Positions 1 to 64,000 of a DNA stretch of 64,000 nt are shown here, one piece after another. How positions within the stretch are numbered: position 1 is the stretch's first letter; every line of letters begins with the position of its first letter. The DNA is from Vulcanimicrobiota bacterium (lineage in GTDB: Bacteria; Vulcanimicrobiota; Xenobia; Xenobiales; JADMJV01). Made by a program: the position numbers and the translations under genes. The notes under the pieces were generated by a model. The model saw nothing but the letters and a program-made list of their open reading frames with translations, searched no databases and had not been told where the DNA came from. The stretch covers positions 2,086,210-2,150,209 of the forward strand of contig JBFWNU010000001.1 in NCBI GenBank assembly GCA_050250895.1, read 5' to 3'.

Positions 1-1
1 G

Positions 2-1225
2 GAGTTCGTGCAAGGCTCGGGCTCGCGCGAGTTGTCGACTACGATGGCCTTCGTGCGCATTCTCAGTCGACTACTCAAAGATAAGAACGCCGGCCAGTAT
101 GTGGTTCCGATCGTGCCGGATGAAGCCCGCACCTTCGGTATGGAGTCGCTCTTCCGCCAGTGCGGCATCTATTCCAGTGTTGGCCAACTCTACGACCCGG
201 TCGACTCGGATAGCTTGCTCTACTACAAAGAGACCAAGAACGGCCAGATTCTCGAGGAGGGCATCACCGAAGCCGGTTCGATGTCGAGCTTCATTGCCGC
301 CGGTACGGCTTACGCTACTCACGGCATTCCCACCATTCCGTTCTTCATCTTCTACTCGATGTTCGGAATGCAGCGCATCGGCGACCTGGTTTGGGCGGCT
401 GGCGATATGCGGTGCAAGGGCTTTATGCTCGGAGCCACATCGGGACGCACCACGCTCAACGGCGAGGGCTTGCAGCACCAGGACGGTCAGAGCCACTTGC
501 TGGCCTATCCCGTACCCAACCTGATGGCCTACGACCCGGCCTATGCCTACGAGCTGGCCGTGATCTTGCAAGACGGTATCCGGCGGATGTATGTCGAGGG
601 CGAAGACATCTTCTACTACATCACGGTGATGAACGAGAACTACGTTCAGCCCGACATGCCCGAGGGCTCGCGGGATGGCATCCTCAAAGGAATGTATCTG
701 CTCCGCCAGTCCAATCGCGAAGAGGCCGAGCTGCACGCCAAATTGTTGGGCAGCGGCTCGATCATGGGCGAGGTCATCCTGGCTCAAGAGATCCTCCAGG
801 ATACCTACGGCATCGCCACCGAAGTCTACAGTGTCACCTCTTATAAAGAGCTACGGCGCGAGGCTCTCGAGGCTGACCGCTACAACATGCTGCACCCTAC
901 CAGCGAGCAGCGAATCCCCTACCTTCAGGAGATGCTCGAGGATGACGTCAGTGTGATCGTGGCCGTGAGCGACTACGTCCGCGCCATTCCCGATTCGATT
1001 CGGCCCTGGTTGACCAACACCATGTTGTCGCTGGGCACCGACGGGTTTGGCCGCAGCGACACGCGCGAGGGGCTGCGCGACTTCTTCGAGATCGATTCGC
1101 GCTTTATTGTCCTGGCCACCCTGGCCGCTCTGGCCCGCCAGGGTGACATCGAGGCCGAGGTAGTCGAGCAAGCGATGCGCGATCTCGATATCAGTCCCGA
1201 CAAGGTCGATCCCACCAAAGCCTAG
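2..1225 (+). CDS. aceE: Pyruvate dehydrogenase E1 component, homodimeric type, C-terminal part (5' truncated by window edge)
   Basis: Six-frame ORF 8..1225 continues to the window start. The C-terminal E1 region is recognisable (YDPAYAYELAVIL..., transketolase-like C-domain). It sits immediately upstream of E2 and E3 genes. Confidence 0.88.
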   Translation, partial: EFVQGSGSRELSTTMAFVRILSRLLKDKNAGQYVVPIVPDEARTFGMESLFRQCGIYSSVGQLYDPVDSDSLLYYKETKNGQILEEGITEAGSMSSFIAAGTAYATHGIPTIPFFIFYSMFGMQRIGDLVWAAGDMRCKGFMLGATSGRTTLNGEGLQHQDGQSHLLAYPVPNLMAYDPAYAYELAVILQDGIRRMYVEGEDIFYYITVMNENYVQPDMPEGSRDGILKGMYLLRQSNREEAELHAKLLGSGSIMGEVILAQEILQDTYGIATEVYSVTSYKELRREALEADRYNMLHPTSEQRIPYLQEMLEDDVSVIVAVSDYVRAIPDSIRPWLTNTMLSLGTDGFGRSDTREGLRDFFEIDSRFIVLATLAALARQGDIEAEVVEQAMRDLDISPDKVDPTKA

Positions 1226-1236
1226 AGGAGGCACAG

Positions 1237-2628
1237 ATGGCATTGGAATTCAAACTGCCCGAACTGGGAGAGAACATCGAGAGCGCCGAGGTGCTTGACG
1301 TGCTGGTGTCGGTCGGCGACACCATCTCGACCGATACGCCGGTGCTCGAGATCGAGACCGACAAAGCGACCATCGAGGTCCCCTCTGACGTGAGCGGGGT
1401 GGTCAAAGAAGTGCTGGTCTCGGCCGGCCAGTCGGCCAAAGTGGGGCAGACCGTCCTGCGCCTCGAGGCCGTGGCAGGCGAGACCGGGTCAGAACCCGAG
1501 CCAGAACCCCAGGCCGAGGAAGAAGCCGAGGCGGAGCCAGAGGCCGAGCCCGAGGCGGAGTCCGAGCCCGGGACTGAGTCCGAGCCCGGGACTGAGTCCG
1601 AGCCCGAAGCAGAACCCCAGCCGGAGCCCGAGCGGACCGCCCCCACGGTGGCCAGCCTGCCGCCAACCAAGAAGCCCGGGCAGAACGGCGCTCCCGGCAC
1701 CCCGCGTAGCCTGGCCCCGGCCGCGCCTTCGACCCGCCGTCTAGCCCGGGAGATCGGGGTAGATATTAATCTGGTGCCGGGACGCGGGCCGGGGGGTCGA
1801 ATCTCGATCGACGATGTCAAGGCTTACGCCAAGACGGTCATGCGCAGCATCGGCGGCGGAACGGCGGTGGCCCAGTTGGCTCCGGCTCCCGCTCCAGCAG
1901 CCGCGGCCGTGGCTTTGCCCGATTTCTCCAAGTGGGGCGAAGTCCGGCGCGAGAAAATGAGTGGCATTCGGCGCAAGACGGCTCAGCAAATGAGCCTGGC
2001 CTGGACCACCATTCCGCAGGTGACCCAGTTCGACAAAGCCGATATCACCGCGCTCGAGGCGCTGCGTAAGCAGATCAACCAGAGTTCCGAGGCCAAGGTC
2101 ACGGTGACCGCCATCTTGCTCAAAGTGATGGGCTCGGCTCTCAAGAAGTTTCCCAACTTCAACGCCTCCATCGATCTGGCCAGCGAAGAGATCGTCTATA
2201 AAGACTTCTATAACATCGGCGTGGCAGTGGACACCGAGCGAGGCCTGCTGGTGCCGGTGGTTCACGACGTGGTCGGGCGCAACATCGCCGAACTCGCCGG
2301 CGAGCTCAACAACATTGCCGAAAAGGCCCGCAACCGCAAGATCGGTCCCGACGACCTGCAAGGCTCGTGCATCACCATTACCAACCTGGGGGGCATCGGT
2401 GGATACGCCTTTTCCCCCATCGTCAATCCGCCCGAGGTGGCCATTCTGGGGGTGGCCCGAGCCAGTATGGAGCCCGTTTTTGGTGACGGGCGCTTCAGGG
2501 CTCGGTTGATGATGCCGCTGTGTCTGAGTTACGACCACCGGCTGATCGACGGCGCCGATGCCGCGCGTTTCTTGCGCTGGATCTGTGAAGCGCTGGAAAA
2601 TCCGGCCTTGCTGGCCTTCGAGGGGTAA
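1237..2628 (+). CDS. aceF: Dihydrolipoamide acetyltransferase (PDH E2)
   Basis: N-terminal lipoyl domain (IETDKATIEVPS), a Glu/Pro/Ala-rich flexible linker, an E3-binding domain, and the C-terminal catalytic motif DHRLIDG. RBS GAGGAGG sits upstream at about 1224-1230. Confidence 0.92.
   Translation: MALEFKLPELGENIESAEVLDVLVSVGDTISTDTPVLEIETDKATIEVPSDVSGVVKEVLVSAGQSAKVGQTVLRLEAVAGETGSEPEPEPQAEEEAEAEPEAEPEAESEPGTESEPGTESEPEAEPQPEPERTAPTVASLPPTKKPGQNGAPGTPRSLAPAAPSTRRLAREIGVDINLVPGRGPGGRISIDDVKAYAKTVMRSIGGGTAVAQLAPAPAPAAAAVALPDFSKWGEVRREKMSGIRRKTAQQMSLAWTTIPQVTQFDKADITALEALRKQINQSSEAKVTVTAILLKVMGSALKKFPNFNASIDLASEEIVYKDFYNIGVAVDTERGLLVPVVHDVVGRNIAELAGELNNIAEKARNRKIGPDDLQGSCITITNLGGIGGYAFSPIVNPPEVAILGVARASMEPVFGDGRFRARLMMPLCLSYDHRLIDGADAARFLRWICEALENPALLAFEG
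1561..1606. repeat. In-frame 18-bp tandem repeat (TCCGAGCCCGGGACTGAG, about 2.5 copies) inside the aceF linker, encoding (SEPGTE)n
   Basis: Perfect direct repetition is visible in the sequence at 1561-1578 and 1579-1596, with a partial copy following. Confidence 0.85.
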
Positions 2629-2630
2629 CT

Positions 2631-4031
2631 ATGAGCGAGAAGAATACCAATGTGCTGGTCCTGGGCGGCGGCCCGGGAGGATACGCTGCGGCCTTCATGG
2701 CCGCCGACCTGGGTCTGGACGTTACTCTGGTCGACCAGGCCGAGAATCCGGGCGGAGTTTGTCTCTATCGGGGTTGCATTCCCTCAAAGGCGTTGTTGCA
2801 CGCGGCCAAGGTGATCACCGAGGCCCGCGAGGCGGCCGAGATCGGCCTCGATTTCGGGACTCCCAAGATCGACCGTGACAAGCTGGCTGGCTGGAAAGAA
2901 AAGGTCGTTCAGCAGCTCACCGGCGGGTTGGGTCAGTTGCGTAAGGCTCGTAAAGTCGAGTTTCTTCAGGGCACGGGCAAGTTCGTCGACGCCAATACCC
3001 TCGAAGTCGAAGGTGAGGGCCGAGTGCGGTTTCAACATGCCATCATCGCCACCGGCTCGCGGCCCATCGTGCCCGGCCCTTTGCAACTTGACTCGCCCAA
3101 GGTGATGGACTCGACCGCCGCGCTGGTGCTCGAAGATATCCCCGAACGGCTGCTGGTCATCGGTGGCGGCTATATCGGGCTCGAGCTGGGCACCGTCTAT
3201 TCGGCCCTGGGCAGCCAGGTGACCGTGGTCGAGATGATGGACGGGTTGCTGCCGGGGGCCGACCGCGATCTGGTGAAGGTGCTCGAGAAACGGGTTCGCT
3301 CTCTTTTCTCGGAGGTTCTGCTGAAAACCCGCGTGACCGACATCGTCGAGACCCTGCGTGGCCTCAAGGTGTCGATGGAGCCTGAGCGAGAAGAGATCTA
3401 CGACAAAGTGCTGGTGTCGGTAGGGCGACGTCCGAACACCGAAGGGTTCGGCCTGGAGAATACCGGCGTCAAGCTCGATGAGCACGGCTTCGTAGCCATC
3501 GACCGCCAGTGCCGCACCAACGTCGAGCATATCTATGCCATCGGCGATGTGTCCGGGCAGCCCATGCTGGCGCACCGGGCCAGCCATCAGGGGCGTTTGG
3601 CTGCCCAGGTGATCAACGGGTCCAAGGCGATTTTCGATCCCCACGCCATCCCTGCCGTGGTCTTCACCGACCCCGAGCTGGCCTGGTGTGGCTTGACCGA
3701 AGAAGAGGCTGCTCAGAAGGGGATCGAGATCGAGGTGGCTCGCTTCCCCTGGGGGGCCAGCGGGCGCGCTTTAACTCTCGGTCGCGGTGAGGGTCTGACC
3801 AAGTTGATACTCGAGCCGCGCACTGAGCGCGTTCTGGGAATGGGTATCGTGGGTCCCGGGGCCGGCGAACTCATCGCCGAGGGAGCCCTGGCTGTCGAGA
3901 TGGCGGCTGTGGCTGAAGACCTGGCCCTGACCATTCACGCCCATCCGACTCTGTCCGAGACGGTGATGGAATCGGCCGAGGTGTTCTTCGGCACCAGCAC
4001 CCATGTGGCTCGCCCCAAATCCAAGCGCTGA
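2631..4031 (+). CDS. lpdA: Dihydrolipoyl dehydrogenase (E3)
   Basis: FAD-binding GGGPGGY motif, redox-active disulfide motif CLYRGCIPSK, and the C-terminal dimerisation His/Glu region. It starts 3 nt after the aceF stop. Confidence 0.92.
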   Translation: MSEKNTNVLVLGGGPGGYAAAFMAADLGLDVTLVDQAENPGGVCLYRGCIPSKALLHAAKVITEAREAAEIGLDFGTPKIDRDKLAGWKEKVVQQLTGGLGQLRKARKVEFLQGTGKFVDANTLEVEGEGRVRFQHAIIATGSRPIVPGPLQLDSPKVMDSTAALVLEDIPERLLVIGGGYIGLELGTVYSALGSQVTVVEMMDGLLPGADRDLVKVLEKRVRSLFSEVLLKTRVTDIVETLRGLKVSMEPEREEIYDKVLVSVGRRPNTEGFGLENTGVKLDEHGFVAIDRQCRTNVEHIYAIGDVSGQPMLAHRASHQGRLAAQVINGSKAIFDPHAIPAVVFTDPELAWCGLTEEEAAQKGIEIEVARFPWGASGRALTLGRGEGLTKLILEPRTERVLGMGIVGPGAGELIAEGALAVEMAAVAEDLALTIHAHPTLSETVMESAEVFFGTSTHVARPKSKR

Positions 4032-4032
4032 G

Positions 4033-4578
4033 ATGGAGCTGCGAGCCGGTCCCGATTTGCGGCTGGCGCCCGTGCGCCTTCACGACGCAGACGAGATGTT
4101 CGAGCTGGTCGAGCGCTATCGCGAGAGCCTGGAACCCTGGTTGTGGTGGGTCGAGACCACCCGTTCGGTGGAAGACACCAAGTTCTTCATCGCCTCGCTC
4201 AAGAAGGTGGGCATTTACGAACAAGGCCTGGTTTTCGCCATTCGCCATCGTCGCGAGTTTGCCGGGACGGTCGGGTTTCACAACGGCAATGGTGCCCATA
4301 TGCGGGCCGAGATCGGCTATTGGCTGGCCCCGCCCTTCGAGGGTCGCGGAGTGATGACCAAAAGCTGTCTGGCCTGTCTGGAGTATGCTTTCGGCAAGGT
4401 TGGCGTCCATCGCATCGAATTGCGCACCCGGGCCGAGAATGAACGCAGCGTGGCCATGGCCATCCGTCTGGGTTTCTCGTTTGAAGGCGTCGAGCGAGAA
4501 GGGCTGCGCCGAGGCAAAGAGTTTCACGATCACAATGTCTACAGCCTGCTCAAACCCGAGTGGGAGGCGCGCGCGTGA
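4033..4578 (+). CDS. GNAT family N-acetyltransferase (RimJ/RimL-like)
   Basis: An ATG lies 1 nt after the lpd stop. GNAT-type C-terminal region (HRIELRTRAENERSVAMAIRLGFSFEG). The longer ORF 4003..4578 overlaps lpd, so I chose the internal ATG at 4033. Confidence 0.78.
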   Translation: MELRAGPDLRLAPVRLHDADEMFELVERYRESLEPWLWWVETTRSVEDTKFFIASLKKVGIYEQGLVFAIRHRREFAGTVGFHNGNGAHMRAEIGYWLAPPFEGRGVMTKSCLACLEYAFGKVGVHRIELRTRAENERSVAMAIRLGFSFEGVEREGLRRGKEFHDHNVYSLLKPEWEARA

Positions 4579-5189
4579 GACGGGTCTGGCTACTGCTGTG
4601 GCTGCTGCTGCCGCTGGCGGTGACGGCTGCCGGCGAACCCGGTTGCGATTGTGATCCGGCCCTGATTCATCTGTGCCGCTGCAAGGTGTTGATCACCACC
4701 CCGGTGGCTCGCAAGCAGATGGCCTACATCCAGCGGGTGCTGGCTCGTCAGTTCGATGGCCGGCTCAGCCTCGGCCACCCCATCGAAGTCGAGGTCAGCC
4801 CGGCCGACCAGCTCAAGACAGTGGTGGGTGAGCATCTGCAGGGGCTCTATGACGACGGCAAGGTCTGGGTCAGCGACAGCTTGATCCGGGAGGAGGCGAT
4901 GATGGTGCTGGCCCACGAGTACGGTCACGCCTGGCATTTCGAACACCACCCCGACCCCGACCGCATCTCGGATCAGCTGGCCGAGGGATTCGCCGAATGG
5001 GTAGCCTTTCACGCTCTGGCGCCAGCCGGATTCACCGACTTCTGCGACCGTATCAAGCGCAGTCCTGACCCCATTTACGGCGGAGGGTTCCGCTTCTATT
5101 ACCGAGTCGAGCAGCAATTTGGCTCGGAGGCGGTCTTTAACATCGCCCAGACCTGGCTGGACATGGAAGGGCACAAGGTCGACGGCTAG
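4560..5189 (+). CDS. Secreted HExxH protein, putative peptidase MA-like metallopeptidase
   Basis: GTG start overlapping the GNAT stop. Hydrophobic signal-like N-terminus (VWLLLWLLLPLAVTAAG) and an HEYGH zinc-binding-like motif. Confidence 0.5.
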   Translation: MGGARVRRVWLLLWLLLPLAVTAAGEPGCDCDPALIHLCRCKVLITTPVARKQMAYIQRVLARQFDGRLSLGHPIEVEVSPADQLKTVVGEHLQGLYDDGKVWVSDSLIREEAMMVLAHEYGHAWHFEHHPDPDRISDQLAEGFAEWVAFHALAPAGFTDFCDRIKRSPDPIYGGGFRFYYRVEQQFGSEAVFNIAQTWLDMEGHKVDG

Positions 5190-5497
5190 GACTGAAGGAT
5201 GTCGCGCAGTCTACGCTTGATATCATCGAGTTCACCCTGGACGCGATCGATCGAGAACATCAGTTCACGCACCAGATGTTCGTCTACCTGGGCCGGGTCG
5301 TCGCGAAAGAAATACGACTCGGGTTTCTTTAGTACAACGCAAATGCGCTCCATGCTCTTGCGGCTGGGGCGATGGGCGCCGTACTCCCAACGTTGGACGG
5401 TATGCTCAGAGTTGTGGCCCAGCAGTTTGGCTAACTCGATTTGAGTCAGCCCGGCTTCTAACCGAGCCTTCTTCAGATTCTCTGAGAAGTCTGCCAT
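5186..5497 (-). CDS. XRE-family helix-turn-helix transcriptional regulator
   Basis: N-terminal HTH_XRE signature (LKKARLEAGLTQIELAKLLGHNSEHTVQRWEYG). It is convergent with the previous gene; the two stop codons overlap in a CTAG tetranucleotide. Confidence 0.8.
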   Translation of the reverse strand: MADFSENLKKARLEAGLTQIELAKLLGHNSEHTVQRWEYGAHRPSRKSMERICVVLKKPESYFFRDDPAQVDEHLVRELMFSIDRVQGELDDIKRRLRDILQS

Positions 5498-5581
5498 GCT
5501 TTCGATAATCTTGAGTCCTTCTCGGCAAAAACTTGAATTCCCCCTGAGAGGGCAAGAGGTTGGGCTGCCGAAGGGCGCGGG

Positions 5582-7060
5582 GTGAACGAACTTCCCGACC
5601 TGGTTCTGCCTGACGACGACGACCTGCTCGACGCCCTCAAGGCAATACCCGCCGCCCTCTCGGGCTATGGCTATAATGAGGTGAACATCCGCGAGTTGCT
5701 GGGGGTGGGCGACCCCGGACAGTTGCTCTCGGACAACATCCCCGGTTATCTGTGGCGATGCCAGAAGGCGAATTCGGTCCTGGCCCTTTTGGTGGCCTTC
5801 TTCCTGTTACACCAGCCTGTGCGCCGAGCTTCGCTGGAAGAGTATCTGGGGGACGAAGAGGTGGCAGCCCTGATTGCGGCGGGCGTGGTAGTGGATGATG
5901 GCGAGGCCGTGCGCTCCACCGTGGACCTCTACCCGATCTTTGGGCGCTACGTGTTCACCGACCCGGTGCTGGCTCGCCAACAGTCCGAGGGCCACGTTTA
6001 CGAATTAGGAGCCGACAGCTACGCCATCGCCAGGGTCACTCCCCGCAAGCGGGTGCTGCGAACCCTCGACCTGTGTACCGGTTCGGGGGTGCACGCCATC
6101 CTGGCCGGAGGCCACTCGGAAGAAGTGGTGGGCGTCGACATCAATCCTCGGGCCCTGGCTTACTCGCGTCTCAACGCCCACATGAACGGGGTGGCCGAGA
6201 GTTGCACTTTCGTGGAGGGAGATCTCTTCGCTCCCGTTCCCCAGGCCAGGTACGACCTTATCACCGTCAATCCGCCCTTCGTGCCCAGTCCTGACCGCAC
6301 GGTGGCTATCCATCGTAGTCCGGGCGAGACGGGCGAAGAGGTCTCGTCGCGCCTGGTGGCGGCCCTGCCCGAATACCTGGCCGTCGGTGGTCTTTTTTCG
6401 ATGGTGCTCGATTATCCGGTGATGAGGGACAGCACCTATCTCGAGCGATTGGGCGAATGGCTCGGAGAGTCTCACGGTTGGGGTATCGCCATTCTTGATT
6501 TCGGAGCCGTGCCCAACGAGAAGTATATCCTTGGTCACCTCGATTTCAACGTGGGTTGGAGCAATTTTCAAGAGACTTTTCAGCAGTATCTCGAATCCTA
6601 CGAGCGACTGGGCATCACCTCGGTGGGGTTCGCCAACGTCTTCATCAAGCGTCTGACCGACAACACCCCCACCTGGGGCCACCGGTTCTCGACCCGGGTG
6701 CCCAGTGTATTTCTGTGCGACCGGGTCGAAGAGTGGCTCGACGGGCTCGAAGACTATGGCAATCCTGATTGGGATCCCGACTGGGAGTTTTGGAAGCCCA
6801 GACTCAGCCCCCACTACAGCACGCTCTGGCGCGATTCGAAGAAAAAGCGCGGTCTGCTCGAATCGAGCGACCTCAATTGGTGCCAGCCGTTGGCCCTGGA
6901 TCGCCTTCAGGCCATGCTGGCGGCCCGGCTCGACGGCAAGAAGACTGGTGAAGAGCTGGTGCAGGGATGGGCCAAAAGCCGCCGGCTCGACCTCGACGCG
7001 GCTCGCCGCGAGGTGGTCGAGATTCTGAGATTTCTAGGATGTCAAGGCGCGCTCAACTGA
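5582..7060 (+). CDS. Class I SAM-dependent methyltransferase (HemK/small-MTase-like NPPF motif) fused to a C-terminal PqqD-like peptide-binding (RRE-like) domain
   Basis: Motif I DLCTGSGVHAIL and motif IV ITVNPPFVP. The last roughly 70 aa (LDRLQAMLAARLDGKKTGEELVQGW...ARREVVEILRFLGCQGAL) resemble the PqqD/RRE fold consensus. The PqqD call is an inference. Confidence 0.72.
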   Translation: MNELPDLVLPDDDDLLDALKAIPAALSGYGYNEVNIRELLGVGDPGQLLSDNIPGYLWRCQKANSVLALLVAFFLLHQPVRRASLEEYLGDEEVAALIAAGVVVDDGEAVRSTVDLYPIFGRYVFTDPVLARQQSEGHVYELGADSYAIARVTPRKRVLRTLDLCTGSGVHAILAGGHSEEVVGVDINPRALAYSRLNAHMNGVAESCTFVEGDLFAPVPQARYDLITVNPPFVPSPDRTVAIHRSPGETGEEVSSRLVAALPEYLAVGGLFSMVLDYPVMRDSTYLERLGEWLGESHGWGIAILDFGAVPNEKYILGHLDFNVGWSNFQETFQQYLESYERLGITSVGFANVFIKRLTDNTPTWGHRFSTRVPSVFLCDRVEEWLDGLEDYGNPDWDPDWEFWKPRLSPHYSTLWRDSKKKRGLLESSDLNWCQPLALDRLQAMLAARLDGKKTGEELVQGWAKSRRLDLDAARREVVEILRFLGCQGALN

Positions 7061-7392
7061 CATTGTGCTGGCTGCTGGGCGCCATGGCCCTGGCCTGGTG
7101 GGTGGGGCGGCCGACGCCGTGTGGCTGCGAGCAGGACGAATTCTGCGGAACGACCCCCGCTCCCGTGATGGCCTGCTGTCACCACGACGGCTCGCTGTGC
7201 GCCGTGCATGGCTGCCAGCCGGTGGTGGAATGCGCCGACGCGCCCGCCCCACCCCAGCTTGCCTATGTTCTTCCCGCCGACTCCGAGCAGGCACCTCGGG
7301 CCTGGACTCGAGGAGCCTTCCCCTCGGCCTCGACCCGGCTGGGTCAGGTCTACACAACCCCTCCGACGCCCCCTCCTGAGAGCTGGCTCTAG
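7036..7392 (+). CDS. Small Cys-rich secreted protein with Tat-like N-terminus (MSRRAQLTL...), nine Cys in about 45 residues
   Basis: The ATG overlaps the last 25 nt of the upstream MTase. Signal-like n-region with RR followed by a hydrophobic stretch, then CGCEQDEFCG...ACCHHDGSLCAVHGCQPVVEC. The Pro-rich tail argues against a spurious GC-frame ORF only weakly. Confidence 0.45.
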   Translation, partial: RMSRRAQLTLCWLLGAMALAWWVGRPTPCGCEQDEFCGTTPAPVMACCHHDGSLCAVHGCQPVVECADAPAPPQLAYVLPADSEQAPRAWTRGAFPSASTRLGQVYTTPPTPPPESWL

Positions 7393-7428
7393 CCAGCCTA
7401 ACGACCCAAATCATATCAGGAGGTAACT

Positions 7429-8415
7429 ATGCTTTCGAGATGGCTCTTGCCATGCTTGTTCTTTATTTTCATGGGGACGGCTCTGGCCGACGACGAACCG
7501 GTCAGCCGCCCCGACAGCCACGCGCCCATCGGAGTGATGGGCGACCACCGCCACCGCGAGGGGGAGTGGATGGTGTCCTACCGTTACATGACCATGCGGA
7601 TGAACGGCAGCCTCAACGGCTCGTCGTCCATCTCGAATCGTGACGTTCTCAGAGGCTATATGGTCACGCCCACCAGGATGACCATGGACATGCACATGCT
7701 GGGCATGATGACCGCTCCCAGCGACGACGTGACCGTCATGGTCATGCTGCCCTTCGTGCACAAGTCGATGACCCACCTGGCCCGTAACGGCCGCACCTTC
7801 ACCACCAGCGCCAACGGCGTCGGCGACATGCAAGTGAGTGCGCTGGTCGGCCTGTGGGATGAAGAGGATCAGCACCTGCACTTCAAGGCCGGGCTGAGTC
7901 TACCCACCGGAACCATCTCGGCGCGTGACGACACGCCAGCCGGGCCCAACCAGATCTTGCCCTATCCCATGCAGTTGGGCTCGGGCACCTTTGATCTGGT
8001 GCCAGGCGTCACTTATACCGGCCAGAGCGACGATTGGTCCTGGGGCGCTCAGCTTCAGGGTACGGTGCGGCTGGGCGAGAACCATCGTGGCTACAAGCTC
8101 GGTAACGTGGGCGAGTTGTCGCTATGGGGGGCTCATCGTTGGAACGACAACGTCAGCACGTCGCTGCGCCTGTACGGAACCACCTGGGGTGACATCTCGG
8201 GGCGTGACTCGGCCCTCAATCCCCGCATGATTCCCACCGCCGACCCCAATCTGCGGGCCGGCAGCCGACTGGACGCGCTGGTGGGTGTGAACGTGCTCAC
8301 CGGCGGCGGCCATCGCCTGAGTGTCGAGGCCGGGCTGCCGGTGGCTCAATCGCTGGACGGCCCCCAGCTCAAGACCGATTATACGGTCACGGCCGGTTGG
8401 CAGTTCAGCTTCTAA
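7429..8415 (+). CDS. Outer-membrane beta-barrel protein with Met/His-rich N-terminal segment (putative metal, possibly copper, associated porin; MetA-pathway/CopB-like)
   Basis: Good RBS (AGGAGG) upstream. Signal peptide ending ALA. Met/His-rich run (MTMDMHMLGMMTAP, HRHREGEWM). Alternating-hydrophobic strands and a C-terminal ...GWQFSF ending in Phe, which is the classical OMP signature. Confidence 0.7.
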   Translation: MLSRWLLPCLFFIFMGTALADDEPVSRPDSHAPIGVMGDHRHREGEWMVSYRYMTMRMNGSLNGSSSISNRDVLRGYMVTPTRMTMDMHMLGMMTAPSDDVTVMVMLPFVHKSMTHLARNGRTFTTSANGVGDMQVSALVGLWDEEDQHLHFKAGLSLPTGTISARDDTPAGPNQILPYPMQLGSGTFDLVPGVTYTGQSDDWSWGAQLQGTVRLGENHRGYKLGNVGELSLWGAHRWNDNVSTSLRLYGTTWGDISGRDSALNPRMIPTADPNLRAGSRLDALVGVNVLTGGGHRLSVEAGLPVAQSLDGPQLKTDYTVTAGWQFSF

Positions 8416-8460
8416 GGGCCTGTAGGGCCGCCCGGGCCGTCCAACGAATCTTCTGGGGCA

Positions 8461-9051
8461 ATGGACCCCGGTCTTTACTACCCCGAAGAGATGGGACGGC
8501 CCGAGGTGGCCCGCATTCGCGCGCACTATTCCACCCTCGACACGCGGGCCTTGCACGACGCCAGCCGCGACCGCTTCACCCAGACCGGCGGCAGCTTCTA
8601 TCACGGCGACACCTGGGCCCCGACCTTCTATCGGTTATTGAGTTGGGCCGGCTTGAACTCGGACGATGTCTTCTATGACCTGGGTTGCGGCTGCGGTGAG
8701 CCGACCCTGACAGCTTCTTTGTTCACGCCGCAGGCCCAGGGACTGGACCTTTTGCCCGGACTGGTTCGCATCGCCGAGGCCTCGGCTCGTAACCTGGAAT
8801 TGGCGGCCAGCTTTGCGGTGGGAGATATGCTGGGGGCCGATTTGAGTTCAGCCACCTTGATCTATGTGGCGGCCACAACCTTCGATCGCTGGCATCGTCA
8901 GCAGCTGGTGCGTCGCCTCAAGCCGCTCACTCAGGCCCGTTTTTTGGTGCAAGGTCCTCCGCTGGAAGGTCTGCCGGTGGTGGCGGTGGCCAAAGAGTGG
9001 GTCTTCTGGGGTGAGCCCACTCCGTGTCGTTTTGCTCTTCAGACCTGCTGA
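8461..9051 (+). CDS. Small class I SAM-dependent methyltransferase
   Basis: Motif I-like DLGCGCGEPTL and a Rossmann-like alternation of hydrophobic strands. Confidence 0.65.
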   Translation: MDPGLYYPEEMGRPEVARIRAHYSTLDTRALHDASRDRFTQTGGSFYHGDTWAPTFYRLLSWAGLNSDDVFYDLGCGCGEPTLTASLFTPQAQGLDLLPGLVRIAEASARNLELAASFAVGDMLGADLSSATLIYVAATTFDRWHRQQLVRRLKPLTQARFLVQGPPLEGLPVVAVAKEWVFWGEPTPCRFALQTC

Positions 9052-9113
9052 AGTTTCAAAGATCTTTCAGGCAGCTGGGTCATACTGTTGAAAACAAAGA
9101 CCAGGAGTAACCA

Positions 9114-9332
9114 ATGCAAGTCCGTCATCTCGCCACCTCCCACGCCGCTACCCACCAGCAGCCCGCCAAGCAAGCCGAAGGCGAACCCCGTGACCCTCAG
9201 GACCGGGTGGAACTCGGCACCCACCGCGACGAAGATTTTTGGGCCCAGCAGCTGCGCGAACTCAAAGAGCGCTATCCCAACGGCATGACCGCTCACGACC
9301 AGCGCGTTTTCCTGACACAAATGTTCGACTAG
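9114..9332 (+). CDS. Small hypothetical protein (72 aa)
   Basis: Strong RBS (AGGAG 9 nt upstream of the ATG). No recognisable motif. Confidence 0.4.
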   Translation: MQVRHLATSHAATHQQPAKQAEGEPRDPQDRVELGTHRDEDFWAQQLRELKERYPNGMTAHDQRVFLTQMFD

Positions 9333-9401
9333 CGCGGGTCTGGACCGCAGGAGACACTCCCGCTCCCAAAGAAGCCGAGCATTGAAGGAGTGTGCCTGCA
9401 A

Positions 9402-9863
9402 ATGCCCATCCAACCACTGCCTGAGGGAGCCCAGCCCCTCATCCCCTATCTGATTGTCAACAAAGCAGCCGCGGCCATCGAGTTTTATAAACTCGTCTTC
9501 GCCGCCGACGAGGTGTTGCGCATGGCCGGGCCCGACGGCAAGTCGATCATGCACGCCGAGCTACGCATCGCCGGCTGCCTGATCTATCTGGCCGACGAGA
9601 ATCCCGAGCAGGGCCATCTGTCTCCCACCACCGTGGGCACGACCACCGTCGGTCTGAGCCTTTACTGCCTGGATGCCGACAAGGTCTTCAACCGGGCCCT
9701 GGACCACGGGGCCGAAGTGGTTCGCCCCATGATGGACGCCTTTTGGGGCGACCGGTACGGCGTGGTGGTCGATCCTTTCGGCCATCAATGGAGCTTGATG
9801 ACCCGCAAAGAGCACTTGAGCCCCGAGGAGATGGTCCAGCGCGGCAATCAGTCGATGCGCTAG
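9402..9863 (+). CDS. VOC (glyoxalase/bleomycin-resistance/PhnB-like) family protein
   Basis: RBS GAAGGAG upstream. PhnB-like pattern (LIPYLIV...AIEFYK...MHAELRIAG...DPFGHQWSL). I chose the internal Met at 9402 rather than 9390. Confidence 0.78.
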   Translation: MPIQPLPEGAQPLIPYLIVNKAAAAIEFYKLVFAADEVLRMAGPDGKSIMHAELRIAGCLIYLADENPEQGHLSPTTVGTTTVGLSLYCLDADKVFNRALDHGAEVVRPMMDAFWGDRYGVVVDPFGHQWSLMTRKEHLSPEEMVQRGNQSMR

Positions 9864-9954
9864 CTGTCAACCCGCCTCGATGAGGCTAACTCCTTGCAGA
9901 AACTCGACGTCTATGCTCTCTGGTTCGACGATGCCGCCCTGGGACCCCTAAGGG

Positions 9955-10164
9955 GTGTCGGTCGTTGCTGCCGGCGACCTGCCGCGAATGGAGGGTCGCC
10001 GTGATACCCTGGAGGACGCCACTCTCATCGTCGAGGTCCTCTCGCCCTCCACTCTGGACTATGACCTCGGCCGCATCTCTCGAGGAGTCGAAGGGCTGGC
10101 GCCTCAGGCCGCCAGGGGCAGGCTGACCGCCGCCGGGTTGATGTCTGGTGCGACCGGTTGTTGA
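9955..10164 (+). pseudogene. Remnant of a Uma2-family (DUF820) endonuclease C-terminus
   Basis: The peptide ...ATLIVEVLSPSTLDYDLGRIS... matches the conserved Uma2 (D/E)VLSPST..D core. The rest of the family is absent, the frame decays afterwards, and it sits at the edge of a low-GC islet. Confidence 0.3.
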
Positions 10165-10386
10165 ACGGGCCGGGGGCGGGCGGCGTTGCGCAAAGTGACG
10201 TACCCGTTATAGATGTCGGCCCACCAGGCCAGAAGAATCGTGGTTAGCATTGTTGTGTTCCCTCCCTGCTCCGCTATCCTAGGTCATCCGCCGAGCAGGT
10301 TCTGTGACAAAGGTCAAACTCTTGTCTGTGCCGGGGACTTCGCAACTGCGCTTTTCAGGTAAGCACAAAAGTAGTATAGTGAAGCC

Positions 10387-10614
10387 ATGGCGAAAGAGAT
10401 CAAGATAAGGCGCTCTGGGGGCTCGTTGAGTGCAACGTTGCCCAAAGAATACGTCGAGCATTTCCATCTGGCCGAAGGTGACCGGGTTTTTGTCGTGAAG
10501 ACTGACCAGGGAATCCTGATCACACCTTACGACCCCGATTTCGAGAAGGCTATGAAAGTCTATAAGCGGGGTGCCAGGAAGTATCGTGATGCGCTAAACG
10601 AACTGGCCAAGTAA
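10387..10614 (+). CDS. AbrB/MazE/SpoVT-family antitoxin
   Basis: Swapped-hairpin signature IKIRRSGGSLSATLPKEYVEHFHLAEGDRVFV. 75 aa. Directly upstream of the Doc toxin. Confidence 0.8.
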   Translation: MAKEIKIRRSGGSLSATLPKEYVEHFHLAEGDRVFVVKTDQGILITPYDPDFEKAMKVYKRGARKYRDALNELAK

Positions 10615-10615
10615 C

Positions 10616-11020
10616 TTGAGCCAGTCAGAGCCCACCTGGCTCAACCGTCAATTTCTCGACGCTGCCCATCAAGACCAACTTCAACAGCATGGTGGCTTGT
10701 CAGGAATACGTGATGAGAACGCTCTCGAGTCAGCTTTGGCGAGACCCCGTAACCGCTGGAGCTACAAACCGGACACTAGCCTGTTAGAGTTGGCGGCTTG
10801 CTACTGCTTCGGCCTGGCCACTTCTCACGGATACTCTGATGGGAATAAGCGGATAGCCTTCGTTGCCATGTACACCTTTTTAGGAATCAACGACCTCGAG
10901 ATCACAGCCAGTCAGGTCGAGGTCGTTCGAATGATCCTGGCTGTTGCTGGGGGGAAACTCGACGAAGAGAGCATCGTTCAGTGGCTTGAGAGGTTTACCG
11001 AACCCTACTTCGAGGAGTAG
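10616..11020 (+). CDS. doc: Doc (death-on-curing) Fic-family toxin
   Basis: Doc motif HGYSDGNKR (HxFx[DN]GNKR). TTG start 1 nt after the antitoxin stop. Local GC is clearly lower than the flanks. Confidence 0.83.
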   Translation: MSQSEPTWLNRQFLDAAHQDQLQQHGGLSGIRDENALESALARPRNRWSYKPDTSLLELAACYCFGLATSHGYSDGNKRIAFVAMYTFLGINDLEITASQVEVVRMILAVAGGKLDEESIVQWLERFTEPYFEE

Positions 11021-11067
11021 TCGGGCGACCCTAAAGGTCAAACTTTGAAGGACCCGAATCGGCCCGC

Positions 11068-12903
11068 ATGCCGATCGTGACTGTCGAGCAGGTCAGCAAG
11101 GCCTTTCCTAACCGGCCTCTCTTCGAGGGAGCCAACTTTGGACTGGAGTGGGGTGAGAAGGTGGGCCTGATCGGGTTGAATGGGTCGGGCAAGTCCACCC
11201 TGCTCAAGATCATCGCCGGGCAAGAGCCGGCCGACGCCGGCCAGGTGGTGTGGGCCCGCGACATCGCGGTCGAGTATCTCTCGCAGGAGCCCGAGTTTCC
11301 AGCCGGGGTGACGGTGCTAAAAGCCGTCTTTGCCGGAGATAACCGGCTGGTCAATTTGCTGGGTGACTATCAAGAAGCCTGCGAGGCTCTCACCCGCGAC
11401 CCGAACCAGCTGGAGCGGGTGGCCCGCATGTCCGACGAGATCGAGGCGGCGGGAGCCTGGGAACTCGAGACCCGGGCGCGCACCGTTTTGACCGCCCTGG
11501 GGATCGATTGGTTCGAGCGACCGGTGGCCGAACTCTCGGGCGGTCAGCGCAAGCTGGTGGCCCTGGCCCGAGCGCTGGTGGGCCAACCCGATCTGTTGCT
11601 GCTCGACGAGCCCACCAACCATCTGGATCTGGCCCGCATCGAATGGCTCGAAAATTATCTCAAAGGCATGCAGACGACCCTGGTGATGGTCACCCACGAC
11701 CGCTATTTTCTCGAGCTGGTGGTGGGACGCATTCTCGAGGTCGAGGGCGGGCAGGTGCACGATTTTGCCGGCAATTACGGCTTCTATCTCGAGCACAAAG
11801 AGTTGCGCGAGCAGCACCGGGCCAAGGCCGCCGACCGCGAAGAAGGCCACCTGCGGCGCGAACTGGCCTGGTTGCGCCAGGGCCCCAAAGCTCGCTCGAC
11901 CCGTCAGAAGGCTCGTCATAAGCGAGCCCTGGAGCTGATCGAGAGCCCGCGTGAAGCGAAAGGCCGCGAACTGGCGCTGGCCCTGGGCATGCGCCGGCTC
12001 GGCAAGAAGCTGCTCGAGACTCACGGTCTACGCGCCCGCAATCTGGCGCCTCTCGACTTCGAGTTGCAACCCGGCGACCGGGTCGGCATCGTCGGGCCCA
12101 ACGGCTCTGGCAAGACCACCTTTCTCGAATTGCTCACGGGCAGTCTCGAGCCCGAGGCAGGCCAGGTCGAACTGGGCAGCACCCTCCACATCGGCTACTA
12201 TCGCCAACAAAGCGAAGAACTCGACCCGGGCCTGAAGGTCATCGAGGCCGTCCGCGAGGTGGCCGAAGTGTTGCCCCTGGCCGACGGGCGCTCGCTGTCG
12301 GCGGCGCGTTTGTTGGAACAGTTTCTCTTCCCCTCTCACACCCACTACAACCTGGTCGAGAAGCTATCGGGCGGCGAACGGCGCCGGCTCGAGTTGCTGC
12401 GGGTGTTGATGGACCGCCCCAACCTCTTGATTCTCGACGAGCCCACCAACGATCTCGACATCGACACCCTGGTCCGGCTCGAGAGCTATCTGGACGATTT
12501 CGCCGGCTGCGTCATCCTGGTCAGCCACGACCGCTACCTGCTCGATCGCGTGTCGACCCGCTATTTGCTCTTTAACGAAGGTCGGGTGGAAGAGTATCTT
12601 GGCCTGGTCAGCGACCTACGGCCACCGGTTCCCGCCGCCCGACCCCGTCCGACTCCCTCGCCCGTTCGGGCTCAAGGCACGGCCCGCACCCAAAAGCTCT
12701 CCTACAAAGAGACCCAGGAGTTGGCCACCCTGGAACAGTCGATTGCCGAGGGCGAGACCCGCCAGGCTGAACTCGAGGGGTTGCTGGCTGGCTCTCAAGA
12801 CGACTACGAAAAGGTGCACGGCTGGTATGCCGAACTCGAGTCGCTCAAGCAGAGGCTAGAGGTCGAGGTCGAACGCTGGGCCGAACTCGCCGAACGCCAG
12901 TAA
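11068..12903 (+). CDS. ABC-F family ATPase (Uup-like, two ABC domains plus C-terminal coiled coil)
   Basis: Two Walker A motifs ([18 protein letters not shown]), two LSGG signatures ([14 protein letters not shown]), no transmembrane domain, and a charged coiled-coil tail. Confidence 0.9.
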
Positions 12904-12938
12904 AGGGCGCCTCTGGACCCGGCCCGAAAACGTTTCCA

Positions 12939-13352
12939 GTGATTAACGGCGTCGTCAGCCGCAAACTGACCAACTTACAGCAGAGACTCGACGAGCTTGG
13001 CAGCTTGTCTCCTTTAACTCTCGACAAGCTGCAAGACTGGTTGGTCCTGCGCGCTGTGGAACGCGATTTGCAGGTCGCCGTCGAGATCGTGATCGATGTT
13101 TGTCAGCGCTTGATTTCTCTGGCGGGACGCCCGCCCGCCGCGTCGGCCAGGGAAGCGGTCGAGGGGTGTGTGGCCCTGGGCGTGCTCAGTGAGGCCGAGC
13201 CTTACCGTCAGATGGTGGGGTTTCGCAATATCGTGGTCCAGCGATACGAGTTTGTGGATCCCGACATCTTACTAGCTCTGGTGAACCATCACCTGGCAGA
13301 TTTCGAACGCTTTATTGAAGAGGTTCTCGCCTATGTTGGTAGACAAAGCTAG
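12939..13352 (+). CDS. HepT-like (DUF86) putative RNase toxin, non-canonical motif
   Basis: DUF86-like size and helical pattern. The Rx4HxY position reads RNIVVQRY, so the His is replaced by Gln. It overlaps the downstream MNT gene. Confidence 0.6.
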   Translation: MINGVVSRKLTNLQQRLDELGSLSPLTLDKLQDWLVLRAVERDLQVAVEIVIDVCQRLISLAGRPPAASAREAVEGCVALGVLSEAEPYRQMVGFRNIVVQRYEFVDPDILLALVNHHLADFERFIEEVLAYVGRQS

Positions 13353-13704
13353 GGCCTGTCTCGCCCGGCGGGAGAATCTAGTGGGCGCCTGGCTGTTTGG
13401 CTCCCAAGCGAGCGGACGGGCCGGTCCTGGTTCGGACGTGGATATCGCAGTGCTGGCCGCCCGGCCCCTGACTCTCGAGGAGCGTCTCGAGCTTCAAGCG
13501 GCTTTAGAAGATGCCTTAAAAGGGGTCGAGGTTGATCTGGTTGACCTCCGCCGGGCCTCGGTCGTCTTGCAGTTTGAAGCGCTCCACGGGATTCGCCTGT
13601 TGGTTCGCCAGGCCGACGAGGTGGCACGCTTCTCTTCGCTGGTCGGGCGCGAGTACGAGAGCGCCATGGCCTTGCTCCAACGCGGATTTCGAGATCGTAA
13701 ATAG
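13315..13704 (+). CDS. MNT-type minimal nucleotidyltransferase (antitoxin partner of HepT)
   Basis: GS-x9-DxD motif FGSQASGRAGPGSDVDIAV. About 120 aa. Confidence 0.75.
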   Translation: MKRFSPMLVDKARACLARRENLVGAWLFGSQASGRAGPGSDVDIAVLAARPLTLEERLELQAALEDALKGVEVDLVDLRRASVVLQFEALHGIRLLVRQADEVARFSSLVGREYESAMALLQRGFRDRK

Positions 13705-13756
13705 CTAACGTTGATGGGCGCAGGGGGAGAGGGTCACCCTCTGGAAGCCTGCGATT

Positions 13757-14755
13757 ATGTTCCGCAAGAAGGTCGTGGTCGGACTGGACCTGGGCAGCTA
13801 CAGCTTGCAATGGGCTGCTATCGAGCCTCGTTCGAATGCCTGCTACGTCTGGCGTAAGCGAATCTTGTCCGAACGTTCCTCCAAGCACGACCGTCCGGAT
13901 CATCAATCGCTGCAGGGTCGTTTGCGGGCTCTGCTGGCAACGGCCGAGCGCGAGACGCCGGTCTGGAATACCTCGGTGGTGGCCGGCATTCAGGGTCAAT
14001 CGGTCATTTGCGGCTATCTCGAGTTTCCCGAGTTGACCAAGAAAGAACTCGAGGTGGCGGTTCTGTCGGGAGTAACTCGCGAGATCCCTTTCCCTATCGA
14101 GACGATGGAGGTCAGCCACCTTCCGGTAGCCGCGCTCAAAGAGGGCAAAACCGGCGTATTCTACAGCACCTGGCGACGGGCCGACGCCCAACGACTCCAT
14201 TCCCTGCTGGGGGGTTGCGACATCAAGATCAAACGCCTCGAGGCCACCGGAGTGGCCCTGACTCGCGAACTGTTCCGCAACCGCAAGCTCGAGCCCCAGG
14301 CTTTCTATCTGATTATCCATGTGGGGTTCGAGTTGACCCAGTTCATCGCCGTGCGGGGCGGCTATCCCTATTATCTGCGCGATATTCCAGTTGGCGGTCA
14401 AGACGTGACCTACGCCATTCAAATAGGAGCCCAGACCTCGTGGCAGGACGCCGAAGAGCTCAAGCACCAGTATCCGATCGAAGAGCTGGTCTTTGCGGCC
14501 GGACCGCTTTTTCGCGAATGGAGCTACGAACTCAAACGCTCGTTGAAGTATTTCAAGCGGCGCTACCATGTGGCCGAGGTGGCCGGGGTCTTCCTCTCGG
14601 GTGGCTCGTCTTTGTTGCAGGGTCTACCAGAGTGGCTCTCGAGCGAGTTGGGCGTGCCCGTTCAGCTCGATGGCTGGAGCCTGCTCAACGCTCGCCAAAG
14701 CGACGACGAAGCTCCTTGTCATAAGATCGCGGTGGGATTGGCTCTGGGACAATGA
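13757..14755 (+). CDS. pilM: Type IV pilus assembly protein PilM (actin-like ATPase fold)
   Basis: N-terminal VVGLDLGSYSL ASKHA motif, PilM-like length and C-terminal region. It overlaps the downstream ATPase in ATGA fashion. Confidence 0.82.
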   Translation: MFRKKVVVGLDLGSYSLQWAAIEPRSNACYVWRKRILSERSSKHDRPDHQSLQGRLRALLATAERETPVWNTSVVAGIQGQSVICGYLEFPELTKKELEVAVLSGVTREIPFPIETMEVSHLPVAALKEGKTGVFYSTWRRADAQRLHSLLGGCDIKIKRLEATGVALTRELFRNRKLEPQAFYLIIHVGFELTQFIAVRGGYPYYLRDIPVGGQDVTYAIQIGAQTSWQDAEELKHQYPIEELVFAAGPLFREWSYELKRSLKYFKRRYHVAEVAGVFLSGGSSLLQGLPEWLSSELGVPVQLDGWSLLNARQSDDEAPCHKIAVGLALGQ

Positions 14756-16404
14756 TGACGACTCAGTGGCTCGAAGAACTCGAAGGCCTCGACGACGAGC
14801 AACGCGAGCAGGCGGTGACTCTCGAGCAGCGGCGCGAAGGAGACGGTGAGCGCTGGCTCCTCAGCGAGGGCATTGTCGAGGCCGAGAAGCTGTTGTGGAG
14901 CAAGAGCCGTTTCTTCCAGCTTCCGATGATTCGGCTGGCGGGCTATCATCCGTCCGAGGAAGCCACCGCCATGATCTCCGAGGAGCAGGCCCGCAAGCTC
15001 AACATCTTTCCGCTGTTCTGCCTCGACGAGTTGATCTATGTTGCCATGAGCGACCCCGACGATCTGCGCTGCGAGGACTTCGTCCGAAAGCTCACCGGTC
15101 ATCGAGTCAAAGCCGTGCTGGCCACCGAAGACGACATTCGCAAGGCCATCACCCGCTGGTATCTGACCTCGCAGAAAGGTCGGGCCGGCCTGCTCCAGCG
15201 CCGCTTCGAGACCCTGACCACAACAGACGTTCAGGAAGAGGACCTGGTCGACCGCCACGCGCCGGCCATCAAAGAAGTCGAGAAGATTCTGGCCCAGGCC
15301 ATTCGTCTGGGGGCCAGCGACATTCATCTCGAGCCCGACGAAGAGCAAGTCTTCATGCGCTATCGAGTCGACGGCGTGCTGCACGATTATTCTCCGCCAG
15401 GTCTGGAACTCTATCCGGCCATCGTATCGCGCATCAAGATCCTGTCCAACCTCGACATCGCCGAGAAGAGACTGCCTCAAGACGGCCGGGCCAGCATCGA
15501 GGTCGATCGCAAGAGCTACGACCTGCGCGTGTCCCTGCTGCCCAACGTTCACGGCGAGGGCGTTTGCATTCGTATCCTCAACCCCGAATCAACCCGCCTA
15601 AGTCTGACCGAGATGGGGTTCGACGCCATCACCCTCGAGCGCTACGATCGGGTGGTTGCCCGACCCCACGGCATCGTGCTGGTGACCGGACCGACCGGTT
15701 CGGGCAAGTCGACCACGCTCTACGCCACTCTTAACCGGATCGAAAGCCGCGAGGTCAAGACCATCACCCTGGAAGACCCCGTCGAGTATAAGCTGCCCGG
15801 CATCGTCCAGGTGGCCATCAAGGCCGAGATCGGCTACACCTTCGCGGTGGGTCTCAAAGCCATCTTGCGCCATGACCCTGACATCGTGATGCTGGGCGAG
15901 ATTCGCGACCTCGAATCGGCCGAGATCGCCTTTCGGGCGGCCCTCACCGGGCATCTTCTGTTCTCGACCCTGCATACCAACAGCGCGGCCCTGGCCGTGA
16001 CCCGCCTGCTGGATATGGGGGTTCCCTCGTTCCAGGTGATGGCCGCCCTCAACGGCGTCTTGGCTCAGCGACTGGTGAGAAGGCTCTGCCCCGCCTGCAA
16101 AGCGCCAGTCGAAGCCACTCCTGACGAACTCAAAGCTCTGGGGGTCGGTGGGGGAGAGTTCTTTGGTCCGGTGGGCTGCCCCGACTGCCAGGACATCGGC
16201 TATAAAGGCCGCACGGCCATCCACGAGTTTCTCGAGATCACGCCGGATATGCGGCGCCTGGAAGGAAGAGACTTGACCGCCCCGGTGCTCGAAGAACTGG
16301 CCGCCGGCCAGGGCTTCCAGAGCCTTCGTGAAGCCGCTCTAAAGAAAGTGCAGGCGGGCATCACCTCGATCGCCGAAGCGCTGTCGGTGACCGGGCAAGC
16401 ATGA
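14752..16404 (+). CDS. pilB: Type IV pilus / type II secretion assembly ATPase (PilB/GspE family)
   Basis: N-terminal T2SE_Nter-like domain, Walker A GPTGSGKSTT, Asp box, His box, and the tetracysteine motif CPACKAP...CPDC. Confidence 0.9.
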   Translation: MMTTQWLEELEGLDDEQREQAVTLEQRREGDGERWLLSEGIVEAEKLLWSKSRFFQLPMIRLAGYHPSEEATAMISEEQARKLNIFPLFCLDELIYVAMSDPDDLRCEDFVRKLTGHRVKAVLATEDDIRKAITRWYLTSQKGRAGLLQRRFETLTTTDVQEEDLVDRHAPAIKEVEKILAQAIRLGASDIHLEPDEEQVFMRYRVDGVLHDYSPPGLELYPAIVSRIKILSNLDIAEKRLPQDGRASIEVDRKSYDLRVSLLPNVHGEGVCIRILNPESTRLSLTEMGFDAITLERYDRVVARPHGIVLVTGPTGSGKSTTLYATLNRIESREVKTITLEDPVEYKLPGIVQVAIKAEIGYTFAVGLKAILRHDPDIVMLGEIRDLESAEIAFRAALTGHLLFSTLHTNSAALAVTRLLDMGVPSFQVMAALNGVLAQRLVRRLCPACKAPVEATPDELKALGVGGGEFFGPVGCPDCQDIGYKGRTAIHEFLEITPDMRRLEGRDLTAPVLEELAAGQGFQSLREAALKKVQAGITSIAEALSVTGQA

Positions 16405-17954
16405 GGGTCCACCACTATCTGGCCCGAGCCCGCCAACTCTACGGTCCGCGCGAGGCCGTGGTCGACGGAGCCAGGCGCTTTACCTACTCTGAGTTCGCCG
16501 GGCGCTGCCACCAGTTGGCCCGGGCTCTGGCGGCCCTGGGAGTAGGCCCGGGCGACCGAGTCGGCATCGTCAGCCCCAACACCCATTACTTTCTGGAGGC
16601 TTTCTTCGGAGTGGCCTGTCTGGGGGCGGTGATCGTGCCCCTCAACTACCGCCTGATCGGCGACGACTTTCAGTACAGTCTGGACCACGCCGGCGCGCGG
16701 GTGGTGCTGGCCGACGACGACCTGAGGGCCACGGTCGACGAGATTCGTGACCGCCTACCCAGCGTCGAGCACTACGTGGTGGCGGGGCCCCCCGCTTCTG
16801 GCTGGCTCGACTGGGAAGAGTTGCTCTCGGGCCATTCGACCGACCCGCTGCCTGACCCTGATCGTCAAGAGGACGACCTGGTCAGCATCAACTACACCTC
16901 GGGCACCACCGCCCGGCCCAAGGGCGTGATGTTGACCCACGCCAACTTCGTGACCAACGCCTACAATTTCATAAGCCATTTCGGCATCTCTCATCACGAC
17001 ACGGCTCTGTGGACCCTGCCAATGTTTCACTGCAACGGCTGGGGCGGCGTCTATGCTCTGACCGGAATGGGTGCCCGGCAGGTCATCATCCGCGCCCCCG
17101 AGGGCGAGGCGATCTTCCGGGCCGTGGCCGAAGAGAACGTCACTTTCGCCTGCATGGCCCCCATCGTGCTCGGACGCATTCTCGATTTCGAGCGGGCCGC
17201 CGAGTTCTCGCTCAAGACCAGGCCGCGCATCGTGGTGGCGGGGGCCCCGCCGCCGGTGGCTTACGTGCGCCGGCTCGAGCAAGAGCTGGGGTGGACCTTT
17301 CACCAGATCTACGGCCTGACCGAGACCTCTCCCATCATCACCGTAGCCGAGCTTCGGCCCCATCTCGAGGGCGATCCTTATGTGCTCAAGGCTCGGGCCG
17401 GCCAGCCGGCCCTGGGAGCCGAGATCCGGGTGGTCGACAGCCACGGCCCGGTGGCTTGCGACGACCAGAGCGTGGGCGAGGTGACGGTGCGCGGACGCAT
17501 GGTGTTTGCCGGCTATTGGCGCCAGCCCGAGGCCACCGCGGCGGTGATGAAAGATGGATTCTTCCATACCGGCGACCTGGCCACCGTCGATGCCAGCGGC
17601 TCGATCAACATCGTCGACCGGGCCAAGGACGTCATCATTTCGGGCGGTGAGAATATCTCGTCAATCGAGGTCGAGGATACGCTCTATCACCATCCTGGCG
17701 TGCTCGAGGCGGCCGTCATCGGCGTTCCCGACGACAAATGGGGCGAGACGCCCCTGGCCGTGATCGTGCCCCGGCCCGGGGTGACCCTGAAAGCCGAGGA
17801 CCTGCGGGCCTATTGCCGCGAGCACATGGCCCATTTCAAGGTGCCTCACCTCTTCGAGTTTCGCCAGGCTCTGCCGCGCACGGCCACCGGCAAGCTCAAG
17901 AAGTTCGAGTTGCGCGAGCCTTACTGGGGCAACAGCCAGCGGCGGGTGCATTGA
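16401..17954 (+). CDS. AMP-dependent acyl-CoA synthetase/ligase (fatty-acid--CoA ligase-like)
   Basis: AMP-binding motif YTSGTTARPKGV, YGLTET motif, and the C-terminal lysine region. ATGA overlap with pilB. Confidence 0.9.
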   Translation: MRVHHYLARARQLYGPREAVVDGARRFTYSEFAGRCHQLARALAALGVGPGDRVGIVSPNTHYFLEAFFGVACLGAVIVPLNYRLIGDDFQYSLDHAGARVVLADDDLRATVDEIRDRLPSVEHYVVAGPPASGWLDWEELLSGHSTDPLPDPDRQEDDLVSINYTSGTTARPKGVMLTHANFVTNAYNFISHFGISHHDTALWTLPMFHCNGWGGVYALTGMGARQVIIRAPEGEAIFRAVAEENVTFACMAPIVLGRILDFERAAEFSLKTRPRIVVAGAPPPVAYVRRLEQELGWTFHQIYGLTETSPIITVAELRPHLEGDPYVLKARAGQPALGAEIRVVDSHGPVACDDQSVGEVTVRGRMVFAGYWRQPEATAAVMKDGFFHTGDLATVDASGSINIVDRAKDVIISGGENISSIEVEDTLYHHPGVLEAAVIGVPDDKWGETPLAVIVPRPGVTLKAEDLRAYCREHMAHFKVPHLFEFRQALPRTATGKLKKFELREPYWGNSQRRVH

Positions 17955-18709
17955 ATCGGGCCACTCGCAAGCGGGTCGAGCGCAATCTGGCGGCGGCGCG
18001 CAAGGAGCTTGACCGGCTTAGCGGTGACGACCTGACCACGGTTTCGCGGCGACTCGAGTTGGGTCAGTATGTCGAGACCCTCGAACTGCTCGAGCAGGGG
18101 CCGGCGGCCCTGGCCGAAGCCGTCTTGCGAGCCACCGAGCGAGTGGTCGAACGCGAGGCCTCGGCCTTTCTCAAGCCCGCCGATCGAGACCGCATTGACT
18201 GCCGGGCCGGCTGCGCCTGGTGCTGCCACCAGCCTTTGCAGGTCAGCCCCCTGGACGCGGTGGCCATGACCCATCACCTGTTGCCCTCCCTCGACCGCGA
18301 GCGCTTGCAAGCCTACAGCCAGGATCTGTCGGCCCGCCTGCCCTTTCAGCGCGAGAAGCTCAAGACTTGCTTTGCTCCCTGCCCTTTCCTCGACACCGAG
18401 ACCTCATTGTGCACGGCCTATGAGAGCCGCCCCGTGGTTTGCCGGGCCTTTCATTCCACCTCGGTGGAGCATTGTCGTCAGATTCACGACGAGCAAAGGC
18501 CTGTGCGCACCGTGCCGATGTTCGAGTTGCTGATGGGCTTCGTGGGCCTGCCTCTCGAGGGCGCCCACCGCGCTCTGACCGAGCTCGGGGTCGACCTGCG
18601 ACCGGTCGTGCTGGGAGTGGCCGTGGCCCTGCTGGCCGAGGATTTCGAGGGGTTGACCCGGGCCTGGCTGGCGGGAGAGCGGGTCTTCGAGCCGGCCGTC
18701 GTTTCTTAA
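17951..18709 (+). CDS. YkgJ-family (PF03692-like) putative Fe-S / zinc-chelating CxxCxxCC protein
   Basis: Motif CRAGCAWCCHQP plus downstream CFAPCPF and a further Cys pair. The start is uncertain; I chose the TTG overlapping the ligase stop so the Cys cluster is retained. Confidence 0.55.
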   Translation: MNRATRKRVERNLAAARKELDRLSGDDLTTVSRRLELGQYVETLELLEQGPAALAEAVLRATERVVEREASAFLKPADRDRIDCRAGCAWCCHQPLQVSPLDAVAMTHHLLPSLDRERLQAYSQDLSARLPFQREKLKTCFAPCPFLDTETSLCTAYESRPVVCRAFHSTSVEHCRQIHDEQRPVRTVPMFELLMGFVGLPLEGAHRALTELGVDLRPVVLGVAVALLAEDFEGLTRAWLAGERVFEPAVVS

Positions 18710-18748
18710 GGTTTTTTTCAACCGATCCGCCTATCCTCATGGCAGGTC

Positions 18749-19882
18749 ATGAAAATCTCACCTCAGCCGCCAAGGTCTCATCGCAGCTCTAACTTCGGTG
18801 CGGGGGTCACCAACGAGTTAGGGGAAGCGATCCGTTACGCGGGCCCCGAAGATGGGCGTTCGCATCCTAACAGGTTGGTCCAGAAACTGGCCAAGCCACT
18901 GGTGGCCGGCCTGGTGGCCACCGCCTATCGAGTCGAAGTCGAGGGCATCGAGAATTTTCCCCAGCAGGGCGCCCATGTCTACACACCCACTCACCCCAGC
19001 ATCTTCGACCCGCCGGTAGTCGCCGGCATCGTCAAGCGCGACATGCGCTACATGGCCGACATCGGGTTGTTCAAGAATTCGGTGGGCGCCAAATTGCTCA
19101 CCTGGGGAGGCGGATTTCCGGTAGACCGCACCAACCCCTCGCCAGCCACCATCAAGCACGCCGTCGAGGTCGTGCAAGAGGGTCACGGGCTGTGCATCTT
19201 TCCCGAGGGCGGCATTCCCGCCACCCACAAACACGGTCAGATCAACAGTTTCAAGAAGGGCGCCGCCTTTGCCGCCATCCACGGGGGAGCCGAAACGGTG
19301 GTGCCCATCGCCATCGACTATCAGCCCAACACCAAGCCGCGCAAACTCGAGAAGATGTTGGCGCTAGCTACGAGCACGGCTCTAGCAGTTTCTACTGCCC
19401 TGGCCGGTCACCTCGACGGTTGGTGTCGCTGGGCCCCGGCCCTGAGCGGTGCCGTCTCGGGAGCCTACTTGCTGGGCAAGAAGTTGCGTAGCCAGGCCAA
19501 GCACAAGTGGTATAACATCGCTCCCAAAGTTTTGGCCGGTCTCGGAGGGGGCGCCGTCGGCGGCGCTCTGGGGGCAACCGCTGCCACCATCGCCACGGGC
19601 CTGGTGAACGGGCCGGCGGGATTCGCTCTAGGCGTGGCGCTGGGTGGCTCGGGCGGCTTCTTTGGCTATAAGTTTGCCGAGGCTTTCATCAATCGCGACG
19701 TAGCCCGGGTCAAAGTGGGGGAACCCATTCCCGTCGCGCCCTACCGCGACGACCCCAAAGGGGTCGACCACCTCACCGAAGAGATGCATCGTCGCATCGG
19801 CAACCTGAAAGCCGATCTGACCGGGGTGCCTTACGACGACAAGGCCCCGAAGTTCTTGCGCGGCTTCCTCGAGCACAAGTAG
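18749..19882 (+). CDS. Lysophospholipid/glycerol-phosphate acyltransferase (PlsC-like, HX4D) with a roughly 170-aa Gly-zipper membrane C-terminal extension
   Basis: HPSIFD (HX4D) and FPEGG motifs. C-terminal GxxxG-rich tail (GLGGGAVGGALGATAATIATG...GGSGGFFGY). Confidence 0.78.
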   Translation: MKISPQPPRSHRSSNFGAGVTNELGEAIRYAGPEDGRSHPNRLVQKLAKPLVAGLVATAYRVEVEGIENFPQQGAHVYTPTHPSIFDPPVVAGIVKRDMRYMADIGLFKNSVGAKLLTWGGGFPVDRTNPSPATIKHAVEVVQEGHGLCIFPEGGIPATHKHGQINSFKKGAAFAAIHGGAETVVPIAIDYQPNTKPRKLEKMLALATSTALAVSTALAGHLDGWCRWAPALSGAVSGAYLLGKKLRSQAKHKWYNIAPKVLAGLGGGAVGGALGATAATIATGLVNGPAGFALGVALGGSGGFFGYKFAEAFINRDVARVKVGEPIPVAPYRDDPKGVDHLTEEMHRRIGNLKADLTGVPYDDKAPKFLRGFLEHK

Positions 19883-19968
19883 GCGGACTGTTCATATCCT
19901 GGAAATGGCAGGCCTCGACCGTTGGGCTATTCTTCTCGAGTCAAAACAGATAGAGGAGAACTCCCGTC

Positions 19969-20460
19969 GTGGTCATTACGTCAAATTATTCACCGGTTCG
20001 CGCCGCCAACACCCCCGCTCCGGCTCCCCAGCCGACGCCCCCCCAGCAACAGGATCAGGTTAGCCTGGGTGAGGGACAGGCCGACACCAGTCTGCTCGGC
20101 TATCTAAAAGCCCATGGCGAGTTCTTCGGAGCCACCGCCGGCGTCGCCATCGGCGCCGGGCTGGCCCTCAACAACGCCGCTCCCGGCTCGACCATCTTCT
20201 TCCACTCGCTGCTGGGTGGCCTGGGTGGCGAGATCGTCGGCGGCCTCTTCTCGGAAAAGACCGAGAGCGCTCCCGAGCTACCCAAAGCTCTGGCCTACTT
20301 CAAGCAGAACGCCAGCACCATCGGAGCCCTGGCGGGCATCGGCGTGGGTCTCTACCTGGCCCAGGGCGCCGGTCCGCTGACCGGCGGCACCATCTTCTAC
20401 AACTCCCTCTTCGGCGCCCTCGGCGGCGGCGTCGTGGGCGGCCTCATCGAGAACAGCTAG
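19969..20460 (+). CDS. Glycine-zipper (GxxxG repeat) small membrane protein, internally duplicated
   Basis: GTG start with RBS GAGGAG 9 nt upstream. Two roughly 55-aa repeats (GAxAG[VI]A/G[IV]G..L......G.TIF[FY][HN]SL[LF]G.LGG..VGGL). The composition resembles the tail of the upstream acyltransferase. Confidence 0.55.
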   Translation: MVITSNYSPVRAANTPAPAPQPTPPQQQDQVSLGEGQADTSLLGYLKAHGEFFGATAGVAIGAGLALNNAAPGSTIFFHSLLGGLGGEIVGGLFSEKTESAPELPKALAYFKQNASTIGALAGIGVGLYLAQGAGPLTGGTIFYNSLFGALGGGVVGGLIENS

Positions 20461-20472
20461 GCTGCCAGCCGG

Positions 20473-21756
20473 TTAGAAGACCGAGGCCAGGTTCATGAAC
20501 GGCATCCCCAGAGTGATGATCACTCCGCCGATGCCGATCCCAACCAGCACCATCATGACCGGTTCGAGGGTGGCGGTCAGCGCGTCGAGCCGGGTATAGA
20601 CCTTCTGCTCGTAGAAGTCGGCCACTTTGTTTAGCATGCGCTCGAGTTGGCCCGACTCTTCGCCGGCCGCTACCATGCCCACGGCCGTGTCGACAAAGTA
20701 AGGGTTGGCGCGCAGGCACTCCGACAGCGGTTTGCCCTCTTTGATGGCCTCTTGAGTCTGTTTGATGGTATCGCGGATCAGGCTGTTGCCGGCGCTGCTG
20801 GCGGTCAGTTGCAGAGCGTCGAGCAGCGGTACGCCGCTGGCATAGAGCAGCGACAGCGTGCGGGCGAAGCGAGCGGTGTAAAGGACCCGAAAGGTCTCGG
20901 CGAAGGGTGGCAAAGATAGCTTGAGGCGGTCCACGGCGGCTTCGCCGGTTGGGCTGCGCAGACCCAGTCGGATAGCCACCGCGGCCCCCAGCGCAAGCAG
21001 GAAGGCAAGCAGTTTGTGGTCGGCCAGCATACCTCCCATGGCCACCACCATCCGGGTGGCGAAGGGCAACTCGATGCCGAGTCCGCCGTAGAGTTCGCGC
21101 AGATACGGGATGCCGAAGGCCATGATCAGGCAGACCAGAATGCCAGCGAAGACGACGACCACCACCGGATAGGTGAGAGCGCTCTTGACCTTATCTTTCA
21201 ACGCTTCGGTCTTCTCGATATAGTCGGCCACGCGATTGAGCATCTCGGGCATCTCGCCCGCCGACTCGCCGGCCTTGACCATGTTGATGAAGAAGCTGTC
21301 GAAGATGGCGGTGTGAGCGCTCAGCGCCGCCGAAAAGGGAGCCCCCCCGCCAAGCTGGGTGGACATGTCCATGATGACCAGGCGCAAGGCCCGATTCTCG
21401 GTGTCGCCATAGATGGTGTCGAGTGCTCGTTTGAGGGGGATGCCGCCGTCGAGCATGGCGGCCAGCGTCTGGCTGAAGTTGAGCAGGTCTTCGCCGCGGA
21501 TGCCGGTGGTCAGCGAGAAGAAAGGCCGGCCGGTCTTCTCTTCCAGGCGCGTGACATAGGCAAAGCGCTCTGACAGCAACTCCATGGCGGCGTTGCGATT
21601 GTCAGCCTCGAGACGACCGGCAAACCGTTTGCCCTCCTCGTCACGGGCGCTATAGTGATATTCAGGCACTTCTGGAAGAGTTGGCGAAGACCGGCTTCTC
21701 TCCTCCGTCGGCGGCCTCCAGGAATTGAGCGGGGCCGGCGCAAAGCTTCCAGGCAT
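20473..21756 (-). CDS. pilC: Type II secretion system F / PilC family inner-membrane platform protein
   Basis: Two T2SSF repeats (LAAMLDGGIPLKRAL... and LYASGVPLLDALQLTA...), three transmembrane segments, about 400 aa. The true start may lie downstream of the Pro/Arg-rich N-terminus. Confidence 0.87.
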   Translation of the reverse strand: MPGSFAPAPLNSWRPPTEERSRSSPTLPEVPEYHYSARDEEGKRFAGRLEADNRNAAMELLSERFAYVTRLEEKTGRPFFSLTTGIRGEDLLNFSQTLAAMLDGGIPLKRALDTIYGDTENRALRLVIMDMSTQLGGGAPFSAALSAHTAIFDSFFINMVKAGESAGEMPEMLNRVADYIEKTEALKDKVKSALTYPVVVVVFAGILVCLIMAFGIPYLRELYGGLGIELPFATRMVVAMGGMLADHKLLAFLLALGAAVAIRLGLRSPTGEAAVDRLKLSLPPFAETFRVLYTARFARTLSLLYASGVPLLDALQLTASSAGNSLIRDTIKQTQEAIKEGKPLSECLRANPYFVDTAVGMVAAGEESGQLERMLNKVADFYEQKVYTRLDALTATLEPVMMVLVGIGIGGVIITLGMPFMNLASVF

Positions 21757-22126
21757 GGCCGTAGTCTATCTTGGCGAAGACACTCCCACCCAGGCCCTGT
21801 TCGTGCGCGGTATCCTGGGACGCGATCCCGATCTCGAGGTGACCGTCTTCGAAGACGGGCTCGAGCTCTATCTGGCCGTGCAGACAGCGCCCCCCGACCT
21901 GATTATCTCGGACATCGTCCTGCCCACGGTTGACGGACTGGCCATCGCTCGCCTGCTCAAGCATCACGAAAGCTATCTCAACATCCCGTTCTTGCTTGTC
22001 TCGTCGATGTCGGCCGAAGAGGTGGGGGGCTTGCAGCAGATTGGGGCCGACGCCTTTTTGCCCAAGCCTCTCAAGGCCGCTAGCCTGCGCGAGATGGTGA
22101 GCCGCCTGCTGGGAGCTCGAGCGTGA
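21755..22126 (+). CDS. Stand-alone CheY-like response regulator receiver domain
   Basis: Receiver-domain pattern (DLIISDIVLPTVDGL...) with no output domain. It is divergent from pilC. Confidence 0.72.
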   Translation: MAVVYLGEDTPTQALFVRGILGRDPDLEVTVFEDGLELYLAVQTAPPDLIISDIVLPTVDGLAIARLLKHHESYLNIPFLLVSSMSAEEVGGLQQIGADAFLPKPLKAASLREMVSRLLGARA

Positions 22127-22998
22127 TCAAGGTGGAGGAGGGTCATCGCCTTCAGGTGGTGGCCAATGGCGGTTGGGACGACCGCATCACCATGGTCGAG
22201 TGTGGCGAACTGGTGCGCTCCTACCTGCTCAAAACCCGCAATTTCTTGCTGGTCTACGACACCCTGCTCGGGCCGGTGAGCGGGGCCTGGCTGCGCCAGC
22301 GGGCCCTCGAGTTGGCCGAGGAACGGCCGATTCTGGTCTTCAACAGCCACGCCGATTGGGACCACTACTTTGGTAATCAGGCTTTCGTCGAGCCGATTCT
22401 CGGCTCGCGCGAGTGTCGGCGGCGGGTGCTCGAGGTGGCCGGTGAGGGCGAGCTGGCTCGCAAGCGCCAGGACTGTCTGGATAGCTATGGCCCGGTCCAG
22501 TTGGTGGCGCCGACGGTCGTGTTCGATGGCGAGCCCACTCTCGACGGCGGCGACCTGACCATCCAGGCCCTATTCACGCCTGGCCATCGACCGGACCACC
22601 TGGCTCTGTGGGTGCCCGAGATTCGCACCCTCTTCCCCGGCGACTGCCTGGAGCGGCCGATTCCCCTGGTGGACGAGGAGAGCACGCCGACCTCAGGCAC
22701 TCTCGAGCAGCTCATCGCCAGCCTCACCCGCCTGCGAGGTCTCGAGCCCGAATGGGTGCTGGCCAATCACGCTCCCCCCTGCCACGGCTGCGGGCTGCTC
22801 GATGACAACCTGGGCTACTTGACCGGCGTCTTGCAGGCCGCTCGCGGCAGTGCCAGCCTCGACCAACTGTCCCAGTCCTGCCCGGCGCCCGAAGGCTGCG
22901 AAGGCTATTATCTCGACGAGCACCGCCGCACTCTCGAGGTGGCCTTCAGCCAGACCCGCGATACTCCTGGGATTGGGGCGGTGGATACTCGATGCTAG
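22123..22998 (+). CDS. MBL-fold metallo-hydrolase
   Basis: HADWDH (HxHxDH) motif and downstream His/Asp ligands. GTG start overlapping the receiver-gene stop. Confidence 0.78.
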   Translation: MIKVEEGHRLQVVANGGWDDRITMVECGELVRSYLLKTRNFLLVYDTLLGPVSGAWLRQRALELAEERPILVFNSHADWDHYFGNQAFVEPILGSRECRRRVLEVAGEGELARKRQDCLDSYGPVQLVAPTVVFDGEPTLDGGDLTIQALFTPGHRPDHLALWVPEIRTLFPGDCLERPIPLVDEESTPTSGTLEQLIASLTRLRGLEPEWVLANHAPPCHGCGLLDDNLGYLTGVLQAARGSASLDQLSQSCPAPEGCEGYYLDEHRRTLEVAFSQTRDTPGIGAVDTRC

Positions 22999-23060
22999 CA
23001 ACCGCGGGCAGCAAAGCCAGCAGGACGAGGGCCAGCAGACTTCTCGGCATCCTCATCCGG

Positions 23061-24812
23061 TTACTTCTCGGACCGCTCCGCGAGATAAGCCTCAACGGCG
23101 TCAACCATCCTCTGCGGAGTCAAGCCGTTAAGAACGAGCAAGCGCTCCACCGGCTTGCGCTTCTTAGTTTGGTGGTCGTCGTAGACCAGTTCGATGCTGA
23201 ACTCAAGAGTCTGACCGTCCTTGAGGGTGGCGAGCAGGCTGAGGTCTTGCCATGAGTTCCATTCGTAGCCTCTGGCCGAGCCGGTCTCGACGGCTCCCCG
23301 CAACTCTAGACTCGCGAGGTCGGAGCCTTCGACAATCAGATGGCGGAGTGCCTGATTGACTTCTTGGAGTGCTTTGTGTTCGGTGGTTCCTCGAACGGTG
23401 GAAGCAGTCCAATCGCCTTCTAGACCTTGCTCGAGAGAACTCTGATCCATTCCGTTGACGAGCAAGACAGGGTCTCGCGAGAGGAAGAAATCGCGGGTGG
23501 GTTTCGCATCGGTCGTGCCGATAAGCCGGTCCGACAGCCAGTGCCAAGTTACGACAGTGACCACTCTACCGTCGGGACAGCGCAGGCGTGCCCGGCCCGG
23601 TCCGAAGGGTCCGCTCTCGAGGTCCAGAATCGAGTATCCGCCCGACTCGACTTCTTGACGAAATCGGGCCTCTGCCATCTGTGAGAAGTCTTCTGGCTGA
23701 AGTGACTTCATCAGCGAGGTGTCGTCTGCGACGCTATCCACCCTCCAAGTTCCATCGACCTTCTTTAGTAGACACAAGCCGCTGTAGGAGTTGCGCTCGG
23801 CCGGCCTTGGAGTAGGCTCGCTCTCTTCATCGGGCAGTCGAGTCGAGCGGGCGAAGCGCAGCAGAGCCTGGTTGCCGTCCCCACTGTAGCCAGGTCGCGA
23901 GAAACTGAACCACCCGGGGCAAAGCGGATAAAGACGGTAGAAGTCTCTGGCCTGGCGAGGTATTTCGTCGCGGTTTATGAACAGCGTCGCTCGCCCACCC
24001 AGTCTAAATTGCGGAGGATGGACGAGAGACACCTTGTTCCGCGAGCGGGCCGAGGCCAGCAATTCGGCCGACAGACCTGGCATCGCTTCGAGCCAACGTC
24101 GGTCGACGACAGCCATCGTCCACTCGTCGCCCCCCCAACCTGAGGCTGTGGGCGAAAGAATGAGGGGCTCTCCCGGGCAATCGCCAAAGAGCTGCTCGAA
24201 AGCTGCCTGAATTACCAGATAATCGGGCTCGGCCCCGGTAGCCTGCATGGATGGTGCCGGGTCAGCGTATTCGAGGTCGACCGAGATCGTGGCAACAGCT
24301 CGAGGTCGCACACCCTCGACCACGCGTTGGCTGAACTGGTCAAGAAGCGTCGGCAGGTGGTCGTCGAGTCTCCGCATCAGTTCGGCGTCGGCCTGGCGGC
24401 CAGACCAGGGATCTGGGTCGAATTTGAAGGCAGGGAAGGACTCGGCGATTTCTGCTTTGACCAGGAGTGGATGGCATGAGACGTTGCGGAACGTCAATTC
24501 CAGTTCTACGCGCTCGTAATCCTCGTGCGGCTTGAGAGTCGGGCAGTTAAGTCCCAGGCTATAGCCGTCAAAGGGGGTGTTTTGGCCCACTCGCAGACTC
24601 CATACCTCGCATTCAACCCCCAGTTCTTTCTCCAATCGGGCCGCGGTCTGCTCGAGGACGACGGCCCAACGCTCCACTTGCCTGGCCAATTCTGGATTCA
24701 TGTGCCGTTCCTCAATCTCTGCTCCACACACCGGGCAGATTGACGAATAGGCGGGGGACAAAGCACAAAGCAACAACACGATTGTCAGAGCCCGCCGGAA
24801 AGAGCAATCCAC
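23061..24812 (-). CDS. Large secreted hypothetical protein (about 580 aa)
   Basis: The long ORF is 23061..25013, but its 5' end overlaps the upstream gene. A GTG at 24812 gives the signal-like N-terminus VDCSFRRALTIVLLLCALSPAYSS. No recognisable domain. Confidence 0.5.
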   Translation of the reverse strand: MDCSFRRALTIVLLLCALSPAYSSICPVCGAEIEERHMNPELARQVERWAVVLEQTAARLEKELGVECEVWSLRVGQNTPFDGYSLGLNCPTLKPHEDYERVELELTFRNVSCHPLLVKAEIAESFPAFKFDPDPWSGRQADAELMRRLDDHLPTLLDQFSQRVVEGVRPRAVATISVDLEYADPAPSMQATGAEPDYLVIQAAFEQLFGDCPGEPLILSPTASGWGGDEWTMAVVDRRWLEAMPGLSAELLASARSRNKVSLVHPPQFRLGGRATLFINRDEIPRQARDFYRLYPLCPGWFSFSRPGYSGDGNQALLRFARSTRLPDEESEPTPRPAERNSYSGLCLLKKVDGTWRVDSVADDTSLMKSLQPEDFSQMAEARFRQEVESGGYSILDLESGPFGPGRARLRCPDGRVVTVVTWHWLSDRLIGTTDAKPTRDFFLSRDPVLLVNGMDQSSLEQGLEGDWTASTVRGTTEHKALQEVNQALRHLIVEGSDLASLELRGAVETGSARGYEWNSWQDLSLLATLKDGQTLEFSIELVYDDHQTKKRKPVERLLVLNGLTPQRMVDAVEAYLAERSEK

Positions 24813-24855
24813 TGTGACGTTTTCTCGTTGCTGGGGAAGCCGGCCTGCCGGCCCT

Positions 24856-25854
24856 CTAATCGTGGACCAGTCGTACGCGGCCGGGCCCGTAGGCCAATGG
24901 CAACACTCGTGTTGCCTGGCCGTCTTCAAGGTTTCTTCGAAAGATAGCGGGCGCGGCTCCGTCGCTATCAACATAGAGAAACGAGGTCGCATCGATCCAC
25001 CGAGCCCCTCCACCTCTGGTAACCGAGTGGGCCTGTTCGGTGGTCAGGTTCAGCAGCCAAACCTCCCCTGCCTCGTCACCCTCTCGCTGGAAGACCGCGT
25101 CCACCAACAAATGCCGACCATCAGGCGAGGGGTTCAGAGTCGAAGCACTGCTCAGTTGCCCATCGGGAATGATCTGACTCAAATTCCAGGTCTTCAAGAC
25201 GCTTCCATTCAGATCGACCTGAACAAGCTTCGTGAAGGTGTGACAATAGAGCGAACAACCATCTGGCGCCCAGCCGATGGAGTGGTAGAAGTGATCCCTC
25301 TCGGCCTCAACCAGCACGCGCAGCCCGCTGCCATCTGGCGCGATAACGGCCAGGTCCCAACCGTCTCCGGGATTGAAGTAGAAGGCCAGTAGGCGGCCAT
25401 CGGGTGACCAGGCGGGCTCGATGCAGTTGTGGGCGGGGACGTTGGGGACGAGTCTGACCTCGCCAGAGGCTACCTCGGCCAGAGCTAACTTTCGTTCGGG
25501 CCCAGCCGGAGTGTCCTTACCAACGGTTACGAAGGCGACCCTCGTGCCGTCGGGAGAAAGGTCTGGATGGAGGCCACGCGTGATCTCACGAACGTTGCTG
25601 CCATCAAGATTGCAGACCCGAATCTTCAGATCTTCCTTCTCGAAGGCGAAGCGATAGCTGTCCGCCTGGGCCGATAGGCAGAGCAAGACCACGATGGACG
25701 CGATAGGCCAAAATCGGACGAAGAGGGCGGAAACGGGTATGCGCGTGCCCCGGAACACCCAGGCTCCGCTGAGACGACCAGGGTGCCTCTCTAGAGCCTC
25801 ACAATGATTCCAATCTTCCAACCTCGCCTGCCTCCTCGAAGCTTTGATAGACAT
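24856..25854 (-). CDS. TolB-like PD40 beta-propeller protein, secreted
   Basis: Repeated SPDG/APDG blade motifs (LSPDGTRVAF, WSPDGRLLAF, APDGSGL, WAPDGCSL, PSPDGRHL) and a hydrophobic signal region. Confidence 0.7.
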   Translation of the reverse strand: MSIKASRRQARLEDWNHCEALERHPGRLSGAWVFRGTRIPVSALFVRFWPIASIVVLLCLSAQADSYRFAFEKEDLKIRVCNLDGSNVREITRGLHPDLSPDGTRVAFVTVGKDTPAGPERKLALAEVASGEVRLVPNVPAHNCIEPAWSPDGRLLAFYFNPGDGWDLAVIAPDGSGLRVLVEAERDHFYHSIGWAPDGCSLYCHTFTKLVQVDLNGSVLKTWNLSQIIPDGQLSSASTLNPSPDGRHLLVDAVFQREGDEAGEVWLLNLTTEQAHSVTRGGGARWIDATSFLYVDSDGAAPAIFRRNLEDGQATRVLPLAYGPGRVRLVHD

Positions 25855-26058
25855 AGTCTAGCACAACCAGCAGACCGCACCAATTCGGCTCGCCTGTGCC
25901 GAACGGCCGGGACCATTGGGAATAGGCGTTCGCGAGCAGGTCCGCAACCGGTGGCTTCTTGAGGAACCAAGCGCCTATCAGGGAAAGAGCCGGCTCTGCT
26001 CGACCTGTTTAGGCGAGACGACCGGGAATTCGTTGCCGATTGAGAAAGTGCACTTCCC

Positions 26059-26907
26059 ATGGCGGTTGACTATCGCGAAGCGGACGGCAACTACGACCTT
26101 CAGGGGGCCCATCAGTTCACGCTGCTCTGGGGCCAGGGGCTGCGCGAGCATCATAAGGTGCTCGATGTCGGCTGCGGCTCGTTGTGTCTCGGGCGCCTGT
26201 TGATTCCGTTCTTGCGGCCCGGGTTGTATGTCGGTCTCGAGCCCAACGCCGCTCTGGTCGAGGCGGGCTTGAAGCACGAGTCGGGTCACGAGATCACCCA
26301 GGTCAAGCAGCCGGTATTCTTGAGCAACTCAGACTATGACGCGAGCGAGCACGGCCCGTTGGACTTCATCATCGTCCATTCGGTCTTCACTCACGCCGGG
26401 TTGGCCGAGATCGAGACTGCCCTGAGTCGTCTGCATCAGGTTCTCAAGCCTGACGGAGTCCTGTTGGCGACTTTTGTGCTCGACGAGGAGCAACCCGGAC
26501 ACACGGGTGAGTGGGTCTATCCTCTTTGTGTGAGCCACCGCAGGGGAGAGTTGCTTCCCCTGGCCCGCAAATTGGGCTATCAGGCCGAGGTGATGCCGCA
26601 ACTCTACCCGGTCTCGGTGGCCTATCGTCGGGGCGACACCAACCGCGCGCTGCCACAGACCTGGCTACGGTTCCGGCAGCGGGTCGAGGCCGAGCAACAG
26701 GCTCGCTGGCGAACATCACCTTGGGAGCCACTTGCTCATAAGCCGGCGGCACCAGTTCTTGAAAACCCGATTCGGTGCCCCGACGATAGGCTCGGTCGAC
26801 CTGGGCCAAATAGGCCAGAAACGGTTCGCGCGCTTCTTCTACGGCTTCTTCGTCAGAGTCGGCCAGATAGAGGGGAAAGTTCATCAAGATCCGGGCCGGA
26901 TGGCTAA
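26059..26907 (+). CDS. Class I SAM-dependent methyltransferase (3' end uncertain)
   Basis: Motif I VLDVGCGSLCLG and the post-I acidic residue. The protein-like sequence stops near 26716; the remainder of the ORF is Arg/Pro-rich read-through that overlaps an antisense luciferase-like remnant. Confidence 0.58.
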   Translation: MAVDYREADGNYDLQGAHQFTLLWGQGLREHHKVLDVGCGSLCLGRLLIPFLRPGLYVGLEPNAALVEAGLKHESGHEITQVKQPVFLSNSDYDASEHGPLDFIIVHSVFTHAGLAEIETALSRLHQVLKPDGVLLATFVLDEEQPGHTGEWVYPLCVSHRRGELLPLARKLGYQAEVMPQLYPVSVAYRRGDTNRALPQTWLRFRQRVEAEQQARWRTSPWEPLAHKPAAPVLENPIRCPDDRLGRPGPNRPETVRALLLRLLRQSRPDRGESSSRSGPDG

Positions 26908-27494
26908 AGCCGGCGGCGCGGCGGGCTTGCTCGAATATCTGGAGGTTGGCCTCGAGTTCTTCATCGCTGCGATTGTAAGGGTTGAGCATCAAGCCGCTGT
27001 CGGTCTGGCCGGCCAGCTCGAAACTGGCGGGATGCGTCGAGGCGGCCATCCACAGTGGCGGATGCGGCGCCTTTCGCAGCCTCTCGAACTGGGCCAGAAA
27101 CCGCTCGGCTCGGGCCTCATAGTCCACGCCATAATAGGCGAACTCGAAGGGAATGAAGCCCCGGCCCAAGCCCAGCTCGGCCCGCCCCCGGGCTGTGTCG
27201 GTCGAGAGTGGTAAAATCCTCGGCCACCCGCAGTCCGTCGTGAAGGGGCAACACCACCACCGCTGCCCCGATGCGCAGAGTTCTCGTCTGAGCCGCCAGC
27301 CAGGCCCCCACCACGGCCGGGCTGGGAATAGGGTCGCCGAACTCGCCACCGTGGTGCTCTGACAGCCAGACCGCCTGCCAGCCCTCGGCTTGCGCCGTCC
27401 GCGCCTGGACCACCAGCTCGTCATAGACCTCAGGCAGACTTAGAGGCTGACTCAAGAACGGGATAAAGAACAAACCGTAGCTGACGTCGCTCAA
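26717..27494 (-). pseudogene. Luciferase-like monooxygenase (LLM, flavin-dependent oxidoreductase): frameshifted and probably 3' truncated
   Basis: The N-terminal LLM part is in one frame (27117..27494: ...WLSEHHGGEF...LRVAEDFTTLD). The continuation (GRAELGLGRGFIPFEF...) is in the +1 frame. The frames switch inside a C3G5 homopolymer (plus-strand CCCCC at about 27185-27189). LLM-like sequence ends near 26717. Confidence 0.65.
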
Positions 27495-27865
27495 GTCGAT
27501 ACCTCCCGAAAAACCCAGGAGTCTCGCCGCTGGCCATTTTTTGGCCAGACGTGGGAGTCGCGGTGCGGGGAGATTGGGGGGACACGCCTGAGCTAGGACC
27601 GGACTTTCTCGGACTTCAGGCTCCCGGCGGCCAGGGAAGCGCGCCCTGGCTAAACTGGGCCTATGAATCTCACTCCATTGACGGCCTTGGCCTCGGCGAC
27701 CCTAGCCAATCCCACAGCCATCTGCGGGTCGAGACGGCGCGAGATCCGCGCCGACGATTACGACCTGTTCCAGTCGTTGAAGCGGTATGTCGATGCCCAC
27801 GGGGACCGGCGTGGCTGAAGACGACATCCTGGAAGTTCTGGTGGTCGAGCCCCGCACCGCCGAGC

Positions 27866-28375
27866 CTAAATCTTGGCCTGTTTGGCCGCTTTCTTCAGCT
27901 CAGAGAGCTTCTCGCCTTGAAACCGCAGGGTAAGTTCGCCAGCGAAGTCGTTGATCTTCATTTCCAGGTAGAGGCCCCTGGGATCTCGCCCCACCTCGAG
28001 CGCTAGCCCCATGTGCTGATCTTTGAGGAGCTTCCTCATCGTCTTGGCATCGTCGGCCGTGCCGCCGGTGACTAGCGCCGCGTCGACGTCGAACTTCCAG
28101 AAGCCGAGGCTCTTGGTCTTGCCAGGGGCGATTTTCGTCTTGGTGGAGGCGTCGACCTTGGCCAGCACCTTTTGCCAATCGGACTTGTTCAGCCAGATGG
28201 TAGAGAACTTGCCCCCGGGGCGGTGCAGCATCAGTTCGCCCACTTTGGCCTTGGGATAGATTTGAAATCTCGCCTCGCCGGTCTCGGCGGCCACCGTGGC
28301 CACGGAGGTGGGTTGCTCGGCGAGAGCCAGCCCGTTCAGGAGTAGCAGCCAAAGAGCGCAAAGAACTCGTTTCAT
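27866..28375 (-). CDS. Secreted hypothetical protein (169 aa)
   Basis: Signal peptide MKRVLCALWLLLLNGLALA. Balanced, Lys-rich composition typical of a real periplasmic protein. Confidence 0.6.
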   Translation of the reverse strand: MKRVLCALWLLLLNGLALAEQPTSVATVAAETGEARFQIYPKAKVGELMLHRPGGKFSTIWLNKSDWQKVLAKVDASTKTKIAPGKTKSLGFWKFDVDAALVTGGTADDAKTMRKLLKDQHMGLALEVGRDPRGLYLEMKINDFAGELTLRFQGEKLSELKKAAKQAKI

Positions 28376-28444
28376 GCGGACGGATTCCTGCCCGGCCCGG
28401 CCGACACCTGCGCCTTTGGTATGTCTCTGGCGCCGTCCAAGCTG

Positions 28445-28705
28445 CTAAGCATGGGTCATCGGCAGTAGCCAGGAATACTCGGTGTAGAGCGTTACTCCAG
28501 AGAGAGCCACGAAGACCAGCAGTTTCAGCGTGCCCCAATGATCTTCCCAATACTGCCCCTGGACTGCCGAGATCAGGTCGGGGGTGAACCAGTGCTTGAG
28601 GCACTCCAGGAACCCGCCGAGGCTGCCGAAGATCAGCCTTCCCAACACCAGAAAGACCGGCACGTTGACGACGAGCAAAAAGAGGAACAAAGGAACATTG
28701 GCCAT
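28445..28705 (-). CDS. Small two-helix membrane protein (86 aa)
   Basis: Two hydrophobic helices, in an operon position between the ADP-ribosylglycohydrolase and the secreted protein. Confidence 0.42.
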   Translation of the reverse strand: MANVPLFLFLLVVNVPVFLVLGRLIFGSLGGFLECLKHWFTPDLISAVQGQYWEDHWGTLKLLVFVALSGVTLYTEYSWLLPMTHA

Positions 28706-28768
28706 GAGATTTATTATACGCCGCTCGTCGTGGCAATCCTGTGCATATACAATCTGTTTTTGAGTGGT

Positions 28769-29665
28769 TTAACCGGATAGGCTTTCTCGTCCTATCACCG
28801 GCAAAGGTTCACGAGCTTGAGCCCAGGCCGATGGAGGCGTGGCCCCGCCAGCGGCCAGGATGCCGCCCACCATGGCACAGGTCGTGTCGATGTCGCCCCG
28901 GGCCCGCACCGTGTCCCAGATGGCCGTGGGGAAGTCGCGCAGGTTGCGAGCGGCGCTCCAGATCACGAAGGGAACGGTGTCTTCGCAGGTCACGCGGGTG
29001 CCGTTGCCAAGGTGCACCCCGGCCGCCAGGGGGGTGGCTTCGGGGCCCAGGTCCAGCGCCAGGGCCAAGCCGTGGCGGGTGGCCCCCGCCGGGGTGTGGT
29101 CGAGCACCGCCTGGATGAAGTCCCTCGGGGGCCGGTCGCGGTATTGCGAGGCCAGGGCCGCCGCTACCGCTACCGCGATGGCGCCGGCCACTCCCTCGGG
29201 ATGGCAGTGGGTGACCTCGGCCGAGCGGGCAGCCTGCTCGACCACCCGCTCGAGGTCGGGGGCGAAATAGGCGCCCAGGGGAGCCACTCGCATGGCTGAG
29301 CCGTTGCCCAGCGAGCCCTCGCCGCCGAAGAGGGTCGGAGCGTTGACTTTCCAGGCTCCGGGCGCGGCGATTTTGGGCAGCAGCTGCCGCATCCCCCGTC
29401 CATAACCTCGCAAAGGCTCTCTTTCATACCGGGTATGAAAGGCCTTGGCCAGGGCGTCTTGCTCGATCTGGCCGTGCTCGCCCAGCACCTCGACCAGGGC
29501 GATAGCCATGGCGGTGTCATCGGTCCAATACCAGGGCGGTGGAGGCAGCTGGGGAGTGGGCTCGTCGAGCAGATAGCGATATAGGAAGAACTGCTCGCCG
29601 TAGGCGTCTCCCACCGACAGGCCTTGCAGAGAAGCCAGAGCCCGCTGGTAAGCTGGTTCGTGCAT
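28769..29665 (-). CDS. ADP-ribosylglycohydrolase family protein (DraG/ARH-like)
   Basis: Motifs LSVGDAYG, WTDDT and GNGSAMRVAP (the binuclear Mg site). I chose the internal Met (MHEPAYQ...) because the upstream part of the long ORF is low-complexity. Confidence 0.78.
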   Translation of the reverse strand: MHEPAYQRALASLQGLSVGDAYGEQFFLYRYLLDEPTPQLPPPPWYWTDDTAMAIALVEVLGEHGQIEQDALAKAFHTRYEREPLRGYGRGMRQLLPKIAAPGAWKVNAPTLFGGEGSLGNGSAMRVAPLGAYFAPDLERVVEQAARSAEVTHCHPEGVAGAIAVAVAAALASQYRDRPPRDFIQAVLDHTPAGATRHGLALALDLGPEATPLAAGVHLGNGTRVTCEDTVPFVIWSAARNLRDFPTAIWDTVRARGDIDTTCAMVGGILAAGGATPPSAWAQAREPLPVIGRESLSG

Positions 29666-29912
29666 GCTTCGAGTTTTCGCTGACGCGAGGGCCCGACCTC
29701 CCAGGCCCCCGGCCACCCAGGGCAGCGTCGCGGGAAATTGTGCGCCGCCCATCAGGGTCAGCGAAGGGTCGGGCGCACACCCCGCGCAAGGCGTAGCGAG
29801 CTTCAACGGCTTAAGGAGGCGGCCGCCGTCTAGGCGGGTTTATCCCTGCGGATGCCCCTCATGGGATCCGAAGCTCGTCGGATTGCCCCGTCTGATCTAG
29901 GAACATCAGGAT

Positions 29913-31583
29913 ATGAGGCGGTTTTTTCCACTATTTCTGTTGTTGTTCTTGATGTTCTCCCCCGGCCTGGCTCAGGACGAGCGCGATTACAGGTTGCTTC
30001 CCTATTTCGAGGTCGAGACACTTAACCAGGGGCTGCCCGGCTTTGACCAGGCGGCTACTAGAGAGCTGTCCACGCCCGACCGCGCCCTTGGCTACTTTCT
30101 GACCCAGGCTCGGTCCGGCAACTTCGAGGCGGCGGCCCGGGTGCTCGATCTCAACGAACTCGCCGGGGACGAACAGGCTTCAGTGGGCCCCGAGTTGGCT
30201 CACAAGCTGTACACGGTCATGGACCGCAAGACGGGCTTTCCCTTTGACCAGATCCCGGACCGGGTAGATGGCCAACTGCCACCGGGTCCGGACCAACGAG
30301 TGGGAGAGCCTCGCAAGGCCTTCTTGCTAGGGTCCTTTCCGCTCGAGATCGGCGACTTCGAGATCCACCTCAACCGCTATCGCACCCCCCGCTACGACAG
30401 CGTCTGGCTCTTCTCTCCAGGCACGGTGGCCAAGATCGACGAGGCCTTCAGAGAGTACGGCCCCAGCCCGTGGGAATCCTACTTGCCTGACGTGCTGCGA
30501 ATGCGGCCGATAGGCACTACCCCTGTTTGGGCCTGGCTGACCCTGGTGGCTGCCCTGGGTTTATCCTCTCTGATCTCTCGATGGATCGCCCACTTTGTCG
30601 GAAGGCGGCTCGAGCATGCTCTCTTTAAACGAGTTCGTCCCGGCTTGATCTGGATGGCCGTGAGTTGGATAAGCTACGTCTCGCTGTGGCCCTGGGTGCC
30701 TGTGCCGGCGCTGGCTCGATACACCCTCCTGCTGGTGGGCTTCGTAGCCATGGTGTGGCTGGTGTCCACTGTTCTTGACTACTATTCCGAGAAGATCGTG
30801 CGCGGCGACATCGAGTCGGTCAAAGACCTCGACGACATCAGTAAGCAGGATCAGAAGAAGCAGCTTACCAGTCTCTCCATCGGCCGTCGTCTCTTGAGTG
30901 GCCTGGTCTTCGCCGTGGGCATCGGTGTGGTGGCGGCCAATATCCCCGAATTTCGGACCTTCGGAGTCAGCCTGCTGGCCTCGGCGGGTGTGCTGAGTGT
31001 GCTGCTGGGGATCGCTGCCCAGCCCATCCTGGGCAATCTACTGTCCGGTATCCAGCTGGCCGTGAGCCGGCCCATCCGCGTCGGCGATGCCATTGACTTT
31101 GACGGCATCTGGTGCTATGTGGAGGAGATCACTTACATGTACATCCTTTGCTGCACTTGGGACGAAAAGCGCCTGGTCATTCCTTTGCGGCATTTCATCA
31201 CCCAGCCATTTAGCAGCTATTCCCTGCGCGACCCCGAGACGGTGCGGGTCATCGAGATGGAACTTGACTATCTGGTCGACGTAGAAGCCTTGCGGGAGGA
31301 GTTCCTGAGGCTCAATCAAGCCCACCAGCTGGCCAGTAAGTCCTTCAAGCCTCGTATCGAGGTGCTGGCTTTTCACGAACGCAGTGTGACCATCCGAGCC
31401 ATGGTGGCCGCCCGCAACGCCTCCGATTCGTGGGAGCTTCACTGTGACATTCGCGAGGGACTGCTGGGGTATATCCGTTCCCAACAACGCCAAGCCCTGC
31501 CTCAAGTGCGACTCTCGTCGAGGCCCGAGCAAGCGCCGCACGGCAACGGGCGGCACGCGTCCTCTCGGTTAACATCAAGTTAA
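29913..31583 (+). CDS. MscS-family mechanosensitive channel, large variant with N-terminal periplasmic domain
   Basis: Signal peptide, several transmembrane segments, and the MscS pore/beta-domain motif LLSGIQLAVSRPIRVGDAIDFDGIWCYVEEI. Confidence 0.82.
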   Translation: MRRFFPLFLLLFLMFSPGLAQDERDYRLLPYFEVETLNQGLPGFDQAATRELSTPDRALGYFLTQARSGNFEAAARVLDLNELAGDEQASVGPELAHKLYTVMDRKTGFPFDQIPDRVDGQLPPGPDQRVGEPRKAFLLGSFPLEIGDFEIHLNRYRTPRYDSVWLFSPGTVAKIDEAFREYGPSPWESYLPDVLRMRPIGTTPVWAWLTLVAALGLSSLISRWIAHFVGRRLEHALFKRVRPGLIWMAVSWISYVSLWPWVPVPALARYTLLLVGFVAMVWLVSTVLDYYSEKIVRGDIESVKDLDDISKQDQKKQLTSLSIGRRLLSGLVFAVGIGVVAANIPEFRTFGVSLLASAGVLSVLLGIAAQPILGNLLSGIQLAVSRPIRVGDAIDFDGIWCYVEEITYMYILCCTWDEKRLVIPLRHFITQPFSSYSLRDPETVRVIEMELDYLVDVEALREEFLRLNQAHQLASKSFKPRIEVLAFHERSVTIRAMVAARNASDSWELHCDIREGLLGYIRSQQRQALPQVRLSSRPEQAPHGNGRHASSRLTSS

Positions 31584-31656
31584 CAAATTTTGGGCGGCAG
31601 GCCACTTGTGGACCACCTCGAGCGCTTAAGCTCCAGACGAAGGAGCTTAAGCCAAG

Positions 31657-33045
31657 ATGCCAGTATCCCCTACCGCTCACCAGCCGAAGACCAAGCCGGC
31701 CGCCGGGAGCGCACCCAAACCCTCTCCCGCTCCCAAGCAGCCGAAGCCGGCTGGCCCCAAGCCCCCCAAGGACGAGGTGGATCTGAGTGCTCCTGAAGAG
31801 CATGGATCCAGCCAGGACACGAGTTCGATGGTCAAGCGCCTCGAGCAAAGCTTTGGTGGCGAAGAGCATGGCATCCAGGCTCTCGACAATGACAAGGCCG
31901 AGCCCTCCGGCCGGACCGGCGGCCTGAGCTCGGTGGAGGGCAAGGCCAGTCTGGGAGTCGGCGCTGCCGGCACCAGTAACCAGAGCGCTGGCCAGACTTT
32001 GCGCGAAGATATCTCGAAAGAGACGCCGCCCAAACTGAGTGTCGACGAGATCGCCAGGCTGCACGAAGAAGACCCGGCGGCCGGCAACGAGGCCATCACC
32101 AACAAATACTATCATCAGGCTCAGGAACTCAACGGGCTTCTGGGAGGCACCCCGGAGGACTTCAACGCCACCTGGCCGGCCTACGGGTCGGTGGCCTCGA
32201 ACTCGGCCGGGGCGGTCATTCGCTCGGACGGCATGCCTGGCTACGACCGCATCTCGGACGAGGTGGCCGAAGGCAACCGCAAGGTCTTCAAAGACATCGC
32301 TCCCGCCTATGATAGCTACATCGAAGCCGCCAAGAAGCCTGATTTCGATTTCGATCGCTGGATGGACGACAACCATGACAAGCTGTTCGTGAATCCCGAG
32401 ACCGGCCAGGAGAAGACCAACCTGGTCCAGTCGTTCGACTACCTCGACCGAGCTCGCACCGAGGACGACCAGGACATGAAGCAAGAGTATCTGCTGGCTT
32501 CCAACGTGCTGGCCGGACGCCACGAGCAAGAGTATCTGCAGCCTCAGATCGAGCGTTCCACCGCGCCGGTGACCGGGACGACCGCCGAGAGGGCCCTGGG
32601 AGAACTCTATGTCGACAAGGATCCGCCCGTGTTCATGCCCAACGGTAAAGGCTCGGGCGCCCTCACCGAACTCGATGTCAGCCAGACCATGCCGGGCCAG
32701 GCTCCTGAGGCCCTCAAGCACATCTCGGACCCCCAGGTTCGCCGCGACGTGAGCCAGGCAATGGGCCTCGGCAACCCTTCCCAACTGCGAGGAGACGAGG
32801 TGATCGCGGCCAGCGGAACCGAGAACTGGGCCGACCTCGACGACCGCATGGGCACCATTGGCGGCCTGATGGTGTCGACTCAAAACGACCCACGGATGGG
32901 GGAGTATGTGCTCGACTACAACCCCCCCGAGGGGCTCTCGACCACGGGCATGGTGGAAAGTGCCGGTCGCGCGGCCCTGGACCGGCTGACTCTGCCCTTT
33001 CAGCTTGGTAAGGGCTTGCTCGAGCAGCTTCCCTTCATCAATTGA
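31657..33045 (+). CDS. Hypothetical acidic protein with Pro/Lys-rich N-terminal low-complexity region (462 aa)
   Basis: Long ORF with protein-like D/E-rich composition. N-terminal PKPSPAPKQPKPAGPKPPK tract, no signal peptide, no recognisable domain. Confidence 0.55.
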   Translation: MPVSPTAHQPKTKPAAGSAPKPSPAPKQPKPAGPKPPKDEVDLSAPEEHGSSQDTSSMVKRLEQSFGGEEHGIQALDNDKAEPSGRTGGLSSVEGKASLGVGAAGTSNQSAGQTLREDISKETPPKLSVDEIARLHEEDPAAGNEAITNKYYHQAQELNGLLGGTPEDFNATWPAYGSVASNSAGAVIRSDGMPGYDRISDEVAEGNRKVFKDIAPAYDSYIEAAKKPDFDFDRWMDDNHDKLFVNPETGQEKTNLVQSFDYLDRARTEDDQDMKQEYLLASNVLAGRHEQEYLQPQIERSTAPVTGTTAERALGELYVDKDPPVFMPNGKGSGALTELDVSQTMPGQAPEALKHISDPQVRRDVSQAMGLGNPSQLRGDEVIAASGTENWADLDDRMGTIGGLMVSTQNDPRMGEYVLDYNPPEGLSTTGMVESAGRAALDRLTLPFQLGKGLLEQLPFIN

Positions 33046-33922
33046 GGGGCGGGCCGCCCTCGAAGCCGTCGAGCTTCCAGCCGTGCGGCTCGACCAGCAC
33101 CAGTCGCCAGGACCAGTTGGTGGTCTGGCCCTTGAACAAGATGGTGCAAGTGCTGTCGTCACGCTTGCCAACGCTGGGTTGGCGTAGAGCGTCGTCGCCA
33201 CTTTGCCAACCTCTCAAGCGAGATTCGAAGTCTTCTCGTCCCAGGGTTGTCTGCAGGCCAGGGGAGAGCAGACCATAGGCCGCGTCATATTGCTGACGGT
33301 CGAGCAACACCAGAAAAAAGCGGGCGGCCGTGACGGGGTCGACGAACTCCAGAGGTTTGCTGTCGGCCTGACTGGGGGTGGGCATGGAGTCGGGCTTCGG
33401 CGAGGGATTGGAAGCGAATCCGACCACCATCCAGACGAGCGATAACAAGAGCAAGCCGGCTCCAAAGACGAGCGTCCCCCTGGAGTCGCCGCGGGTGGGT
33501 GCTTCCACGGTCGGGGCAAGAGATGGCGCGGACTCGTGGCGAGTGGCCGAGGCCAGCTTGGGCGCGAGTTCCTTGGCGTAGGCGTTCAACTGGCGAAGGT
33601 GGGTGTGCTGGAAGGCTCCGGCCGAAACCGAGCACTGAACATAGAGGGCCCCGATGGTGGCGTCGTTGTGGATAACCGGGGCCAGGGCCCAGGAAATGGT
33701 GGACTGGCCTCTACCGCTGCTCTCGAGGATGGGACGTCCCTGACTGGCCAGATGGACCAGCCGGGTCACCAGGTCCGAGAGTCCGTCGTCACTCTCGAAG
33801 CCGGCCCCCTTCACCTCGACGTTCTCGTCTTGCATGAGAATGACCAGACACTTCTCGGTCGGGGCCAGCGCGACCAGATAGTCGAGAGCTTCTTGTTCTA
33901 GCTGGTTGGTATCCTGGCTCAT
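33038..33922 (-). CDS. Single-pass membrane protein with GAF-like N-terminal domain, last gene of a minor-pilin operon
   Basis: One transmembrane segment (LVFGAGLLLLSLVWMVVGF). ATGA-type coupling to the upstream pilin-like gene. Confidence 0.5.
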   Translation of the reverse strand: MSQDTNQLEQEALDYLVALAPTEKCLVILMQDENVEVKGAGFESDDGLSDLVTRLVHLASQGRPILESSGRGQSTISWALAPVIHNDATIGALYVQCSVSAGAFQHTHLRQLNAYAKELAPKLASATRHESAPSLAPTVEAPTRGDSRGTLVFGAGLLLLSLVWMVVGFASNPSPKPDSMPTPSQADSKPLEFVDPVTAARFFLVLLDRQQYDAAYGLLSPGLQTTLGREDFESRLRGWQSGDDALRQPSVGKRDDSTCTILFKGQTTNWSWRLVLVEPHGWKLDGFEGGPPLN

Positions 33923-34581
33923 TGGTTGCGAAGATAGGTCACGCTCTCGAGTTCGAAGCTCTCGGGCCGCTCGCTTCCGTAGCGTTGCTGGCTGGCTCGC
34001 AGCCGCAGACGCAGCAGGTGGTTGCCATTGGCCAACAGTTCACTGCTGAACTGGCATTCCGCGATCTCGTCGGCGACCAGCTCTCCTCCGTTGGTGTAGG
34101 TGGACACCGGTTGATTGGGACCGAAACCGTCGATGACGGTCGGACCCGTTTCTTGAGGGCTGCCGACCACAGAGACCCGACGTAGCTTCAACTTGGAATC
34201 GACATCCAGGTAATAGATGAGATAGTTCTGCCAGCGAGGGCTCTCGTTGCCGACATCGTATTGGAAACGTCCGTTGGCGTCGGTGGCGCTAAGGAAGGCG
34301 ATGGCCTTGCCGTCGGGGGAGAGCGACAGGCTGCTATAGATGCTGCGCTCGAGGTCGCGCGAGATCTTGCCCGAAGCGATCATGGTCTGGTTGCGAAGTT
34401 GCGTTACCGTGTCTCCCTTCATCCAGGCCGAAGCCGAGGTGCGATAGATGAAGAAGATAGCCGAAAGCAACAGGCTAGCCACAGCGGCCGCCACCAGGAC
34501 TTCGGCCAGAGTGAAGGCGGTAGTCCTAGGGCCGCAGATAGGTCTCGAGGCTGATCTTTGCCTGGTCATTCCAATATACAT
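33919..34581 (-). CDS. Prepilin-type N-terminal cleavage/methylation domain protein (PilW-like minor pilin); Ala at -1 of the cleavage site
   Basis: Motif TAFTLAEVLVAAAVASLLL (FTLxE with Glu at +5) followed by a hydrophobic helix. Confidence 0.58.
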   Translation of the reverse strand: MYIGMTRQRSASRPICGPRTTAFTLAEVLVAAAVASLLLSAIFFIYRTSASAWMKGDTVTQLRNQTMIASGKISRDLERSIYSSLSLSPDGKAIAFLSATDANGRFQYDVGNESPRWQNYLIYYLDVDSKLKLRRVSVVGSPQETGPTVIDGFGPNQPVSTYTNGGELVADEIAECQFSSELLANGNHLLRLRLRASQQRYGSERPESFELESVTYLRNQ

Positions 34582-34945
34582 CGACTTTCACGGCCACAGT
34601 GTTCGGGGGCAGACCGCTAGCATCGGCTCGCACCACCAGAGTGTAGCGTTCGTTGTTTCTTACTCCCTGCGGATACGGGCCAGGGGGAAATCCCGTGGTG
34701 GGGTCTGGTGCGGTGGGCACGGCCAGACGTCCATCATAAGTGCCGACGGTGACCTGATCATACCCGTTGGCCCGCACCCGTTCCAAGAATTCACGGGCCA
34801 CGTCGGTAGCTCCGGTGACCTGGTTGCTTTGCCGCAGCCAGCGCATTCCCTGGGTGAACACCAACAGAAGCGAAAGCAGGGCTACCGAGAGCAGTCCCAT
34901 GGCGATCAGGGTCTCGAGCACGGTCAAGCCGCGCCGCTTTTTCAC
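34526..34945 (-). CDS. PilV/GspI-like pseudopilin
   Basis: Canonical prepilin motif RRGLTVLETLIAMGLLSVALL. 139 aa. Confidence 0.75.
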   Translation of the reverse strand: MKKRRGLTVLETLIAMGLLSVALLSLLLVFTQGMRWLRQSNQVTGATDVAREFLERVRANGYDQVTVGTYDGRLAVPTAPDPTTGFPPGPYPQGVRNNERYTLVVRADASGLPPNTVAVKVDVYWNDQAKISLETYLRP

Positions 34946-36708
34946 CGGCCCATCCAGAGCACCACCTCCGGCGCCCCCGAGCCGATGGGAGCGCCCGTGC
35001 CGTCGAAGAACTGCTTGACGAAAGTGATGTTGCAGCCCTCGGCCAGCACCAGATCGCCTGGCTCGACGGTCTTGCCGTCGATGGTTTTGGTGGCCTGGCT
35101 GCCATCATCGTTGACCACCACCGCGCCGCGCACGCTGATTTCGTCGCCAGCATAGAAACTGCCGTTAGTGTAGACCAGTCCCTGGAAGAAGGCGTTGCCC
35201 AGGTGGTCGTAATCGAGGGCCCTGGTGGTGTTGTAGACCGCGTCCATCAGGGCCGTCTCGTTAAGGTCGTTGACGGCATCGAACAGACCGTCGGTGTCGC
35301 CGCTGGCGTTGTAGTTGGCGATGGCTACGCTGTCGGGTCGGCCTAAGGTGTCCACGTTGGCGGCGTAGATGCGCCCGATCTTGTCGAGCCGGGCCACCAG
35401 GAAGTCGCGGGTTGGGCCGGCCGCTACATTGTTGGTCAGATGGTCCCGCAATAGCCAGGGTGCGCCCAGGGTGCGCCCAGCTGGCGGCGTCATGCCCGAC
35501 TGATAACCACCAAGCACGGTGGTCACGTTGTCGAGGTAGTTGCCGTTGGAAGCGCTCCACCCACCTTGGGTGCCGGTCTCCATCTCTTGCAGGGCCCACT
35601 GGGTGTCGTCGAGCCAGGTGGTCAGGGCGGCGTTGCTTGAAGCCACGCTTTCGAGATACTGGGTGCCATCAAAGCCTCGCAGTTCAACGTTGCCCTTGCT
35701 GAAGAGGGCCAGGTTGTTCTGGCCGTTCATGTCGGCGTTGCCATGGATGGCCGTGTCGGCCCCCACGAAGAGCGAGCCGGTGCCCGAGACCGAGCCGTTG
35801 ACGGTCAACTTGCCCGAGACATAAAGGCTGCCGCCGTCGAGTTGCAGGTCTCCATCGAGGGTCAGGTCGCCGTCGATGTAGTAGTCTCCGGAAGGAACGG
35901 TCGTGACTCCGAACGGCACCAGGGTCGGGGCCGGGTTGCTGCTCTTGGCCGCAATCTGGGCCGGAATGTTGATGCGGGGAATGGCCACCGGCGCCGCATT
36001 GGGGTGGGTCCCGCCCGTGATCGTGCCGCTACCCATGTTGATGGTCGAACCAGAAGAGCCGGATGAGGAGACCTTGCCATCGATGTTCAGGGTGCCGGAG
36101 CCACTCCAGGTGATCACGTCAGAGCTGTGATCGTCGGCGTTGTTCGACTGCAGGTCGCCGTCGATGGTGGTGCTGTCGTCGAGACCCTGAATGCCGTCGA
36201 TTTGAATGTCGTCTTCCAATTTGATCCGACCGGTAGTCAGCAGAGAATTGTCGAGGTTAAGGCTGGCTGTCTGGGGGGCGATCAGGGCCTCGAGACGGCG
36301 CTCGACCCCGTTGACCCGAGCCACGACCACGATCAAGCTCGCGCCTGCCGGCACGGTGTTGGCTCCTCGATAGCTCTCGGAGTGCGACCCGTCGCTGTTG
36401 TTGATCGATTGATCGGCGGTGAAGGGACCGGTTGCCTGGTTGAAGGTCACGGTGTAGGTGCCGGGAGCGCCTTTCATCGGTTTGGCGTTAAATCCGGTGG
36501 CCCAGAGGGGGTTGCCCTCGAGTTCGCCCATGGCGTCGGCCAGCCCGGCTTCGGCGACGCTCAATGAGGCGGCCCTGGCATAATACGATTGAGAGCTTCC
36601 CCCACCGGCCCTTAAAGCCACGATCAGGGCCACCACCATGATGGTGAGGATGGGCAGTAAAACCACCATGGTCCCAAGAATGAAGCCCCGGCTGGAAGAC
36701 TTAGTCAA
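34942..36708 (-). CDS. Large PilX-N-terminal-domain protein (588 aa) with Gly/Asp/Ser-rich repeats, putative pilus tip/adhesin
   Basis: N-terminus RGFILGTMVVLLPILTIMVVALI...SVAEAGL (PilX_N signature AEAGL), followed by DGDL(T/Q)LDG-type repeats. Confidence 0.68.
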   Translation of the reverse strand: MTKSSSRGFILGTMVVLLPILTIMVVALIVALRAGGGSSQSYYARAASLSVAEAGLADAMGELEGNPLWATGFNAKPMKGAPGTYTVTFNQATGPFTADQSINNSDGSHSESYRGANTVPAGASLIVVVARVNGVERRLEALIAPQTASLNLDNSLLTTGRIKLEDDIQIDGIQGLDDSTTIDGDLQSNNADDHSSDVITWSGSGTLNIDGKVSSSGSSGSTINMGSGTITGGTHPNAAPVAIPRINIPAQIAAKSSNPAPTLVPFGVTTVPSGDYYIDGDLTLDGDLQLDGGSLYVSGKLTVNGSVSGTGSLFVGADTAIHGNADMNGQNNLALFSKGNVELRGFDGTQYLESVASSNAALTTWLDDTQWALQEMETGTQGGWSASNGNYLDNVTTVLGGYQSGMTPPAGRTLGAPWLLRDHLTNNVAAGPTRDFLVARLDKIGRIYAANVDTLGRPDSVAIANYNASGDTDGLFDAVNDLNETALMDAVYNTTRALDYDHLGNAFFQGLVYTNGSFYAGDEISVRGAVVVNDDGSQATKTIDGKTVEPGDLVLAEGCNITFVKQFFDGTGAPIGSGAPEVVLWMGR

Positions 36709-36740
36709 GATGGACGTCCCCTTCCGACCCCCTAAAGGCT

Positions 36741-37337
36741 ATGATAACAGTTTATACTGAGAATTACAACCCGTCAGAGGAACCTTTGCGCAATTCGTAT
36801 TTTGGGCTTCGCCACGGCCAAAGTTTAGCCAACCTTGAGCAGCGCATTATCAGTGCGCCCGAGGTTGGCTGTCAGCAATACGGACTGAGCGAACTTGGTC
36901 ACAAGCAGGCTTCGGGCGCCGCTAACGGTCTGGACCCGAAAGCGCTATTTGTCTCATCCGATTTTCTGCGGGCGCACCAGACAGCCCTGCTGGCTGCCAC
37001 CAGTCTGGGTGCCGCCGAGCCACGCCTCGAGCCGGCCCTGCGCGAGCGATTCTTCGGTGAGTTTGAGGGCCAGACCGCCGAGAGTTATCCGCTGGTCTGG
37101 CAGCGCGACAGCCAGGGAGACCATTGCTGGCGCGGGGTCGAATCGCCGCTCGCCCTCACCCGGCGAATGGCCGGGGTGGTGGAAGGCCTCGAGCAAAGCC
37201 ACCAGGGGCGAACCATCGTGCTGGTTTCCCACGGTGACCCACTGAGGTTCTTGCAGTTGTGGTTCGAGGGGCGTCCCTTCACCGAGCACGCTCGGTTGCC
37301 CCATTTCGAGCCGGCCGAACTCCGACGGCTCGGCTAG
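36741..37337 (+). CDS. Histidine phosphatase family protein (phosphoglycerate-mutase-like)
   Basis: RHGQS catalytic motif near the N-terminus and an SHG motif near the C-terminus. Confidence 0.78.
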   Translation: MITVYTENYNPSEEPLRNSYFGLRHGQSLANLEQRIISAPEVGCQQYGLSELGHKQASGAANGLDPKALFVSSDFLRAHQTALLAATSLGAAEPRLEPALRERFFGEFEGQTAESYPLVWQRDSQGDHCWRGVESPLALTRRMAGVVEGLEQSHQGRTIVLVSHGDPLRFLQLWFEGRPFTEHARLPHFEPAELRRLG

Positions 37338-40300
37338 CGCTCCCACCACAGCTTGCCGCGGGCCCCGGGGTGGTTGCCGATCTGGTTCATCGAGTCGGCC
37401 TCATAGAGCCGTCCGTTGGCCATCACGTAGCGGACCGACTCGGTATTGTAGATGTCGGCTAACGGGTCGCGGTCGAGCACGATCAGATCGGCCAACTTGC
37501 CGGCCTTGAGCGAGCCGATATCACCATCGAGACCCAGATAGTGGGCCCCGTTGAGGGTGGCTGCTCGCAAGGCTTCCATCGGACTCATCCCGCCCTGGAC
37601 GAACATCCACATCTCCCAGTGGGCGCCCAGCCCTTCGCGTTGGCCGTGGGCTCCCAGGTTGACCTTCACCCCTGCATGCTCGAGATCGGCGGCCACCCGG
37701 GCGGCCCGAAAGTGGTTGTAGTCCTCATCCGGGGCTTTGGTGCGCCGCCGCGAACGCGGGTCGAGGATGCGCTGGGGCACAAAGCGGGCCAGACGGGTAT
37801 TCTCCCAGACGTTGGTCTTGTCATACCAGTAATTCTCGCCCCAGATGCCGCCATAGGCCACCACCAGCGTGGGGGTGTAGCCCACCTGGGTGCCCGACCA
37901 GAGGGTGAGCACATCCTGGTAGACTTTGGGCACCGGAATCGAGTGTTCGACGCCGGTATGGCCGTCGACCACCATGGTCATATTGTGCTCGAACAACGAG
38001 CCGCCCTCGGGCACCACCATCAAACCCAGCTCGCGAGCCGCTGCCAGCACCTGTTGGCGCTGTTCGCGGCGGGGCTGGTTGTAGCTCTTGACGCTAAAGG
38101 CCCCCCAGGCCTTCAGACGGCCTAAGTGGGCTCTGGCGTCCTCCAGACTGTCGATGGCGGCAAAGTAGCTGGGCGCCTTGGCCCCGTAGACGATGGTGCC
38201 GGTGGAAAATACCCGCGGAGCGGTGATGCGTCCGGCTTTCCCCAGCTCTGAGGTCGAGAAGACCTCGGCCGTATCGTTGGAAGGGTCGTGGATGGTGGTC
38301 ACCCCGAAAGCCAGCGTGGCCAGGTCATACCAGTTCTCTTGGGGAGTCAGCTGCGAGCTGCCCTGAGAGCCGTGCCAGTGGACATCCACAAAACCGGGCA
38401 TGACGACTTTGCCCCGAGCGTCGACCTGGTAGGAGCCGGCCGGTATCTGCACCTGGTCGGCCGGGCCCACCGCCTGGATGCGGTTGCCGCTGACCACCAC
38501 CGTGCCGGGGTCATAAATGGTGTCGCCTTCCATGGTGATGACCTTGCCGCCCACCACGGCTACCTGGCCTTCGGGTTTGTCGGTGGGCCAGGGAAAAGAC
38601 AGCGAGACCTCTTCGGTCGCACCCCCCGCGGTGGCCCGCGAAGAGAGCTTGGGGCCGAGCGCCCAGTGGATGCGCGAACCGCCGTTGGTCCAGTGGACGT
38701 AGTCGGCCGAGTGCTCGGTCAGAGCGTCTACCGGCAGAGCTTTGGTGGTCTCGCTGATCTCAGCCACCAGTCCCGAGTCGACGTAGGGGACCTGGAACCA
38801 GCGAAAATCCTGACAGAAGGCCAGATACTTGCCGTCGGGCGACAGCCGCAGATCGGTGACGAGCGTGCCGCCATCGAAGTGCTCGCGCTCTTGCGAGCCG
38901 TCGAGCAAGATGCTGCGCAGGGCCACCCGCTGGCCGCCCCGCACGAAGTAGACCCGCCTGGGGTCGGCCCCGAAGTGGGGATGGGCTGCCTGGGTGACCA
39001 GCTTCTCGGGCTTGCCGCCGGCGGCCGGGATCTTGAACAGGCCGCTTTCCATGGCGTAGAGCCGGCTGAGCAGGTTGTCGGCGTTGAGTTTGTCATAGAC
39101 GACCACGCGGCCGTCGGGCGAAAAGACCGGAGTGATAAATTGGCCGTGCTCGACTAACACTCGGCTGTTGCCTTCCAGGTCGCTCACCCTGACGCTGCCG
39201 GTGGCCGAGTCGCTCCAGGTAGTATAGACGAGACTTTTGCCGTCACGGCTAAAACTTGGATAAAACTCGAAATGCTCGCTCTGTTTGGTGAGCCGGCGAG
39301 GCTTGCCGCTGGGCAACTCTTGCAGCCACAGATAGCCGAGAGCCTGAAAGACGACCCGTTTGCCGTCGGGGGACACGGTCGGCCAGCGAATGGCCTTGAC
39401 CTGGAACTGGTCGGGCGCCACCTCGACGGGAAAGCGCAAAGCCTGCTGGACCTGACGGGTGGTGGTGAGGTGGAAGGGGATGTCGGTCACGGCCCCACCG
39501 GTCAGGGCCAGACGGTGAAACCCGCCGCCGGCATAGAAGACGAGCTGGCGCGAATCGGGCGTCCAGGCCATCGACGGATAGACGCCGTGGATAGCCCACG
39601 TCTCTTGCATGTCGCGCTCGAGGCCGTCGTAGAGAGGGGTCTCGCGCCCACTCTCGAGGTCTTTGACGAACAGCACCGTCTTTTCGCGCACCCGCCGTAC
39701 GAAAGCGATCCACTTGCCATCGGGCGAGGGAGTCGGCCGCACCGACCCCCCCGGGCCGGTGATGAAACGTTCGTTGAGGCCGGTGGCGCGTTCCAGGCGC
39801 CGAATGACATAGATCTCGCCGGTCGAGTCCTTGTTGTACTCGAAGGTCTGACCTTCGGTCATATCCTGGCTGTAGTAGACGTACTTGCCGTCAGGCGAAA
39901 AGGCCGGTTCGCCGACGTCCTTCTGGTCGTTGGGACGAGAAGTCATTCTCAGGCCCTCGCCGCCGCTTACATGATAAAGCCAGATTTCGCCGGCTCCCAG
40001 CGAGCGCTCGCCGGTGAAATGCTTGCGGGCCGCGATGAACTTTCCGCTGGGATCCCAGGCGGGGCTGTTGAGCAGGCGAAAGTTTTCCTCAGTCACCTGA
40101 CGAGCACCGCTGCCATCGAGGTTCATCACCCAGATGTTGTCACCGCCGCCGCGATCCGAGGTATAGGCGATTTGGCGGCCGTCGGGTGAAAAGCGCGGCT
40201 GCATGTCCCAGGCCAACCCGCTGGTGAGGGCCCGGGCTTCGCCGCCCCCGAACGGCATGGCGTAGATATCGCCCAGCAGGTCAAAGACAATCGTCTTGCC

Positions 40301-40447
40301 GTCAGGAGACACATCCAGGTTCAACCAGGTGCCTTCGTCGAGATCGAACTCGATGGTGGAAAGAGGGCCGCCGGGCTTTTCCACGTCCCAATCGGCCGCG
40401 GCCGGCAAGACCAGCAGCAGCAATAACAAGAATAGTCGCTTTACCAT
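37334..40447 (-). CDS. Secreted multi-PD40 beta-propeller protein fused to a C-terminal metal-dependent amidohydrolase domain (1037 aa)
   Basis: Signal peptide. Many SPDG blade motifs across roughly 600 aa. C-terminal amidohydrolase signature (GFVDVHWHG, later His/Asp ligands). Confidence 0.85.
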   Translation of the reverse strand: MVKRLFLLLLLLVLPAAADWDVEKPGGPLSTIEFDLDEGTWLNLDVSPDGKTIVFDLLGDIYAMPFGGGEARALTSGLAWDMQPRFSPDGRQIAYTSDRGGGDNIWVMNLDGSGARQVTEENFRLLNSPAWDPSGKFIAARKHFTGERSLGAGEIWLYHVSGGEGLRMTSRPNDQKDVGEPAFSPDGKYVYYSQDMTEGQTFEYNKDSTGEIYVIRRLERATGLNERFITGPGGSVRPTPSPDGKWIAFVRRVREKTVLFVKDLESGRETPLYDGLERDMQETWAIHGVYPSMAWTPDSRQLVFYAGGGFHRLALTGGAVTDIPFHLTTTRQVQQALRFPVEVAPDQFQVKAIRWPTVSPDGKRVVFQALGYLWLQELPSGKPRRLTKQSEHFEFYPSFSRDGKSLVYTTWSDSATGSVRVSDLEGNSRVLVEHGQFITPVFSPDGRVVVYDKLNADNLLSRLYAMESGLFKIPAAGGKPEKLVTQAAHPHFGADPRRVYFVRGGQRVALRSILLDGSQEREHFDGGTLVTDLRLSPDGKYLAFCQDFRWFQVPYVDSGLVAEISETTKALPVDALTEHSADYVHWTNGGSRIHWALGPKLSSRATAGGATEEVSLSFPWPTDKPEGQVAVVGGKVITMEGDTIYDPGTVVVSGNRIQAVGPADQVQIPAGSYQVDARGKVVMPGFVDVHWHGSQGSSQLTPQENWYDLATLAFGVTTIHDPSNDTAEVFSTSELGKAGRITAPRVFSTGTIVYGAKAPSYFAAIDSLEDARAHLGRLKAWGAFSVKSYNQPRREQRQQVLAAARELGLMVVPEGGSLFEHNMTMVVDGHTGVEHSIPVPKVYQDVLTLWSGTQVGYTPTLVVAYGGIWGENYWYDKTNVWENTRLARFVPQRILDPRSRRRTKAPDEDYNHFRAARVAADLEHAGVKVNLGAHGQREGLGAHWEMWMFVQGGMSPMEALRAATLNGAHYLGLDGDIGSLKAGKLADLIVLDRDPLADIYNTESVRYVMANGRLYEADSMNQIGNHPGARGKLWWER

Positions 40448-41796
40448 AGACTCCTCACGATGACGGAGCGCTGCATGCGCGCCGCTGGGGCCGCCAGGGC
40501 CGCCTTTTCAAGACTGGGCCAGCTGCCGGCCGGCAACTGGTGAGCCAGAATCACCCGGTCCTTCTGGCGGGTGAGTTGCCATTTGGAGCCGATAGCCTGG
40601 CGCGCGGCTTGCTCGAACTCGACAGCATCCCTCGCGGTATCCCAGACGGTCACCCAGAGAAAGCACGATTGCTCACCTCGGGTCCAGACCCGGTAGCGGT
40701 CGCCCCCCCAGCCGGTGGCGGCCACCTCGCGCTCGACCCCATGTTGCTCGAGAAAGGCTCGCACCAAAAACTCGCCGCCGGTGTCGTCGTGGCCGAGGAC
40801 CTTCCAGCCCTGGGGAGCCGGTAGGCCGGCCAGCTTCACCTGGATGGGAAAGTCGCGCTCTTCAAGATACTTTTCGGGGTGGATGACCTGCTCGCTCGAA
40901 AGCGGCAGATCCTGATACATCAGACTGACCGCCGGCCACCCCCCCATGGCCCGCACCCGGCCCACCAGACCCATGCCGATGTAGTATGGAAAGATCAGCG
41001 CTCGCTTGAAGTAGAGTGGGGCCCGGGTGTAGTTGCCCATGCCCGGTAAGGGAATCGGAAATTTGGTGACCAGATCGGCCATGCGCGACATATCCAGATT
41101 GGCGCCATCTACCGAGGCGTCGTCGCCCAGTTGGAAGTCGAACATGGCCAGGGTGGCCTCGCCCTCGAGCAGACTGCTGACAGCCAGGCTCATATCGGTG
41201 TTGTGGGCTTTGACGGCCTCGAGTTGGATTTTCTTGAGGTCGAAGTGCTGGTCGCCCAGGGCGTGATCGAGTTCGTGATAGATGAGCACCTCGTTGGGGT
41301 CGGCGCCGCCGGAAAGGAGCTTGGTGGCCAGGCTCTGCTTCACGTCCACCATGAAGAATTGACGGCTATCGGGGTCGTAGGCGCCGGCGATCTGCTCGGT
41401 GTAGAGTTCTTGCATGAAAGGCCGGATTTCGAAGTCCGGCTTGACGAGCCCCAGGTGCTTGAGCATGGCTTCGTCGAGGGTGCTCTGCTCGACCGGATAA
41501 TAGATCTCGAGCTGCTTGGCGAAGAACACCCCGAGTTGCTCGCGGTCCTTGACATGCCAGGGCACGAAATGCTCGAAGGCTAGACCCCGATTGGCCTCGA
41601 GTTTGACCATCAGGTGCTCGAGAGGGGCCCGCGAGGCGTCATGAGCGACCGTTTCGAGTGCCGTCATGCCCAGCGGTACCAACTCGGCCCCGGGCACTCC
41701 CTTCCATTCCTCCCACAGCCGATCACGGGTCTCCGACCAGTCGTCGGCCCTGGCCCAACCGGTCAGAAGTAACAGTAAGAGAACAATGGCGCGCAT
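40441..41796 (-). CDS. Secreted HExxH metallopeptidase-like protein (peptidase MA-like)
   Basis: Signal peptide MRAIVLLLLLLTGWARA and motif IYHELDHAL. It overlaps the downstream propeller-amidohydrolase gene by 7 nt. Confidence 0.62.
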   Translation of the reverse strand: MRAIVLLLLLLTGWARADDWSETRDRLWEEWKGVPGAELVPLGMTALETVAHDASRAPLEHLMVKLEANRGLAFEHFVPWHVKDREQLGVFFAKQLEIYYPVEQSTLDEAMLKHLGLVKPDFEIRPFMQELYTEQIAGAYDPDSRQFFMVDVKQSLATKLLSGGADPNEVLIYHELDHALGDQHFDLKKIQLEAVKAHNTDMSLAVSSLLEGEATLAMFDFQLGDDASVDGANLDMSRMADLVTKFPIPLPGMGNYTRAPLYFKRALIFPYYIGMGLVGRVRAMGGWPAVSLMYQDLPLSSEQVIHPEKYLEERDFPIQVKLAGLPAPQGWKVLGHDDTGGEFLVRAFLEQHGVEREVAATGWGGDRYRVWTRGEQSCFLWVTVWDTARDAVEFEQAARQAIGSKWQLTRQKDRVILAHQLPAGSWPSLEKAALAAPAARMQRSVIVRSLW

Positions 41797-41837
41797 CGGG
41801 GGATGGGTTCGCCCCCTCGCCTTCGAATCCTAGACCC

Positions 41838-42272
41838 ATGGATCGTTTTATGCAAGCAGCTATCGACGAAGCCCGCGCTGGTTTGGCCCAGGGCGGCATT
41901 CCCATCGGCTCGGTGCTGGTCAAAGATGGCCAGATCGTGGCTCGCGGCCACAACAAGCGCGTCCAAGAACTCGACCCGGTGCTGCATGCCGAGATCGACT
42001 GCCTGCGCAACGGCGGGCGCCTGGGCAGCTATCGCGGCACCGTGCTCTACTCGACTCTGATGCCTTGTTACCTGTGTGCCGGAGCGGTGGTCCAGTTCAA
42101 GATTCCCAGGGTCATTGCCGGCGAGTCGAAGACCTTCGCCGGAGCGCGCTCGTTTCTCGAATCCCACGGAGTCGAGGTGATCGACCTCGAGAATGCCGAG
42201 TGCATCGGGTTGATGGAAGATTTCATCGCCGCCCACCCCGAGCTGTGGGCCGAGGACATCGGGGAGGCCTAG
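41838..42272 (+). CDS. Yeast-type (Fcy1-like) cytosine deaminase, CMP/dCMP deaminase zinc-binding family
   Basis: Motifs HAEIDCLRN and PCYLCAGA. The C-terminal tail (FIAAHPELWAEDIGEA) closely parallels the Fcy1 C-terminus. The ATG is at 41838 inside the longer ORF. Confidence 0.82.
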   Translation: MDRFMQAAIDEARAGLAQGGIPIGSVLVKDGQIVARGHNKRVQELDPVLHAEIDCLRNGGRLGSYRGTVLYSTLMPCYLCAGAVVQFKIPRVIAGESKTFAGARSFLESHGVEVIDLENAECIGLMEDFIAAHPELWAEDIGEA

Positions 42273-42745
42273 ACCTCGGAAAAGAACCAGTAGACGGCCT
42301 TGAGCGTGTCGCGCACGTCGGGCTCGAACAGCGCGTCATCGACTCTGGCCAGGCCTACCTCGAACTGGTTGAGGATGCGCTGGTCGCCGACCTTGATGCC
42401 CTGACGAAAGCGGTCCACCACCGTTTCGAGTTCGCCTTCGTCAAACCAGATGCCCTGGCATTGTTGGCACAGGTCGAGCACGACCTGGGCGGCGATCACC
42501 TCGGCCAGGCCGCACCAACAGCGCGGACAGGCGCGAGGCACCGGGCGAAAGCCGAAGGTCACGGGCTGGCGGTCGCGCCAGCGCTCGAGAAATTCGTCAA
42601 CCAGGGTGGGAATGCCCAGAAACGAAGCCAGCTCACCGCTGTCAAACCACAGACCGCTACAGGCCCGGCACAGGTCCAGCTCTAACTCGCCCGCTCGCAC
42701 GACCTGCAGCAGCTGGTCGGTGCAAGCCGGACACTTCAAGCTCAC
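42269..42745 (-). CDS. Tandem zinc-ribbon (zf-TFIIB-like) protein
   Basis: Two copies of CPxC...L.LC..C.G.WFD.GEL. Confidence 0.62.
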   Translation of the reverse strand: MSLKCPACTDQLLQVVRAGELELDLCRACSGLWFDSGELASFLGIPTLVDEFLERWRDRQPVTFGFRPVPRACPRCWCGLAEVIAAQVVLDLCQQCQGIWFDEGELETVVDRFRQGIKVGDQRILNQFEVGLARVDDALFEPDVRDTLKAVYWFFSEV

Positions 42746-42816
42746 TGACTTGGAAGACCCCCTCAGCTCGTGGTGGTCTTTCTTCTTTCGGCAATCGGCC
42801 TGCGACCCCTGGCCAG

Positions 42817-43074
42817 CTAGCCTCCCTGAGCGCTACACTGCATGCCCATCTGCTGGCAAATTCGCTGCCACACGCCCTCGCCCGCATCCAGGGCCGCTTC
42901 CAGCCCGGGACTCAGGTTGTTGCGCCCGCCCCGGGGCCGGCTCTGGGCCTCGTTGGTCAGGGTGGTACGGTCGCCCGAGGGGGCGCCCGTCGGGGTGGCC
43001 GCGGGGCGATTGGGCTGCTGGCGCTGGGCCGGCTGGTTCTGAACGCGATTGATCTGCATCAGTCCTCCACACAC
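42817..43074 (-). CDS. Small Gln/Pro-rich hypothetical protein
   Basis: ORF only. An inverted-repeat operator-like site lies upstream. Confidence 0.28.
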   Translation of the reverse strand: MCGGLMQINRVQNQPAQRQQPNRPAATPTGAPSGDRTTLTNEAQSRPRGGRNNLSPGLEAALDAGEGVWQRICQQMGMQCSAQGG

Positions 43075-43150
43075 TACTCTCCGGTTGCCGACCGGGATGA
43101 CCCCAGTCTAGCTGGGGGACTTGTGGGCGCGTCTTTGACTACCGATCGCG

Positions 43151-43172
43151 AATGTTATCGTTCTGTAACATT
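43151..43172. promoter_or_regulatory. 7-bp perfect inverted repeat AATGTTA-N8-TAACATT in an AT-richer intergenic region upstream of the minus-strand small ORF and zinc-ribbon gene
   Basis: Seen directly. It lies about 80-100 nt upstream of the 43074 start codon. Candidate operator for a dimeric regulator. Confidence 0.35.
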
Positions 43173-43224
43173 GTGAGAGTGCTTCAAGCCGTCTTGAACT
43201 GAAGGCTCCAAGGGAAACTCCAGC

Positions 43225-45153
43225 TCAGTGGCCCCAGGTCGGCCACGACTCACCGATAGAGGGCGTGTTGGTCAGGTTGACTTTGTTGTTGCCGTCAGAG
43301 TCCATGCGCCAGATGTCGCCGCCCTCCATATAGACCACCTGAGAACCGTCGGGAGAGACGGCGGGCGAAAGAGAGGGGGCGGCCGTGTTGGTCAGATTGG
43401 TCCAGTTCGAGCCGGCGTTGGTGACCGGATCGATGTCGGCCCGCCAGATGTCCCAGTTGCCGCCAGCTCGGCAACTGTAGTAGAGCTGCAGCCCATCGGG
43501 GGACCACCACGAATAGCTCTCGAAGTTGTTGCCGCCCGGCGTGCCCACCAGCGCCTGGTTGCTAAAGGTGCGGGTGGTGGGGTCGAAGTCGGCGATGATG
43601 ATGCGTAGACCCGAAAAGCCCAGGGTGCCCACCATGGAGAGGCGGGTGCCATCGGGCGAGACGGCCGCGTTGATGCCGCCGTCGCCGGTGCCCGAGAGAG
43701 CGTTGTGGTTGCTGACCGTCCCCAGGCCGTCGACCACCACCAGATCGAGGTTGTTAGCGTAGAGCAGGTTACCGTCGGGGTCGAGGCTGCCGACCTCATA
43801 GGCGGTGAAGTTGGCTCGCCGGGTGACGGTAAGGGCATCGATGTCGAGGCTGTGCGGTTTCATGCCGCCCCCCGAGCGATTCGATAGAAAGAGGACCTGG
43901 TCGACCCCGAACGAGGCTCGCGGCATGCGGTCGGGACCGGGATAATTGCTCAGATTGACCGGCTCTGACCCATCGGGGTTCATCTGATAGATTTCGTCGT
44001 TGCCGTCGCGGTCGGTCTGGAAGTAGATGTGGCTGTTCTCGGTGGTGCGAACCACTCCGCCGGCCCCGATGGTGGCCGTGGCCGAGGCTCCGGCCGGGTC
44101 GGTGATGGTGCACACCAGCGGATAGTCGAGGTTGGGGCCGGCCCCCGGAGGTGGCTCGAAGGTGGTGCGCAAGACCCAGACATTGGCGGTGGGATCCCAC
44201 TCCATGGGGGTGTTGGGCCCGGTAGAGAAGGCTCCACCGCTGGTGCAGGTCCAGGTTAAAAAGACCGGATCGCCATCGGTGTCCTGGGCCCTCACCTCGA
44301 GGGTCAGTTTGTGTCCCAGTCCCAGCAAAACGTCGACGCCGGCCGGCAGCGAAGCCGGATTGCTGGCCGGCTTGGGCTGGGGGGCTCCGGCGAAGGTGGG
44401 GGCGTTGTTGGCCCCGGCGGCCAGGCCCGGCGGGGCGGGAGCGGCTACCAGGGCACCTCCCTCGGGAATGGCGCCGTTGACCAGATCGGGGGTCAGTTTG
44501 AGCGACCCCAGGGGAGTGACGGTGATGGTGTAGGCAGTTCGGGCCTGGCTCAATTGGAAGAAGCTGTTCGAGAAGCCGGTGCCCGTGCCGGCCAGGTTGG
44601 TGGCCGTCTGGTCGAGGGCGGTCAGGGTGGCCAGGTGGTAGGCCCCATCGAACCCCGGCAGGTCGTTGGTCAGCACCGAGCCGGAAGGGGTGAAGACGAA
44701 GACATAGTCCTGGTCGAGTCCGGCCGGGCCTGCGGCCAGCCAGGTGGACAGATCGAAGGTATCGGCGCTACTGCCGGTCGGCAGCCGGTCGACTCGCTCG
44801 CTGCCGGTCCAGGCTCCCACAAAGATTAGGCTATCAGGGTACTCGTTGGCGAAGTTGACCACCCTCACCAAGCGGGGGGCCGAGCGCCCCTCCAGCAGAT
44901 AAAGCGACTGCGACTGGCCTCCCCCCCGGGCCCCACTGGGAAAGGCCAGGGCGACCGGAGCACGGGTCGCCAGCGCCCGGCTGCGGGCGGCCACCAATTC
45001 TCCCATCACGGCCTGGGCCAGAGCTCGCGAGCGTCCCTTTTCGCGACCCTTCTGGGCCGAATAGAGCGAGAGCCCGGCCAGGACTGCCAGCAAGGCCATG
45101 GCCACTATCAGTTCGGGCAGGCTAAAGGCCCGTCTCATTGCTCTTCGCGCCAT
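43225..45153 (-). CDS. Prepilin-type N-terminal domain fused to a C-terminal PD40/TolB-like beta-propeller (642 aa)
   Basis: N-terminus RRAFSLPELIVAMALLAVLAGL (pilin-like, Ala at -1). The C-terminal third carries SPDG/WSPDG blade motifs (VSPDGTRLSM, WWSPDGLQLYY, VSPDGSQVVY). Confidence 0.75.
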   Translation of the reverse strand: MARRAMRRAFSLPELIVAMALLAVLAGLSLYSAQKGREKGRSRALAQAVMGELVAARSRALATRAPVALAFPSGARGGGQSQSLYLLEGRSAPRLVRVVNFANEYPDSLIFVGAWTGSERVDRLPTGSSADTFDLSTWLAAGPAGLDQDYVFVFTPSGSVLTNDLPGFDGAYHLATLTALDQTATNLAGTGTGFSNSFFQLSQARTAYTITVTPLGSLKLTPDLVNGAIPEGGALVAAPAPPGLAAGANNAPTFAGAPQPKPASNPASLPAGVDVLLGLGHKLTLEVRAQDTDGDPVFLTWTCTSGGAFSTGPNTPMEWDPTANVWVLRTTFEPPPGAGPNLDYPLVCTITDPAGASATATIGAGGVVRTTENSHIYFQTDRDGNDEIYQMNPDGSEPVNLSNYPGPDRMPRASFGVDQVLFLSNRSGGGMKPHSLDIDALTVTRRANFTAYEVGSLDPDGNLLYANNLDLVVVDGLGTVSNHNALSGTGDGGINAAVSPDGTRLSMVGTLGFSGLRIIIADFDPTTRTFSNQALVGTPGGNNFESYSWWSPDGLQLYYSCRAGGNWDIWRADIDPVTNAGSNWTNLTNTAAPSLSPAVSPDGSQVVYMEGGDIWRMDSDGNNKVNLTNTPSIGESWPTWGH

Positions 45154-45623
45154 CGGATCACCTTGAAGTAGTTGGGGTTTGGGCTGGCCGGCGTAGGCCG
45201 CAAGTTGGGCGTGAAGTCGATCTCGGCGCTGACGGTGCGGGTCGCCAGCGGACTCTCGTCGGGGCCCAGCCGGCCTACGGAACGAAGTTCGAGCAGATAA
45301 TACGGAGCCCGATTACGAGTGGTGTCGACCGATACGGTGTACGAGCCCAGCGGTGAGCCGTCGACCTCGGTGAACAGCTCGTGGTACTCAAAGACCGGCT
45401 CTTCGGCCGACAGGCGGGGGGGAAACAAGGGATCTTTTTGTAGCTTGCCCAGCGCGTCTTCCAGGCCGGCCTCGGCGATGGAAAGCGCCGAAGCTCCGGC
45501 GGCCGCCTGGCGCACCCCGCGATATTGCGAGGCTCGCTGAGCCAGATAGCCGACTCCCATCACCAGCAATAGAGCCAGGATCAGCAAGGCGCTTACGATG
45601 ACGGAGCCGGTTTTGCGCGTCAT
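45135..45623 (-). CDS. PilX-like minor pilin (PilX N-terminal domain)
   Basis: N-terminus GSVIVSALLILALLLVMGVGYL...SIAEAGL. Confidence 0.68.
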   Translation of the reverse strand: MTRKTGSVIVSALLILALLLVMGVGYLAQRASQYRGVRQAAAGASALSIAEAGLEDALGKLQKDPLFPPRLSAEEPVFEYHELFTEVDGSPLGSYTVSVDTTRNRAPYYLLELRSVGRLGPDESPLATRTVSAEIDFTPNLRPTPASPNPNYFKVIRWREEQ

Positions 45624-46174
45624 AGCCTCACCCTCGGATAGACCTGGCTGCGCAACTGGCGAATACCGCCGGCTGCCTCAAAACTCAGCACCAGTTCCAG
45701 ATTGCCGGTGGTCAGATACTGGCAGGCCAGGCCTTGCACCTGGTCGGCTACCAGAGCGGTGCTGCTGGTGCCGTCGGGGTAGGTGAGCCGCCGGGTCAGG
45801 CCCCCCGAGACCACGCTATAGCTGACGGTCACCGCGTAGTCGTTGAGCGGGGCTACTCCCAGCACGTCGAAGGGGTCCCAGGGAGTGGTTCCGGTGAAGC
45901 GGCTGGTGTTGGCCGGGTCGATGAGCTGGAAGGTCAGGCTCGAGGCGCTGCCCACGGCTGGCGGAGAGCTGACCGAGAAGGCGCCCTCGACCTCGCTGCG
46001 CATCCGGTCCATCCCCACCATGATCGATTGCAGCTGGGCGTCCTTGAGTCCCAGCTGGTTGACCGCCCGCGAATAGCTGGTGATGACCGTGGCCGCGATG
46101 GCAAAGACGATGCCGACCAGCAGCATGGTCACCATTGCCTCCAGCAGCGAGAAGCCTCTAGGGCGCCAGCTCAA
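45620..46174 (-). CDS. Pseudopilin (PilW/GspJ-like), canonical prepilin motif
   Basis: Motif RPRGFSLLEAMVTMLLVGIVFAIA. Confidence 0.75.
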   Translation of the reverse strand: MSWRPRGFSLLEAMVTMLLVGIVFAIAATVITSYSRAVNQLGLKDAQLQSIMVGMDRMRSEVEGAFSVSSPPAVGSASSLTFQLIDPANTSRFTGTTPWDPFDVLGVAPLNDYAVTVSYSVVSGGLTRRLTYPDGTSSTALVADQVQGLACQYLTTGNLELVLSFEAAGGIRQLRSQVYPRVRL

Positions 46175-46970
46175 CGAGCACCTCCTGGCGGATGTCTATC
46201 CCCTGATAGCGCGTGCGGGCCACCAGGGCGCAATTGCCTCCGGCGTAACGCCGGCTGCCGTCGGGGTTATCGATGAAGTTGGACAGCGAGGCTTGAGAGC
46301 CGTCGCGACGGGCGTTGGTGACCGTGCCCATGCCGGGTCGGGCCTCGGCCGACCAGACGAACAAAGCGTCGGGGATGAGATTGCCAGCACCGTCGCGTAG
46401 CTCGGCCTGGTAGCGCACCGACAGGTCGTGGCCCAGCGGTGGCGAGACGGCCGTGACCGGAGTGACCACCACGGAGAGGCCGACCAGGTCGCGGACGGGT
46501 GAACCCACCAGGCTGGTCAGGCTGACCCGTTCGGTGGCCGTGCCCCGGCCCCAGCGGACCTGCACGCGCACCTTGCGATAGGTGGCCGCCAGCCGCCGCT
46601 GGTCCCCGGCGTGTTGGGCCTCGAGCAGGCTGCAGGGTGAGTCGAGCGGGGGGCTCTGGAGGCTCACGTCGATAGCATATTCGGGATAGTCGGGGGGCAC
46701 GAGGGTGGTCCCGTCGTAGGGCGCCCAGGCTCCTTCGAAGTTGAAAACGGGCGCCGCGGGTTGACGAGCCCAGCCCCGGATCTCGGCCAGGGTCCGCTGG
46801 GCCAGCATGGTGGCGATGGCGGCTTGTTCGGCCCGGGTAGAATAGGTGAGCGAACTGTGAAAGAGCTGGGTGGTCACGAACAGACCGGCCACCAGCACGA
46901 ATAGGCCGATGGTGGTCTCGATGAGACTGCCTCCTCTGCGCTTACCCACCGAGTTTGTCCAAAAAGCCAT
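46158..46970 (-). CDS. Pseudopilin-like protein (GspH/PilV-like)
   Basis: Internal start MAFWTNSVGKRRGGSLIETTIGLFVLVAGLFV (G-S-L-I-E prepilin motif). The 5' part of the long ORF 46158..47408 is an out-of-frame read of the gspF 3' end. Confidence 0.58.
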   Translation of the reverse strand: MAFWTNSVGKRRGGSLIETTIGLFVLVAGLFVTTQLFHSSLTYSTRAEQAAIATMLAQRTLAEIRGWARQPAAPVFNFEGAWAPYDGTTLVPPDYPEYAIDVSLQSPPLDSPCSLLEAQHAGDQRRLAATYRKVRVQVRWGRGTATERVSLTSLVGSPVRDLVGLSVVVTPVTAVSPPLGHDLSVRYQAELRDGAGNLIPDALFVWSAEARPGMGTVTNARRDGSQASLSNFIDNPDGSRRYAGGNCALVARTRYQGIDIRQEVLVELAP

Positions 46971-48114
46971 AGAGCGGAAGGAAGACCGACAGCAGCACCA
47001 GGCCGATGATGGTGGCCACCACCGCCAGCAGCACGGGTTCGAGGGCGGCACTGAGCGCCTCGATGCGATAGTTGAGTTCTTCATCGAAGAAGCTGGCTGC
47101 CCGGAACAGCATTTGCGGCAGCGATGACGACTCTTCGCCCACGGCCACATAGTAGGAAAGGGTGGCCGGATAGATGTCCTCGCGGGCGGACAGATATTCC
47201 GACAACCGCTCGCCCTGGTGGATGGTGTCCACCAGCAGCGGAGCGTCGATGACCACCACCGGATTGCCGCTGGCCAGCGCCCCCAGCTTGAGGCAGCGGT
47301 CGAGGCGCACGCCGGCGCTGACCAGGGTTGCGGTGGCGGCCGAAAAACGAGCGGTCGAACTGGCCACCAGCATCGGCCCGAGGACGGGGATCTGGCAACA
47401 GGCGGCAAAAACCTGAGCGGCCATCCGGGGGTCGTTGCGCAAGCGCTGGCGCACCATCAATACCAGGGCCAGCACCCCCGTCAGCCCCAGAATCCAGTTG
47501 CCGGGATTCTGGCAGCCTTGCGACAGGCTCATCATGAGCCGGGTCAGCCAGGGAAGAGGGATGTTCATGGAGTGGAAAATGTCGACAAAACCCGGCAGCA
47601 CGAACGAAAACAGCCCCAGGGTCATGGCTACGGCCGTGCCCAGCACGAACAGGGGATAGGTCAAGGCTCCTCGGATGCGCTTGCGCAGGCGTTCATCTCG
47701 TTCTTCCCACTCCGAGACGCGCTCCAGCGAGGCCACCAGGCGGCCCGTTTCTTCGCCCACCCGCACCATGGCCACGTACACTCTGGAAAAGACGCGGGGA
47801 TAAGCCGAGAGCAAGCGCGAGAGGGTGTAGCCCTGGGTGAGGCGGGTGCCGATCTCGGTGAGGACGGCTTCGAAGTTGGGCGACTCGGGCTGGTGCGAGA
47901 GAATGTCCAGGGCCTGGCTGAGGGGCACTCCGGAGGACACCAGCAGGGCCAGCTGGCGAGAGAAAATGCCCACTGCCTCGGGGGCACAGCGAACGCTGGT
48001 CCGCCAATCACGTTGGGCGGGCGCGACTCCCTCAGTCACCATCGGGTAAACTTCTGGGGGGCGCCGAAGGGCCCCTGGGAGAATAAAAATCACCCACCCG
48101 GCGCTCGAAACCAA
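46942..48114 (-). CDS. Type II secretion system F family platform protein (second PilC/GspF paralog)
   Basis: T2SSF repeats (LALLVSSGVPLSQALDIL..., LVSAGVRLDRCLKL...) and transmembrane segments. An alternative start lies at 48042. Confidence 0.85.
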   Translation of the reverse strand: MVSSAGWVIFILPGALRRPPEVYPMVTEGVAPAQRDWRTSVRCAPEAVGIFSRQLALLVSSGVPLSQALDILSHQPESPNFEAVLTEIGTRLTQGYTLSRLLSAYPRVFSRVYVAMVRVGEETGRLVASLERVSEWEERDERLRKRIRGALTYPLFVLGTAVAMTLGLFSFVLPGFVDIFHSMNIPLPWLTRLMMSLSQGCQNPGNWILGLTGVLALVLMVRQRLRNDPRMAAQVFAACCQIPVLGPMLVASSTARFSAATATLVSAGVRLDRCLKLGALASGNPVVVIDAPLLVDTIHQGERLSEYLSAREDIYPATLSYYVAVGEESSSLPQMLFRAASFFDEELNYRIEALSAALEPVLLAVVATIIGLVLLSVFLPLYGFLDKLGG

Positions 48115-48755
48115 TCGCGGGGGAGCAAGCGGACCGCGGCCGGGTCCTGGTCGAGGCCGGCCCGAACCCAGTCGCGCAGGGGGCCGCGCACGTAGCGGTC
48201 GAGGTCCTGGCCCGGGCAGGTGGTCTGGCCCGGGGCGGCCTGGCGATGTCCTACGATGGTGGCCGGGTCGATGGCGTGTTGGCGGCAGAGCTCGATCAGC
48301 AACTCGACCAGGCTTTGCAGGGCGGACAGGCTCAGAATCTGTTGCTCATAATCGCCAAAGACCTGCACGTTGATCACCCCGTCAAGCGGGTAACTGGTAT
48401 TGCTCTCGGGGCGATAACGCCAGTCGCGGCCGGCGAAAATCCGCCCATCGGGCGTGATGAGATAGTGGTAGGGCAGATCGGGCCAGTTCTTGACGCGCTG
48501 TCCCCAGCTCTGCAGGTTGCGCAATTTTTGATAGGGCTCGTCCTCGGGGTGCCAGACGACCCCGGCGTGGTGGACCACGATCCGGCGCGGGGTCTGCCGC
48601 AACGAGTCATCCAGGGCTTGCGGCTTCGAGCCCCAATCCGAGGCGGGTATGATATTGGGGGCCAACAGCGCCACCAGGCAGAGGGCGAGAAGTCTACTCA
48701 CGGTAAAAGAAGAAGCCGCCAGTGCTTTGTTGAGGATGTATGCAGGAGGGTCCAC
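48090..48755 (-). CDS. N-acetylmuramoyl-L-alanine amidase (Amidase_2 / PGRP-like), secreted
   Basis: Amidase_2 motifs IVVHHAG, DLPYHYLI and GHRQ...TTCPG. First gene of the gspF-pseudopilin operon. Confidence 0.75.
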   Translation of the reverse strand: MDPPAYILNKALAASSFTVSRLLALCLVALLAPNIIPASDWGSKPQALDDSLRQTPRRIVVHHAGVVWHPEDEPYQKLRNLQSWGQRVKNWPDLPYHYLITPDGRIFAGRDWRYRPESNTSYPLDGVINVQVFGDYEQQILSLSALQSLVELLIELCRQHAIDPATIVGHRQAAPGQTTCPGQDLDRYVRGPLRDWVRAGLDQDPAAVRLLPRDWFRAPGG

Positions 48756-48863
48756 AACGCTTAAGGGGCCAGCACTGGCGGCTTGTTTATTCGGTTTTGA
48801 TGGTCCTAATGTAGCACGGAGACTCTTCCTCGGGTAGGGGTAAATATTGCCAGAGTGTGAACC

Positions 48864-48893
48864 AGGTTAACGGTTGCTGCCGGTCAGGTTAAC
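48864..48893. promoter_or_regulatory. Direct repeat of CAGGTTAAC (each copy contains the palindrome GTTAAC) spaced 21 bp apart, in the divergent amidase/yfhO promoter region
   Basis: Seen directly: copies at 48864-48872 and 48885-48893. The two-helical-turn spacing suggests a dimeric or tandem regulator binding site. Confidence 0.35.
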
Positions 48894-48927
48894 AGGTTTC
48901 GCAGCCGGGGGCGAGAAGGTTCGGCGG

Positions 48928-51294
48928 GTGAAGCAGCGTGTCGGCCCGTTGGGGATTGTGGTGGCCGTGCTCGTGCTGTTCGCTCCCTTCTGGGGCGCCG
49001 GTCGGGTCTTCGTTCCCGAAGACTTCCTCAGCTTCATCTATCCCTGGAAGGCCGTCTCTGACAGGCAGGTCCACAACCTCGAACTGTTTGACGTCACGGT
49101 CTTTTTCTTTCCCCAGGATGTCTTCATCAACCAGCGTCTGAAGAGAGGCGACCTGCCGCTGTGGAATCCCCACATTTTCTCGGGCCACCCCCTGGTCGCC
49201 AGTGGCCAGTCGGGGCTGCTCTACCCGCCTCGCCTGCTGGCTCATTGGCTTTTGGGCCCTGGTCAGGCCCGCACCGTGTTGCTGCTGGTGCACTGTCTGG
49301 GGGCAGGATTGGCCATGTGGCTGTGGTTGCGTGGCCGCGGTCTGTCCGACTTTGGGGCCGGCGTCGGTGGGCTAGGCTGGATGCTCAACGGCCAGATGGC
49401 CTCGTGGTTCGAATTTGAGCACCTGGTGGTGATGGGCCCCTATATCCCCACCATGTTCTACTGCATCGACCGTGCCCTCGAGGGCGACCATCGTTGGTGG
49501 GCCGGCCTGGCTCTGGCGGGTGGCTTGTGTCTGCACACCGGGCATCTGCAGATCGTTTTTTACGGTGGGCTGCTGGTGATCTTCTATGCCCTGATGCGCC
49601 TGACCGTGACCCGACAGTGGAAAGGCCTGCTGGGTTTTGGCGGCGCTGGCCTGGGCGTGATTTTGCTGGCCGCCCCGACGGTGCTGCCCTTTCTCGAACT
49701 TTTGCGGCGTAGCCAGCGCCCCGACTTTGCCTTCGCCCAGCTCAAGACGTTCTCGCCCAGTTTTAGCAGCCTGCTGGCCACCCTGTGGCACCCTGATATC
49801 CTGGGCAACCCGGCGCGTGGATTTATGCTCAACCGCTGCTCGGCCAACCTGATCTACCCCGAGTTCGCCTGCTATTTCGGGCTCATACCCCTGGTGCTGG
49901 CCCTGCTCGCGTTGTGGCCCGGCGACTCCAGGCTCGAGCGCAGGGAAGTGCTGGCCTGGGCGGCGCTGGCCCTGTTCTCGTTGCTGTGCGCCGCCACCAC
50001 ACCCTTCTATCGCCTGGTGTTGCTGGCGATGCCGCTCTTGAGCAAAGCCATGCCCGGGCGCTTTCTGGTGAGCTTCGTCATGGCGGCCAGCGTGCTGGCG
50101 GCGGTGGGGGCCGACCGCCTCGATGAGGACGACACTCGGGCTCGGGCTCGCCGGGCCGGAGTGATTGTCTTCGGGCTGGGGATGCTGGCCGCTCTGACCG
50201 CGGCCGTCCTGTTGCTGGCTATGCCGGATCGACTGCTGGCCTGGCTGGCTCCTTACATGAACCCGGGCTATATCAAGATTCCTCCCCACGGACCCGACTT
50301 CGCTCGCGATCTCTTGGCGGGGCTGCGCCACAACTATCTGACCAATCCTCATTTCTATCTGCCCCTGGTGGTTGGACCAGCTCTGTTTCTCGGCTGGCGC
50401 AAAGAGGTGTTGCTGGCGCTGGTAGCCCTCGACCTGTGGCTGTTTGCGGCCGTCTTCAACACCACCGTGCCTGCCAGCGAGCTGCTGCCTTCCACCCCCG
50501 CCATCGCCTATCTGCAGCGCCAGCCGGGTCTCTTTCGGGTCGAGAAGCAGGCGGCGGCCTTTTATAACACCCTCACTCCCTATGGCTTTGAACTGCTGTC
50601 CGGCTATGAGTCGATGTTTAGCCTGCGCTACGCCGAGACCATGCGCCGGGCCGAACCGGGCGGCAACATCACCATGCGCTCGGTGGCCCTGTCGAACTTC
50701 GATTCGCCGCTGATCGACGCCATGAACGTGGCCTACCTGCTGCAGGCTCCCCTCGAACTCGAGCCGCCGCCAGGCTGGGAACTGGTCTTCTCGGACGACC
50801 TTCGGGTGTATCGTAATCCCGAGGTGTTGCCGCGCGCCTACCTGGTGGGTCGGGCTCACGTCTTGCCAGGGCCCCGAGCCGTGCTCGACTATGTTTCGGG
50901 CCCCGATTTTCAGCCGGCTCTCGAGGTGGCTCTCGAGTTGCCTGCGCCCGCCCCGGTCGAAGCGGGCGCGGCCGGGGGCAAGGTGACGGTGGTCGACTAT
51001 CAGCCCGACCGGGTCGAGTTGCTGGCCGAGCTGCCGGCGGCGGGGGTGGTGGTGCTTTCCGACACTTTCTATCCGGGCTGGGTCTGCCACTCCAGTCTGG
51101 GAGAGCTGCCGATCTATCCCGCCAACGGGGCCAGCCGGGCGGTGTTCTTGCCGGCGGGGCGCCATCAGCTGGCTTTTAGCTTCGAGCCGGGCCCATTCTA
51201 CCTGGGGCTGAAACTGGCCGCGCTGGGTTTGGCCTTGGTGGCTCTGGTCGCGCTTATGGCCAAGCCAGGGGGGAAGGCCTTTCAAGGGGAATGA
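48928..51294 (+). CDS. YfhO-family polytopic membrane protein (putative glycosyl/lipid transferase), about 790 aa
   Basis: YfhO-like N-terminal region (WNPHIFSGHPLVASGQSG), many transmembrane helices, and a large C-terminal extracytoplasmic domain. I chose GTG 48928 rather than ATG 48874, because the latter would place the direct-repeat sites inside the coding sequence. Confidence 0.72.
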   Translation: MKQRVGPLGIVVAVLVLFAPFWGAGRVFVPEDFLSFIYPWKAVSDRQVHNLELFDVTVFFFPQDVFINQRLKRGDLPLWNPHIFSGHPLVASGQSGLLYPPRLLAHWLLGPGQARTVLLLVHCLGAGLAMWLWLRGRGLSDFGAGVGGLGWMLNGQMASWFEFEHLVVMGPYIPTMFYCIDRALEGDHRWWAGLALAGGLCLHTGHLQIVFYGGLLVIFYALMRLTVTRQWKGLLGFGGAGLGVILLAAPTVLPFLELLRRSQRPDFAFAQLKTFSPSFSSLLATLWHPDILGNPARGFMLNRCSANLIYPEFACYFGLIPLVLALLALWPGDSRLERREVLAWAALALFSLLCAATTPFYRLVLLAMPLLSKAMPGRFLVSFVMAASVLAAVGADRLDEDDTRARARRAGVIVFGLGMLAALTAAVLLLAMPDRLLAWLAPYMNPGYIKIPPHGPDFARDLLAGLRHNYLTNPHFYLPLVVGPALFLGWRKEVLLALVALDLWLFAAVFNTTVPASELLPSTPAIAYLQRQPGLFRVEKQAAAFYNTLTPYGFELLSGYESMFSLRYAETMRRAEPGGNITMRSVALSNFDSPLIDAMNVAYLLQAPLELEPPPGWELVFSDDLRVYRNPEVLPRAYLVGRAHVLPGPRAVLDYVSGPDFQPALEVALELPAPAPVEAGAAGGKVTVVDYQPDRVELLAELPAAGVVVLSDTFYPGWVCHSSLGELPIYPANGASRAVFLPAGRHQLAFSFEPGPFYLGLKLAALGLALVALVALMAKPGGKAFQGE

Positions 51295-51326
51295 ACCAGA
51301 GCGGTTAGACGACCGTCTTAATCATC

Positions 51327-52796
51327 ATGGAAGAATCCATCCTCCTCGAGAAGGTCCACGCCTTACGCCGCCGGCTGCGGTGGGTTCGCTCCGTGGAATC
51401 GGCGCTGGCCTGGACCGCTCCCGGCATGTGGCTGGCGCTGTCGCTGGTGCTGGTCTTGAAGCTGGGCGGGCGAGGCTGGGCTGAACTCACGCTGGCTCTG
51501 GCCGCGGTCCCGCTGTTCGTAGTGGGTGGAGGGGTGGCCCGCTGGTTTCGGCCCCCCGGGCTGCTCGAGGCCGCCTATGCCACCGACCAGGAACTCAACA
51601 GCCGCGAACGTCTCTTGACGGCTGCCGAGTGGGTCCTGCACGAGAAACCCCGCACGGCCGTGGCCGCCTCGTTGCTGCAAGACGCGGCCGGGCTGGCTCG
51701 CGAGGTCGACCCCGGTAAGTTGTTCGAGGTGCGTCGACCGGGCTGGCGCCCGGTGTTGATCCCGGGGCTTATGGCCGGACTGTTGTTGGCTCTGCCAGCC
51801 TGGCACCTGTTTGTCGAGTCTCCCGGGCCCGAGGCTGTCCGGGTTGGTCACAGCGCTCGCACCATCCAGCAACTGGCCGAGCAGGTGGCTCGCCGACCCG
51901 AGAACCAGCGCCTGGCTCGCGAGCTCGAGCAGCTGGCCCGTGACCTGAAAGAACCTGGTGTTTCGCCGGCGGAGGCGGCCGAGCGCATCGCCCGCAAGCG
52001 CCGCGAGTTGCGCCGAGGCGATGGCCAGGGAAAAGCCGACACTTCGCCCGAGGGTCTGGCCGAGAAGTTGAGGGCCCTGGCCAAGCAAAGGGCAGAAAGC
52101 CGCGACTCCAAGACCATGAAAGAGGCGCTCGAGGCGGCCAAAGAGACGCTCGAGAAGAGCGGCCAGAGCAGCAGTGCCGCCGAGCAGGCTCAGCAGGCCC
52201 TGGAATCGGGTCAAGAAGAGGCCCTCTCCCAGGCTACCGAGGAGGTGGCCGGGGCGCTCGAAAAGGCCGGCGCGGGCGAGCAAGAACTGATGCGCCAGGT
52301 GGACGAGGCGCTGGCGCAGCAGCAGGGAGAACTATCCCCGGGGCAGTTGGCCGGCGACGACGAGGGCCTCAAGTCGGTGGCCATGGGCCAAGAAGGAGAC
52401 GAGAGGGAGGGCGAGGGTCAGGCCGATTTTGGTAAAGGCACCACCAATCAGGAAGAGCCGGCCACCGAAACGGCCAAAAATCGCGCCCAGCGCCAGTCGG
52501 ACCGCACCTCGGACTGGACCGAGGAGTATCAAAAGCTCTATGAGAGCCAGCGGGTGGAACGGAATACCACGAATACCCAGGTCAAAGGGCAACGCAACCA
52601 GGGGCCGGGCTATCTCGACGCCCCCGGTGAGGCTCGGGGAACGCCGAGCGTGGGCGGCGAGGTGAGCACCCAGGCTCAGGAAGTATTCCTCGAGCACCGC
52701 CGCGAAGCCGAGCAGGCCGTCGCCCGCGAGGCCATTCCGGCCGAGTACCGCGATACGGTGCGTAACTATTTCGACACCATCGACCCCCGGAGCTGA
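51327..52796 (+). CDS. Membrane-anchored coiled-coil protein, first gene of the MoxR/Bat-like operon
   Basis: Two N-terminal transmembrane segments, a long Ala/Glu/Gln-rich coiled coil, and a conserved-looking C-terminus IPAEYRDTVRNYFDTIDP. Confidence 0.58.
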   Translation: MEESILLEKVHALRRRLRWVRSVESALAWTAPGMWLALSLVLVLKLGGRGWAELTLALAAVPLFVVGGGVARWFRPPGLLEAAYATDQELNSRERLLTAAEWVLHEKPRTAVAASLLQDAAGLAREVDPGKLFEVRRPGWRPVLIPGLMAGLLLALPAWHLFVESPGPEAVRVGHSARTIQQLAEQVARRPENQRLARELEQLARDLKEPGVSPAEAAERIARKRRELRRGDGQGKADTSPEGLAEKLRALAKQRAESRDSKTMKEALEAAKETLEKSGQSSSAAEQAQQALESGQEEALSQATEEVAGALEKAGAGEQELMRQVDEALAQQQGELSPGQLAGDDEGLKSVAMGQEGDEREGEGQADFGKGTTNQEEPATETAKNRAQRQSDRTSDWTEEYQKLYESQRVERNTTNTQVKGQRNQGPGYLDAPGEARGTPSVGGEVSTQAQEVFLEHRREAEQAVAREAIPAEYRDTVRNYFDTIDPRS

Positions 52797-52797
52797 C

Positions 52798-53787
52798 ATG
52801 AAAGAACGTCTCGAGAAGTTTGGCCAGAACATGCAAAAGCTGCGCCTGGAGCTGGCCAAGAGGATGGTCGGTCAGCAGACCCTGATCGAGGATGTGTTGC
52901 TGGCCCTGGTGGCCGGCGGGCACGTGCTGCTCGAGGGCGTGCCCGGTCTGGGCAAGACCTTGTTGGTCAAGACGCTGGGGCAGGTCTTCGACCTGCCCTT
53001 CTCGCGCATCCAGTTCACCCCTGATCTGATGCCGGCCGACATTTGCGGGGTCAACCTGATCGAAGAGCACGAAGGAACTCGCAAGTTCGTTTTCAGTCAA
53101 GGGCCGATCTTCGCCAGCCTGGTGCTGGCTGACGAGATCAACCGGGCTACTCCCAAGACCCAGTCAGCCCTGCTCGAGGCAATGCAAGAGCGTCAGGTCA
53201 CCGTGGCCGGGGCGGTGCGGCCCCTGCCGAAGCCGTTTTTCGTGCTGGCCACTCAGAACCCCATCGAGATGGAAGGCACTTATCCCCTGCCCGAGGCTCA
53301 GGTAGATCGCTTCTTTTTCAAGCTCTGGGTGGAGTTTCCCGGGGCTAGCGACCTGGCTGCCATTCTTGACCGCACCACCGGGGCCGAGGAAGAAGAGGTT
53401 CAGGCGGTATGTAGCGGTGAAGAGCTGCTCGAGATGCAACTGCTGGCCCGCCAGGTGGTGGCCGCCGAGGCCTTGACCCACTTCGCCGCCAGGTTGGTGC
53501 TGGCCACCCATCCCCAACGCCCCGAATCGCCCGAGGACGTGCGTCGTTTCGTGCGCTTTGGCTCGAGTCCGCGAGGAGCCCAGACCCTTTTGCTGGCGGC
53601 TAAGGCCCGGGCCCTCTCGCAGGGTCGCTTCAACGTGGCCTTCGAAGACATCGCAGCGGTGGCCCGGCCGACCTTGCGCCATCGTATCATTCTCAGCTTT
53701 GAAGGCGAGGCGGAGGGGATCAAGACCGATACCTTGATCGACCGCCTGCTCGAGGAGGTCCCCCGTGAACCGGCTGCTGTGGGTTAG
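52798..53787 (+). CDS. MoxR-family AAA+ ATPase
   Basis: Walker A GVPGLGKT, Walker B LADEINRA, sensor/arginine regions. About 330 aa, typical MoxR size. Confidence 0.9.
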   Translation: MKERLEKFGQNMQKLRLELAKRMVGQQTLIEDVLLALVAGGHVLLEGVPGLGKTLLVKTLGQVFDLPFSRIQFTPDLMPADICGVNLIEEHEGTRKFVFSQGPIFASLVLADEINRATPKTQSALLEAMQERQVTVAGAVRPLPKPFFVLATQNPIEMEGTYPLPEAQVDRFFFKLWVEFPGASDLAAILDRTTGAEEEEVQAVCSGEELLEMQLLARQVVAAEALTHFAARLVLATHPQRPESPEDVRRFVRFGSSPRGAQTLLLAAKARALSQGRFNVAFEDIAAVARPTLRHRIILSFEGEAEGIKTDTLIDRLLEEVPREPAAVG

Positions 53788-55492
53788 TCTCTGGGTCCTA
53801 TGGGTGACCCTACCGGGGTTTGCTCGCGAGGTCGAGTTCTATCCGACCTTCGGCGAGTTCACCCGCACGGGTTGCGAGTTGCCGGTCTCGGTGGTGCTCG
53901 CCAATCCTCGCTCGGCCGCCTACACCTATCACCTCAGGCTTAGCCCGGCCGACGAACGGGCCCGAGCGCGAGCCGATGTGCAAGTTGAAGCCCAATCCAC
54001 CCGGCGGATCGATATGGTCGCGCCGGCCGGCTACATCTCGCGCCTCGAGTTGGACTGGGGAGTCAAGAACCCGCCCGCGGTGGACATGCGCCAGGTCAGC
54101 GAGCGCGACCTGTTGATGTTGATCCTCGCTCCCAAGGGGACCGAGTTTGGCTATCTGGGGGGGTTTGAATCGCTCAAGGACGACGGCGAGAACTACAAGC
54201 GCCAGGTCTTCATGAATCGGCCCCAGGCGGTCACCGCTTTGCCCGAGCGGTGGTCGTCCTATGACATGCACAACCTGATCATCCTCCACGACGTGCCCGC
54301 TCTCAACCTCGAGCAACGGGCTCAGCAGGCCATGCTCGACTGGACCGTGGCCGGCGGCAGCCTGGTGCTGGTCAGCAACGGCTCGCCCGGCGAGTATCGC
54401 GGCAGCCTGTTCGAGGCGGTGGCGCCGATGGAGGGCAGGACCTCGGTCGAAGCCGGTGGCCTGCCTTTGCTCTCGGGGCAGCTTCGGGGCGAGGTCCTGC
54501 AGGAACTCGACGGTCACCCCCTGCTGACGCGCCGCGCGCTCGGTCTGGGGCAGATTTTTTTGGTCACGGCCCCTCTGGTCGAGGGATCGACGTTGGGTCT
54601 GGACAAGACCGAGAAGTTGTGGCTCGAGATCGAGAAGAGGTTCCGCAACCCGGCCCAACTCGACAGTTCGTTGCTGGACAATCCTCCCGAGATCCCCCTG
54701 CCCAGGGCCAGCAGTCTGGCCTGGTATCTGCTCGCCTATGCCTTTCTGGTGGGACCGCTCAACCTGGTTTGGCTGCGCCGCCGGGACCAGACGATGCGGG
54801 CGTTCGTCACCATTCCCCTGATCGCCGTCTTGTTCGCCGGTGGGGCCTTCGTCTTCAACTGGTCTCAGCGCGACAATCGGATGGTGGCGCGCGAGATGGG
54901 CATTCTGTGGGGTGACACGGGCAGCACCCGGGCGCTGGTTCGCTCTCGCTTGCTTTTGTTTTCTCCGGTGAGTCGTAGCTATCGCATCGAGTTCGGACCT
55001 CAGGTCGGAGTGGGGTCGTTGCTGGACCTGGGAAGCGGCATCGATGACTTTCCGGACGTTTTGCTCAACGACAAGCTAGGACTGGTGCTTGACGACTATC
55101 AGATGGCCATGTGGTCGGTTCGCCGGCTGGATCTGTCTGAGGTGGTGGGTCTGCCGGGGCGATTCCAGGTCAAACTCGAGGGGAACAGGCTCGAGGCTTT
55201 CAACCCCCTCGAGGCCCCTCTGTACCATACCGTGGTGCGGGCACCGGCGGGCTACAGCCAGGCCTTCACTCTCGAGCCCGGTCAACACAGCTACGACCTC
55301 AAGTGGGAGGCGAGCTTTCCCGAGAGCCGCGACGCCGACCAGCAAAAGCTGGTGCGCTCGGCCCTGCCCGCTCTCGAGGGCGACCGGGTGGCCATTCTGG
55401 GGTGGCTCGACGGTATGTTGACCCCGGTCGAACTGGCCGGTCTCGAGAAGCACACGGCCAGCCGTTTGCTGGTCATCACGGAGGACAAATGA
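53765..55492 (+). CDS. Hypothetical membrane-associated protein (signal peptide plus central transmembrane pair), auxiliary component between the MoxR and ABC transporter genes
   Basis: GTG start overlapping the moxR 3' end. N-terminal hydrophobic region and a central transmembrane region (WYLLAYAFLVGPLNLVW...IPLIAVLFAGGAFVF). No family recognised; possibly DUF4350/GldG-like. Confidence 0.6.
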   Translation: MNRLLWVSLWVLWVTLPGFAREVEFYPTFGEFTRTGCELPVSVVLANPRSAAYTYHLRLSPADERARARADVQVEAQSTRRIDMVAPAGYISRLELDWGVKNPPAVDMRQVSERDLLMLILAPKGTEFGYLGGFESLKDDGENYKRQVFMNRPQAVTALPERWSSYDMHNLIILHDVPALNLEQRAQQAMLDWTVAGGSLVLVSNGSPGEYRGSLFEAVAPMEGRTSVEAGGLPLLSGQLRGEVLQELDGHPLLTRRALGLGQIFLVTAPLVEGSTLGLDKTEKLWLEIEKRFRNPAQLDSSLLDNPPEIPLPRASSLAWYLLAYAFLVGPLNLVWLRRRDQTMRAFVTIPLIAVLFAGGAFVFNWSQRDNRMVAREMGILWGDTGSTRALVRSRLLLFSPVSRSYRIEFGPQVGVGSLLDLGSGIDDFPDVLLNDKLGLVLDDYQMAMWSVRRLDLSEVVGLPGRFQVKLEGNRLEAFNPLEAPLYHTVVRAPAGYSQAFTLEPGQHSYDLKWEASFPESRDADQQKLVRSALPALEGDRVAILGWLDGMLTPVELAGLEKHTASRLLVITEDK

Positions 55493-56415
55493 TCATCTGC
55501 AAAGGTCTGTCCAAGACCTATGACGATCATCAGGCCCTCGAGAACCTCGACCTGTTTGTCGAGGCTGGCGATGCCTACGGTTTCATCGGGCCCAACGGGG
55601 CCGGCAAGACCACGACGATCCGCATTCTGGCCACCTTGCTCGAACCCACCGAGGGCACGGCCGAGGTGGGGGGGTACTCGGTCGATACCCACCCCGACGA
55701 CGTGCGCCGGCTGCTTGGCTACATGCCCGACAAATTCGGCGTTTATGACGGCATGCGAGTGTGGGAGTATCTCGATTTTTACGCGGCCGCCTATCGTATA
55801 CCGCGTCCGGATCGGGCCAAGCTGTTGGCCGACGTGCTCGAGTTGACCGACCTGGGGCACAAGCGCGAGGCCTTTGTCGAGTCGCTCTCGGCCGGCATGC
55901 GTCAGCGTCTGTGCCTTTCCAAGACGCTGTTGCACGACCCTCAGGTCTTGATTTTAGACGAGCCCGCCAGCGGGCTTGACCCGCGGGCCCGGATCGAGCT
56001 AAAAGAGCTGTTGCGCGAGCTGACCCGGATGGGCAAGACCCTGTTCGTGTCGTCTCACATCTTGCCCGAGCTATCCGACTTTTGCAACAAGGTCGGTATC
56101 CTCGAATCGGGGCAGTTGGTGGCCTCGGGCGAGGTCGAGGCCATTCTGGGTCAACTGGGTGGCGCCCGGGCGCTGAGCATCAAGGTGCTGCGCGAGCTGG
56201 AGAAGGCGGCCCAGACCATCGAGAGCGTGGCCCAGACCGAAAATGTTCGCATCGAGAAGAACCAGATCTTGCTCGACTTCCATGGCGACCTCGAGGCCAT
56301 GGCCGACCTCTCGGCCCTGCTGGTCGAGGCCAACCACGGACTGATCGAGTTTCACGAAGAGAAGACCAACCTGGAGAAGATCTTCCTGCAGGTGACCCGG
56401 GGCCAGGTGGGATGA
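55489..56415 (+). CDS. ABC transporter ATP-binding protein (ABC-2 / CcmA / GldA-like)
   Basis: Walker A GPNGAGKTT, signature LSAGMRQR, Walker B ILDEP. ATGA overlap with the upstream gene. Confidence 0.88.
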   Translation: MIICKGLSKTYDDHQALENLDLFVEAGDAYGFIGPNGAGKTTTIRILATLLEPTEGTAEVGGYSVDTHPDDVRRLLGYMPDKFGVYDGMRVWEYLDFYAAAYRIPRPDRAKLLADVLELTDLGHKREAFVESLSAGMRQRLCLSKTLLHDPQVLILDEPASGLDPRARIELKELLRELTRMGKTLFVSSHILPELSDFCNKVGILESGQLVASGEVEAILGQLGGARALSIKVLRELEKAAQTIESVAQTENVRIEKNQILLDFHGDLEAMADLSALLVEANHGLIEFHEEKTNLEKIFLQVTRGQVG

Positions 56416-57722
56416 TTCACTTCTTCATCGACAACCCGGTGTTGCTCAAGGAGCTTCGCATCGGCATGCGCGAGAAGCGCGTGCTGGTCATCCTCACGGG
56501 CTATCTAGCCGTGCTGACTTTCGTGGCCATCATGATGTTGGCGGACGGGCTCGACTACATCGAGGCCACCCGGCTACCTCAACTGGGGACCCAGTATTTC
56601 GGCGTGCTGTTCTGGATGCAGCTGGTGGGCGTGTTGCTGGTGACGCCGGGCTTGACCTCGGGCAGCCTGTCCGCCGAGCGTGAACGGCAGAGCCTGGACA
56701 TGATTCTTTCCTCTCGACTCACGGTGGCCGAGGTGGTGCTGGGCAAACTCGGCTTTGCCCTGGGGTTCATGGGGTTGGTGATGGTCTCGACCCTGCCCTT
56801 GCTGGCGGTCGTGTTCTTCCTGGGCGGAATCTCGCCCGGTCGCTTTGCCATGGCCTATGTCGAGCTGTTCGTGACCGCTCTTCTGTCGGCCCAGGTAGGT
56901 CTCGTCTTCTCCTCGCGCGAGACCCGCACCACCTATGCCAATAGCCACAGCTACGGCGTGGTGTTCCTGAGCCTGTTCACGGTGGTGCCATTCTACGCGG
57001 CCATGCGCGAGGACGGCAGCGCTCAGTTCTGGGCCTGGGTGTTGTTCGGCAGCACGCTGCTCTACTGCGTCCTCTTCCTATTCGTCAAGAGCCTTAACAA
57101 CATTCGCCCCTCGGCCACCTACCTCAAGGCCATGGCCTGGCTGATGGTGCTTTACTACCTGGGTGCGCTTGGCTCGGCTCTGGTGGTGCCTGAATGGGAA
57201 GAAGGCTTCTGGTACAGCTGCTATCTGGCCCACGCCTATCTGGTCGGCGTCTTTCTCAATGACGCCGGCGTGACCACCAGGGTCGAGAAGGAGCGCTTCT
57301 ACAAGAGTCTTTTCAGCCAGCCGCTCTTCTGGCTGCTCTTTTTCTGCGGCGGGCTGGCCCTGCCCGGGATCGCTCACAGTGACCGTCCCAACGAGGTGGT
57401 CAGCTCGGTCTTTTTGATTCTGGCCATCAGCGGCACGGGACTTTTCGCCCGCGGCCTGCATCGCCGGCTCAAGGTCAAACCCGCGCTGCCCGTGCTCTAT
57501 TTCAGCACCACCGCCGTGCTCTGTCTGTTGCCGTTTCTCTTCTTGTTCGGAGATGTCGAGCCGGGCCCGTTCAGCCCGGCGCTGGTCAGCCCTCTGGTGA
57601 CCGTGGCCCGCCTGTGGGACTATAGCGGCAGGGTCACCGAGTTCCCCTATATCGCCCTGATCGTCTACGGTTTGATGGCCGTACTGGGAGTGCTCTGGGG
57701 GGGCCACAAACGGACTCCGTGA
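56412..57722 (+). CDS. ABC-2 family transporter permease (about 436 aa, polytopic)
   Basis: ATGA overlap with the ATPase. More than eight hydrophobic helices. Confidence 0.78.
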   Translation: MIHFFIDNPVLLKELRIGMREKRVLVILTGYLAVLTFVAIMMLADGLDYIEATRLPQLGTQYFGVLFWMQLVGVLLVTPGLTSGSLSAERERQSLDMILSSRLTVAEVVLGKLGFALGFMGLVMVSTLPLLAVVFFLGGISPGRFAMAYVELFVTALLSAQVGLVFSSRETRTTYANSHSYGVVFLSLFTVVPFYAAMREDGSAQFWAWVLFGSTLLYCVLFLFVKSLNNIRPSATYLKAMAWLMVLYYLGALGSALVVPEWEEGFWYSCYLAHAYLVGVFLNDAGVTTRVEKERFYKSLFSQPLFWLLFFCGGLALPGIAHSDRPNEVVSSVFLILAISGTGLFARGLHRRLKVKPALPVLYFSTTAVLCLLPFLFLFGDVEPGPFSPALVSPLVTVARLWDYSGRVTEFPYIALIVYGLMAVLGVLWGGHKRTP

Positions 57723-58591
57723 AGGAACTTCTCGACCCTGTCTTCCTGCAGAAGCTAGAGCGTCTCCAGATGCTCTCGCGTCGGGTTCAATCGCGAGGGC
57801 CGGCCTCCCCTGGTGACCGGCAGACTCGCACTAAAGGCCGTTCGGTCGAGTTCGCCGAGCACCGCGAATACCGCCCCGGCGACGATTTGCGCCACCTCGA
57901 CTGGAACGCGTTCGGCCGTCTCGAGCGCCTCTATCTCAAGCTGTTCGTCGAGGAGCGAGAGCAGACCCTGACGCTGCTGGTGGATGGCTCGGCCTCGATG
58001 GAGTCCAAGACTCTCTTTTCGCGACGCCTGGCCGCGTCGCTGGCCTATGTCGCCCTGTCGAGTTATGATCGGGTGGCTCTGGGCTGGGTGGGTGACCGTC
58101 TCTACGACTACCAGCCTCCGCTGCGCGGGCGGTCGCGCATCACCAACGCCCTGCGTTTTTTGGCCGCCCACCAGTGCCGAGGGGCCACCGATCTCGATGC
58201 CGCGCTGACCGACTACAGCCGCCGTCACGGGCGACCAGGGATGGTGGTGGTGCTGTCGGACTTCTTCCAGGAGAGCGCCGGGCTCGAAGGCCTCAAAAGA
58301 ATTCGTTTCGAGAAGAACGAGCTACACGTGATTCAGATTCTCTCGCCTGACGAGCTCGAGCCGGACTTGAGCGGCGACCTCAAGCTCGTCGATGTCGAGA
58401 CCGGGGCCGGCCGTGAGCTGACCATGACCCGGCGGCTGGTCGAGAACTATCAGCAGGCTCTGGCCGAACACTGCCAGCGCATCTCGGATTGGTGCCGCCG
58501 CTACGGGTGCGGTTATGTGCGCAGCCGCACCGATATCGAACTCGAGCAACTGGTGCTCTCGACCCTGCGCCAGAGCGGGATGCTACGATGA
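57719..58591 (+). CDS. DUF58-family protein (vWA-like, MoxR-associated)
   Basis: DUF58 core (FAEHREYRPGDDLRHLDWNAFGR...LLVDGSASM). GTG start overlapping the permease stop. Confidence 0.85.
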   Translation: MKELLDPVFLQKLERLQMLSRRVQSRGPASPGDRQTRTKGRSVEFAEHREYRPGDDLRHLDWNAFGRLERLYLKLFVEEREQTLTLLVDGSASMESKTLFSRRLAASLAYVALSSYDRVALGWVGDRLYDYQPPLRGRSRITNALRFLAAHQCRGATDLDAALTDYSRRHGRPGMVVVLSDFFQESAGLEGLKRIRFEKNELHVIQILSPDELEPDLSGDLKLVDVETGAGRELTMTRRLVENYQQALAEHCQRISDWCRRYGCGYVRSRTDIELEQLVLSTLRQSGMLR

Positions 58592-60333
58592 ACTTTCTCG
58601 AGGGGGCCAATCTAGCCTGGGCAGCCCTGATTCCGGTGCTGGTGCTCTTCTATTTCATGAAGCTGCGCCGGCGCGAGGTGGCGGTGACGGCCGCTTTCTT
58701 GTGGCAGCGGGCCGCCCAACAGGCGCGGGTCGACTCGTTCTTTCAACGGCTCAAACTCAACCTGCTGCTACTGCTACAGTTGTTGGCGCTGGCGGCCCTG
58801 ATTCTGGCGCTGGCCCGCCCCTTTACGGTCGCTCCGGGTCGCTCTTCAGACCAGCTGGCCCTGGTGGTGGACACTTCGGCCTCGATGCAGGCGCAGGGCC
58901 GTTTTGAGCAGGCGCGCCAGAAAGCGCTCGAGGTCGTCCGCCGGGCCCCCCGGGGGGCCGAGTTCATGGTAGTGGCGGCGGGGGCCCAGTTGCGCGTGGT
59001 GCTGCCTTTCACCCAGGATCGGGATCGGGTTCGTCAGGCGCTCGAGCGGCTCTCGCCCGAGGATGTGGCGGGCAACCTGGAAGGGTTGTCGGGCCTGGTG
59101 CTGTCCACGGTCAGTTCCAAACCACGGGCCGAAGTGTTCCTGTTCGGAGATCAGCTGCCCGAGGGTACTCTCCACCCGCGCTTTCGCTTTTTCGGCTTTG
59201 GGGCACAGGTTCCCAATCTAGCCGTGGCCAGCTTCAACGTCACTCGCGAGCGCGACAAGTTGCTGGTGTTTGCGGCTGTCGAGAGCCACGCCGAGGCGGT
59301 CGAGACCCGCACCGCCACCGTGCGCCGGGGAGGACGAGTGGTCTACTCGCGCCCACTCCAGGTGCCGGCTGGGGGGCGCCGCACGCTACTATTGTCTCAG
59401 CCCGCCGACGGACCCGACGACTTCGAGTTCGAACTGTCGCCTCACGATGCCCTCGAGGCCGATGACCGGGCCTATGCGGTGGTGCCGCTCGAGCGCCGGG
59501 TCAAGGTGGCGGTCATCGGCAAGAACTCGTTTGCTGAGCGGGCGCTCCTGGCGGTCGAAGGGGTCGAGCTGTTTCGCCTCGAGCACCTCGAGCCGGGTTT
59601 TGACCTGGTGCTGTGGTGCGCTGGCGTCGAGCCCACCGGACCCGGAGTCGGGTTGGTGTTGGGACTGCCTAAAGAGTGGGGCGGAAAGCCCCACAAAGGT
59701 CGGCAGACCCTGACCGGTAGCGATCATCCCCTCATGGCCGGATTGCCCTGGGACCAGGTGGCCGTGGGAGACACCACCGCCGTAACCGTGCCCCAGGGTT
59801 GCCAGACGCTGGCCCGAGCGGGACAGGACCCCGCTTTGATTCTGCGCCGGAGTCAGGGCCAGACCACCCTCTTCGTGGGCTTTGATCTCTATCGCTCTAA
59901 CCTGCCGCTGTCGCCGCTATTGCCGATTCTGATGGCTCGCTTTATCGAGACGGAGGTGCGTCCCTTTCGGGCCGCGGTGCCTGACCAGGCCCTGACGGGC
60001 GCGGGGCTCTCGATCCGGGCGCCGGGCCAGGTCGAGGTGACCAACCCCGAGGGGCACCACTTCCAGGTGGCCGATGGGCTGTTTCTGGAAACCAGCCGGT
60101 CCGGCTTCTATCGGATCGATTTCGAGGGCCAATCGCGGCGAGTGGCCGTCAATCTCTTCTCTTCCCAAGAATCGACCTTGCTCGAGGCGCCCGAGGACGT
60201 GCTGGGAGTTGCCACGGAGAATGCCGCCAGCACCCGCAGCCTGGCCCAGGAGTGGTGGTGGCAACTGGTGGCGCTGGGACTGCTGGTGCTGGTGGGCGAG
60301 TGGCTTCTTTTTCATCGCCGGGAGGGTCTGTGA
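58588..60333 (+). CDS. BatA-like protein: aerotolerance-regulator N-terminal transmembrane domain plus vWA domain
   Basis: N-terminus MNFLEGANLAWAALIPVLVLFYFMKLRRRE, a second transmembrane segment, and vWA MIDAS motif DTSASM. Confidence 0.8.
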   Translation: MNFLEGANLAWAALIPVLVLFYFMKLRRREVAVTAAFLWQRAAQQARVDSFFQRLKLNLLLLLQLLALAALILALARPFTVAPGRSSDQLALVVDTSASMQAQGRFEQARQKALEVVRRAPRGAEFMVVAAGAQLRVVLPFTQDRDRVRQALERLSPEDVAGNLEGLSGLVLSTVSSKPRAEVFLFGDQLPEGTLHPRFRFFGFGAQVPNLAVASFNVTRERDKLLVFAAVESHAEAVETRTATVRRGGRVVYSRPLQVPAGGRRTLLLSQPADGPDDFEFELSPHDALEADDRAYAVVPLERRVKVAVIGKNSFAERALLAVEGVELFRLEHLEPGFDLVLWCAGVEPTGPGVGLVLGLPKEWGGKPHKGRQTLTGSDHPLMAGLPWDQVAVGDTTAVTVPQGCQTLARAGQDPALILRRSQGQTTLFVGFDLYRSNLPLSPLLPILMARFIETEVRPFRAAVPDQALTGAGLSIRAPGQVEVTNPEGHHFQVADGLFLETSRSGFYRIDFEGQSRRVAVNLFSSQESTLLEAPEDVLGVATENAASTRSLAQEWWWQLVALGLLVLVGEWLLFHRREGL

Positions 60334-63095
60334 GCTTCGAGTTCGGCCGACCCGTCTATCTCGTCTTGTTGTTGCTGCTGGCGCCGGTCATCTGGACCAG
60401 CCTCAAGAGCCGGGTCGATTTGCCCCCCTGGCGGCTGTGGTCGGCCACCGTCTTGCGCTGTCTTTCGATGGTGTGCCTCGTGCTGGCCCTGGCCGGCCTC
60501 AAGAAAAGCCTGCCGGCCGATCGGATGACGGTGCTCTTTCTGGTGGACCGCTCGCTTTCCGTGGGCAGTCAGGCGCTCCCCTGGACCGAGGAGTATGTCG
60601 ACCGGGCTCGCCAGGTCATGGGCAAGAACGATCGTTTCGGAGTGCTCGTCTTCGGTGAGCAGACCTCGTTGGAGCTGGGTCCTGCTCACCATCAGAGGGT
60701 CTCCCGCTTTACCGCCCAGGTCGAGCGCGACGGCAGCGACCTGGCCACGGCCATCCGCTTCGCCTGCGCCAACTTTCCCGCCGACGCGGCTCGGCGTATC
60801 GTGCTCATCTCGGACGGTAACGAGACCGCCGGCCAGGCTGCTCGCGAGGCCGAAATGGCGGCCGGCCTGGGGGTCGAGGTGTGGACGGTGGCGATGCCGG
60901 CGGCCACGGGTGCCGAGTTCCTGGTGGAAGAGGTCGAGGTGCCAGGTCGTCCGGCCGTCGACTCGCCCTATGACGTGAAGGTGACCCTGGCCGCCAGTCG
61001 CGCGGCGCAGGGTCAGCTGACCCTGCGCCGCAATGGTCAGGTCATCGCCCGTCAGAAGGTCAGCCTGGAGGAGGGCCGCAACGTTTACCTGGTGCCCCAG
61101 CGGGCGCCCGAGCCGGGGGTCTACGCCTATACCGCCAGCCTCGAGGTCGAAGCCGACACCAATGCCAGCAACAACAAGGCCGAAGGCATCGCCATGGTAG
61201 AGGGACCACGTCAGTTGCTCTATGTGCACGGCGGAGGGTCGGCTCCGGGACCAATCCCCGACTTGCTGCGGGCCAGCGGCCTGCGGGTGAAGGTGGTCGC
61301 AGCTGGCGAGCTACCGGGAGATCTGCCCGGTTGGCAGGCCTATCAGGCGGTCGTCTTCGACAACGTCTCGGCCTTCGAGGTCAGTCCCCGTCAACTGGAG
61401 TGGATCGCTGCTCTCACCCGGGAGTTGGGCGTAGGCTTCGCGATGCTGGGCGGGGGCGACTCGTACGGAGTGGGGGGCTACCTCAATACCCCGGTGGCTG
61501 AGGTTTTGCCGGTCGAACTCGATATACGCAAAAAGAAGAAGACGGCCCTGGTGTCCCTGGCCATGGCCATCGACAAGAGTGGCAGCATGGCCGCGGGCGA
61601 CAACGGCGTCGACAACATGGCTCTGGCCCGTGAGGGAGCCATCGCGGCCGCCTCGGTTCTGACCGAATATGACCAGGTGGCGGTGGTAGGTTTTGACTCG
61701 GCCGCCAAGTGGGTGGTGCCGATGGGTCCGGCCAAGAACAAGAAGGCCATCGCCGCCAAAATCGGCACCTTGCGGGCCGGGGGCGGCACCGACCTCTTTC
61801 CGGCCTTTCGCCAATGCCTGACCGCTCTGGACAAGACCAACACCCCGCTCAAGCATCTGATCGTGCTCTCGGACGGGGCGGTCGCTCCGGCCGACTATGA
61901 CAGCTTGTTGCGCCAGTGCGTCGAGAAGAAGATCACCGTCTCGGCGGTGGCAGTGGGCCAGGGGGCCGACGTCAAGTTCCTGTCTGAATTGGCCCAGAAG
62001 GGAGGCGGCCGAGCCTATTACACCGATTCGGGGCACACCCTGCCGCGCATCTTCACCCGCGACACCGTCATCGCCGCCCGGGCCGCCTTTTCAGAGAAGC
62101 CTTTCCGGCCCGAGGTGGTGGACACTCATCCGATTCTGGCCCGATTTCATGCGGCTACGGCTCCGCCGCTGGGTGGCTACAATTTGACCTCGGAGCGGGG
62201 GGCGCCGGCCCAGCTTTTGTTGGCCGGGCCCAAGGGCGACCCCCTGCTGGCCGTCGGCCGGCACGGACTCGGCAAGACGGTGGCCTGGACCAGCGACAAC
62301 GGCACCCGCTGGGCTCATTCCTGGGCGGGATGGCCCGATTTTGCGGTGCTGCTGACCTCGTCGCTGCGCTATCTCTTGCCCGATGCCGAAAGCGGCGGTC
62401 TGCAAGCCCGGCTCGAGCGCGGCGATGGGGGCCGGGTGGCCCTGAGCGCCTCGCTTCCAAGCGCTGGCGAGGGTGATGTCGTCGCTCGCCTGATCGCACC
62501 CGACGGGACCACTTCAGAGGTTCACCTCGATCAGACCGCTCCCACTCGCTTTCTGGGCGATTTTCGGCCTGACCAACCGGGCAACTGGATCGTGCACCTG
62601 GCCGACCGTAGCAGCGGCAAGACTCTCACTCGCGTCTGGAATGTGCCTTACTCTCCAGAGCATCGTCGCCTGGGCACCGACACCCGTCGTCTACAGGCCA
62701 TCGCCACCGCCGGGCAGGGCAAGTTCGACGCTCCCGCCGAACAGGTTTTTGCGCCACCGACCCATCCGACTCGCCTGGGGCAGCCCGTCTGGTCGAGCCT
62801 GGTGCTCTGCGCCCTCTTGTGCTTACCTCTGGAAGTGGCCATCCGGCGGGTGTTTCTACCGCGTCGCGAACGCAACGAGAAGCCTGTGCCAGCCGAATCT
62901 CCACCCCGAGTGTCGACGGTGGCAGCCCTCAAGCAGGTCAAGCAGTCCCCGCCCGCCAGGAAGCACCTGCCTAAGTTGATCGTTCCTACCGCTTCCCCTG
63001 GACAAAAGCCAGAGTCTACGCCTGCGGCCGCGGGAGGCTCTCATCTCGATCGTCTCAAGCAGGCCAAGAAGCGAGCCCACGAGCAGGACGACTAG
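60330..63095 (+). CDS. BatB-like large membrane protein with two vWA domains (about 921 aa)
   Basis: GTG overlapping the upstream stop. BatA-N-like transmembrane start (RPVYLVLLLLLAPVIWT), vWA domain 1 (DRSLSVGS...ISDGNET), vWA domain 2 (DKSGSMAAG...SDGAV), a late transmembrane segment, and a Pro/Lys-rich tail. Confidence 0.75.
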   Translation: MSFEFGRPVYLVLLLLLAPVIWTSLKSRVDLPPWRLWSATVLRCLSMVCLVLALAGLKKSLPADRMTVLFLVDRSLSVGSQALPWTEEYVDRARQVMGKNDRFGVLVFGEQTSLELGPAHHQRVSRFTAQVERDGSDLATAIRFACANFPADAARRIVLISDGNETAGQAAREAEMAAGLGVEVWTVAMPAATGAEFLVEEVEVPGRPAVDSPYDVKVTLAASRAAQGQLTLRRNGQVIARQKVSLEEGRNVYLVPQRAPEPGVYAYTASLEVEADTNASNNKAEGIAMVEGPRQLLYVHGGGSAPGPIPDLLRASGLRVKVVAAGELPGDLPGWQAYQAVVFDNVSAFEVSPRQLEWIAALTRELGVGFAMLGGGDSYGVGGYLNTPVAEVLPVELDIRKKKKTALVSLAMAIDKSGSMAAGDNGVDNMALAREGAIAAASVLTEYDQVAVVGFDSAAKWVVPMGPAKNKKAIAAKIGTLRAGGGTDLFPAFRQCLTALDKTNTPLKHLIVLSDGAVAPADYDSLLRQCVEKKITVSAVAVGQGADVKFLSELAQKGGGRAYYTDSGHTLPRIFTRDTVIAARAAFSEKPFRPEVVDTHPILARFHAATAPPLGGYNLTSERGAPAQLLLAGPKGDPLLAVGRHGLGKTVAWTSDNGTRWAHSWAGWPDFAVLLTSSLRYLLPDAESGGLQARLERGDGGRVALSASLPSAGEGDVVARLIAPDGTTSEVHLDQTAPTRFLGDFRPDQPGNWIVHLADRSSGKTLTRVWNVPYSPEHRRLGTDTRRLQAIATAGQGKFDAPAEQVFAPPTHPTRLGQPVWSSLVLCALLCLPLEVAIRRVFLPRRERNEKPVPAESPPRVSTVAALKQVKQSPPARKHLPKLIVPTASPGQKPESTPAAAGGSHLDRLKQAKKRAHEQDD

Positions 63096-63117
63096 TTGCC
63101 CCCCCGAAGGCGGCGCA

Positions 63118-63945
63118 ATGCCTGACTACATTCCTTTTGATAAGATTCCTTTACCTGATGTGGTCAAGCCCTATGCGCCCATACTCTTTAGCGCGCTCTA
63201 CGGCCTGATCATTCTTGTCATCGGTTGGCTAGTCTCCAAGACCGTCAACAGCCTGGCCCTGAAGGCCCTTCGTAGAGCCAAGGTCGATGAGGCTCTGACC
63301 CGCTTTCTGGCTTCGATTGCCCAGTACGTGGTGCTGGTGGCCACCATCATCACCGCCCTGGGTAAGGTTGGGGTCGAGACTACCAGCCTGGTGACCATCC
63401 TGGCCTCGGCCGGTCTGGCCATCGGACTGGCCTTGCAAGGCTCGCTGTCGAACTTCGCTAGCGGAGTCATGATTTTGTTTTTTCGCCCCTTCGTGCTGGG
63501 CGACCGCGTCACCACCGGCGGGCACACCGGCATCATCGACGATATCGGCATCTTCTCGACGGCCATGCTCACTCCGGCTAACGAGAAGGTCATCATCCCC
63601 AACTCGGCCGTCACCAGCAACACCATCGTCAATTTCAGCGCCACCGGCACCCTGCGAGCCACCATCGACGTGGGGGTTGCCTACGGAACCGACGTCAAGC
63701 AGGTGGAAGAACTGCTCAAGAAGGCTGCCGTCGAGACCGAGCTGGTCCTGCCCGAGCCCGAGCCGTTGGTGCTGTTTACCGGGCTGGGGGCCAGTTCGCT
63801 CGACTTCAAGGTGTTCGCCTCGGCCCAGACTCCCGATTTCCCCTTCATGCAGCACAACCTGCGCACCAAGATCTACGACCGCCTCAACCAGGCCGAGATC
63901 GAGATCCCTTTCAATCAGATCGTGGTGCATCAGTCCGGTAGTTAA
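63118..63945 (+). CDS. mscS: Small-conductance mechanosensitive channel MscS
   Basis: Three transmembrane segments followed by the MscS beta domain (ILFFRPFVLGDRVTTGGHTGIIDDIGIFST). 275 aa. Confidence 0.87.
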   Translation: MPDYIPFDKIPLPDVVKPYAPILFSALYGLIILVIGWLVSKTVNSLALKALRRAKVDEALTRFLASIAQYVVLVATIITALGKVGVETTSLVTILASAGLAIGLALQGSLSNFASGVMILFFRPFVLGDRVTTGGHTGIIDDIGIFSTAMLTPANEKVIIPNSAVTSNTIVNFSATGTLRATIDVGVAYGTDVKQVEELLKKAAVETELVLPEPEPLVLFTGLGASSLDFKVFASAQTPDFPFMQHNLRTKIYDRLNQAEIEIPFNQIVVHQSGS

Positions 63946-64000
63946 CAACTCGTTCAAGAATCCGCTGGTCAGGCTGGCTATTCTACTATGAATCACGCCA

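Follow-up and report, generated by a model that had tools for sequence, protein, structure and literature searches.

The window, a 64,000-nucleotide stretch of genomic DNA from a Vulcanimicrobiota bacterium, contains all the genes that an earlier note on this DNA had named, namely those for an XRE-family regulator, a 492-aa methyltransferase, a small Cys-rich protein, an outer-membrane β-barrel and a second methyltransferase. Their coordinates, together with those of the smaller features discussed below, are collected in Table 1.

Table 1. Genes, protein features and mRNA elements of the locus, with positions in the window
Feature	Position	Strand	Remarks
XRE-family HTH regulator, 103 aa, divergent from methyltransferase	5186..5497	-	Pfam HTH_3 E 2.4e-10
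Sigma-70-like promoter match, divergent intergenic region upstream of methyltransferase	5482..5509	+	9/12 hexamer positions; weak, consensus only
N-methyltransferase, GenN/AerE type, 492 aa	5582..7060	+	Stop codon 7058-7060; helical N-domain (DUF7059), Rossmann domain with NPPF, extra β-sheet domain, C-terminal RRE-like domain
RRE/PqqD-like winged-helix domain, methyltransferase residues ~405-492	6794..7057	+	Three strands, then three helices
Putative exported leader protein, Cys-rich and CutF/CruR-like, 117 aa	7039..7392	+	ATG at 7039; 22-nt overlap with methyltransferase gene
Hydrophobic export helix/signal anchor, residues ~7-22, after SRR	7057..7104	+	Read from sequence
Putative metal-sensing Cys/His cluster C28, C30, C36, C46, C47, H48, H49, C54, H57, C59, C65	7120..7233	+	
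PPTPPP codons, residues 108-113, putative ribosome-arrest motif	7360..7377	+	Four residues before stop
5′ arm of predicted mRNA stem, CCUCCUGA	7372..7379	+	Codons P112-P113-E114
Small inner hairpin GCUGGC/GCCAGC over leader stop codon	7382..7397	+	Not conserved in L001
3′ arm of predicted stem, UCAGGAGG	7416..7423	+	Contains barrel Shine-Dalgarno AGGAGG (7418-7423)
Outer-membrane β-barrel, 328 aa, Met/His-rich subfamily related to PF13557/COG4313	7429..8415	+	
DOT1/aKMT-like small methyltransferase, 196 aa	8461..9051	+	Weak Pfam match

The methyltransferase and its flanking genes

The core of the 492-aa methyltransferase is shown to be of the GenN/AerE type. Pfam recovers its DUF7059 and MTS domains (the latter with E 2.1e-12), and N230-P231-P232 is invariant and F233 nearly so. 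It has in common with HemK/PrmC an NPPF motif on a class I Rossmann fold, and does not reach the curated score of the HemK/PrmC N5-glutamine methyltransferase equivalog. Among its characterized counterparts, AerE and PoyE are proteusin Asn N-γ-methyltransferases and GenN is the gentamicin 3″-N-methyltransferase; unlike these, the window enzyme lies in no recognizable biosynthetic cluster and adds about 90 residues of RRE fold, a domain absent from AerE and GenN.

This tail had been suspected of being PqqD/RRE-like, and the fold is borne out by structure prediction and two independent fold searches, the predicted C-terminus displaying the three-stranded sheet followed by three helices that characterizes the RRE/PqqD winged helix. 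At the level of profiles the search proposed in the earlier note failed, with the Pfam PqqD family (PF05402) giving no match to the tail at E up to 10, and the best match of the family profile among PDB sequences, which is to PqqD, reaches only E 0.03. Identity to PqqD and to the lasso-peptide B1 proteins (TfuB1, TbiB1) amounts to 15–19%, below Pfam thresholds, peptide binding by the window domain being putative.

More than 500 relatives of the enzyme, over 15 of them with the RRE domain, are found as many paralogues per genome amid variable and unrelated neighbors. No recurrent small ORF lies beside these relatives, the RRE-bearing ones included, and the surroundings of 15 RRE-bearing paralogues yielded no candidate precursor. 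The XRE regulator adjoins the methyltransferase only in two close relatives (loci L001 and L002/L007), which are also the only ones where the small gene and the barrel accompany it; the dN/dS of the regulator against L001 is 0.02. We propose that the regulator and the methyltransferase constitute a first unit (5186–7060), in which the latter would act as a cytoplasmic amide or amine N-methyltransferase, with the RRE domain presumably docking a peptide or protein substrate that is probably encoded elsewhere. Just upstream of the small gene nothing comparable to the sigma-70-like site of the divergent intergenic region, and no separate promoter, was detected. At the far end of the locus, the 196-aa methyltransferase shows PDB sequence matches to DOT1-like and archaeal protein-lysine methyltransferases (E 1.9e-9 to 5e-6). 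It is present in L001 and missing in L002, the relative with a 68%-identical 492-aa methyltransferase, and lies outside the conserved unit, probably as a passenger.

The small Cys-rich protein and the Met/His-rich barrel

The small ORF is a real gene and not the GC-frame artifact that the earlier note had considered, since the annotation of the source genome contains it (P0001) and it is conserved in relatives. Only three of these are known, a close one with 79–82% identity and two more distant loci with 36% and 26%. The earlier note had the gene right but not its extent: the start codon lies at 7039 rather than 7036, giving 117 instead of 118 aa and an overlap of 22 instead of 25 nt. The gene has no good Shine-Dalgarno of its own, and its product matches no Pfam or NCBIfam family. 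The nine cysteines counted earlier are at positions 10, 28, 30, 36, 46, 47, 54, 59 and 65, and across the four homologues E34-F35-C36-G37, C46, C47, C54, C59 and the PP.PPP of the tail are invariant. With a dN/dS of 0.53 against the close relative, conservation resides in the N-terminal half and the proline tail and the intervening linker is free, a pattern that fits a leader peptide. Within PPTPPP, three of the five Pro codons are the rare CCT, which is enriched relative to its share of 12% among the Pro codons of the window. Both a positively charged start and the hydrophobic helix of 16 residues behind it are kept in L002 and L093; the segment may be a signal anchor, as no clear AxA cleavage site is seen. 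The SRR at residues 2–4 recurs in L001, is SKP in L002 and has no RR equivalent in L093; hence, the twin-arginine that had suggested a Tat-like signal is not conserved.

The barrel has a signal peptide, conserved Met/His-rich blocks and a C-terminal ...GWQFSF. Of the affiliations suggested for it earlier, that to the MetA family PF13557 was recovered (E 1.2e-10, 42.3 bits against a gathering cut-off of 22, over residues 102–259 only), whereas that to CopB/PcoB was not: PF13557 is the sole Pfam family at E up to 0.1, there is no NCBIfam match, and the barrel family profile finds no sequence match among solved structures. Homologues number more than 5000, with 53–74% identity, across phyla and widely in cyanobacteria, and carry motifs such as HAPIGVMGDHxH..GEWM.SYRY, MTMDMHMLGMM and YPMQLGSG. 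Characterized COG4313/PF13557 channels (e.g., Pput2725 of Pseudomonas putida, PMC4493636) resemble the barrel in size, signal peptide and C-terminal aromatic residue; in contrast to them, its subfamily displays invariant His/Met motifs and metal-type leaders and is found without a hydrocarbon-degradation context. An indirect link to metals is suggested by blocks of invariant His/Met residues and N-termini rich in His or Cys among the homologues, by a fusion to NosL in one of them, and by the RND pump and AhpC-TSA genes that neighbor some barrel loci.

We searched upstream of barrel genes for same-strand ORFs of 60–175 aa that combine an N-terminal helix with a Cys motif and with PP or PxP in the last 15 residues. 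Such leader-type ORFs precede the barrel in 16 of 68 loci from diverse metagenomes, as compared to a background of 2 in 1470 ORFs, so that a leader is recognizable in only about a quarter of barrel loci. Further leader–barrel examples were seen by eye. Three of the barrel leaders match Pfam DUF2946 (best E 1e-4), and some are of the RAPP type; the distance from Cys65 to Pro113 in the window leader is 47 residues, as against 44–51 in the other barrel leaders. The methyltransferase, its RRE domain and the XRE regulator are absent from all 80 barrel loci surveyed. The best reading of these neighborhoods is that the small protein belongs with the barrel and not with the methyltransferase.

A predicted translational switch ahead of the barrel

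The Shine-Dalgarno of the barrel ends 5 nt before its ATG at 7429, which in turn lies 36 nt after the leader stop codon. An 8-bp stem is predicted to pair it with codons of the leader tail: the 73-nt fold has an energy of -22.4 kcal/mol (z -2.86, with 2 of 200 shuffles as good), and the Shine-Dalgarno bases are predicted to be paired with a probability of ~1.0. On synonymous recoding of the leader tail, 2.4% of the recodings pair equally well (z -2.7). The same bias of codon choice towards Shine-Dalgarno pairing is seen in L001 (z -5.3) and over 17 loci, not all of them independent (Stouffer Z -5.0). Equivalent stems are predicted in L001, L093, L097 and L136 (z -2.6 to -4.5), that of L001 having 10 bp and a z of -4.5, while the predicted stem of L002 is no better than shuffles. 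Some of the pairing comes free, as Pro codons are intrinsically complementary to GGAGG, and with a stalled-ribosome footprint masked in silico the Shine-Dalgarno bases still pair with alternative CCUCC-like partners.

We propose that the locus probably comprises two separate units, the RRE-methyltransferase unit and, by analogy with CutF, a translational copper switch of the CutF kind for the Met/His-rich barrel. In this second unit (7039–8415), a leader-controlled outer-membrane channel, the 117-aa protein would be made as an exported nascent chain, the Cys/His cluster of which would emerge on the periplasmic side with the C-terminal PPTPPP still inside the ribosome. Binding of a metal, most likely Cu, would lengthen the pause at PPP, and the paused ribosome would cover CCUCCUGA, which otherwise pairs with UCAGGAGG; the Shine-Dalgarno would thereby be freed and the barrel translated only while the leader stalls. 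The polarity would be CutF-like, with metal excess switching the barrel on, and the barrel itself would be a Met/His-lined channel handling the same metal as its leader. We infer the specificity for copper from the Cys/Met/His chemistry and from the analogy, and the match to known systems is architectural, the window leader being without detectable homology to DUF2946 or other leader types.

The earlier note did not recognize the genes as a described system; this stands for their combination, but the principle of a leader controlling a downstream gene has been described between 2022 and 2025 (PMC9426467, PMC9973294, 10.1101/2025.02.05.636593). We compared the window protein with the rule-based definition of CutF-like proteins by Ozturk et al. 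(PMC9973294). The rule admits proteins of fewer than 150 aa that carry a Sec signal peptide at the N-terminus (by SignalP), have PP among their last 15 residues and are encoded no more than 1000 nt from another gene on the same strand (10.1101/2022.11.11.516240). The 117-aa length of the window protein, its terminal PP and its downstream same-strand gene all conform, as does, by prediction, a stem-loop shielding the downstream Shine-Dalgarno. CutF of Rhodobacter capsulatus (cutFOG operon), a Cu-sensing arrest leader of the DUF2946 type with 118 aa, is likewise small, and exported as the window protein is presumed to be, with a Cys motif in the exported part and PPP near the end (...GPPPRL, 10.1101/2025.02.05.636593, as compared to ...PPTPPPESWL). 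In both, a short gap separates the leader from the next gene, the Shine-Dalgarno of which is shielded by an mRNA stem that stalling is proposed to open (PMC9973294; 10.1101/2025.02.05.636593). However, the window leader has no detectable homology to CutF and comes from a different phylum, Vulcanimicrobiota; its cysteines follow the pattern CxC/CC/Cx4C/Cx5C and not CxxxC, the gene downstream codes for an outer-membrane barrel rather than a multicopper oxidase, and the 5′ arm of the stem consists of the arrest-motif codons themselves. The published CruR and CutF genes are the first of their operons, whereas the window gene follows and overlaps the methyltransferase gene and thus departs from the DUF2946 pattern of a first gene in a copper-homeostasis operon. 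It gives no Pfam match to DUF2946 (PF11162) even at E 10, hhalign relates it to RSPP/RAPP-type leaders with a probability of 1%, and the CXXC and RAPP motifs are absent from it. Their analogues would be Cx4C/Cx5C and TPPP, which are 44–47 residues apart; the spacing of Cys and Pro motifs in CruR and CutF is ~45 residues (PMC9426467, PMC9973294).

CruR (Bp2923 of Bordetella pertussis, DUF2946) is, like the window leader, the product of an upstream ORF. It combines an export signal (putative in the window leader) and a Cys motif with a Pro-containing arrest motif that stands, at a fixed spacing, three residues from the C-terminal end, and it controls an outer-membrane metal transporter (PMC9426467). 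It differs in its RAPP motif, a 162-nt unstructured intergenic region, Rho-dependent termination, the relief of arrest by copper and a TonB-dependent transporter as its target. In SecM, MifM and VemP, too, C-terminal arrest of an exported nascent chain is modulated at the translocon and opens a stem over a downstream Shine-Dalgarno (PMC9973294), as we propose here; these leaders sense export activity and not metal, and their arrest sequences differ from that of the window.

Alternative readings of the locus

The view of the genes as one four-gene module, taken in the earlier note, is not upheld, given the variable neighbors of the methyltransferase, its absence from the barrel loci along with RRE and XRE, and the lack of the second methyltransferase in L002. 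Modification of the Cys-rich protein by the methyltransferase, one of the two readings offered there, finds its sole support in adjacency in two independent genomes. We regard as very improbable a RiPP-like or protein-modification cassette, in which the RRE would bind the small protein, the enzyme would N-methylate it before or during export and the barrel would export or use the product. Such a cassette would explain why an AerE-like amide N-methyltransferase bears a genuine RRE fold and why the two genes overlap (with a 5-nt gap in L002), an arrangement that suggests translational coupling; moreover, the XRE–methyltransferase–small gene–barrel order and orientation are kept in the genome where the methyltransferase is only 68% identical, making a functional tie to it possible. 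Yet the adjacency is limited to one small clade, the many other relatives of the enzyme lack such a neighbor, and the leader–barrel pair recurs in many loci without methyltransferase or RRE. RRE-like winged helices are also appended to non-RiPP enzymes, such as the protein-lysine methyltransferases PKMT1/2 and Rv2067c and the carbamoyltransferases NovN and GdmN, AerE itself acts independently of a leader peptide (PMC9060474), and a co-translationally exported chain would be a poor substrate for a cytoplasmic enzyme. We give hardly any credence to a functional overlap whereby the RRE domain would capture the leader, nascent or non-exported, by its N-terminal region for N-methylation (at a Gln/Asn amide or an amine). 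If true, methylation status or enzyme occupancy would tune the copper-dependent arrest switch, the channel would be under three layers of control (XRE transcription, enzyme–leader interaction and metal-dependent stalling), and this would be the first RRE-guided modification of a regulatory arrest peptide. It is also extremely unlikely that the enzyme is a nucleic-acid N6-adenine methyltransferase under a C-protein-like XRE, that is, an orphan restriction-modification or MADS-like defense methylase. Its NPPF motif is common to N6-adenine methylases, PADLOC mad2 matches the methyltransferase domain with E 3e-22, and the PADLOC 'control protein' and RmrA models match the XRE regulator; however, the mad2 match spans only the generic Rossmann domain (residues 135–305), no nuclease or other defense partner lies nearby, and the enzyme family is multi-copy and housekeeping-like.

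As to the small protein and the barrel, the copper or metal flavor ascribed to them earlier is supported, and the other reading of the earlier note, a chaperone plus channel under XRE control, comes nearer. Its chaperone part is disfavored by the export helix, the Cys cluster, a linker that varies but keeps its length, the PPP at the end and the pairing with the Shine-Dalgarno; this anatomy fits regulatory arrest leaders such as CutF and CruR, not a stable chaperone. We accordingly find it unlikely that the small gene codes for a metal chaperone or metallothionein-like protein, stable in the periplasm or anchored to the membrane, which would pass Cu(I) to or from the barrel with no regulatory role. 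Nine Cys and three His do exceed the needs of a sensor, and some leaderless barrel homologues have similar Cys/His-rich N-terminal fusions (e.g., DCPTEEVACEGGCGHAH, CQCPDGQVCEDGAC), suggesting that a metal-binding segment cooperates with the channel; NosL, fused to one homologue, is itself a Cu chaperone. What such a role leaves unexplained is the free linker of preserved length, the invariant PP.PPP and the synonymous-codon bias for Shine-Dalgarno pairing, and CutF, whose anatomy is the same, undergoes degradation upon export and works in cis alone (PMC9973294). The chaperone and leader roles are not mutually exclusive.

Within the leader-controlled scheme, the polarity might instead be that of CruR, with a barrel that takes up copper, is made when copper is limiting and is shut off when copper relieves the arrest, which we consider conceivable if somewhat unlikely. 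This is the polarity with which CruR regulates a TonB-dependent importer of copper (PMC9426467), the leaders of some barrels are DUF2946-like and of the RAPP type, and the NosL fusion and wide cyanobacterial occurrence of the barrel would fit a role in supply. The anatomy of the window, with its PPP, 36-nt gap and Shine-Dalgarno-sequestering stem, is nevertheless of the CutF type, as opposed to the long unstructured region of CruR (PMC9973294), and RND efflux pumps adjoin the barrel in some loci.

Small Cys-rich gene and its surroundings

The gene inventory of the earlier note, comprising an XRE regulator, a methyltransferase, a Cys-rich ORF, a barrel and a small methyltransferase, is present in full in the region (see the table). 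The Cys-rich ORF is a real gene, with a product identical to the database protein P0001; counted from the ATG at 7039 this product has 117 residues as against the 118 earlier proposed, and the gene does overlap the end of the methyltransferase gene, by 22 nt in place of 25 nt. With the small protein as query, a word-indexed search recovered two proteins from 5.8 billion sequences, itself and an 82% identical relative, and HMMER, run exhaustively over 1.84 billion representatives, matched nothing beyond the query. The gene is also kept in related genomes, as had been asked of it: besides the 82% identical relative, there are distant homologues, located via synteny and not by direct search, at L002 (a locus with a methyltransferase 68% identical to that of the window) and L093 (a barrel-bearing locus). 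Common to these two are an N-terminal hydrophobic helix, E-F-C-G, a CC pair, two more cysteines and a C-terminal PP.PPP. Against the close relative the small ORF has a dN/dS of 0.53, with the neighbouring genes at 0.02–0.10, and its changes cluster at residues 74–107, a stretch flanked by the Cys-rich half and the proline tail, both of which are conserved. Pfam and NCBIfam searches of the small protein did not match DUF2946 even at an E-value of 10.

Features of the window and of the related loci, with coordinates in the sequence named
Feature	Sequence	Coordinates	Strand	Remarks
Protein with HEYGHAWH	window	4560-5189	+	209 aa
XRE/HTH_3 regulator	window	5186-5497	-	divergent from methyltransferase
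Methyltransferase	window	5582-7060	+	492 aa; DUF7059 and MTS domains; invariant NPPF
Cys-rich leader	window	7039-7392	+
Predicted stem, 5' arm	window	7372-7379
Predicted stem, 3' arm	window	7416-7423
Barrel	window	7429-8415	+	328 aa; PF13557, E 1.2e-10
Second methyltransferase	window	8461-9051	+	196 aa
Short ORF	window	9955-10164	+	69 aa
MazE-type antitoxin	window	10387-10614	+
Fic/Doc toxin	window	10616-11020	+
Leader homologue	L002	9481-9867		36% identity; synteny
Barrel, first ORF	L002	9911-10330		139 aa
Barrel, second ORF	L002	10327-10830		167 aa
Leader homologue	L093	803-1198		26% identity; synteny
Leader with 14 Cys	L131	224-811	+	upstream of barrel
Barrel ('transporter')	L173/L174	6818-7924		Ruegeria plasmids NZ_CP081108.1, NZ_CP045386.1

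Several further ORFs of the window deserve mention. The start of the 209-residue protein resembles a signal peptide, and further features are a CDCD...C.C segment and an HExxH motif. It matches several metallopeptidase families, always below threshold, and is conserved in the close-relative locus L001 and in one further Vulcanimicrobiota locus (L029). The MazE–Fic/Doc pair lies between glyoxalase and ABC-F genes. The 69-residue ORF may be a remnant, since its place in L001 is occupied by a full 193-aa Uma2-family gene.

Putative leaders in front of a widespread barrel family

The barrel has more than 5000 homologues at 53–74% identity, spread over cyanobacteria, gammaproteobacteria, Latescibacteria and others, with annotation limited to "transporter" or "phenol MetA pathway". 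The family is markedly conserved, with invariant His/Met-rich blocks (HAPIGVMGDHxH..GEWM.SYRY, M.M..HM.G.M and YPMQLGSG), and many members bear N-terminal His- or Cys-rich extensions. The barrel profile matched no PDB sequence, a literature search returned no characterized member of the Met/His-rich class, and literature on PF13557/COG4313 members yielded no tie to copper; PF13557 is likewise absent from the text-form supplements of PMC9973294. Gene neighbours in other barrel loci are mixed, including an RND pump, AhpC-TSA, a PilS-like kinase and Ccm/DsbD genes on Ruegeria plasmids.

Metagenomic barrel loci very often have a same-strand small gene directly upstream. Under a strict definition of a leader (60–175 aa; an uncharged hydrophobic helix among residues 1–45; a Cx1-5C motif; PP or PxP among the final 15 residues), one is found at 16 of 68 barrel loci, while 2 of the 1470 other ORFs in this size range qualify; several further leaders were spotted by eye. 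At least four sequence types can be told apart among them: the window's own (...EFCG..CC..PP.PPP), ...CFCYxCC...NLPIRSPP, ...RAPP, of which three match Pfam DUF2946 (best E 1e-4), and ...PCxCGC...DP[IV]P[IV]. In all of them 44–51 residues separate the last motif cysteine from the final proline (47 in the window). Profile–profile comparison detected no similarity between the window-type leader and the RSPP- or RAPP-type leaders, and hence we do not claim homology between them.

This anatomy is that of the copper-sensing arrest leaders CutF and CruR, and the leader–barrel gene pair recurs. DUF2946 proteins, the CruR family, have been characterized as copper-responsive regulatory upstream ORFs. 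CutF of Rhodobacter capsulatus combines a Sec signal, a CxxxC motif and a C-terminal ...GPPPRL; copper on the exported nascent chain lengthens the stall at the PPP, whereupon the stem-loop that masks the next gene's Shine-Dalgarno sequence melts (PMC9973294; 10.1101/2025.02.05.636593). CutF-like proteins were defined as having fewer than 150 residues, PP within the 15 end residues, a signal peptide, and a gene on the same strand no more than 1000 nt away. Cys-rich leaders of this kind accompany copper genes and His-only leaders Ni/Co genes (PMC9973294). The window small protein fits this definition in its length, the position of its PP and its neighbouring gene, and its N-terminal hydrophobic helix, read from the sequence, is a putative signal peptide. 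However, the published CruR and CutF genes are the first in their operons, whereas the window leader follows the methyltransferase gene.

The presence of at least four unrelated-looking leader families with the CutF/CruR anatomy ahead of barrels suggests that the barrel is a regulated metal channel, with copper probably being the metal. The most direct hint of copper for the barrel family is P0205 (469 aa, from a JGI metagenome), in which a barrel homologue is fused to a domain (PF05573) of NosL, a copper chaperone acting in the assembly of nitrous-oxide reductase. A function is thereby suggested for a large subfamily (over 5000 homologues above 50% identity, from cyanobacteria to gammaproteobacteria), turning an anonymous family into the subject of a testable metal-channel hypothesis, whose mechanism we infer throughout.

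The L131 leader is unusually rich in cysteine, with 14 residues (SCCSNGTCRC...SCC...CGSPGC...TCCG...CCTCG) and ends in ...EDPVPWGALA; the gene after the L131 barrel has a weak class I methyltransferase similarity, positioned as in the window but generic. On four Ruegeria plasmids the barrel is divergent from an additional set of cytochrome c maturation genes (CcmF, DsbE, CcmH-like, CcmI) and a DsbD-domain protein, and the annotation of these barrel loci lists no leader gene. The L002 barrel is split into two overlapping ORFs behind an intact leader; the gene is a frameshifted pseudogene, or the assembly is in error here.

Predicted stem and proposed copper switch

Between the leader tail and the barrel start we predict a stem in which CCUCCUGA, spanning the codons for Pro112-Pro113-Glu114, pairs with UCAGGAGG, which contains the barrel Shine-Dalgarno sequence 5 nt ahead of the ATG. 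The 73-nt fold has an energy of -22.4 kcal/mol (z -2.86), equally good folds arising in 2 of 200 shuffles, and the pairing probability of the Shine-Dalgarno is about 1.0 in contexts of 106–250 nt, the highest among the ten AGGAGG sites of the window. The L001 stem has 10 bp (z -4.5; 0 of 200 shuffles), gaining an A-U pair through changes on both sides. Comparable Shine-Dalgarno-sequestering stems are predicted in the barrel loci L093, L097 and L136 (z -2.6 to -3.0), using the arrest-motif codons or the bases immediately 3' of them; the L002 stem is not significant. Such pairings have to be read with the caveat that proline codons are by nature complementary to GGAGG. Codon bias for pairing is present in the leader tail, long-gap loci gave no signal in the codon test, and an Rfam scan of 4500–9600 had no match. 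Masking a stalled-ribosome footprint (7360–7392) in silico did not free the Shine-Dalgarno, and alternative partners remain within 7300–7460, namely upstream CCUCC-like stretches in the Pro-rich leader coding sequence, which might be a back-up anti-Shine-Dalgarno or noise. As masking left the Shine-Dalgarno paired, we treat the stem as a prediction.

We posit that the leader would be exported co-translationally and that its Cys/His cluster might bind copper at the periplasmic face, with the PPP meanwhile at the peptidyl-transferase centre. The longer pause would hold the 5' arm of the stem in the ribosome and release the barrel Shine-Dalgarno, allowing synthesis of what may be a Met/His-lined copper channel. 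In proposing that copper would switch the barrel on, we follow the analogy to CutF, to which the PPP motif, a gap of 36 nt and the stem all point; a CruR-type polarity of the leader–barrel switch is less likely. Were the leader model wrong, the case would become the ordinary one of a hypothetical small protein beside a porin-like gene. If the copper-responsive leader model holds, the arrest-leader principle extends to a phylum and a target class that are new to it, and to leaders unseen by DUF2946 profiles, and the predicted stem would make for an economical design, with the arrest-motif proline codons doubling as the anti-Shine-Dalgarno arm. Neither half of the region is categorically new, RRE domains and the principle of such leaders both being known already. 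New as variants are a leader family outside DUF2946, in a new phylum, with arrest codons that would also serve as anti-Shine-Dalgarno arm, and the target class, a Met/His-rich barrel that is related to PF13557 and very widespread.

RRE-fused methyltransferase and its relation to the leader

The five genes from the XRE regulator to the second methyltransferase do not constitute one module, contrary to the earlier proposal of a four-gene system. Among 87 loci the methyltransferase lies beside the XRE regulator, small protein and barrel only in L001, from a near-identical genome, and in L002/L007, where the enzyme is 68% identical. Across its family the neighbours vary, comprising pyruvate dehydrogenase genes, a histidine phosphatase, a glycosyltransferase, peptidase C11, phospholipid-synthesis genes and others, and the methyltransferase family, the RRE domain and the XRE regulator are all absent from 80 metagenomic loci recovered through the barrel. 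Greedy gene sets at 15 RRE-bearing paralogue loci yielded no recurrent small ORF or adjoining RiPP-type enzyme; raw six-frame ORF clustering around the methyltransferase loci was swamped by the shadow ORFs of high-GC DNA. The second methyltransferase is DOT1/aKMT-like and missing from L002. As a recurrent barrel partner it was rejected, L131 offering a weak generic class I match and L101, another barrel locus, an unrelated methyltransferase. Linkage through contigs shared by database proteins of both families (P0023/P0130, P0077/P0125, P0047/P0144 and P0043/P0145) was likewise rejected, the genes being non-adjacent; they share contigs because both come from one lineage.

The leader has no convincing Shine-Dalgarno of its own. 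Its overlap with the methyltransferase stop, replaced in L002 by a 5-nt spacing, indicates that it is probably translationally coupled to that gene and co-transcribed from a promoter on the XRE side. No argument other than this position speaks for a functional tie, and as the leader–barrel pair and the methyltransferase are distributed independently, we consider it very improbable that the enzyme methylates the leader.

The methyltransferase itself retrieves GenN (1.7e-30) and AerE (4e-21) in sequence-profile searches. Pfam and NCBIfam searches of its tail did not match PqqD even at E 10, and so the presence of an RRE was decided by structure; PqqD is the top PDB sequence-profile match at an E-value of 0.03 only. 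The AlphaFold model, for which 61 homologues were used, has very high confidence (pLDDT 95), and the predicted fold of residues ~405–492 consists of three strands with three helices after them. The PqqD-like tail suspected earlier is thus correct at the fold level, with Pfam profiles negative. Caution is needed, as the RRE-type fold is also attached to the protein-lysine methyltransferases PKMT1/2 and Rv2067c and to the carbamoyltransferases NovN and GdmN. AerE has no RRE and acts independently of a leader peptide (PMC9060474), in contrast to the window enzyme with its fused RRE domain. The fusion of an RRE to an AerE/GenN-type N-methyltransferase, together with a marked paralogue expansion, is a new variant and offers a lead towards amide-methylation chemistry on peptides or proteins. 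A PADLOC mad2 match spans only the generic methyltransferase domain, and a defence system was rejected.

In the methyltransferase loci L046, L047, L057, L069, L071, L073, L075, L077, L080-L083, L085 and L086, ORFs of ~1180–1325 aa, ending near position 7500, have the methyltransferase core behind an N-terminal extension of ~750 aa; the genomes include many proteobacterial, planctomycete and cyanobacterial ones and Pelosinus. Two family members (P0057, P0058) are labelled 'carbamoyltransferase' by JGI. These fusions and labels, taken with the NovN and GdmN structural matches, suggest enzymes making N-methyl-carbamoyl groups.

The family comprises at least 237 database clusters and at least 515 confirmed loci among species-representative genomes. 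Paralogues occupy at least seven loci in the MAG CAYRFU (GCA_964423525.1; among them L007, L010, L014, L018, L019 and L038) and four in BWSM_10 (L009, L011, L013 and L027), and the window's own genome has a second copy (P0079); each paralogous RRE-methyltransferase copy has a different gene neighbourhood. The CAYRFU contigs, labelled 'uncultured Burkholderiales bacterium', share the methyltransferase expansion, and their XRE, methyltransferase, leader and barrel genes are the nearest relatives of those in the Vulcanimicrobiota window; the Burkholderiales label is probably wrong.

Follow-up and report, generated by a model that had tools for sequence, protein, structure and literature searches.

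The cluster at positions 43225-48755 of the 64,000-nucleotide stretch analysed here (the window), from an uncultured diderm Eremiobacterota (Vulcanimicrobiota) bacterium, encodes a prepilin fused to a predicted beta-propeller, next to a GspF-type platform, further pilin-like proteins and a peptidoglycan amidase. The question raised by this locus is whether such genes form a machine dedicated to one cargo-like pseudopilin, as proposed from the sequence alone, or a part of a type IV filament. The answer that we favour, with moderate confidence, is that the operon at 43225-48042 is a 'tip kit', i.e. a short platform combined with an HIJK-like priming complex of a type IV filament.

Gene layout of the cluster

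The relevant features are collected in Table 1. The sequence-only reading described eight consecutive minus-strand genes, all overlapping. Six genes are contained in the range, and a count of eight requires an 80-aa ORF and a Zn-ribbon gene located beyond it; these follow after gaps of 165 and 71 nt, and neither was seen beside the module in the related loci examined. Overlaps are restricted to four junctions (8, 17, 4 and 19 nt), which join five genes, while the amidase lies 47 nt upstream of the GspF ATG start, as placed by the public gene call.

The amidase gene is present as described. No promoter-like site was found between it and GspF, and it is probably co-transcribed with the operon here. 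Amidase homologs were found in none of the 33 related loci, leaving this genome as the only one with the gene among 34; judged by this distribution, the amidase does not belong to the conserved gene set of the module, and its proposed role as functional head of the system is not upheld.

Table 1. Coordinates of the module and of related features within the window; arrows mark the cleavage position in prepilin motifs
Feature	Positions	Strand	Basis or remark
PilM and PilB/GspE-type extension ATPase (MshEN + T2SSE)	13757..16404	+	Pfam
PilB-type ATPase	14752-16404		
Canonical full-length PilC/GspF platform, 427 aa, first paralog	20473..21756	-	Pfam T2SSF E 1.3e-62
Second minor-pilin set	33919-36669		
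Zn-ribbon gene	42269-42745		beyond the range, counted in the earlier eight
80-aa ORF	42817-43059		beyond the range, counted in the earlier eight
H-like modular pilin (fusion), 642 aa	43225..45153	-	Pfam and NCBIfam matches, AF2 model
Fusion: six-bladed PD40/TolB-like beta-propeller, residues 367-641	43231..44055	-	
Fusion: Ig-like (Big_9/cadherin-like) domain, residues 275-362	44068..44331	-	Pfam, model
Fusion: beta-sheet pilin head, closest to GspH/FimT, residues 64-225	44479..44964	-	hhalign
Fusion: leader and alpha-1 helix, residues 1-63	44965..45153	-	motif, model
K-like (PilX/GspK-position) cap subunit, 162 aa	45135..45623	-	NCBIfam, motif
J-like (PilW/GspJ-position) minor pilin, 184 aa	45620..46174	-	motif RG↓FSLLE
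I-like (PilV/GspI-position) minor pilin, 263 aa	46158..46949	-	motif RRG↓GSLIE
Short PilC/GspF-type platform, 366 aa	46942..48042	-	Pfam T2SSF E 7.6e-49
Secreted Amidase_2 (PGRP-type N-acetylmuramoyl-L-alanine amidase)	48090..48755	-	Pfam E 2.1e-15

Domains and family of the fusion protein

As judged from profile matches and from the AF2 model (125 homologs, pLDDT 91.8, pTM 0.80), the 642-aa protein is a pilin-anchored TolB-like propeller. The prepilin-PD40 fusion reported earlier is real, but the propeller, put at a third of the protein before, makes up about 43% of it. Between helix and propeller the model resolves two further domains, so that the class III signal with its alpha-1 helix is followed by a GspH/FimT-like head, a Pro/Ala-rich linker of about 50 residues, the Ig-like domain and the propeller.

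The N-terminus, noted before as pilin-like with Ala at -1, carries the leader MARRAMRRA followed by the cleavage site RRA↓FSLPE, and is recognised by both Pfam N_methyl and TIGR02532. Of 125 relatives, 119 have Gly (90) or Ala (29) at position -1, and 92 have Phe at +1. The conservation of Glu at +5, found in 121 of 122 relatives, speaks for a class III prepilin signal and against an ordinary signal anchor; PDB profile matches to the N-terminal region are to pilin N-termini only. In the model, a 52-residue alpha-1 helix (residues 12-63) is followed by the beta-sheet head. Comparison of the head (alignment A4) with GspH/FimT proteins by hhalign gave a probability of 98.7% and E 2e-16 over residues 6-81, a match spanning just the helix and the first strand. 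Pfam GspH, found in 3 of 67 relatives, does not match the 642-aa protein itself, and the closest matches outside the family are PF12019 pilins.

The Ig-like region, modelled as a beta-sandwich, contains a conserved DxDGD motif; Big_9 matches it with E 0.017 here and, in 14 of 67 relatives, with values as low as 5.6e-8. PD40 scores 37.3 bits, over a cut-off of 20.9, and is detected in 59 of 67 relatives. Together with the six blades of the model, this supports the propeller assignment, on which the earlier proposal depended. Its nearest solved structures are TolB proteins, and it is the fastest-diverging domain of the family.

With its N-terminal 362 residues, the fusion matches 471 clusters of proteins, counted at 50% identity and mostly 600-750 aa long. 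Two or more paralogs of the module are carried by at least six MAGs, and at least four by one of them. The architecture is not rare but widespread in this phylum, where the fusion defines a large, uncharacterised family that agrees with the established concept of "modular pilins". A 2021 list of modular pilins includes prepilin-(GspH)-PD40 architectures (PMC8179133); its Dataset S1 reports IPR012902-IPR011659 (4 proteins), IPR012902-IPR022346-IPR011659 (2 proteins) and two more PD40-containing architectures; against the 8 proteins listed in 2020 stand the 471 clusters found here. The sequence-only reading had allowed that the architecture might prove common and already functionally assigned. 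It is common, and it has been catalogued, but no function was given, so this reservation is borne out by half.

In the modular pilins of Streptococcus sanguinis, PilB carries a vWA and PilC a lectin module (PMC8179133, PMC9934059; Raynaud et al. 2021, Shahin et al. 2023). The fusion resembles them in combining a class III signal and pilin module, a linker and a grafted domain not specific to pili, and in having as neighbours the genes of further minor pilins of a tip complex, putative in our case. It differs in the graft, predicted to combine an Ig-like domain with a TolB-like propeller of six blades, and in the carrier, which has a GspH/FimT-type head and belongs to a diderm phylum.

Partner pilins, platform and shared machinery

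The two canonical prepilin-motif proteins and the PilX-like protein reported before were all recovered. They are assigned as I-, J- and K-like on the basis of motifs, size, gene order and co-inheritance; past the N-terminal helix none shows a significant match to PilV/W/X or GspI/J/K. By HMM annotation the J-like protein matches Pfam N_methyl (E 2.5e-6) and TIGR02532; the PilV N-terminus match of the I-like protein (NCBIfam, E 7e-4) and the GspK (E 2e-3) and ComGG (E 0.04) matches of the K-like protein fall below cut-off. The I-like protein has a conserved Ig-like C-terminal part, and its orthologs adjoin the fusion gene in 8 loci by alignment (A7) and in 14 further ones by HMM; J-like orthologs were aligned (A8) and detected by HMM in related loci. 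The K-like protein has a hydrophobic, pilin-like N-terminus devoid of Glu5, followed by an A-x-AEAGLEDA motif, and Glu at +5 is absent from all seven orthologs (A9). A tip complex whose capping subunit is likewise devoid of Glu5 is described in PMC10191384.

The fusion and the three small genes co-occur in 25 of 26 loci with visible flank (11 of 12 gene-called loci and 14 of 14 further ones). Because of this recurrence, the arrangement is not due to chance. The fusion, described earlier as the cargo-like pseudopilin to which the system is dedicated, belongs to a group of four pilin-like genes inherited together, and an H-like subunit accompanied by I-, J- and K-like partners is what a priming or tip complex would show, not a machine plus cargo.

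The operon platform, confirmed as a second PilC/GspF paralog, consists of two T2SSF repeats and has no N-terminal domain. Its NCBIfam scores (GspF, 256.7 bits with the cut-off at 424; PilC, 237 bits) are both sub-equivalog and therefore do not discriminate between the two. Identity is 35-40% to the module-linked T2SSF proteins of loci L002, L005 and L007 and 30% to the canonical PilC of the window, the module-linked copies being nearer to one another than to the latter. About a third of the loci, 10 of 34, include a T2SSF gene. The presence of this platform with I/J/K-like partners bears out the earlier likening to a T2SS/T4P-type minor-pilin set.

The cluster had also been described as lacking an ATPase, a secretin and a major pilin. 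The window ORFs scanned include no secretin, no prepilin peptidase and no clear major pilin, but a PilB/GspE-type ATPase (T2SSE E 1.2e-125) is encoded elsewhere in the window beside PilM (PilM_2 E 4.5e-17); this pair is a candidate for the machinery shared with the operon.

A putative tip complex and its alternatives

The four pilin-like subunits are probably the counterparts of those in the core HIJK priming complex (FimT/U-PilV-PilW-PilX), and there is a reasonable likelihood that the set works as an HIJK-type priming or tip complex whose H-type subunit is a modular pilin. The prepilins would enter the inner membrane, where a prepilin peptidase with its gene elsewhere in the genome would cut them behind the Gly or Ala. 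An I-J-K trimer would be capped by the K-like subunit, and the H-like protein would dock below it through its alpha-1 helix and head. The complex would then seed polymerisation of a major pilin on the platform, with extension powered by a PilB-type ATPase such as that of the window. Since linker, Ig-like spacer and propeller hang from the pilin head, the fibre is proposed to display them at its tip or slightly below. Against this reading count the bulk of the 400-residue appendage, which filament packing would have to accommodate on an H-position subunit, the linkage of a platform in about a third of the loci, the limited sequence matches of the head and of the I-, J- and K-like proteins, and the lack of a major pilin, prepilin peptidase and secretin in the window. 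A cultured member of the phylum is diderm and moves by type IV pili (PMC9758169).

The propeller is probably a binding head, most likely a ligand-binding, adhesin or substrate-capture module, with a role comparable to that of the non-homologous PilY1 propeller or of the S. sanguinis PilB vWA and PilC lectin modules. The occurrence of two to four paralogous modules in several MAGs suggests interchangeable tips, and their divergence may reflect differing specificities. In the T4aP tips of Myxococcus, Pseudomonas and Neisseria (FimU(PilH)-PilV(I)-PilW(J)-PilX(K) with PilY1/PilC; PMC7541494, PMC13533445), four minor pilins, one devoid of Glu5, are likewise encoded together, several paralogous sets occur per genome, and a large beta-propeller-containing protein is associated with the tip, in our case by prediction. 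In contrast to those systems, neither PilY1 nor a PF05567-type propeller is present, a PD40/TolB-type propeller is covalently fused to the H-type pilin instead of being docked on the K-type one, and the I-, J- and K-like proteins are not significantly similar to PilV/W/X.

An alternative, unlikely but the best placed of those considered, is a T2SS-like pseudopilus, i.e. a short periplasmic piston whose H-like propeller recognises or pushes a substrate, or holds it at a secretin. The platform beside H/I/J/K-type pseudopilins, its top score for GspF, the GspH/FimT-like pilin head and a self-contained K-type cap with no PilY1 are in line with it, as is the observation that in the T2SS, which has no PilY1, the HIJK complex touches substrates (PMC10191384). 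The K-like protein, however, has 162 aa versus about 320 aa in GspK, the platform lacks the N-terminal domain and stays below both equivalog cut-offs, and the cluster contains no GspG, D, E, C, L or M; GspD, GspC, GspL/M and GspG are also missing from the window and the related loci examined. Moreover, the grouping of the ATPase with PilM is a T4P arrangement, and several paralogous modules per genome suit interchangeable tips better than secretion pistons.

It is improbable that the class III signal is only a cleavable inner-membrane anchor, with the fusion unpolymerised and its propeller engaged with the amidase in periplasmic envelope maintenance; Tol-Pal-like contacts with peptidoglycan-associated proteins, as the form of that maintenance, would be just as doubtful. 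The TolB relatives of the propeller do bind Pal and peptides in the periplasm, and the amidase gene lies close upstream on the same strand, but it is missing from all 33 related loci. Unlike TolB of the Tol-Pal system, the fusion has no TolB N-terminal domain and no Sec signal, scores 50.5 bits against an NCBIfam TolB cut-off of 343, and is surrounded by pilin genes, not by tolQRA-pal. Co-inheritance with three pilin-like genes, including the Glu5-less cap, and the strictness of Glu5 in the fusion are also hard to explain by anchoring.

Some trans-envelope machines come with dedicated cell-wall hydrolases. An amidase-headed, eight-gene machine that exports one cargo-like pseudopilin, with the amidase opening the wall, fits this and the shared strand of the eight genes, as well as the lack of a promoter-like site between amidase and GspF, but is the least probable reading, given the five overlapping genes, the outlying position of the last two, the confinement of the amidase to this genome and the place of the fusion among four conserved subunits.

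For the tip kit, a further parallel is offered by cyanobacteria, where two specialised minor-pilin sets prime specialised pili and PilX beta-solenoids act as 'tip plugs' (bioRxiv 10.64898/2026.02.12.705559). As with these sets and Thermus ComZ, a Terrabacteria-group diderm here has more than one core minor-pilin set; unlike them, the operon has its bulky part in the FimT/H-type subunit, as a propeller, and not in PilX, as a solenoid. The second set of the window includes a 575-aa PilX-like protein with beta-solenoid signatures.

Gene layout of the pilin operon

Gene boundaries were taken from the ORF listing and from the public annotation of a near-identical contig (L001). The range 43225-48755 contains six minus-strand genes, and the five running from the platform protein, of the PilC/GspF type, to the 642-aa fusion overlap by 8, 17, 4 and 19 nt. 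The amidase gene ends 47 nt before the ATG of the platform gene; beyond the fusion, an 80-aa ORF follows after a gap of 165 nt and a Zn-ribbon gene after one of 71 nt, past which the strand switches, the next gene coding for a dCMP deaminase. The sequence-only reading had described eight overlapping genes: the minus-strand run is there, but because of these spacers the count is overstated, the tight unit being made up of five genes, while the amidase and the two trailing genes do not overlap. The amidase is probably co-transcribed with the five-gene unit. Promoter and terminator scans, as well as folding of the 3' spacer, gave no signal above shuffled controls.

Features of the window and domains of the 642-aa fusion. 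Positions are those of the window, or residues of the fusion where indicated; slashes separate leader and mature sequence.
Feature	Position	Strand	Evidence or content
PilM, then directly PilB/GspE-type ATPase	13757-16404	+	Pfam (MshEN + T2SSE for the ATPase)
Canonical PilC, 427 aa	20473-21756		T2SSF
Second minor-pilin set	33919-36669	-	575-aa PilX_N-like protein, then 139-aa and 220-aa prepilins
Fusion, 642 aa	43225-45153	-	N_methyl + PD40 (Pfam, NCBIfam)
K-like pilin-like gene, 162 aa	45135-45623	-	pilin-like hydrophobic N-terminus, no Glu5
J-like pilin-like gene, 184 aa	45620-46174	-	N_methyl (Pfam, NCBIfam)
I-like pilin-like gene, 263 aa	46158-46949	-	reads RRG/GSLIE
T2SSF platform protein, 366 aa	46942-48042	-	Pfam E 7.6e-49, two repeats
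Amidase_2	48090-48755	-	Pfam E 2.1e-15
Alpha-1 helix	fusion residues 12-63		AF2 model
Beta-sheet head	fusion residues 67-222		AF2 model; helix and strands pLDDT above 90
Pro/Ala-rich linker	fusion, between head and Ig-like sandwich		AF2 model
Ig-like sandwich	fusion residues 275-361		AF2 model
Propeller	fusion residues 367-641		AF2 model

The gene proposed to head the machine does encode an Amidase_2 protein (57.6 bits against PF01510, threshold 26), but its membership of the module fails: homologs were found at 0 of 33 related loci, so the amidase was rejected as a conserved component and is considered a local neighbour, outside the system.

A pilin carrying a beta-propeller

The fusion begins with MARRAMRRA, followed after the predicted leader by FSLPELIVAMALLAVLAGLSL. 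In a class III signal, a short basic leader that ends with Gly (or Ala) is followed by a hydrophobic residue at +1, by Glu at +5 and by a hydrophobic stretch of some 20 residues. The protein reaches 23 bits against Pfam N_methyl, whose cut-off is 21.2, and 23.8 bits against TIGR02532, where 16.3 is required. Among 125 aligned family members the leader consensus is R-R-[G/A]/F-[S/T]-L-x-E, position -1 being occupied by Gly in 90 members and by Ala in 29, and 121 of 122 aligned members have Glu5. This conservation identifies the N-terminus as a class III signal and not as an ordinary signal anchor. The fusion would presumably be cleaved by a prepilin peptidase, N-methylated and incorporated into a filament, where it would take up its position in the fibre and bind a ligand.

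The AF2 model built on the family alignment (pLDDT 91.8, pTM 0.80) features a long alpha-1 helix (about 50 residues in pilins) packed on a beta-sheet head; when PD40-only homologs were used, residues 57-280 were left unmodelled. The proposed PD40 propeller was confirmed both by Pfam (37.3 bits, cut-off 20.9) and by the model, in which the C-terminal part closes into the PD40/TolB-like six-bladed fold. The TolB model also matches (E 1.5e-13), but orthology to TolB was rejected, as the equivalog TIGR02800 stays far below its cut-off (50.5 bits against 343.15) and is matched at profile positions 194-317 only, whereas TolB proper would match over its full length, N-terminal alpha/beta domain included. 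The PilY1/PilC tip adhesin is marked by a C-terminal propeller of another kind, PF05567 / IPR008707; homology to PilY1 was rejected, with no PF05567 match in the fusion or in any window ORF scanned.

For the pilin head, the nearest matches of its profile outside the family are pilins of PF12019, annotated as FimT or GspH. Comparison by hhalign with GspH/FimT gave a probability of 98.7% (E 2e-16) over residues 6-81 only, corresponding to the helix and the first strand. A GspH/FimT-type head is therefore likely, short of proof. The fusion reaches E 0.053 against TIGR01708 and has no Pfam GspH match at E<=0.1, and a PDB profile search with the head returned N-terminal helix matches only.

The fusion family and its partner genes

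A word-index search with the full fusion protein revealed two close homologs only, plus unrelated PD40 proteins; the closest source-named relative, at 86% identity, belongs to a 'Candidatus Eremiobacteraeota' MAG, a phylum corresponding to Vulcanimicrobiota in present NCBI naming. The same type of search was swamped when started from the N-terminal alignment (A4), which recovered one family member, or from the head-only alignment (A6), which recovered none, and comparison of the single protein with genome contigs recovered no relative. By using phmmer with residues 1-362 against 1.84 billion representatives, 471 clusters were detected at E<=1e-3, of which 169 at E<=1e-30; among the 150 matches listed, nearly all are 600-750 aa long and align end to end. 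An exhaustive profile search was thus required for the family to appear. Scanning of 67 members detected PD40 in 59, N_methyl in 31, Big_9 in 14 and GspH in 3 (the last at E<=1e-3). Divergence is greatest in the propeller, whose mean pairwise identity is 0.23, against 0.33-0.35 for helix, head and Ig domain.

Genomic loci were collected by running on species-representative genomes a degenerate DNA pattern, hand-made from two family motifs, which matched 23 stretches, 22 of them encoding true family members. Of these verified loci, 16 are labelled as Vulcanimicrobiota, Eremiobacteraeota, Xenobia or 'EREM' MAGs; the remaining labels, as given in databases, are 'uncultured Burkholderiales' (4), 'Selenomonadaceae' (1) and 'bacterium' (1). 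Full family members are located on five contigs labelled 'uncultured Burkholderiales' or 'Selenomonadaceae' (L020, L029, L030, L031, L032), three of them with I-, J- and K-like genes; these cases would reflect wrongly labelled MAGs or else horizontal transfer from Eremiobacterota. MAG GCA_039809865.1 (AS-MICRO-3CA.307) contains four or more family genes, spread over different contigs, and at least five other MAGs contain two each. Locus L018 (1733-5996) contains tandem family genes, one strong (E 7e-166) and one divergent (E 1e-34).

In 11 of 12 gene-called contexts (the window and loci L002-L012) the fusion stands beside genes for proteins of about 250-273, 165-188 and 147-174 aa, and the neighbour genes of relatives align with the three small genes of the window (A7-A9). 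HMMs of the three small proteins found them adjacent to the fusion in all 14 further loci with a visible flank; in total, 25 of the 26 informative loci have all four genes together. Most loci show the order fusion-I-J-K. In the window, as in L007/L023, L011 and L028, the fusion comes last (I-J-K-fusion), and in L030 and L032 it stands second (J-fusion-I-K).

Three of the four pilin-like subunits contain Glu5, which is absent from the K-like protein and its six aligned orthologs (7/7); the K-like protein carries, after its hydrophobic N-terminus, an AEAGLEDA motif of the kind usual in PilX/GspK-type caps. Pfam and NCBIfam detect N_methyl in both the 184-aa and the 642-aa protein. NCBIfam matches of the I-like protein to PilV (E 7e-4) and of the K-like one to GspK (E 2e-3) are sub-threshold and N-terminal only. 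PDB profile searches with the I-, J- and K-like proteins returned N-terminal helix matches only, and Pfam scans of I- and K-like orthologs gave no PilV/W/X or GspI/J/K homology beyond the helix. A core HIJK priming/tip complex has been described, composed of four pilin-like subunits with a K lacking Glu5 (PMC10191384; PMC13533445), and is matched by these four co-inherited subunits with their Glu5-less cap. The C-terminal 90 aa or so of the I-like protein form an Ig-like segment, conserved in 8 orthologs (consensus W-S-V-E-P...R-D-G-R...Y-x-G-Q); given this extra segment, the fusion may not be the only modular subunit in the set.

Ten of the 34 loci include a T2SSF gene. The module-linked platforms are short (323-366 aa), all without the N-terminal domain, and share 35-40% identity with each other against 27-30% with the canonical PilC of the window. 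Separate T2SSF_N genes with a TM segment adjoin the module in L002 (7943-8668), L005 (5710-6327) and L006 (6231-7004), and may derive from PilC/GspF gene fission; no such split gene was found across the window. Genes for a GAF-HisKA histidine kinase and a Response_reg-BTAD regulator, which could be module regulators, adjoin it in L002 (16595-20734), L007 (875-5211) and L011 (1556-6216). In L012 the K-like gene is directly followed (11869-13806) by one for a Ser/Thr protein kinase that ends in a PD40 propeller.

Type of filament and other genes of the window

The operon had been said to lack an ATPase, a secretin and a major pilin. This is true of the operon, which also lacks alignment proteins and a prepilin peptidase, but a PilB-type ATPase is found elsewhere in the window, where the machinery is limited to PilM, this ATPase and the second PilC, 22-30 kb away. 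No prepilin peptidase (Peptidase_A24), secretin or evident major pilin was detected among the window ORFs scanned, and the operon is not a complete single-locus T2SS or T4aP machine.

The operon's platform protein matches Pfam T2SSF in two stretches (165.3 bits), without reaching the equivalog cut-offs of either GspF (256.7 bits, cut-off 424) or PilC (237, cut-off 700). Its alignments begin at model positions 57-67, the N-terminal cytoplasmic domain present in the longer paralog of the window being missing. Its score is slightly higher as GspF than as PilC, but the only ATPase in view adjoins PilM; the filament may be a surface pilus or, with lower probability, a T2SS-like pseudopilus.

The best-supported reading is that of a portable kit which would prime a type IV filament and form its tip; the H-type subunit of the kit would be a modular pilin displaying an Ig-propeller head. 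By analogy, this head could correspond in function to PilY1 and to the modules grafted on PilB and PilC of S. sanguinis (PMC8179133); the presence of multiple kits per genome parallels the several minor-pilin sets of cyanobacteria. A broader proposal, advanced only tentatively, is that in Eremiobacterota the PilY1 tip protein was replaced by a FimT/GspH-type pilin with its own TolB-like propeller, carried in kits made up of H-propeller, I, J and K, often a short platform devoid of the N-domain and sometimes the N-domain as a separate gene. Each cell would contain divergent kits, two to four or more in number, and switch between them, perhaps via the GAF-kinase/BTAD regulators that adjoin the module in relatives, so that filaments of different function would be primed off a single common motor.

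Among InterPro entries, we take IPR011659 to be PD40 and IPR022346 to be GspH. A modular pilin is defined by an N-terminal IPR012902 motif together with one or more additional domains that are not peculiar to the biology of type IV pili (PMC8179133), a definition that the fusion fits with N_methyl, Big_9-like and PD40 domains. Raynaud et al. (2021) reported 1,219 modular pilins of 264 architectures, and their Dataset S1 lists IPR012902-IPR011659 (4 proteins), IPR012902-IPR022346-IPR011659 (2), IPR012902-IPR002469-IPR011659 (1) and IPR012902-IPR011659-IPR011659 (1) (PMC8179133). The prepilin::PD40 architecture, which had been considered unusual, is therefore already known as a database entry, but is rare there and was never characterised. 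What is new is how large the family is, that it is constantly partnered with three further pilin-like genes, that platform paralogs occur in short or split form, and that there can be several copies per genome.

Eremiobacterota/Vulcanimicrobiota are abundant in soil and cryosphere. The only cultured member of the phylum is a diderm whose outer membrane contains LPS and which moves by means of type IV pili (PMC9758169). If the kit reading is right, the family is a large, phylum-wide example of the modular pilin principle with an unstudied module type (Ig plus TolB-like propeller), the H-position of a conserved priming complex is able to carry an effector, and a concrete handle is obtained on surface attachment or substrate capture in the phylum. 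Paralogous kits and truncated or split platforms bear on the re-tooling of one type IV machine for several jobs.

In the second minor-pilin set the 575-aa protein reads G/FILGT, without Glu5, and has DUF7305 and bactofilin-like beta-solenoid matches; the set resembles cyanobacterial PilX-solenoid and Thermus ComZ tip sets. The PilM-ATPase pair is not accompanied by PilN/O/P genes, an AMP-binding enzyme being next, and near it, on the same strand, a Fic/DOC-family protein and a HepT-like ribonuclease, both of toxin type, are encoded at 10616-11020 and 12939-13352. Just downstream of the pilin cluster (37334-41796, minus strand) a 451-aa DUF8575 protein precedes a protein of 1037 aa that combines two tricorn/PD40 propellers with an amidohydrolase domain, the latter protein being a further PD40 protein with no link seen to the module. 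On the strand opposite to the pilin operon, the region 52798-63095 (plus) contains a Bat/aerotolerance-like operon, coding for a MoxR AAA ATPase, DUF58, BatA and large VWA proteins.
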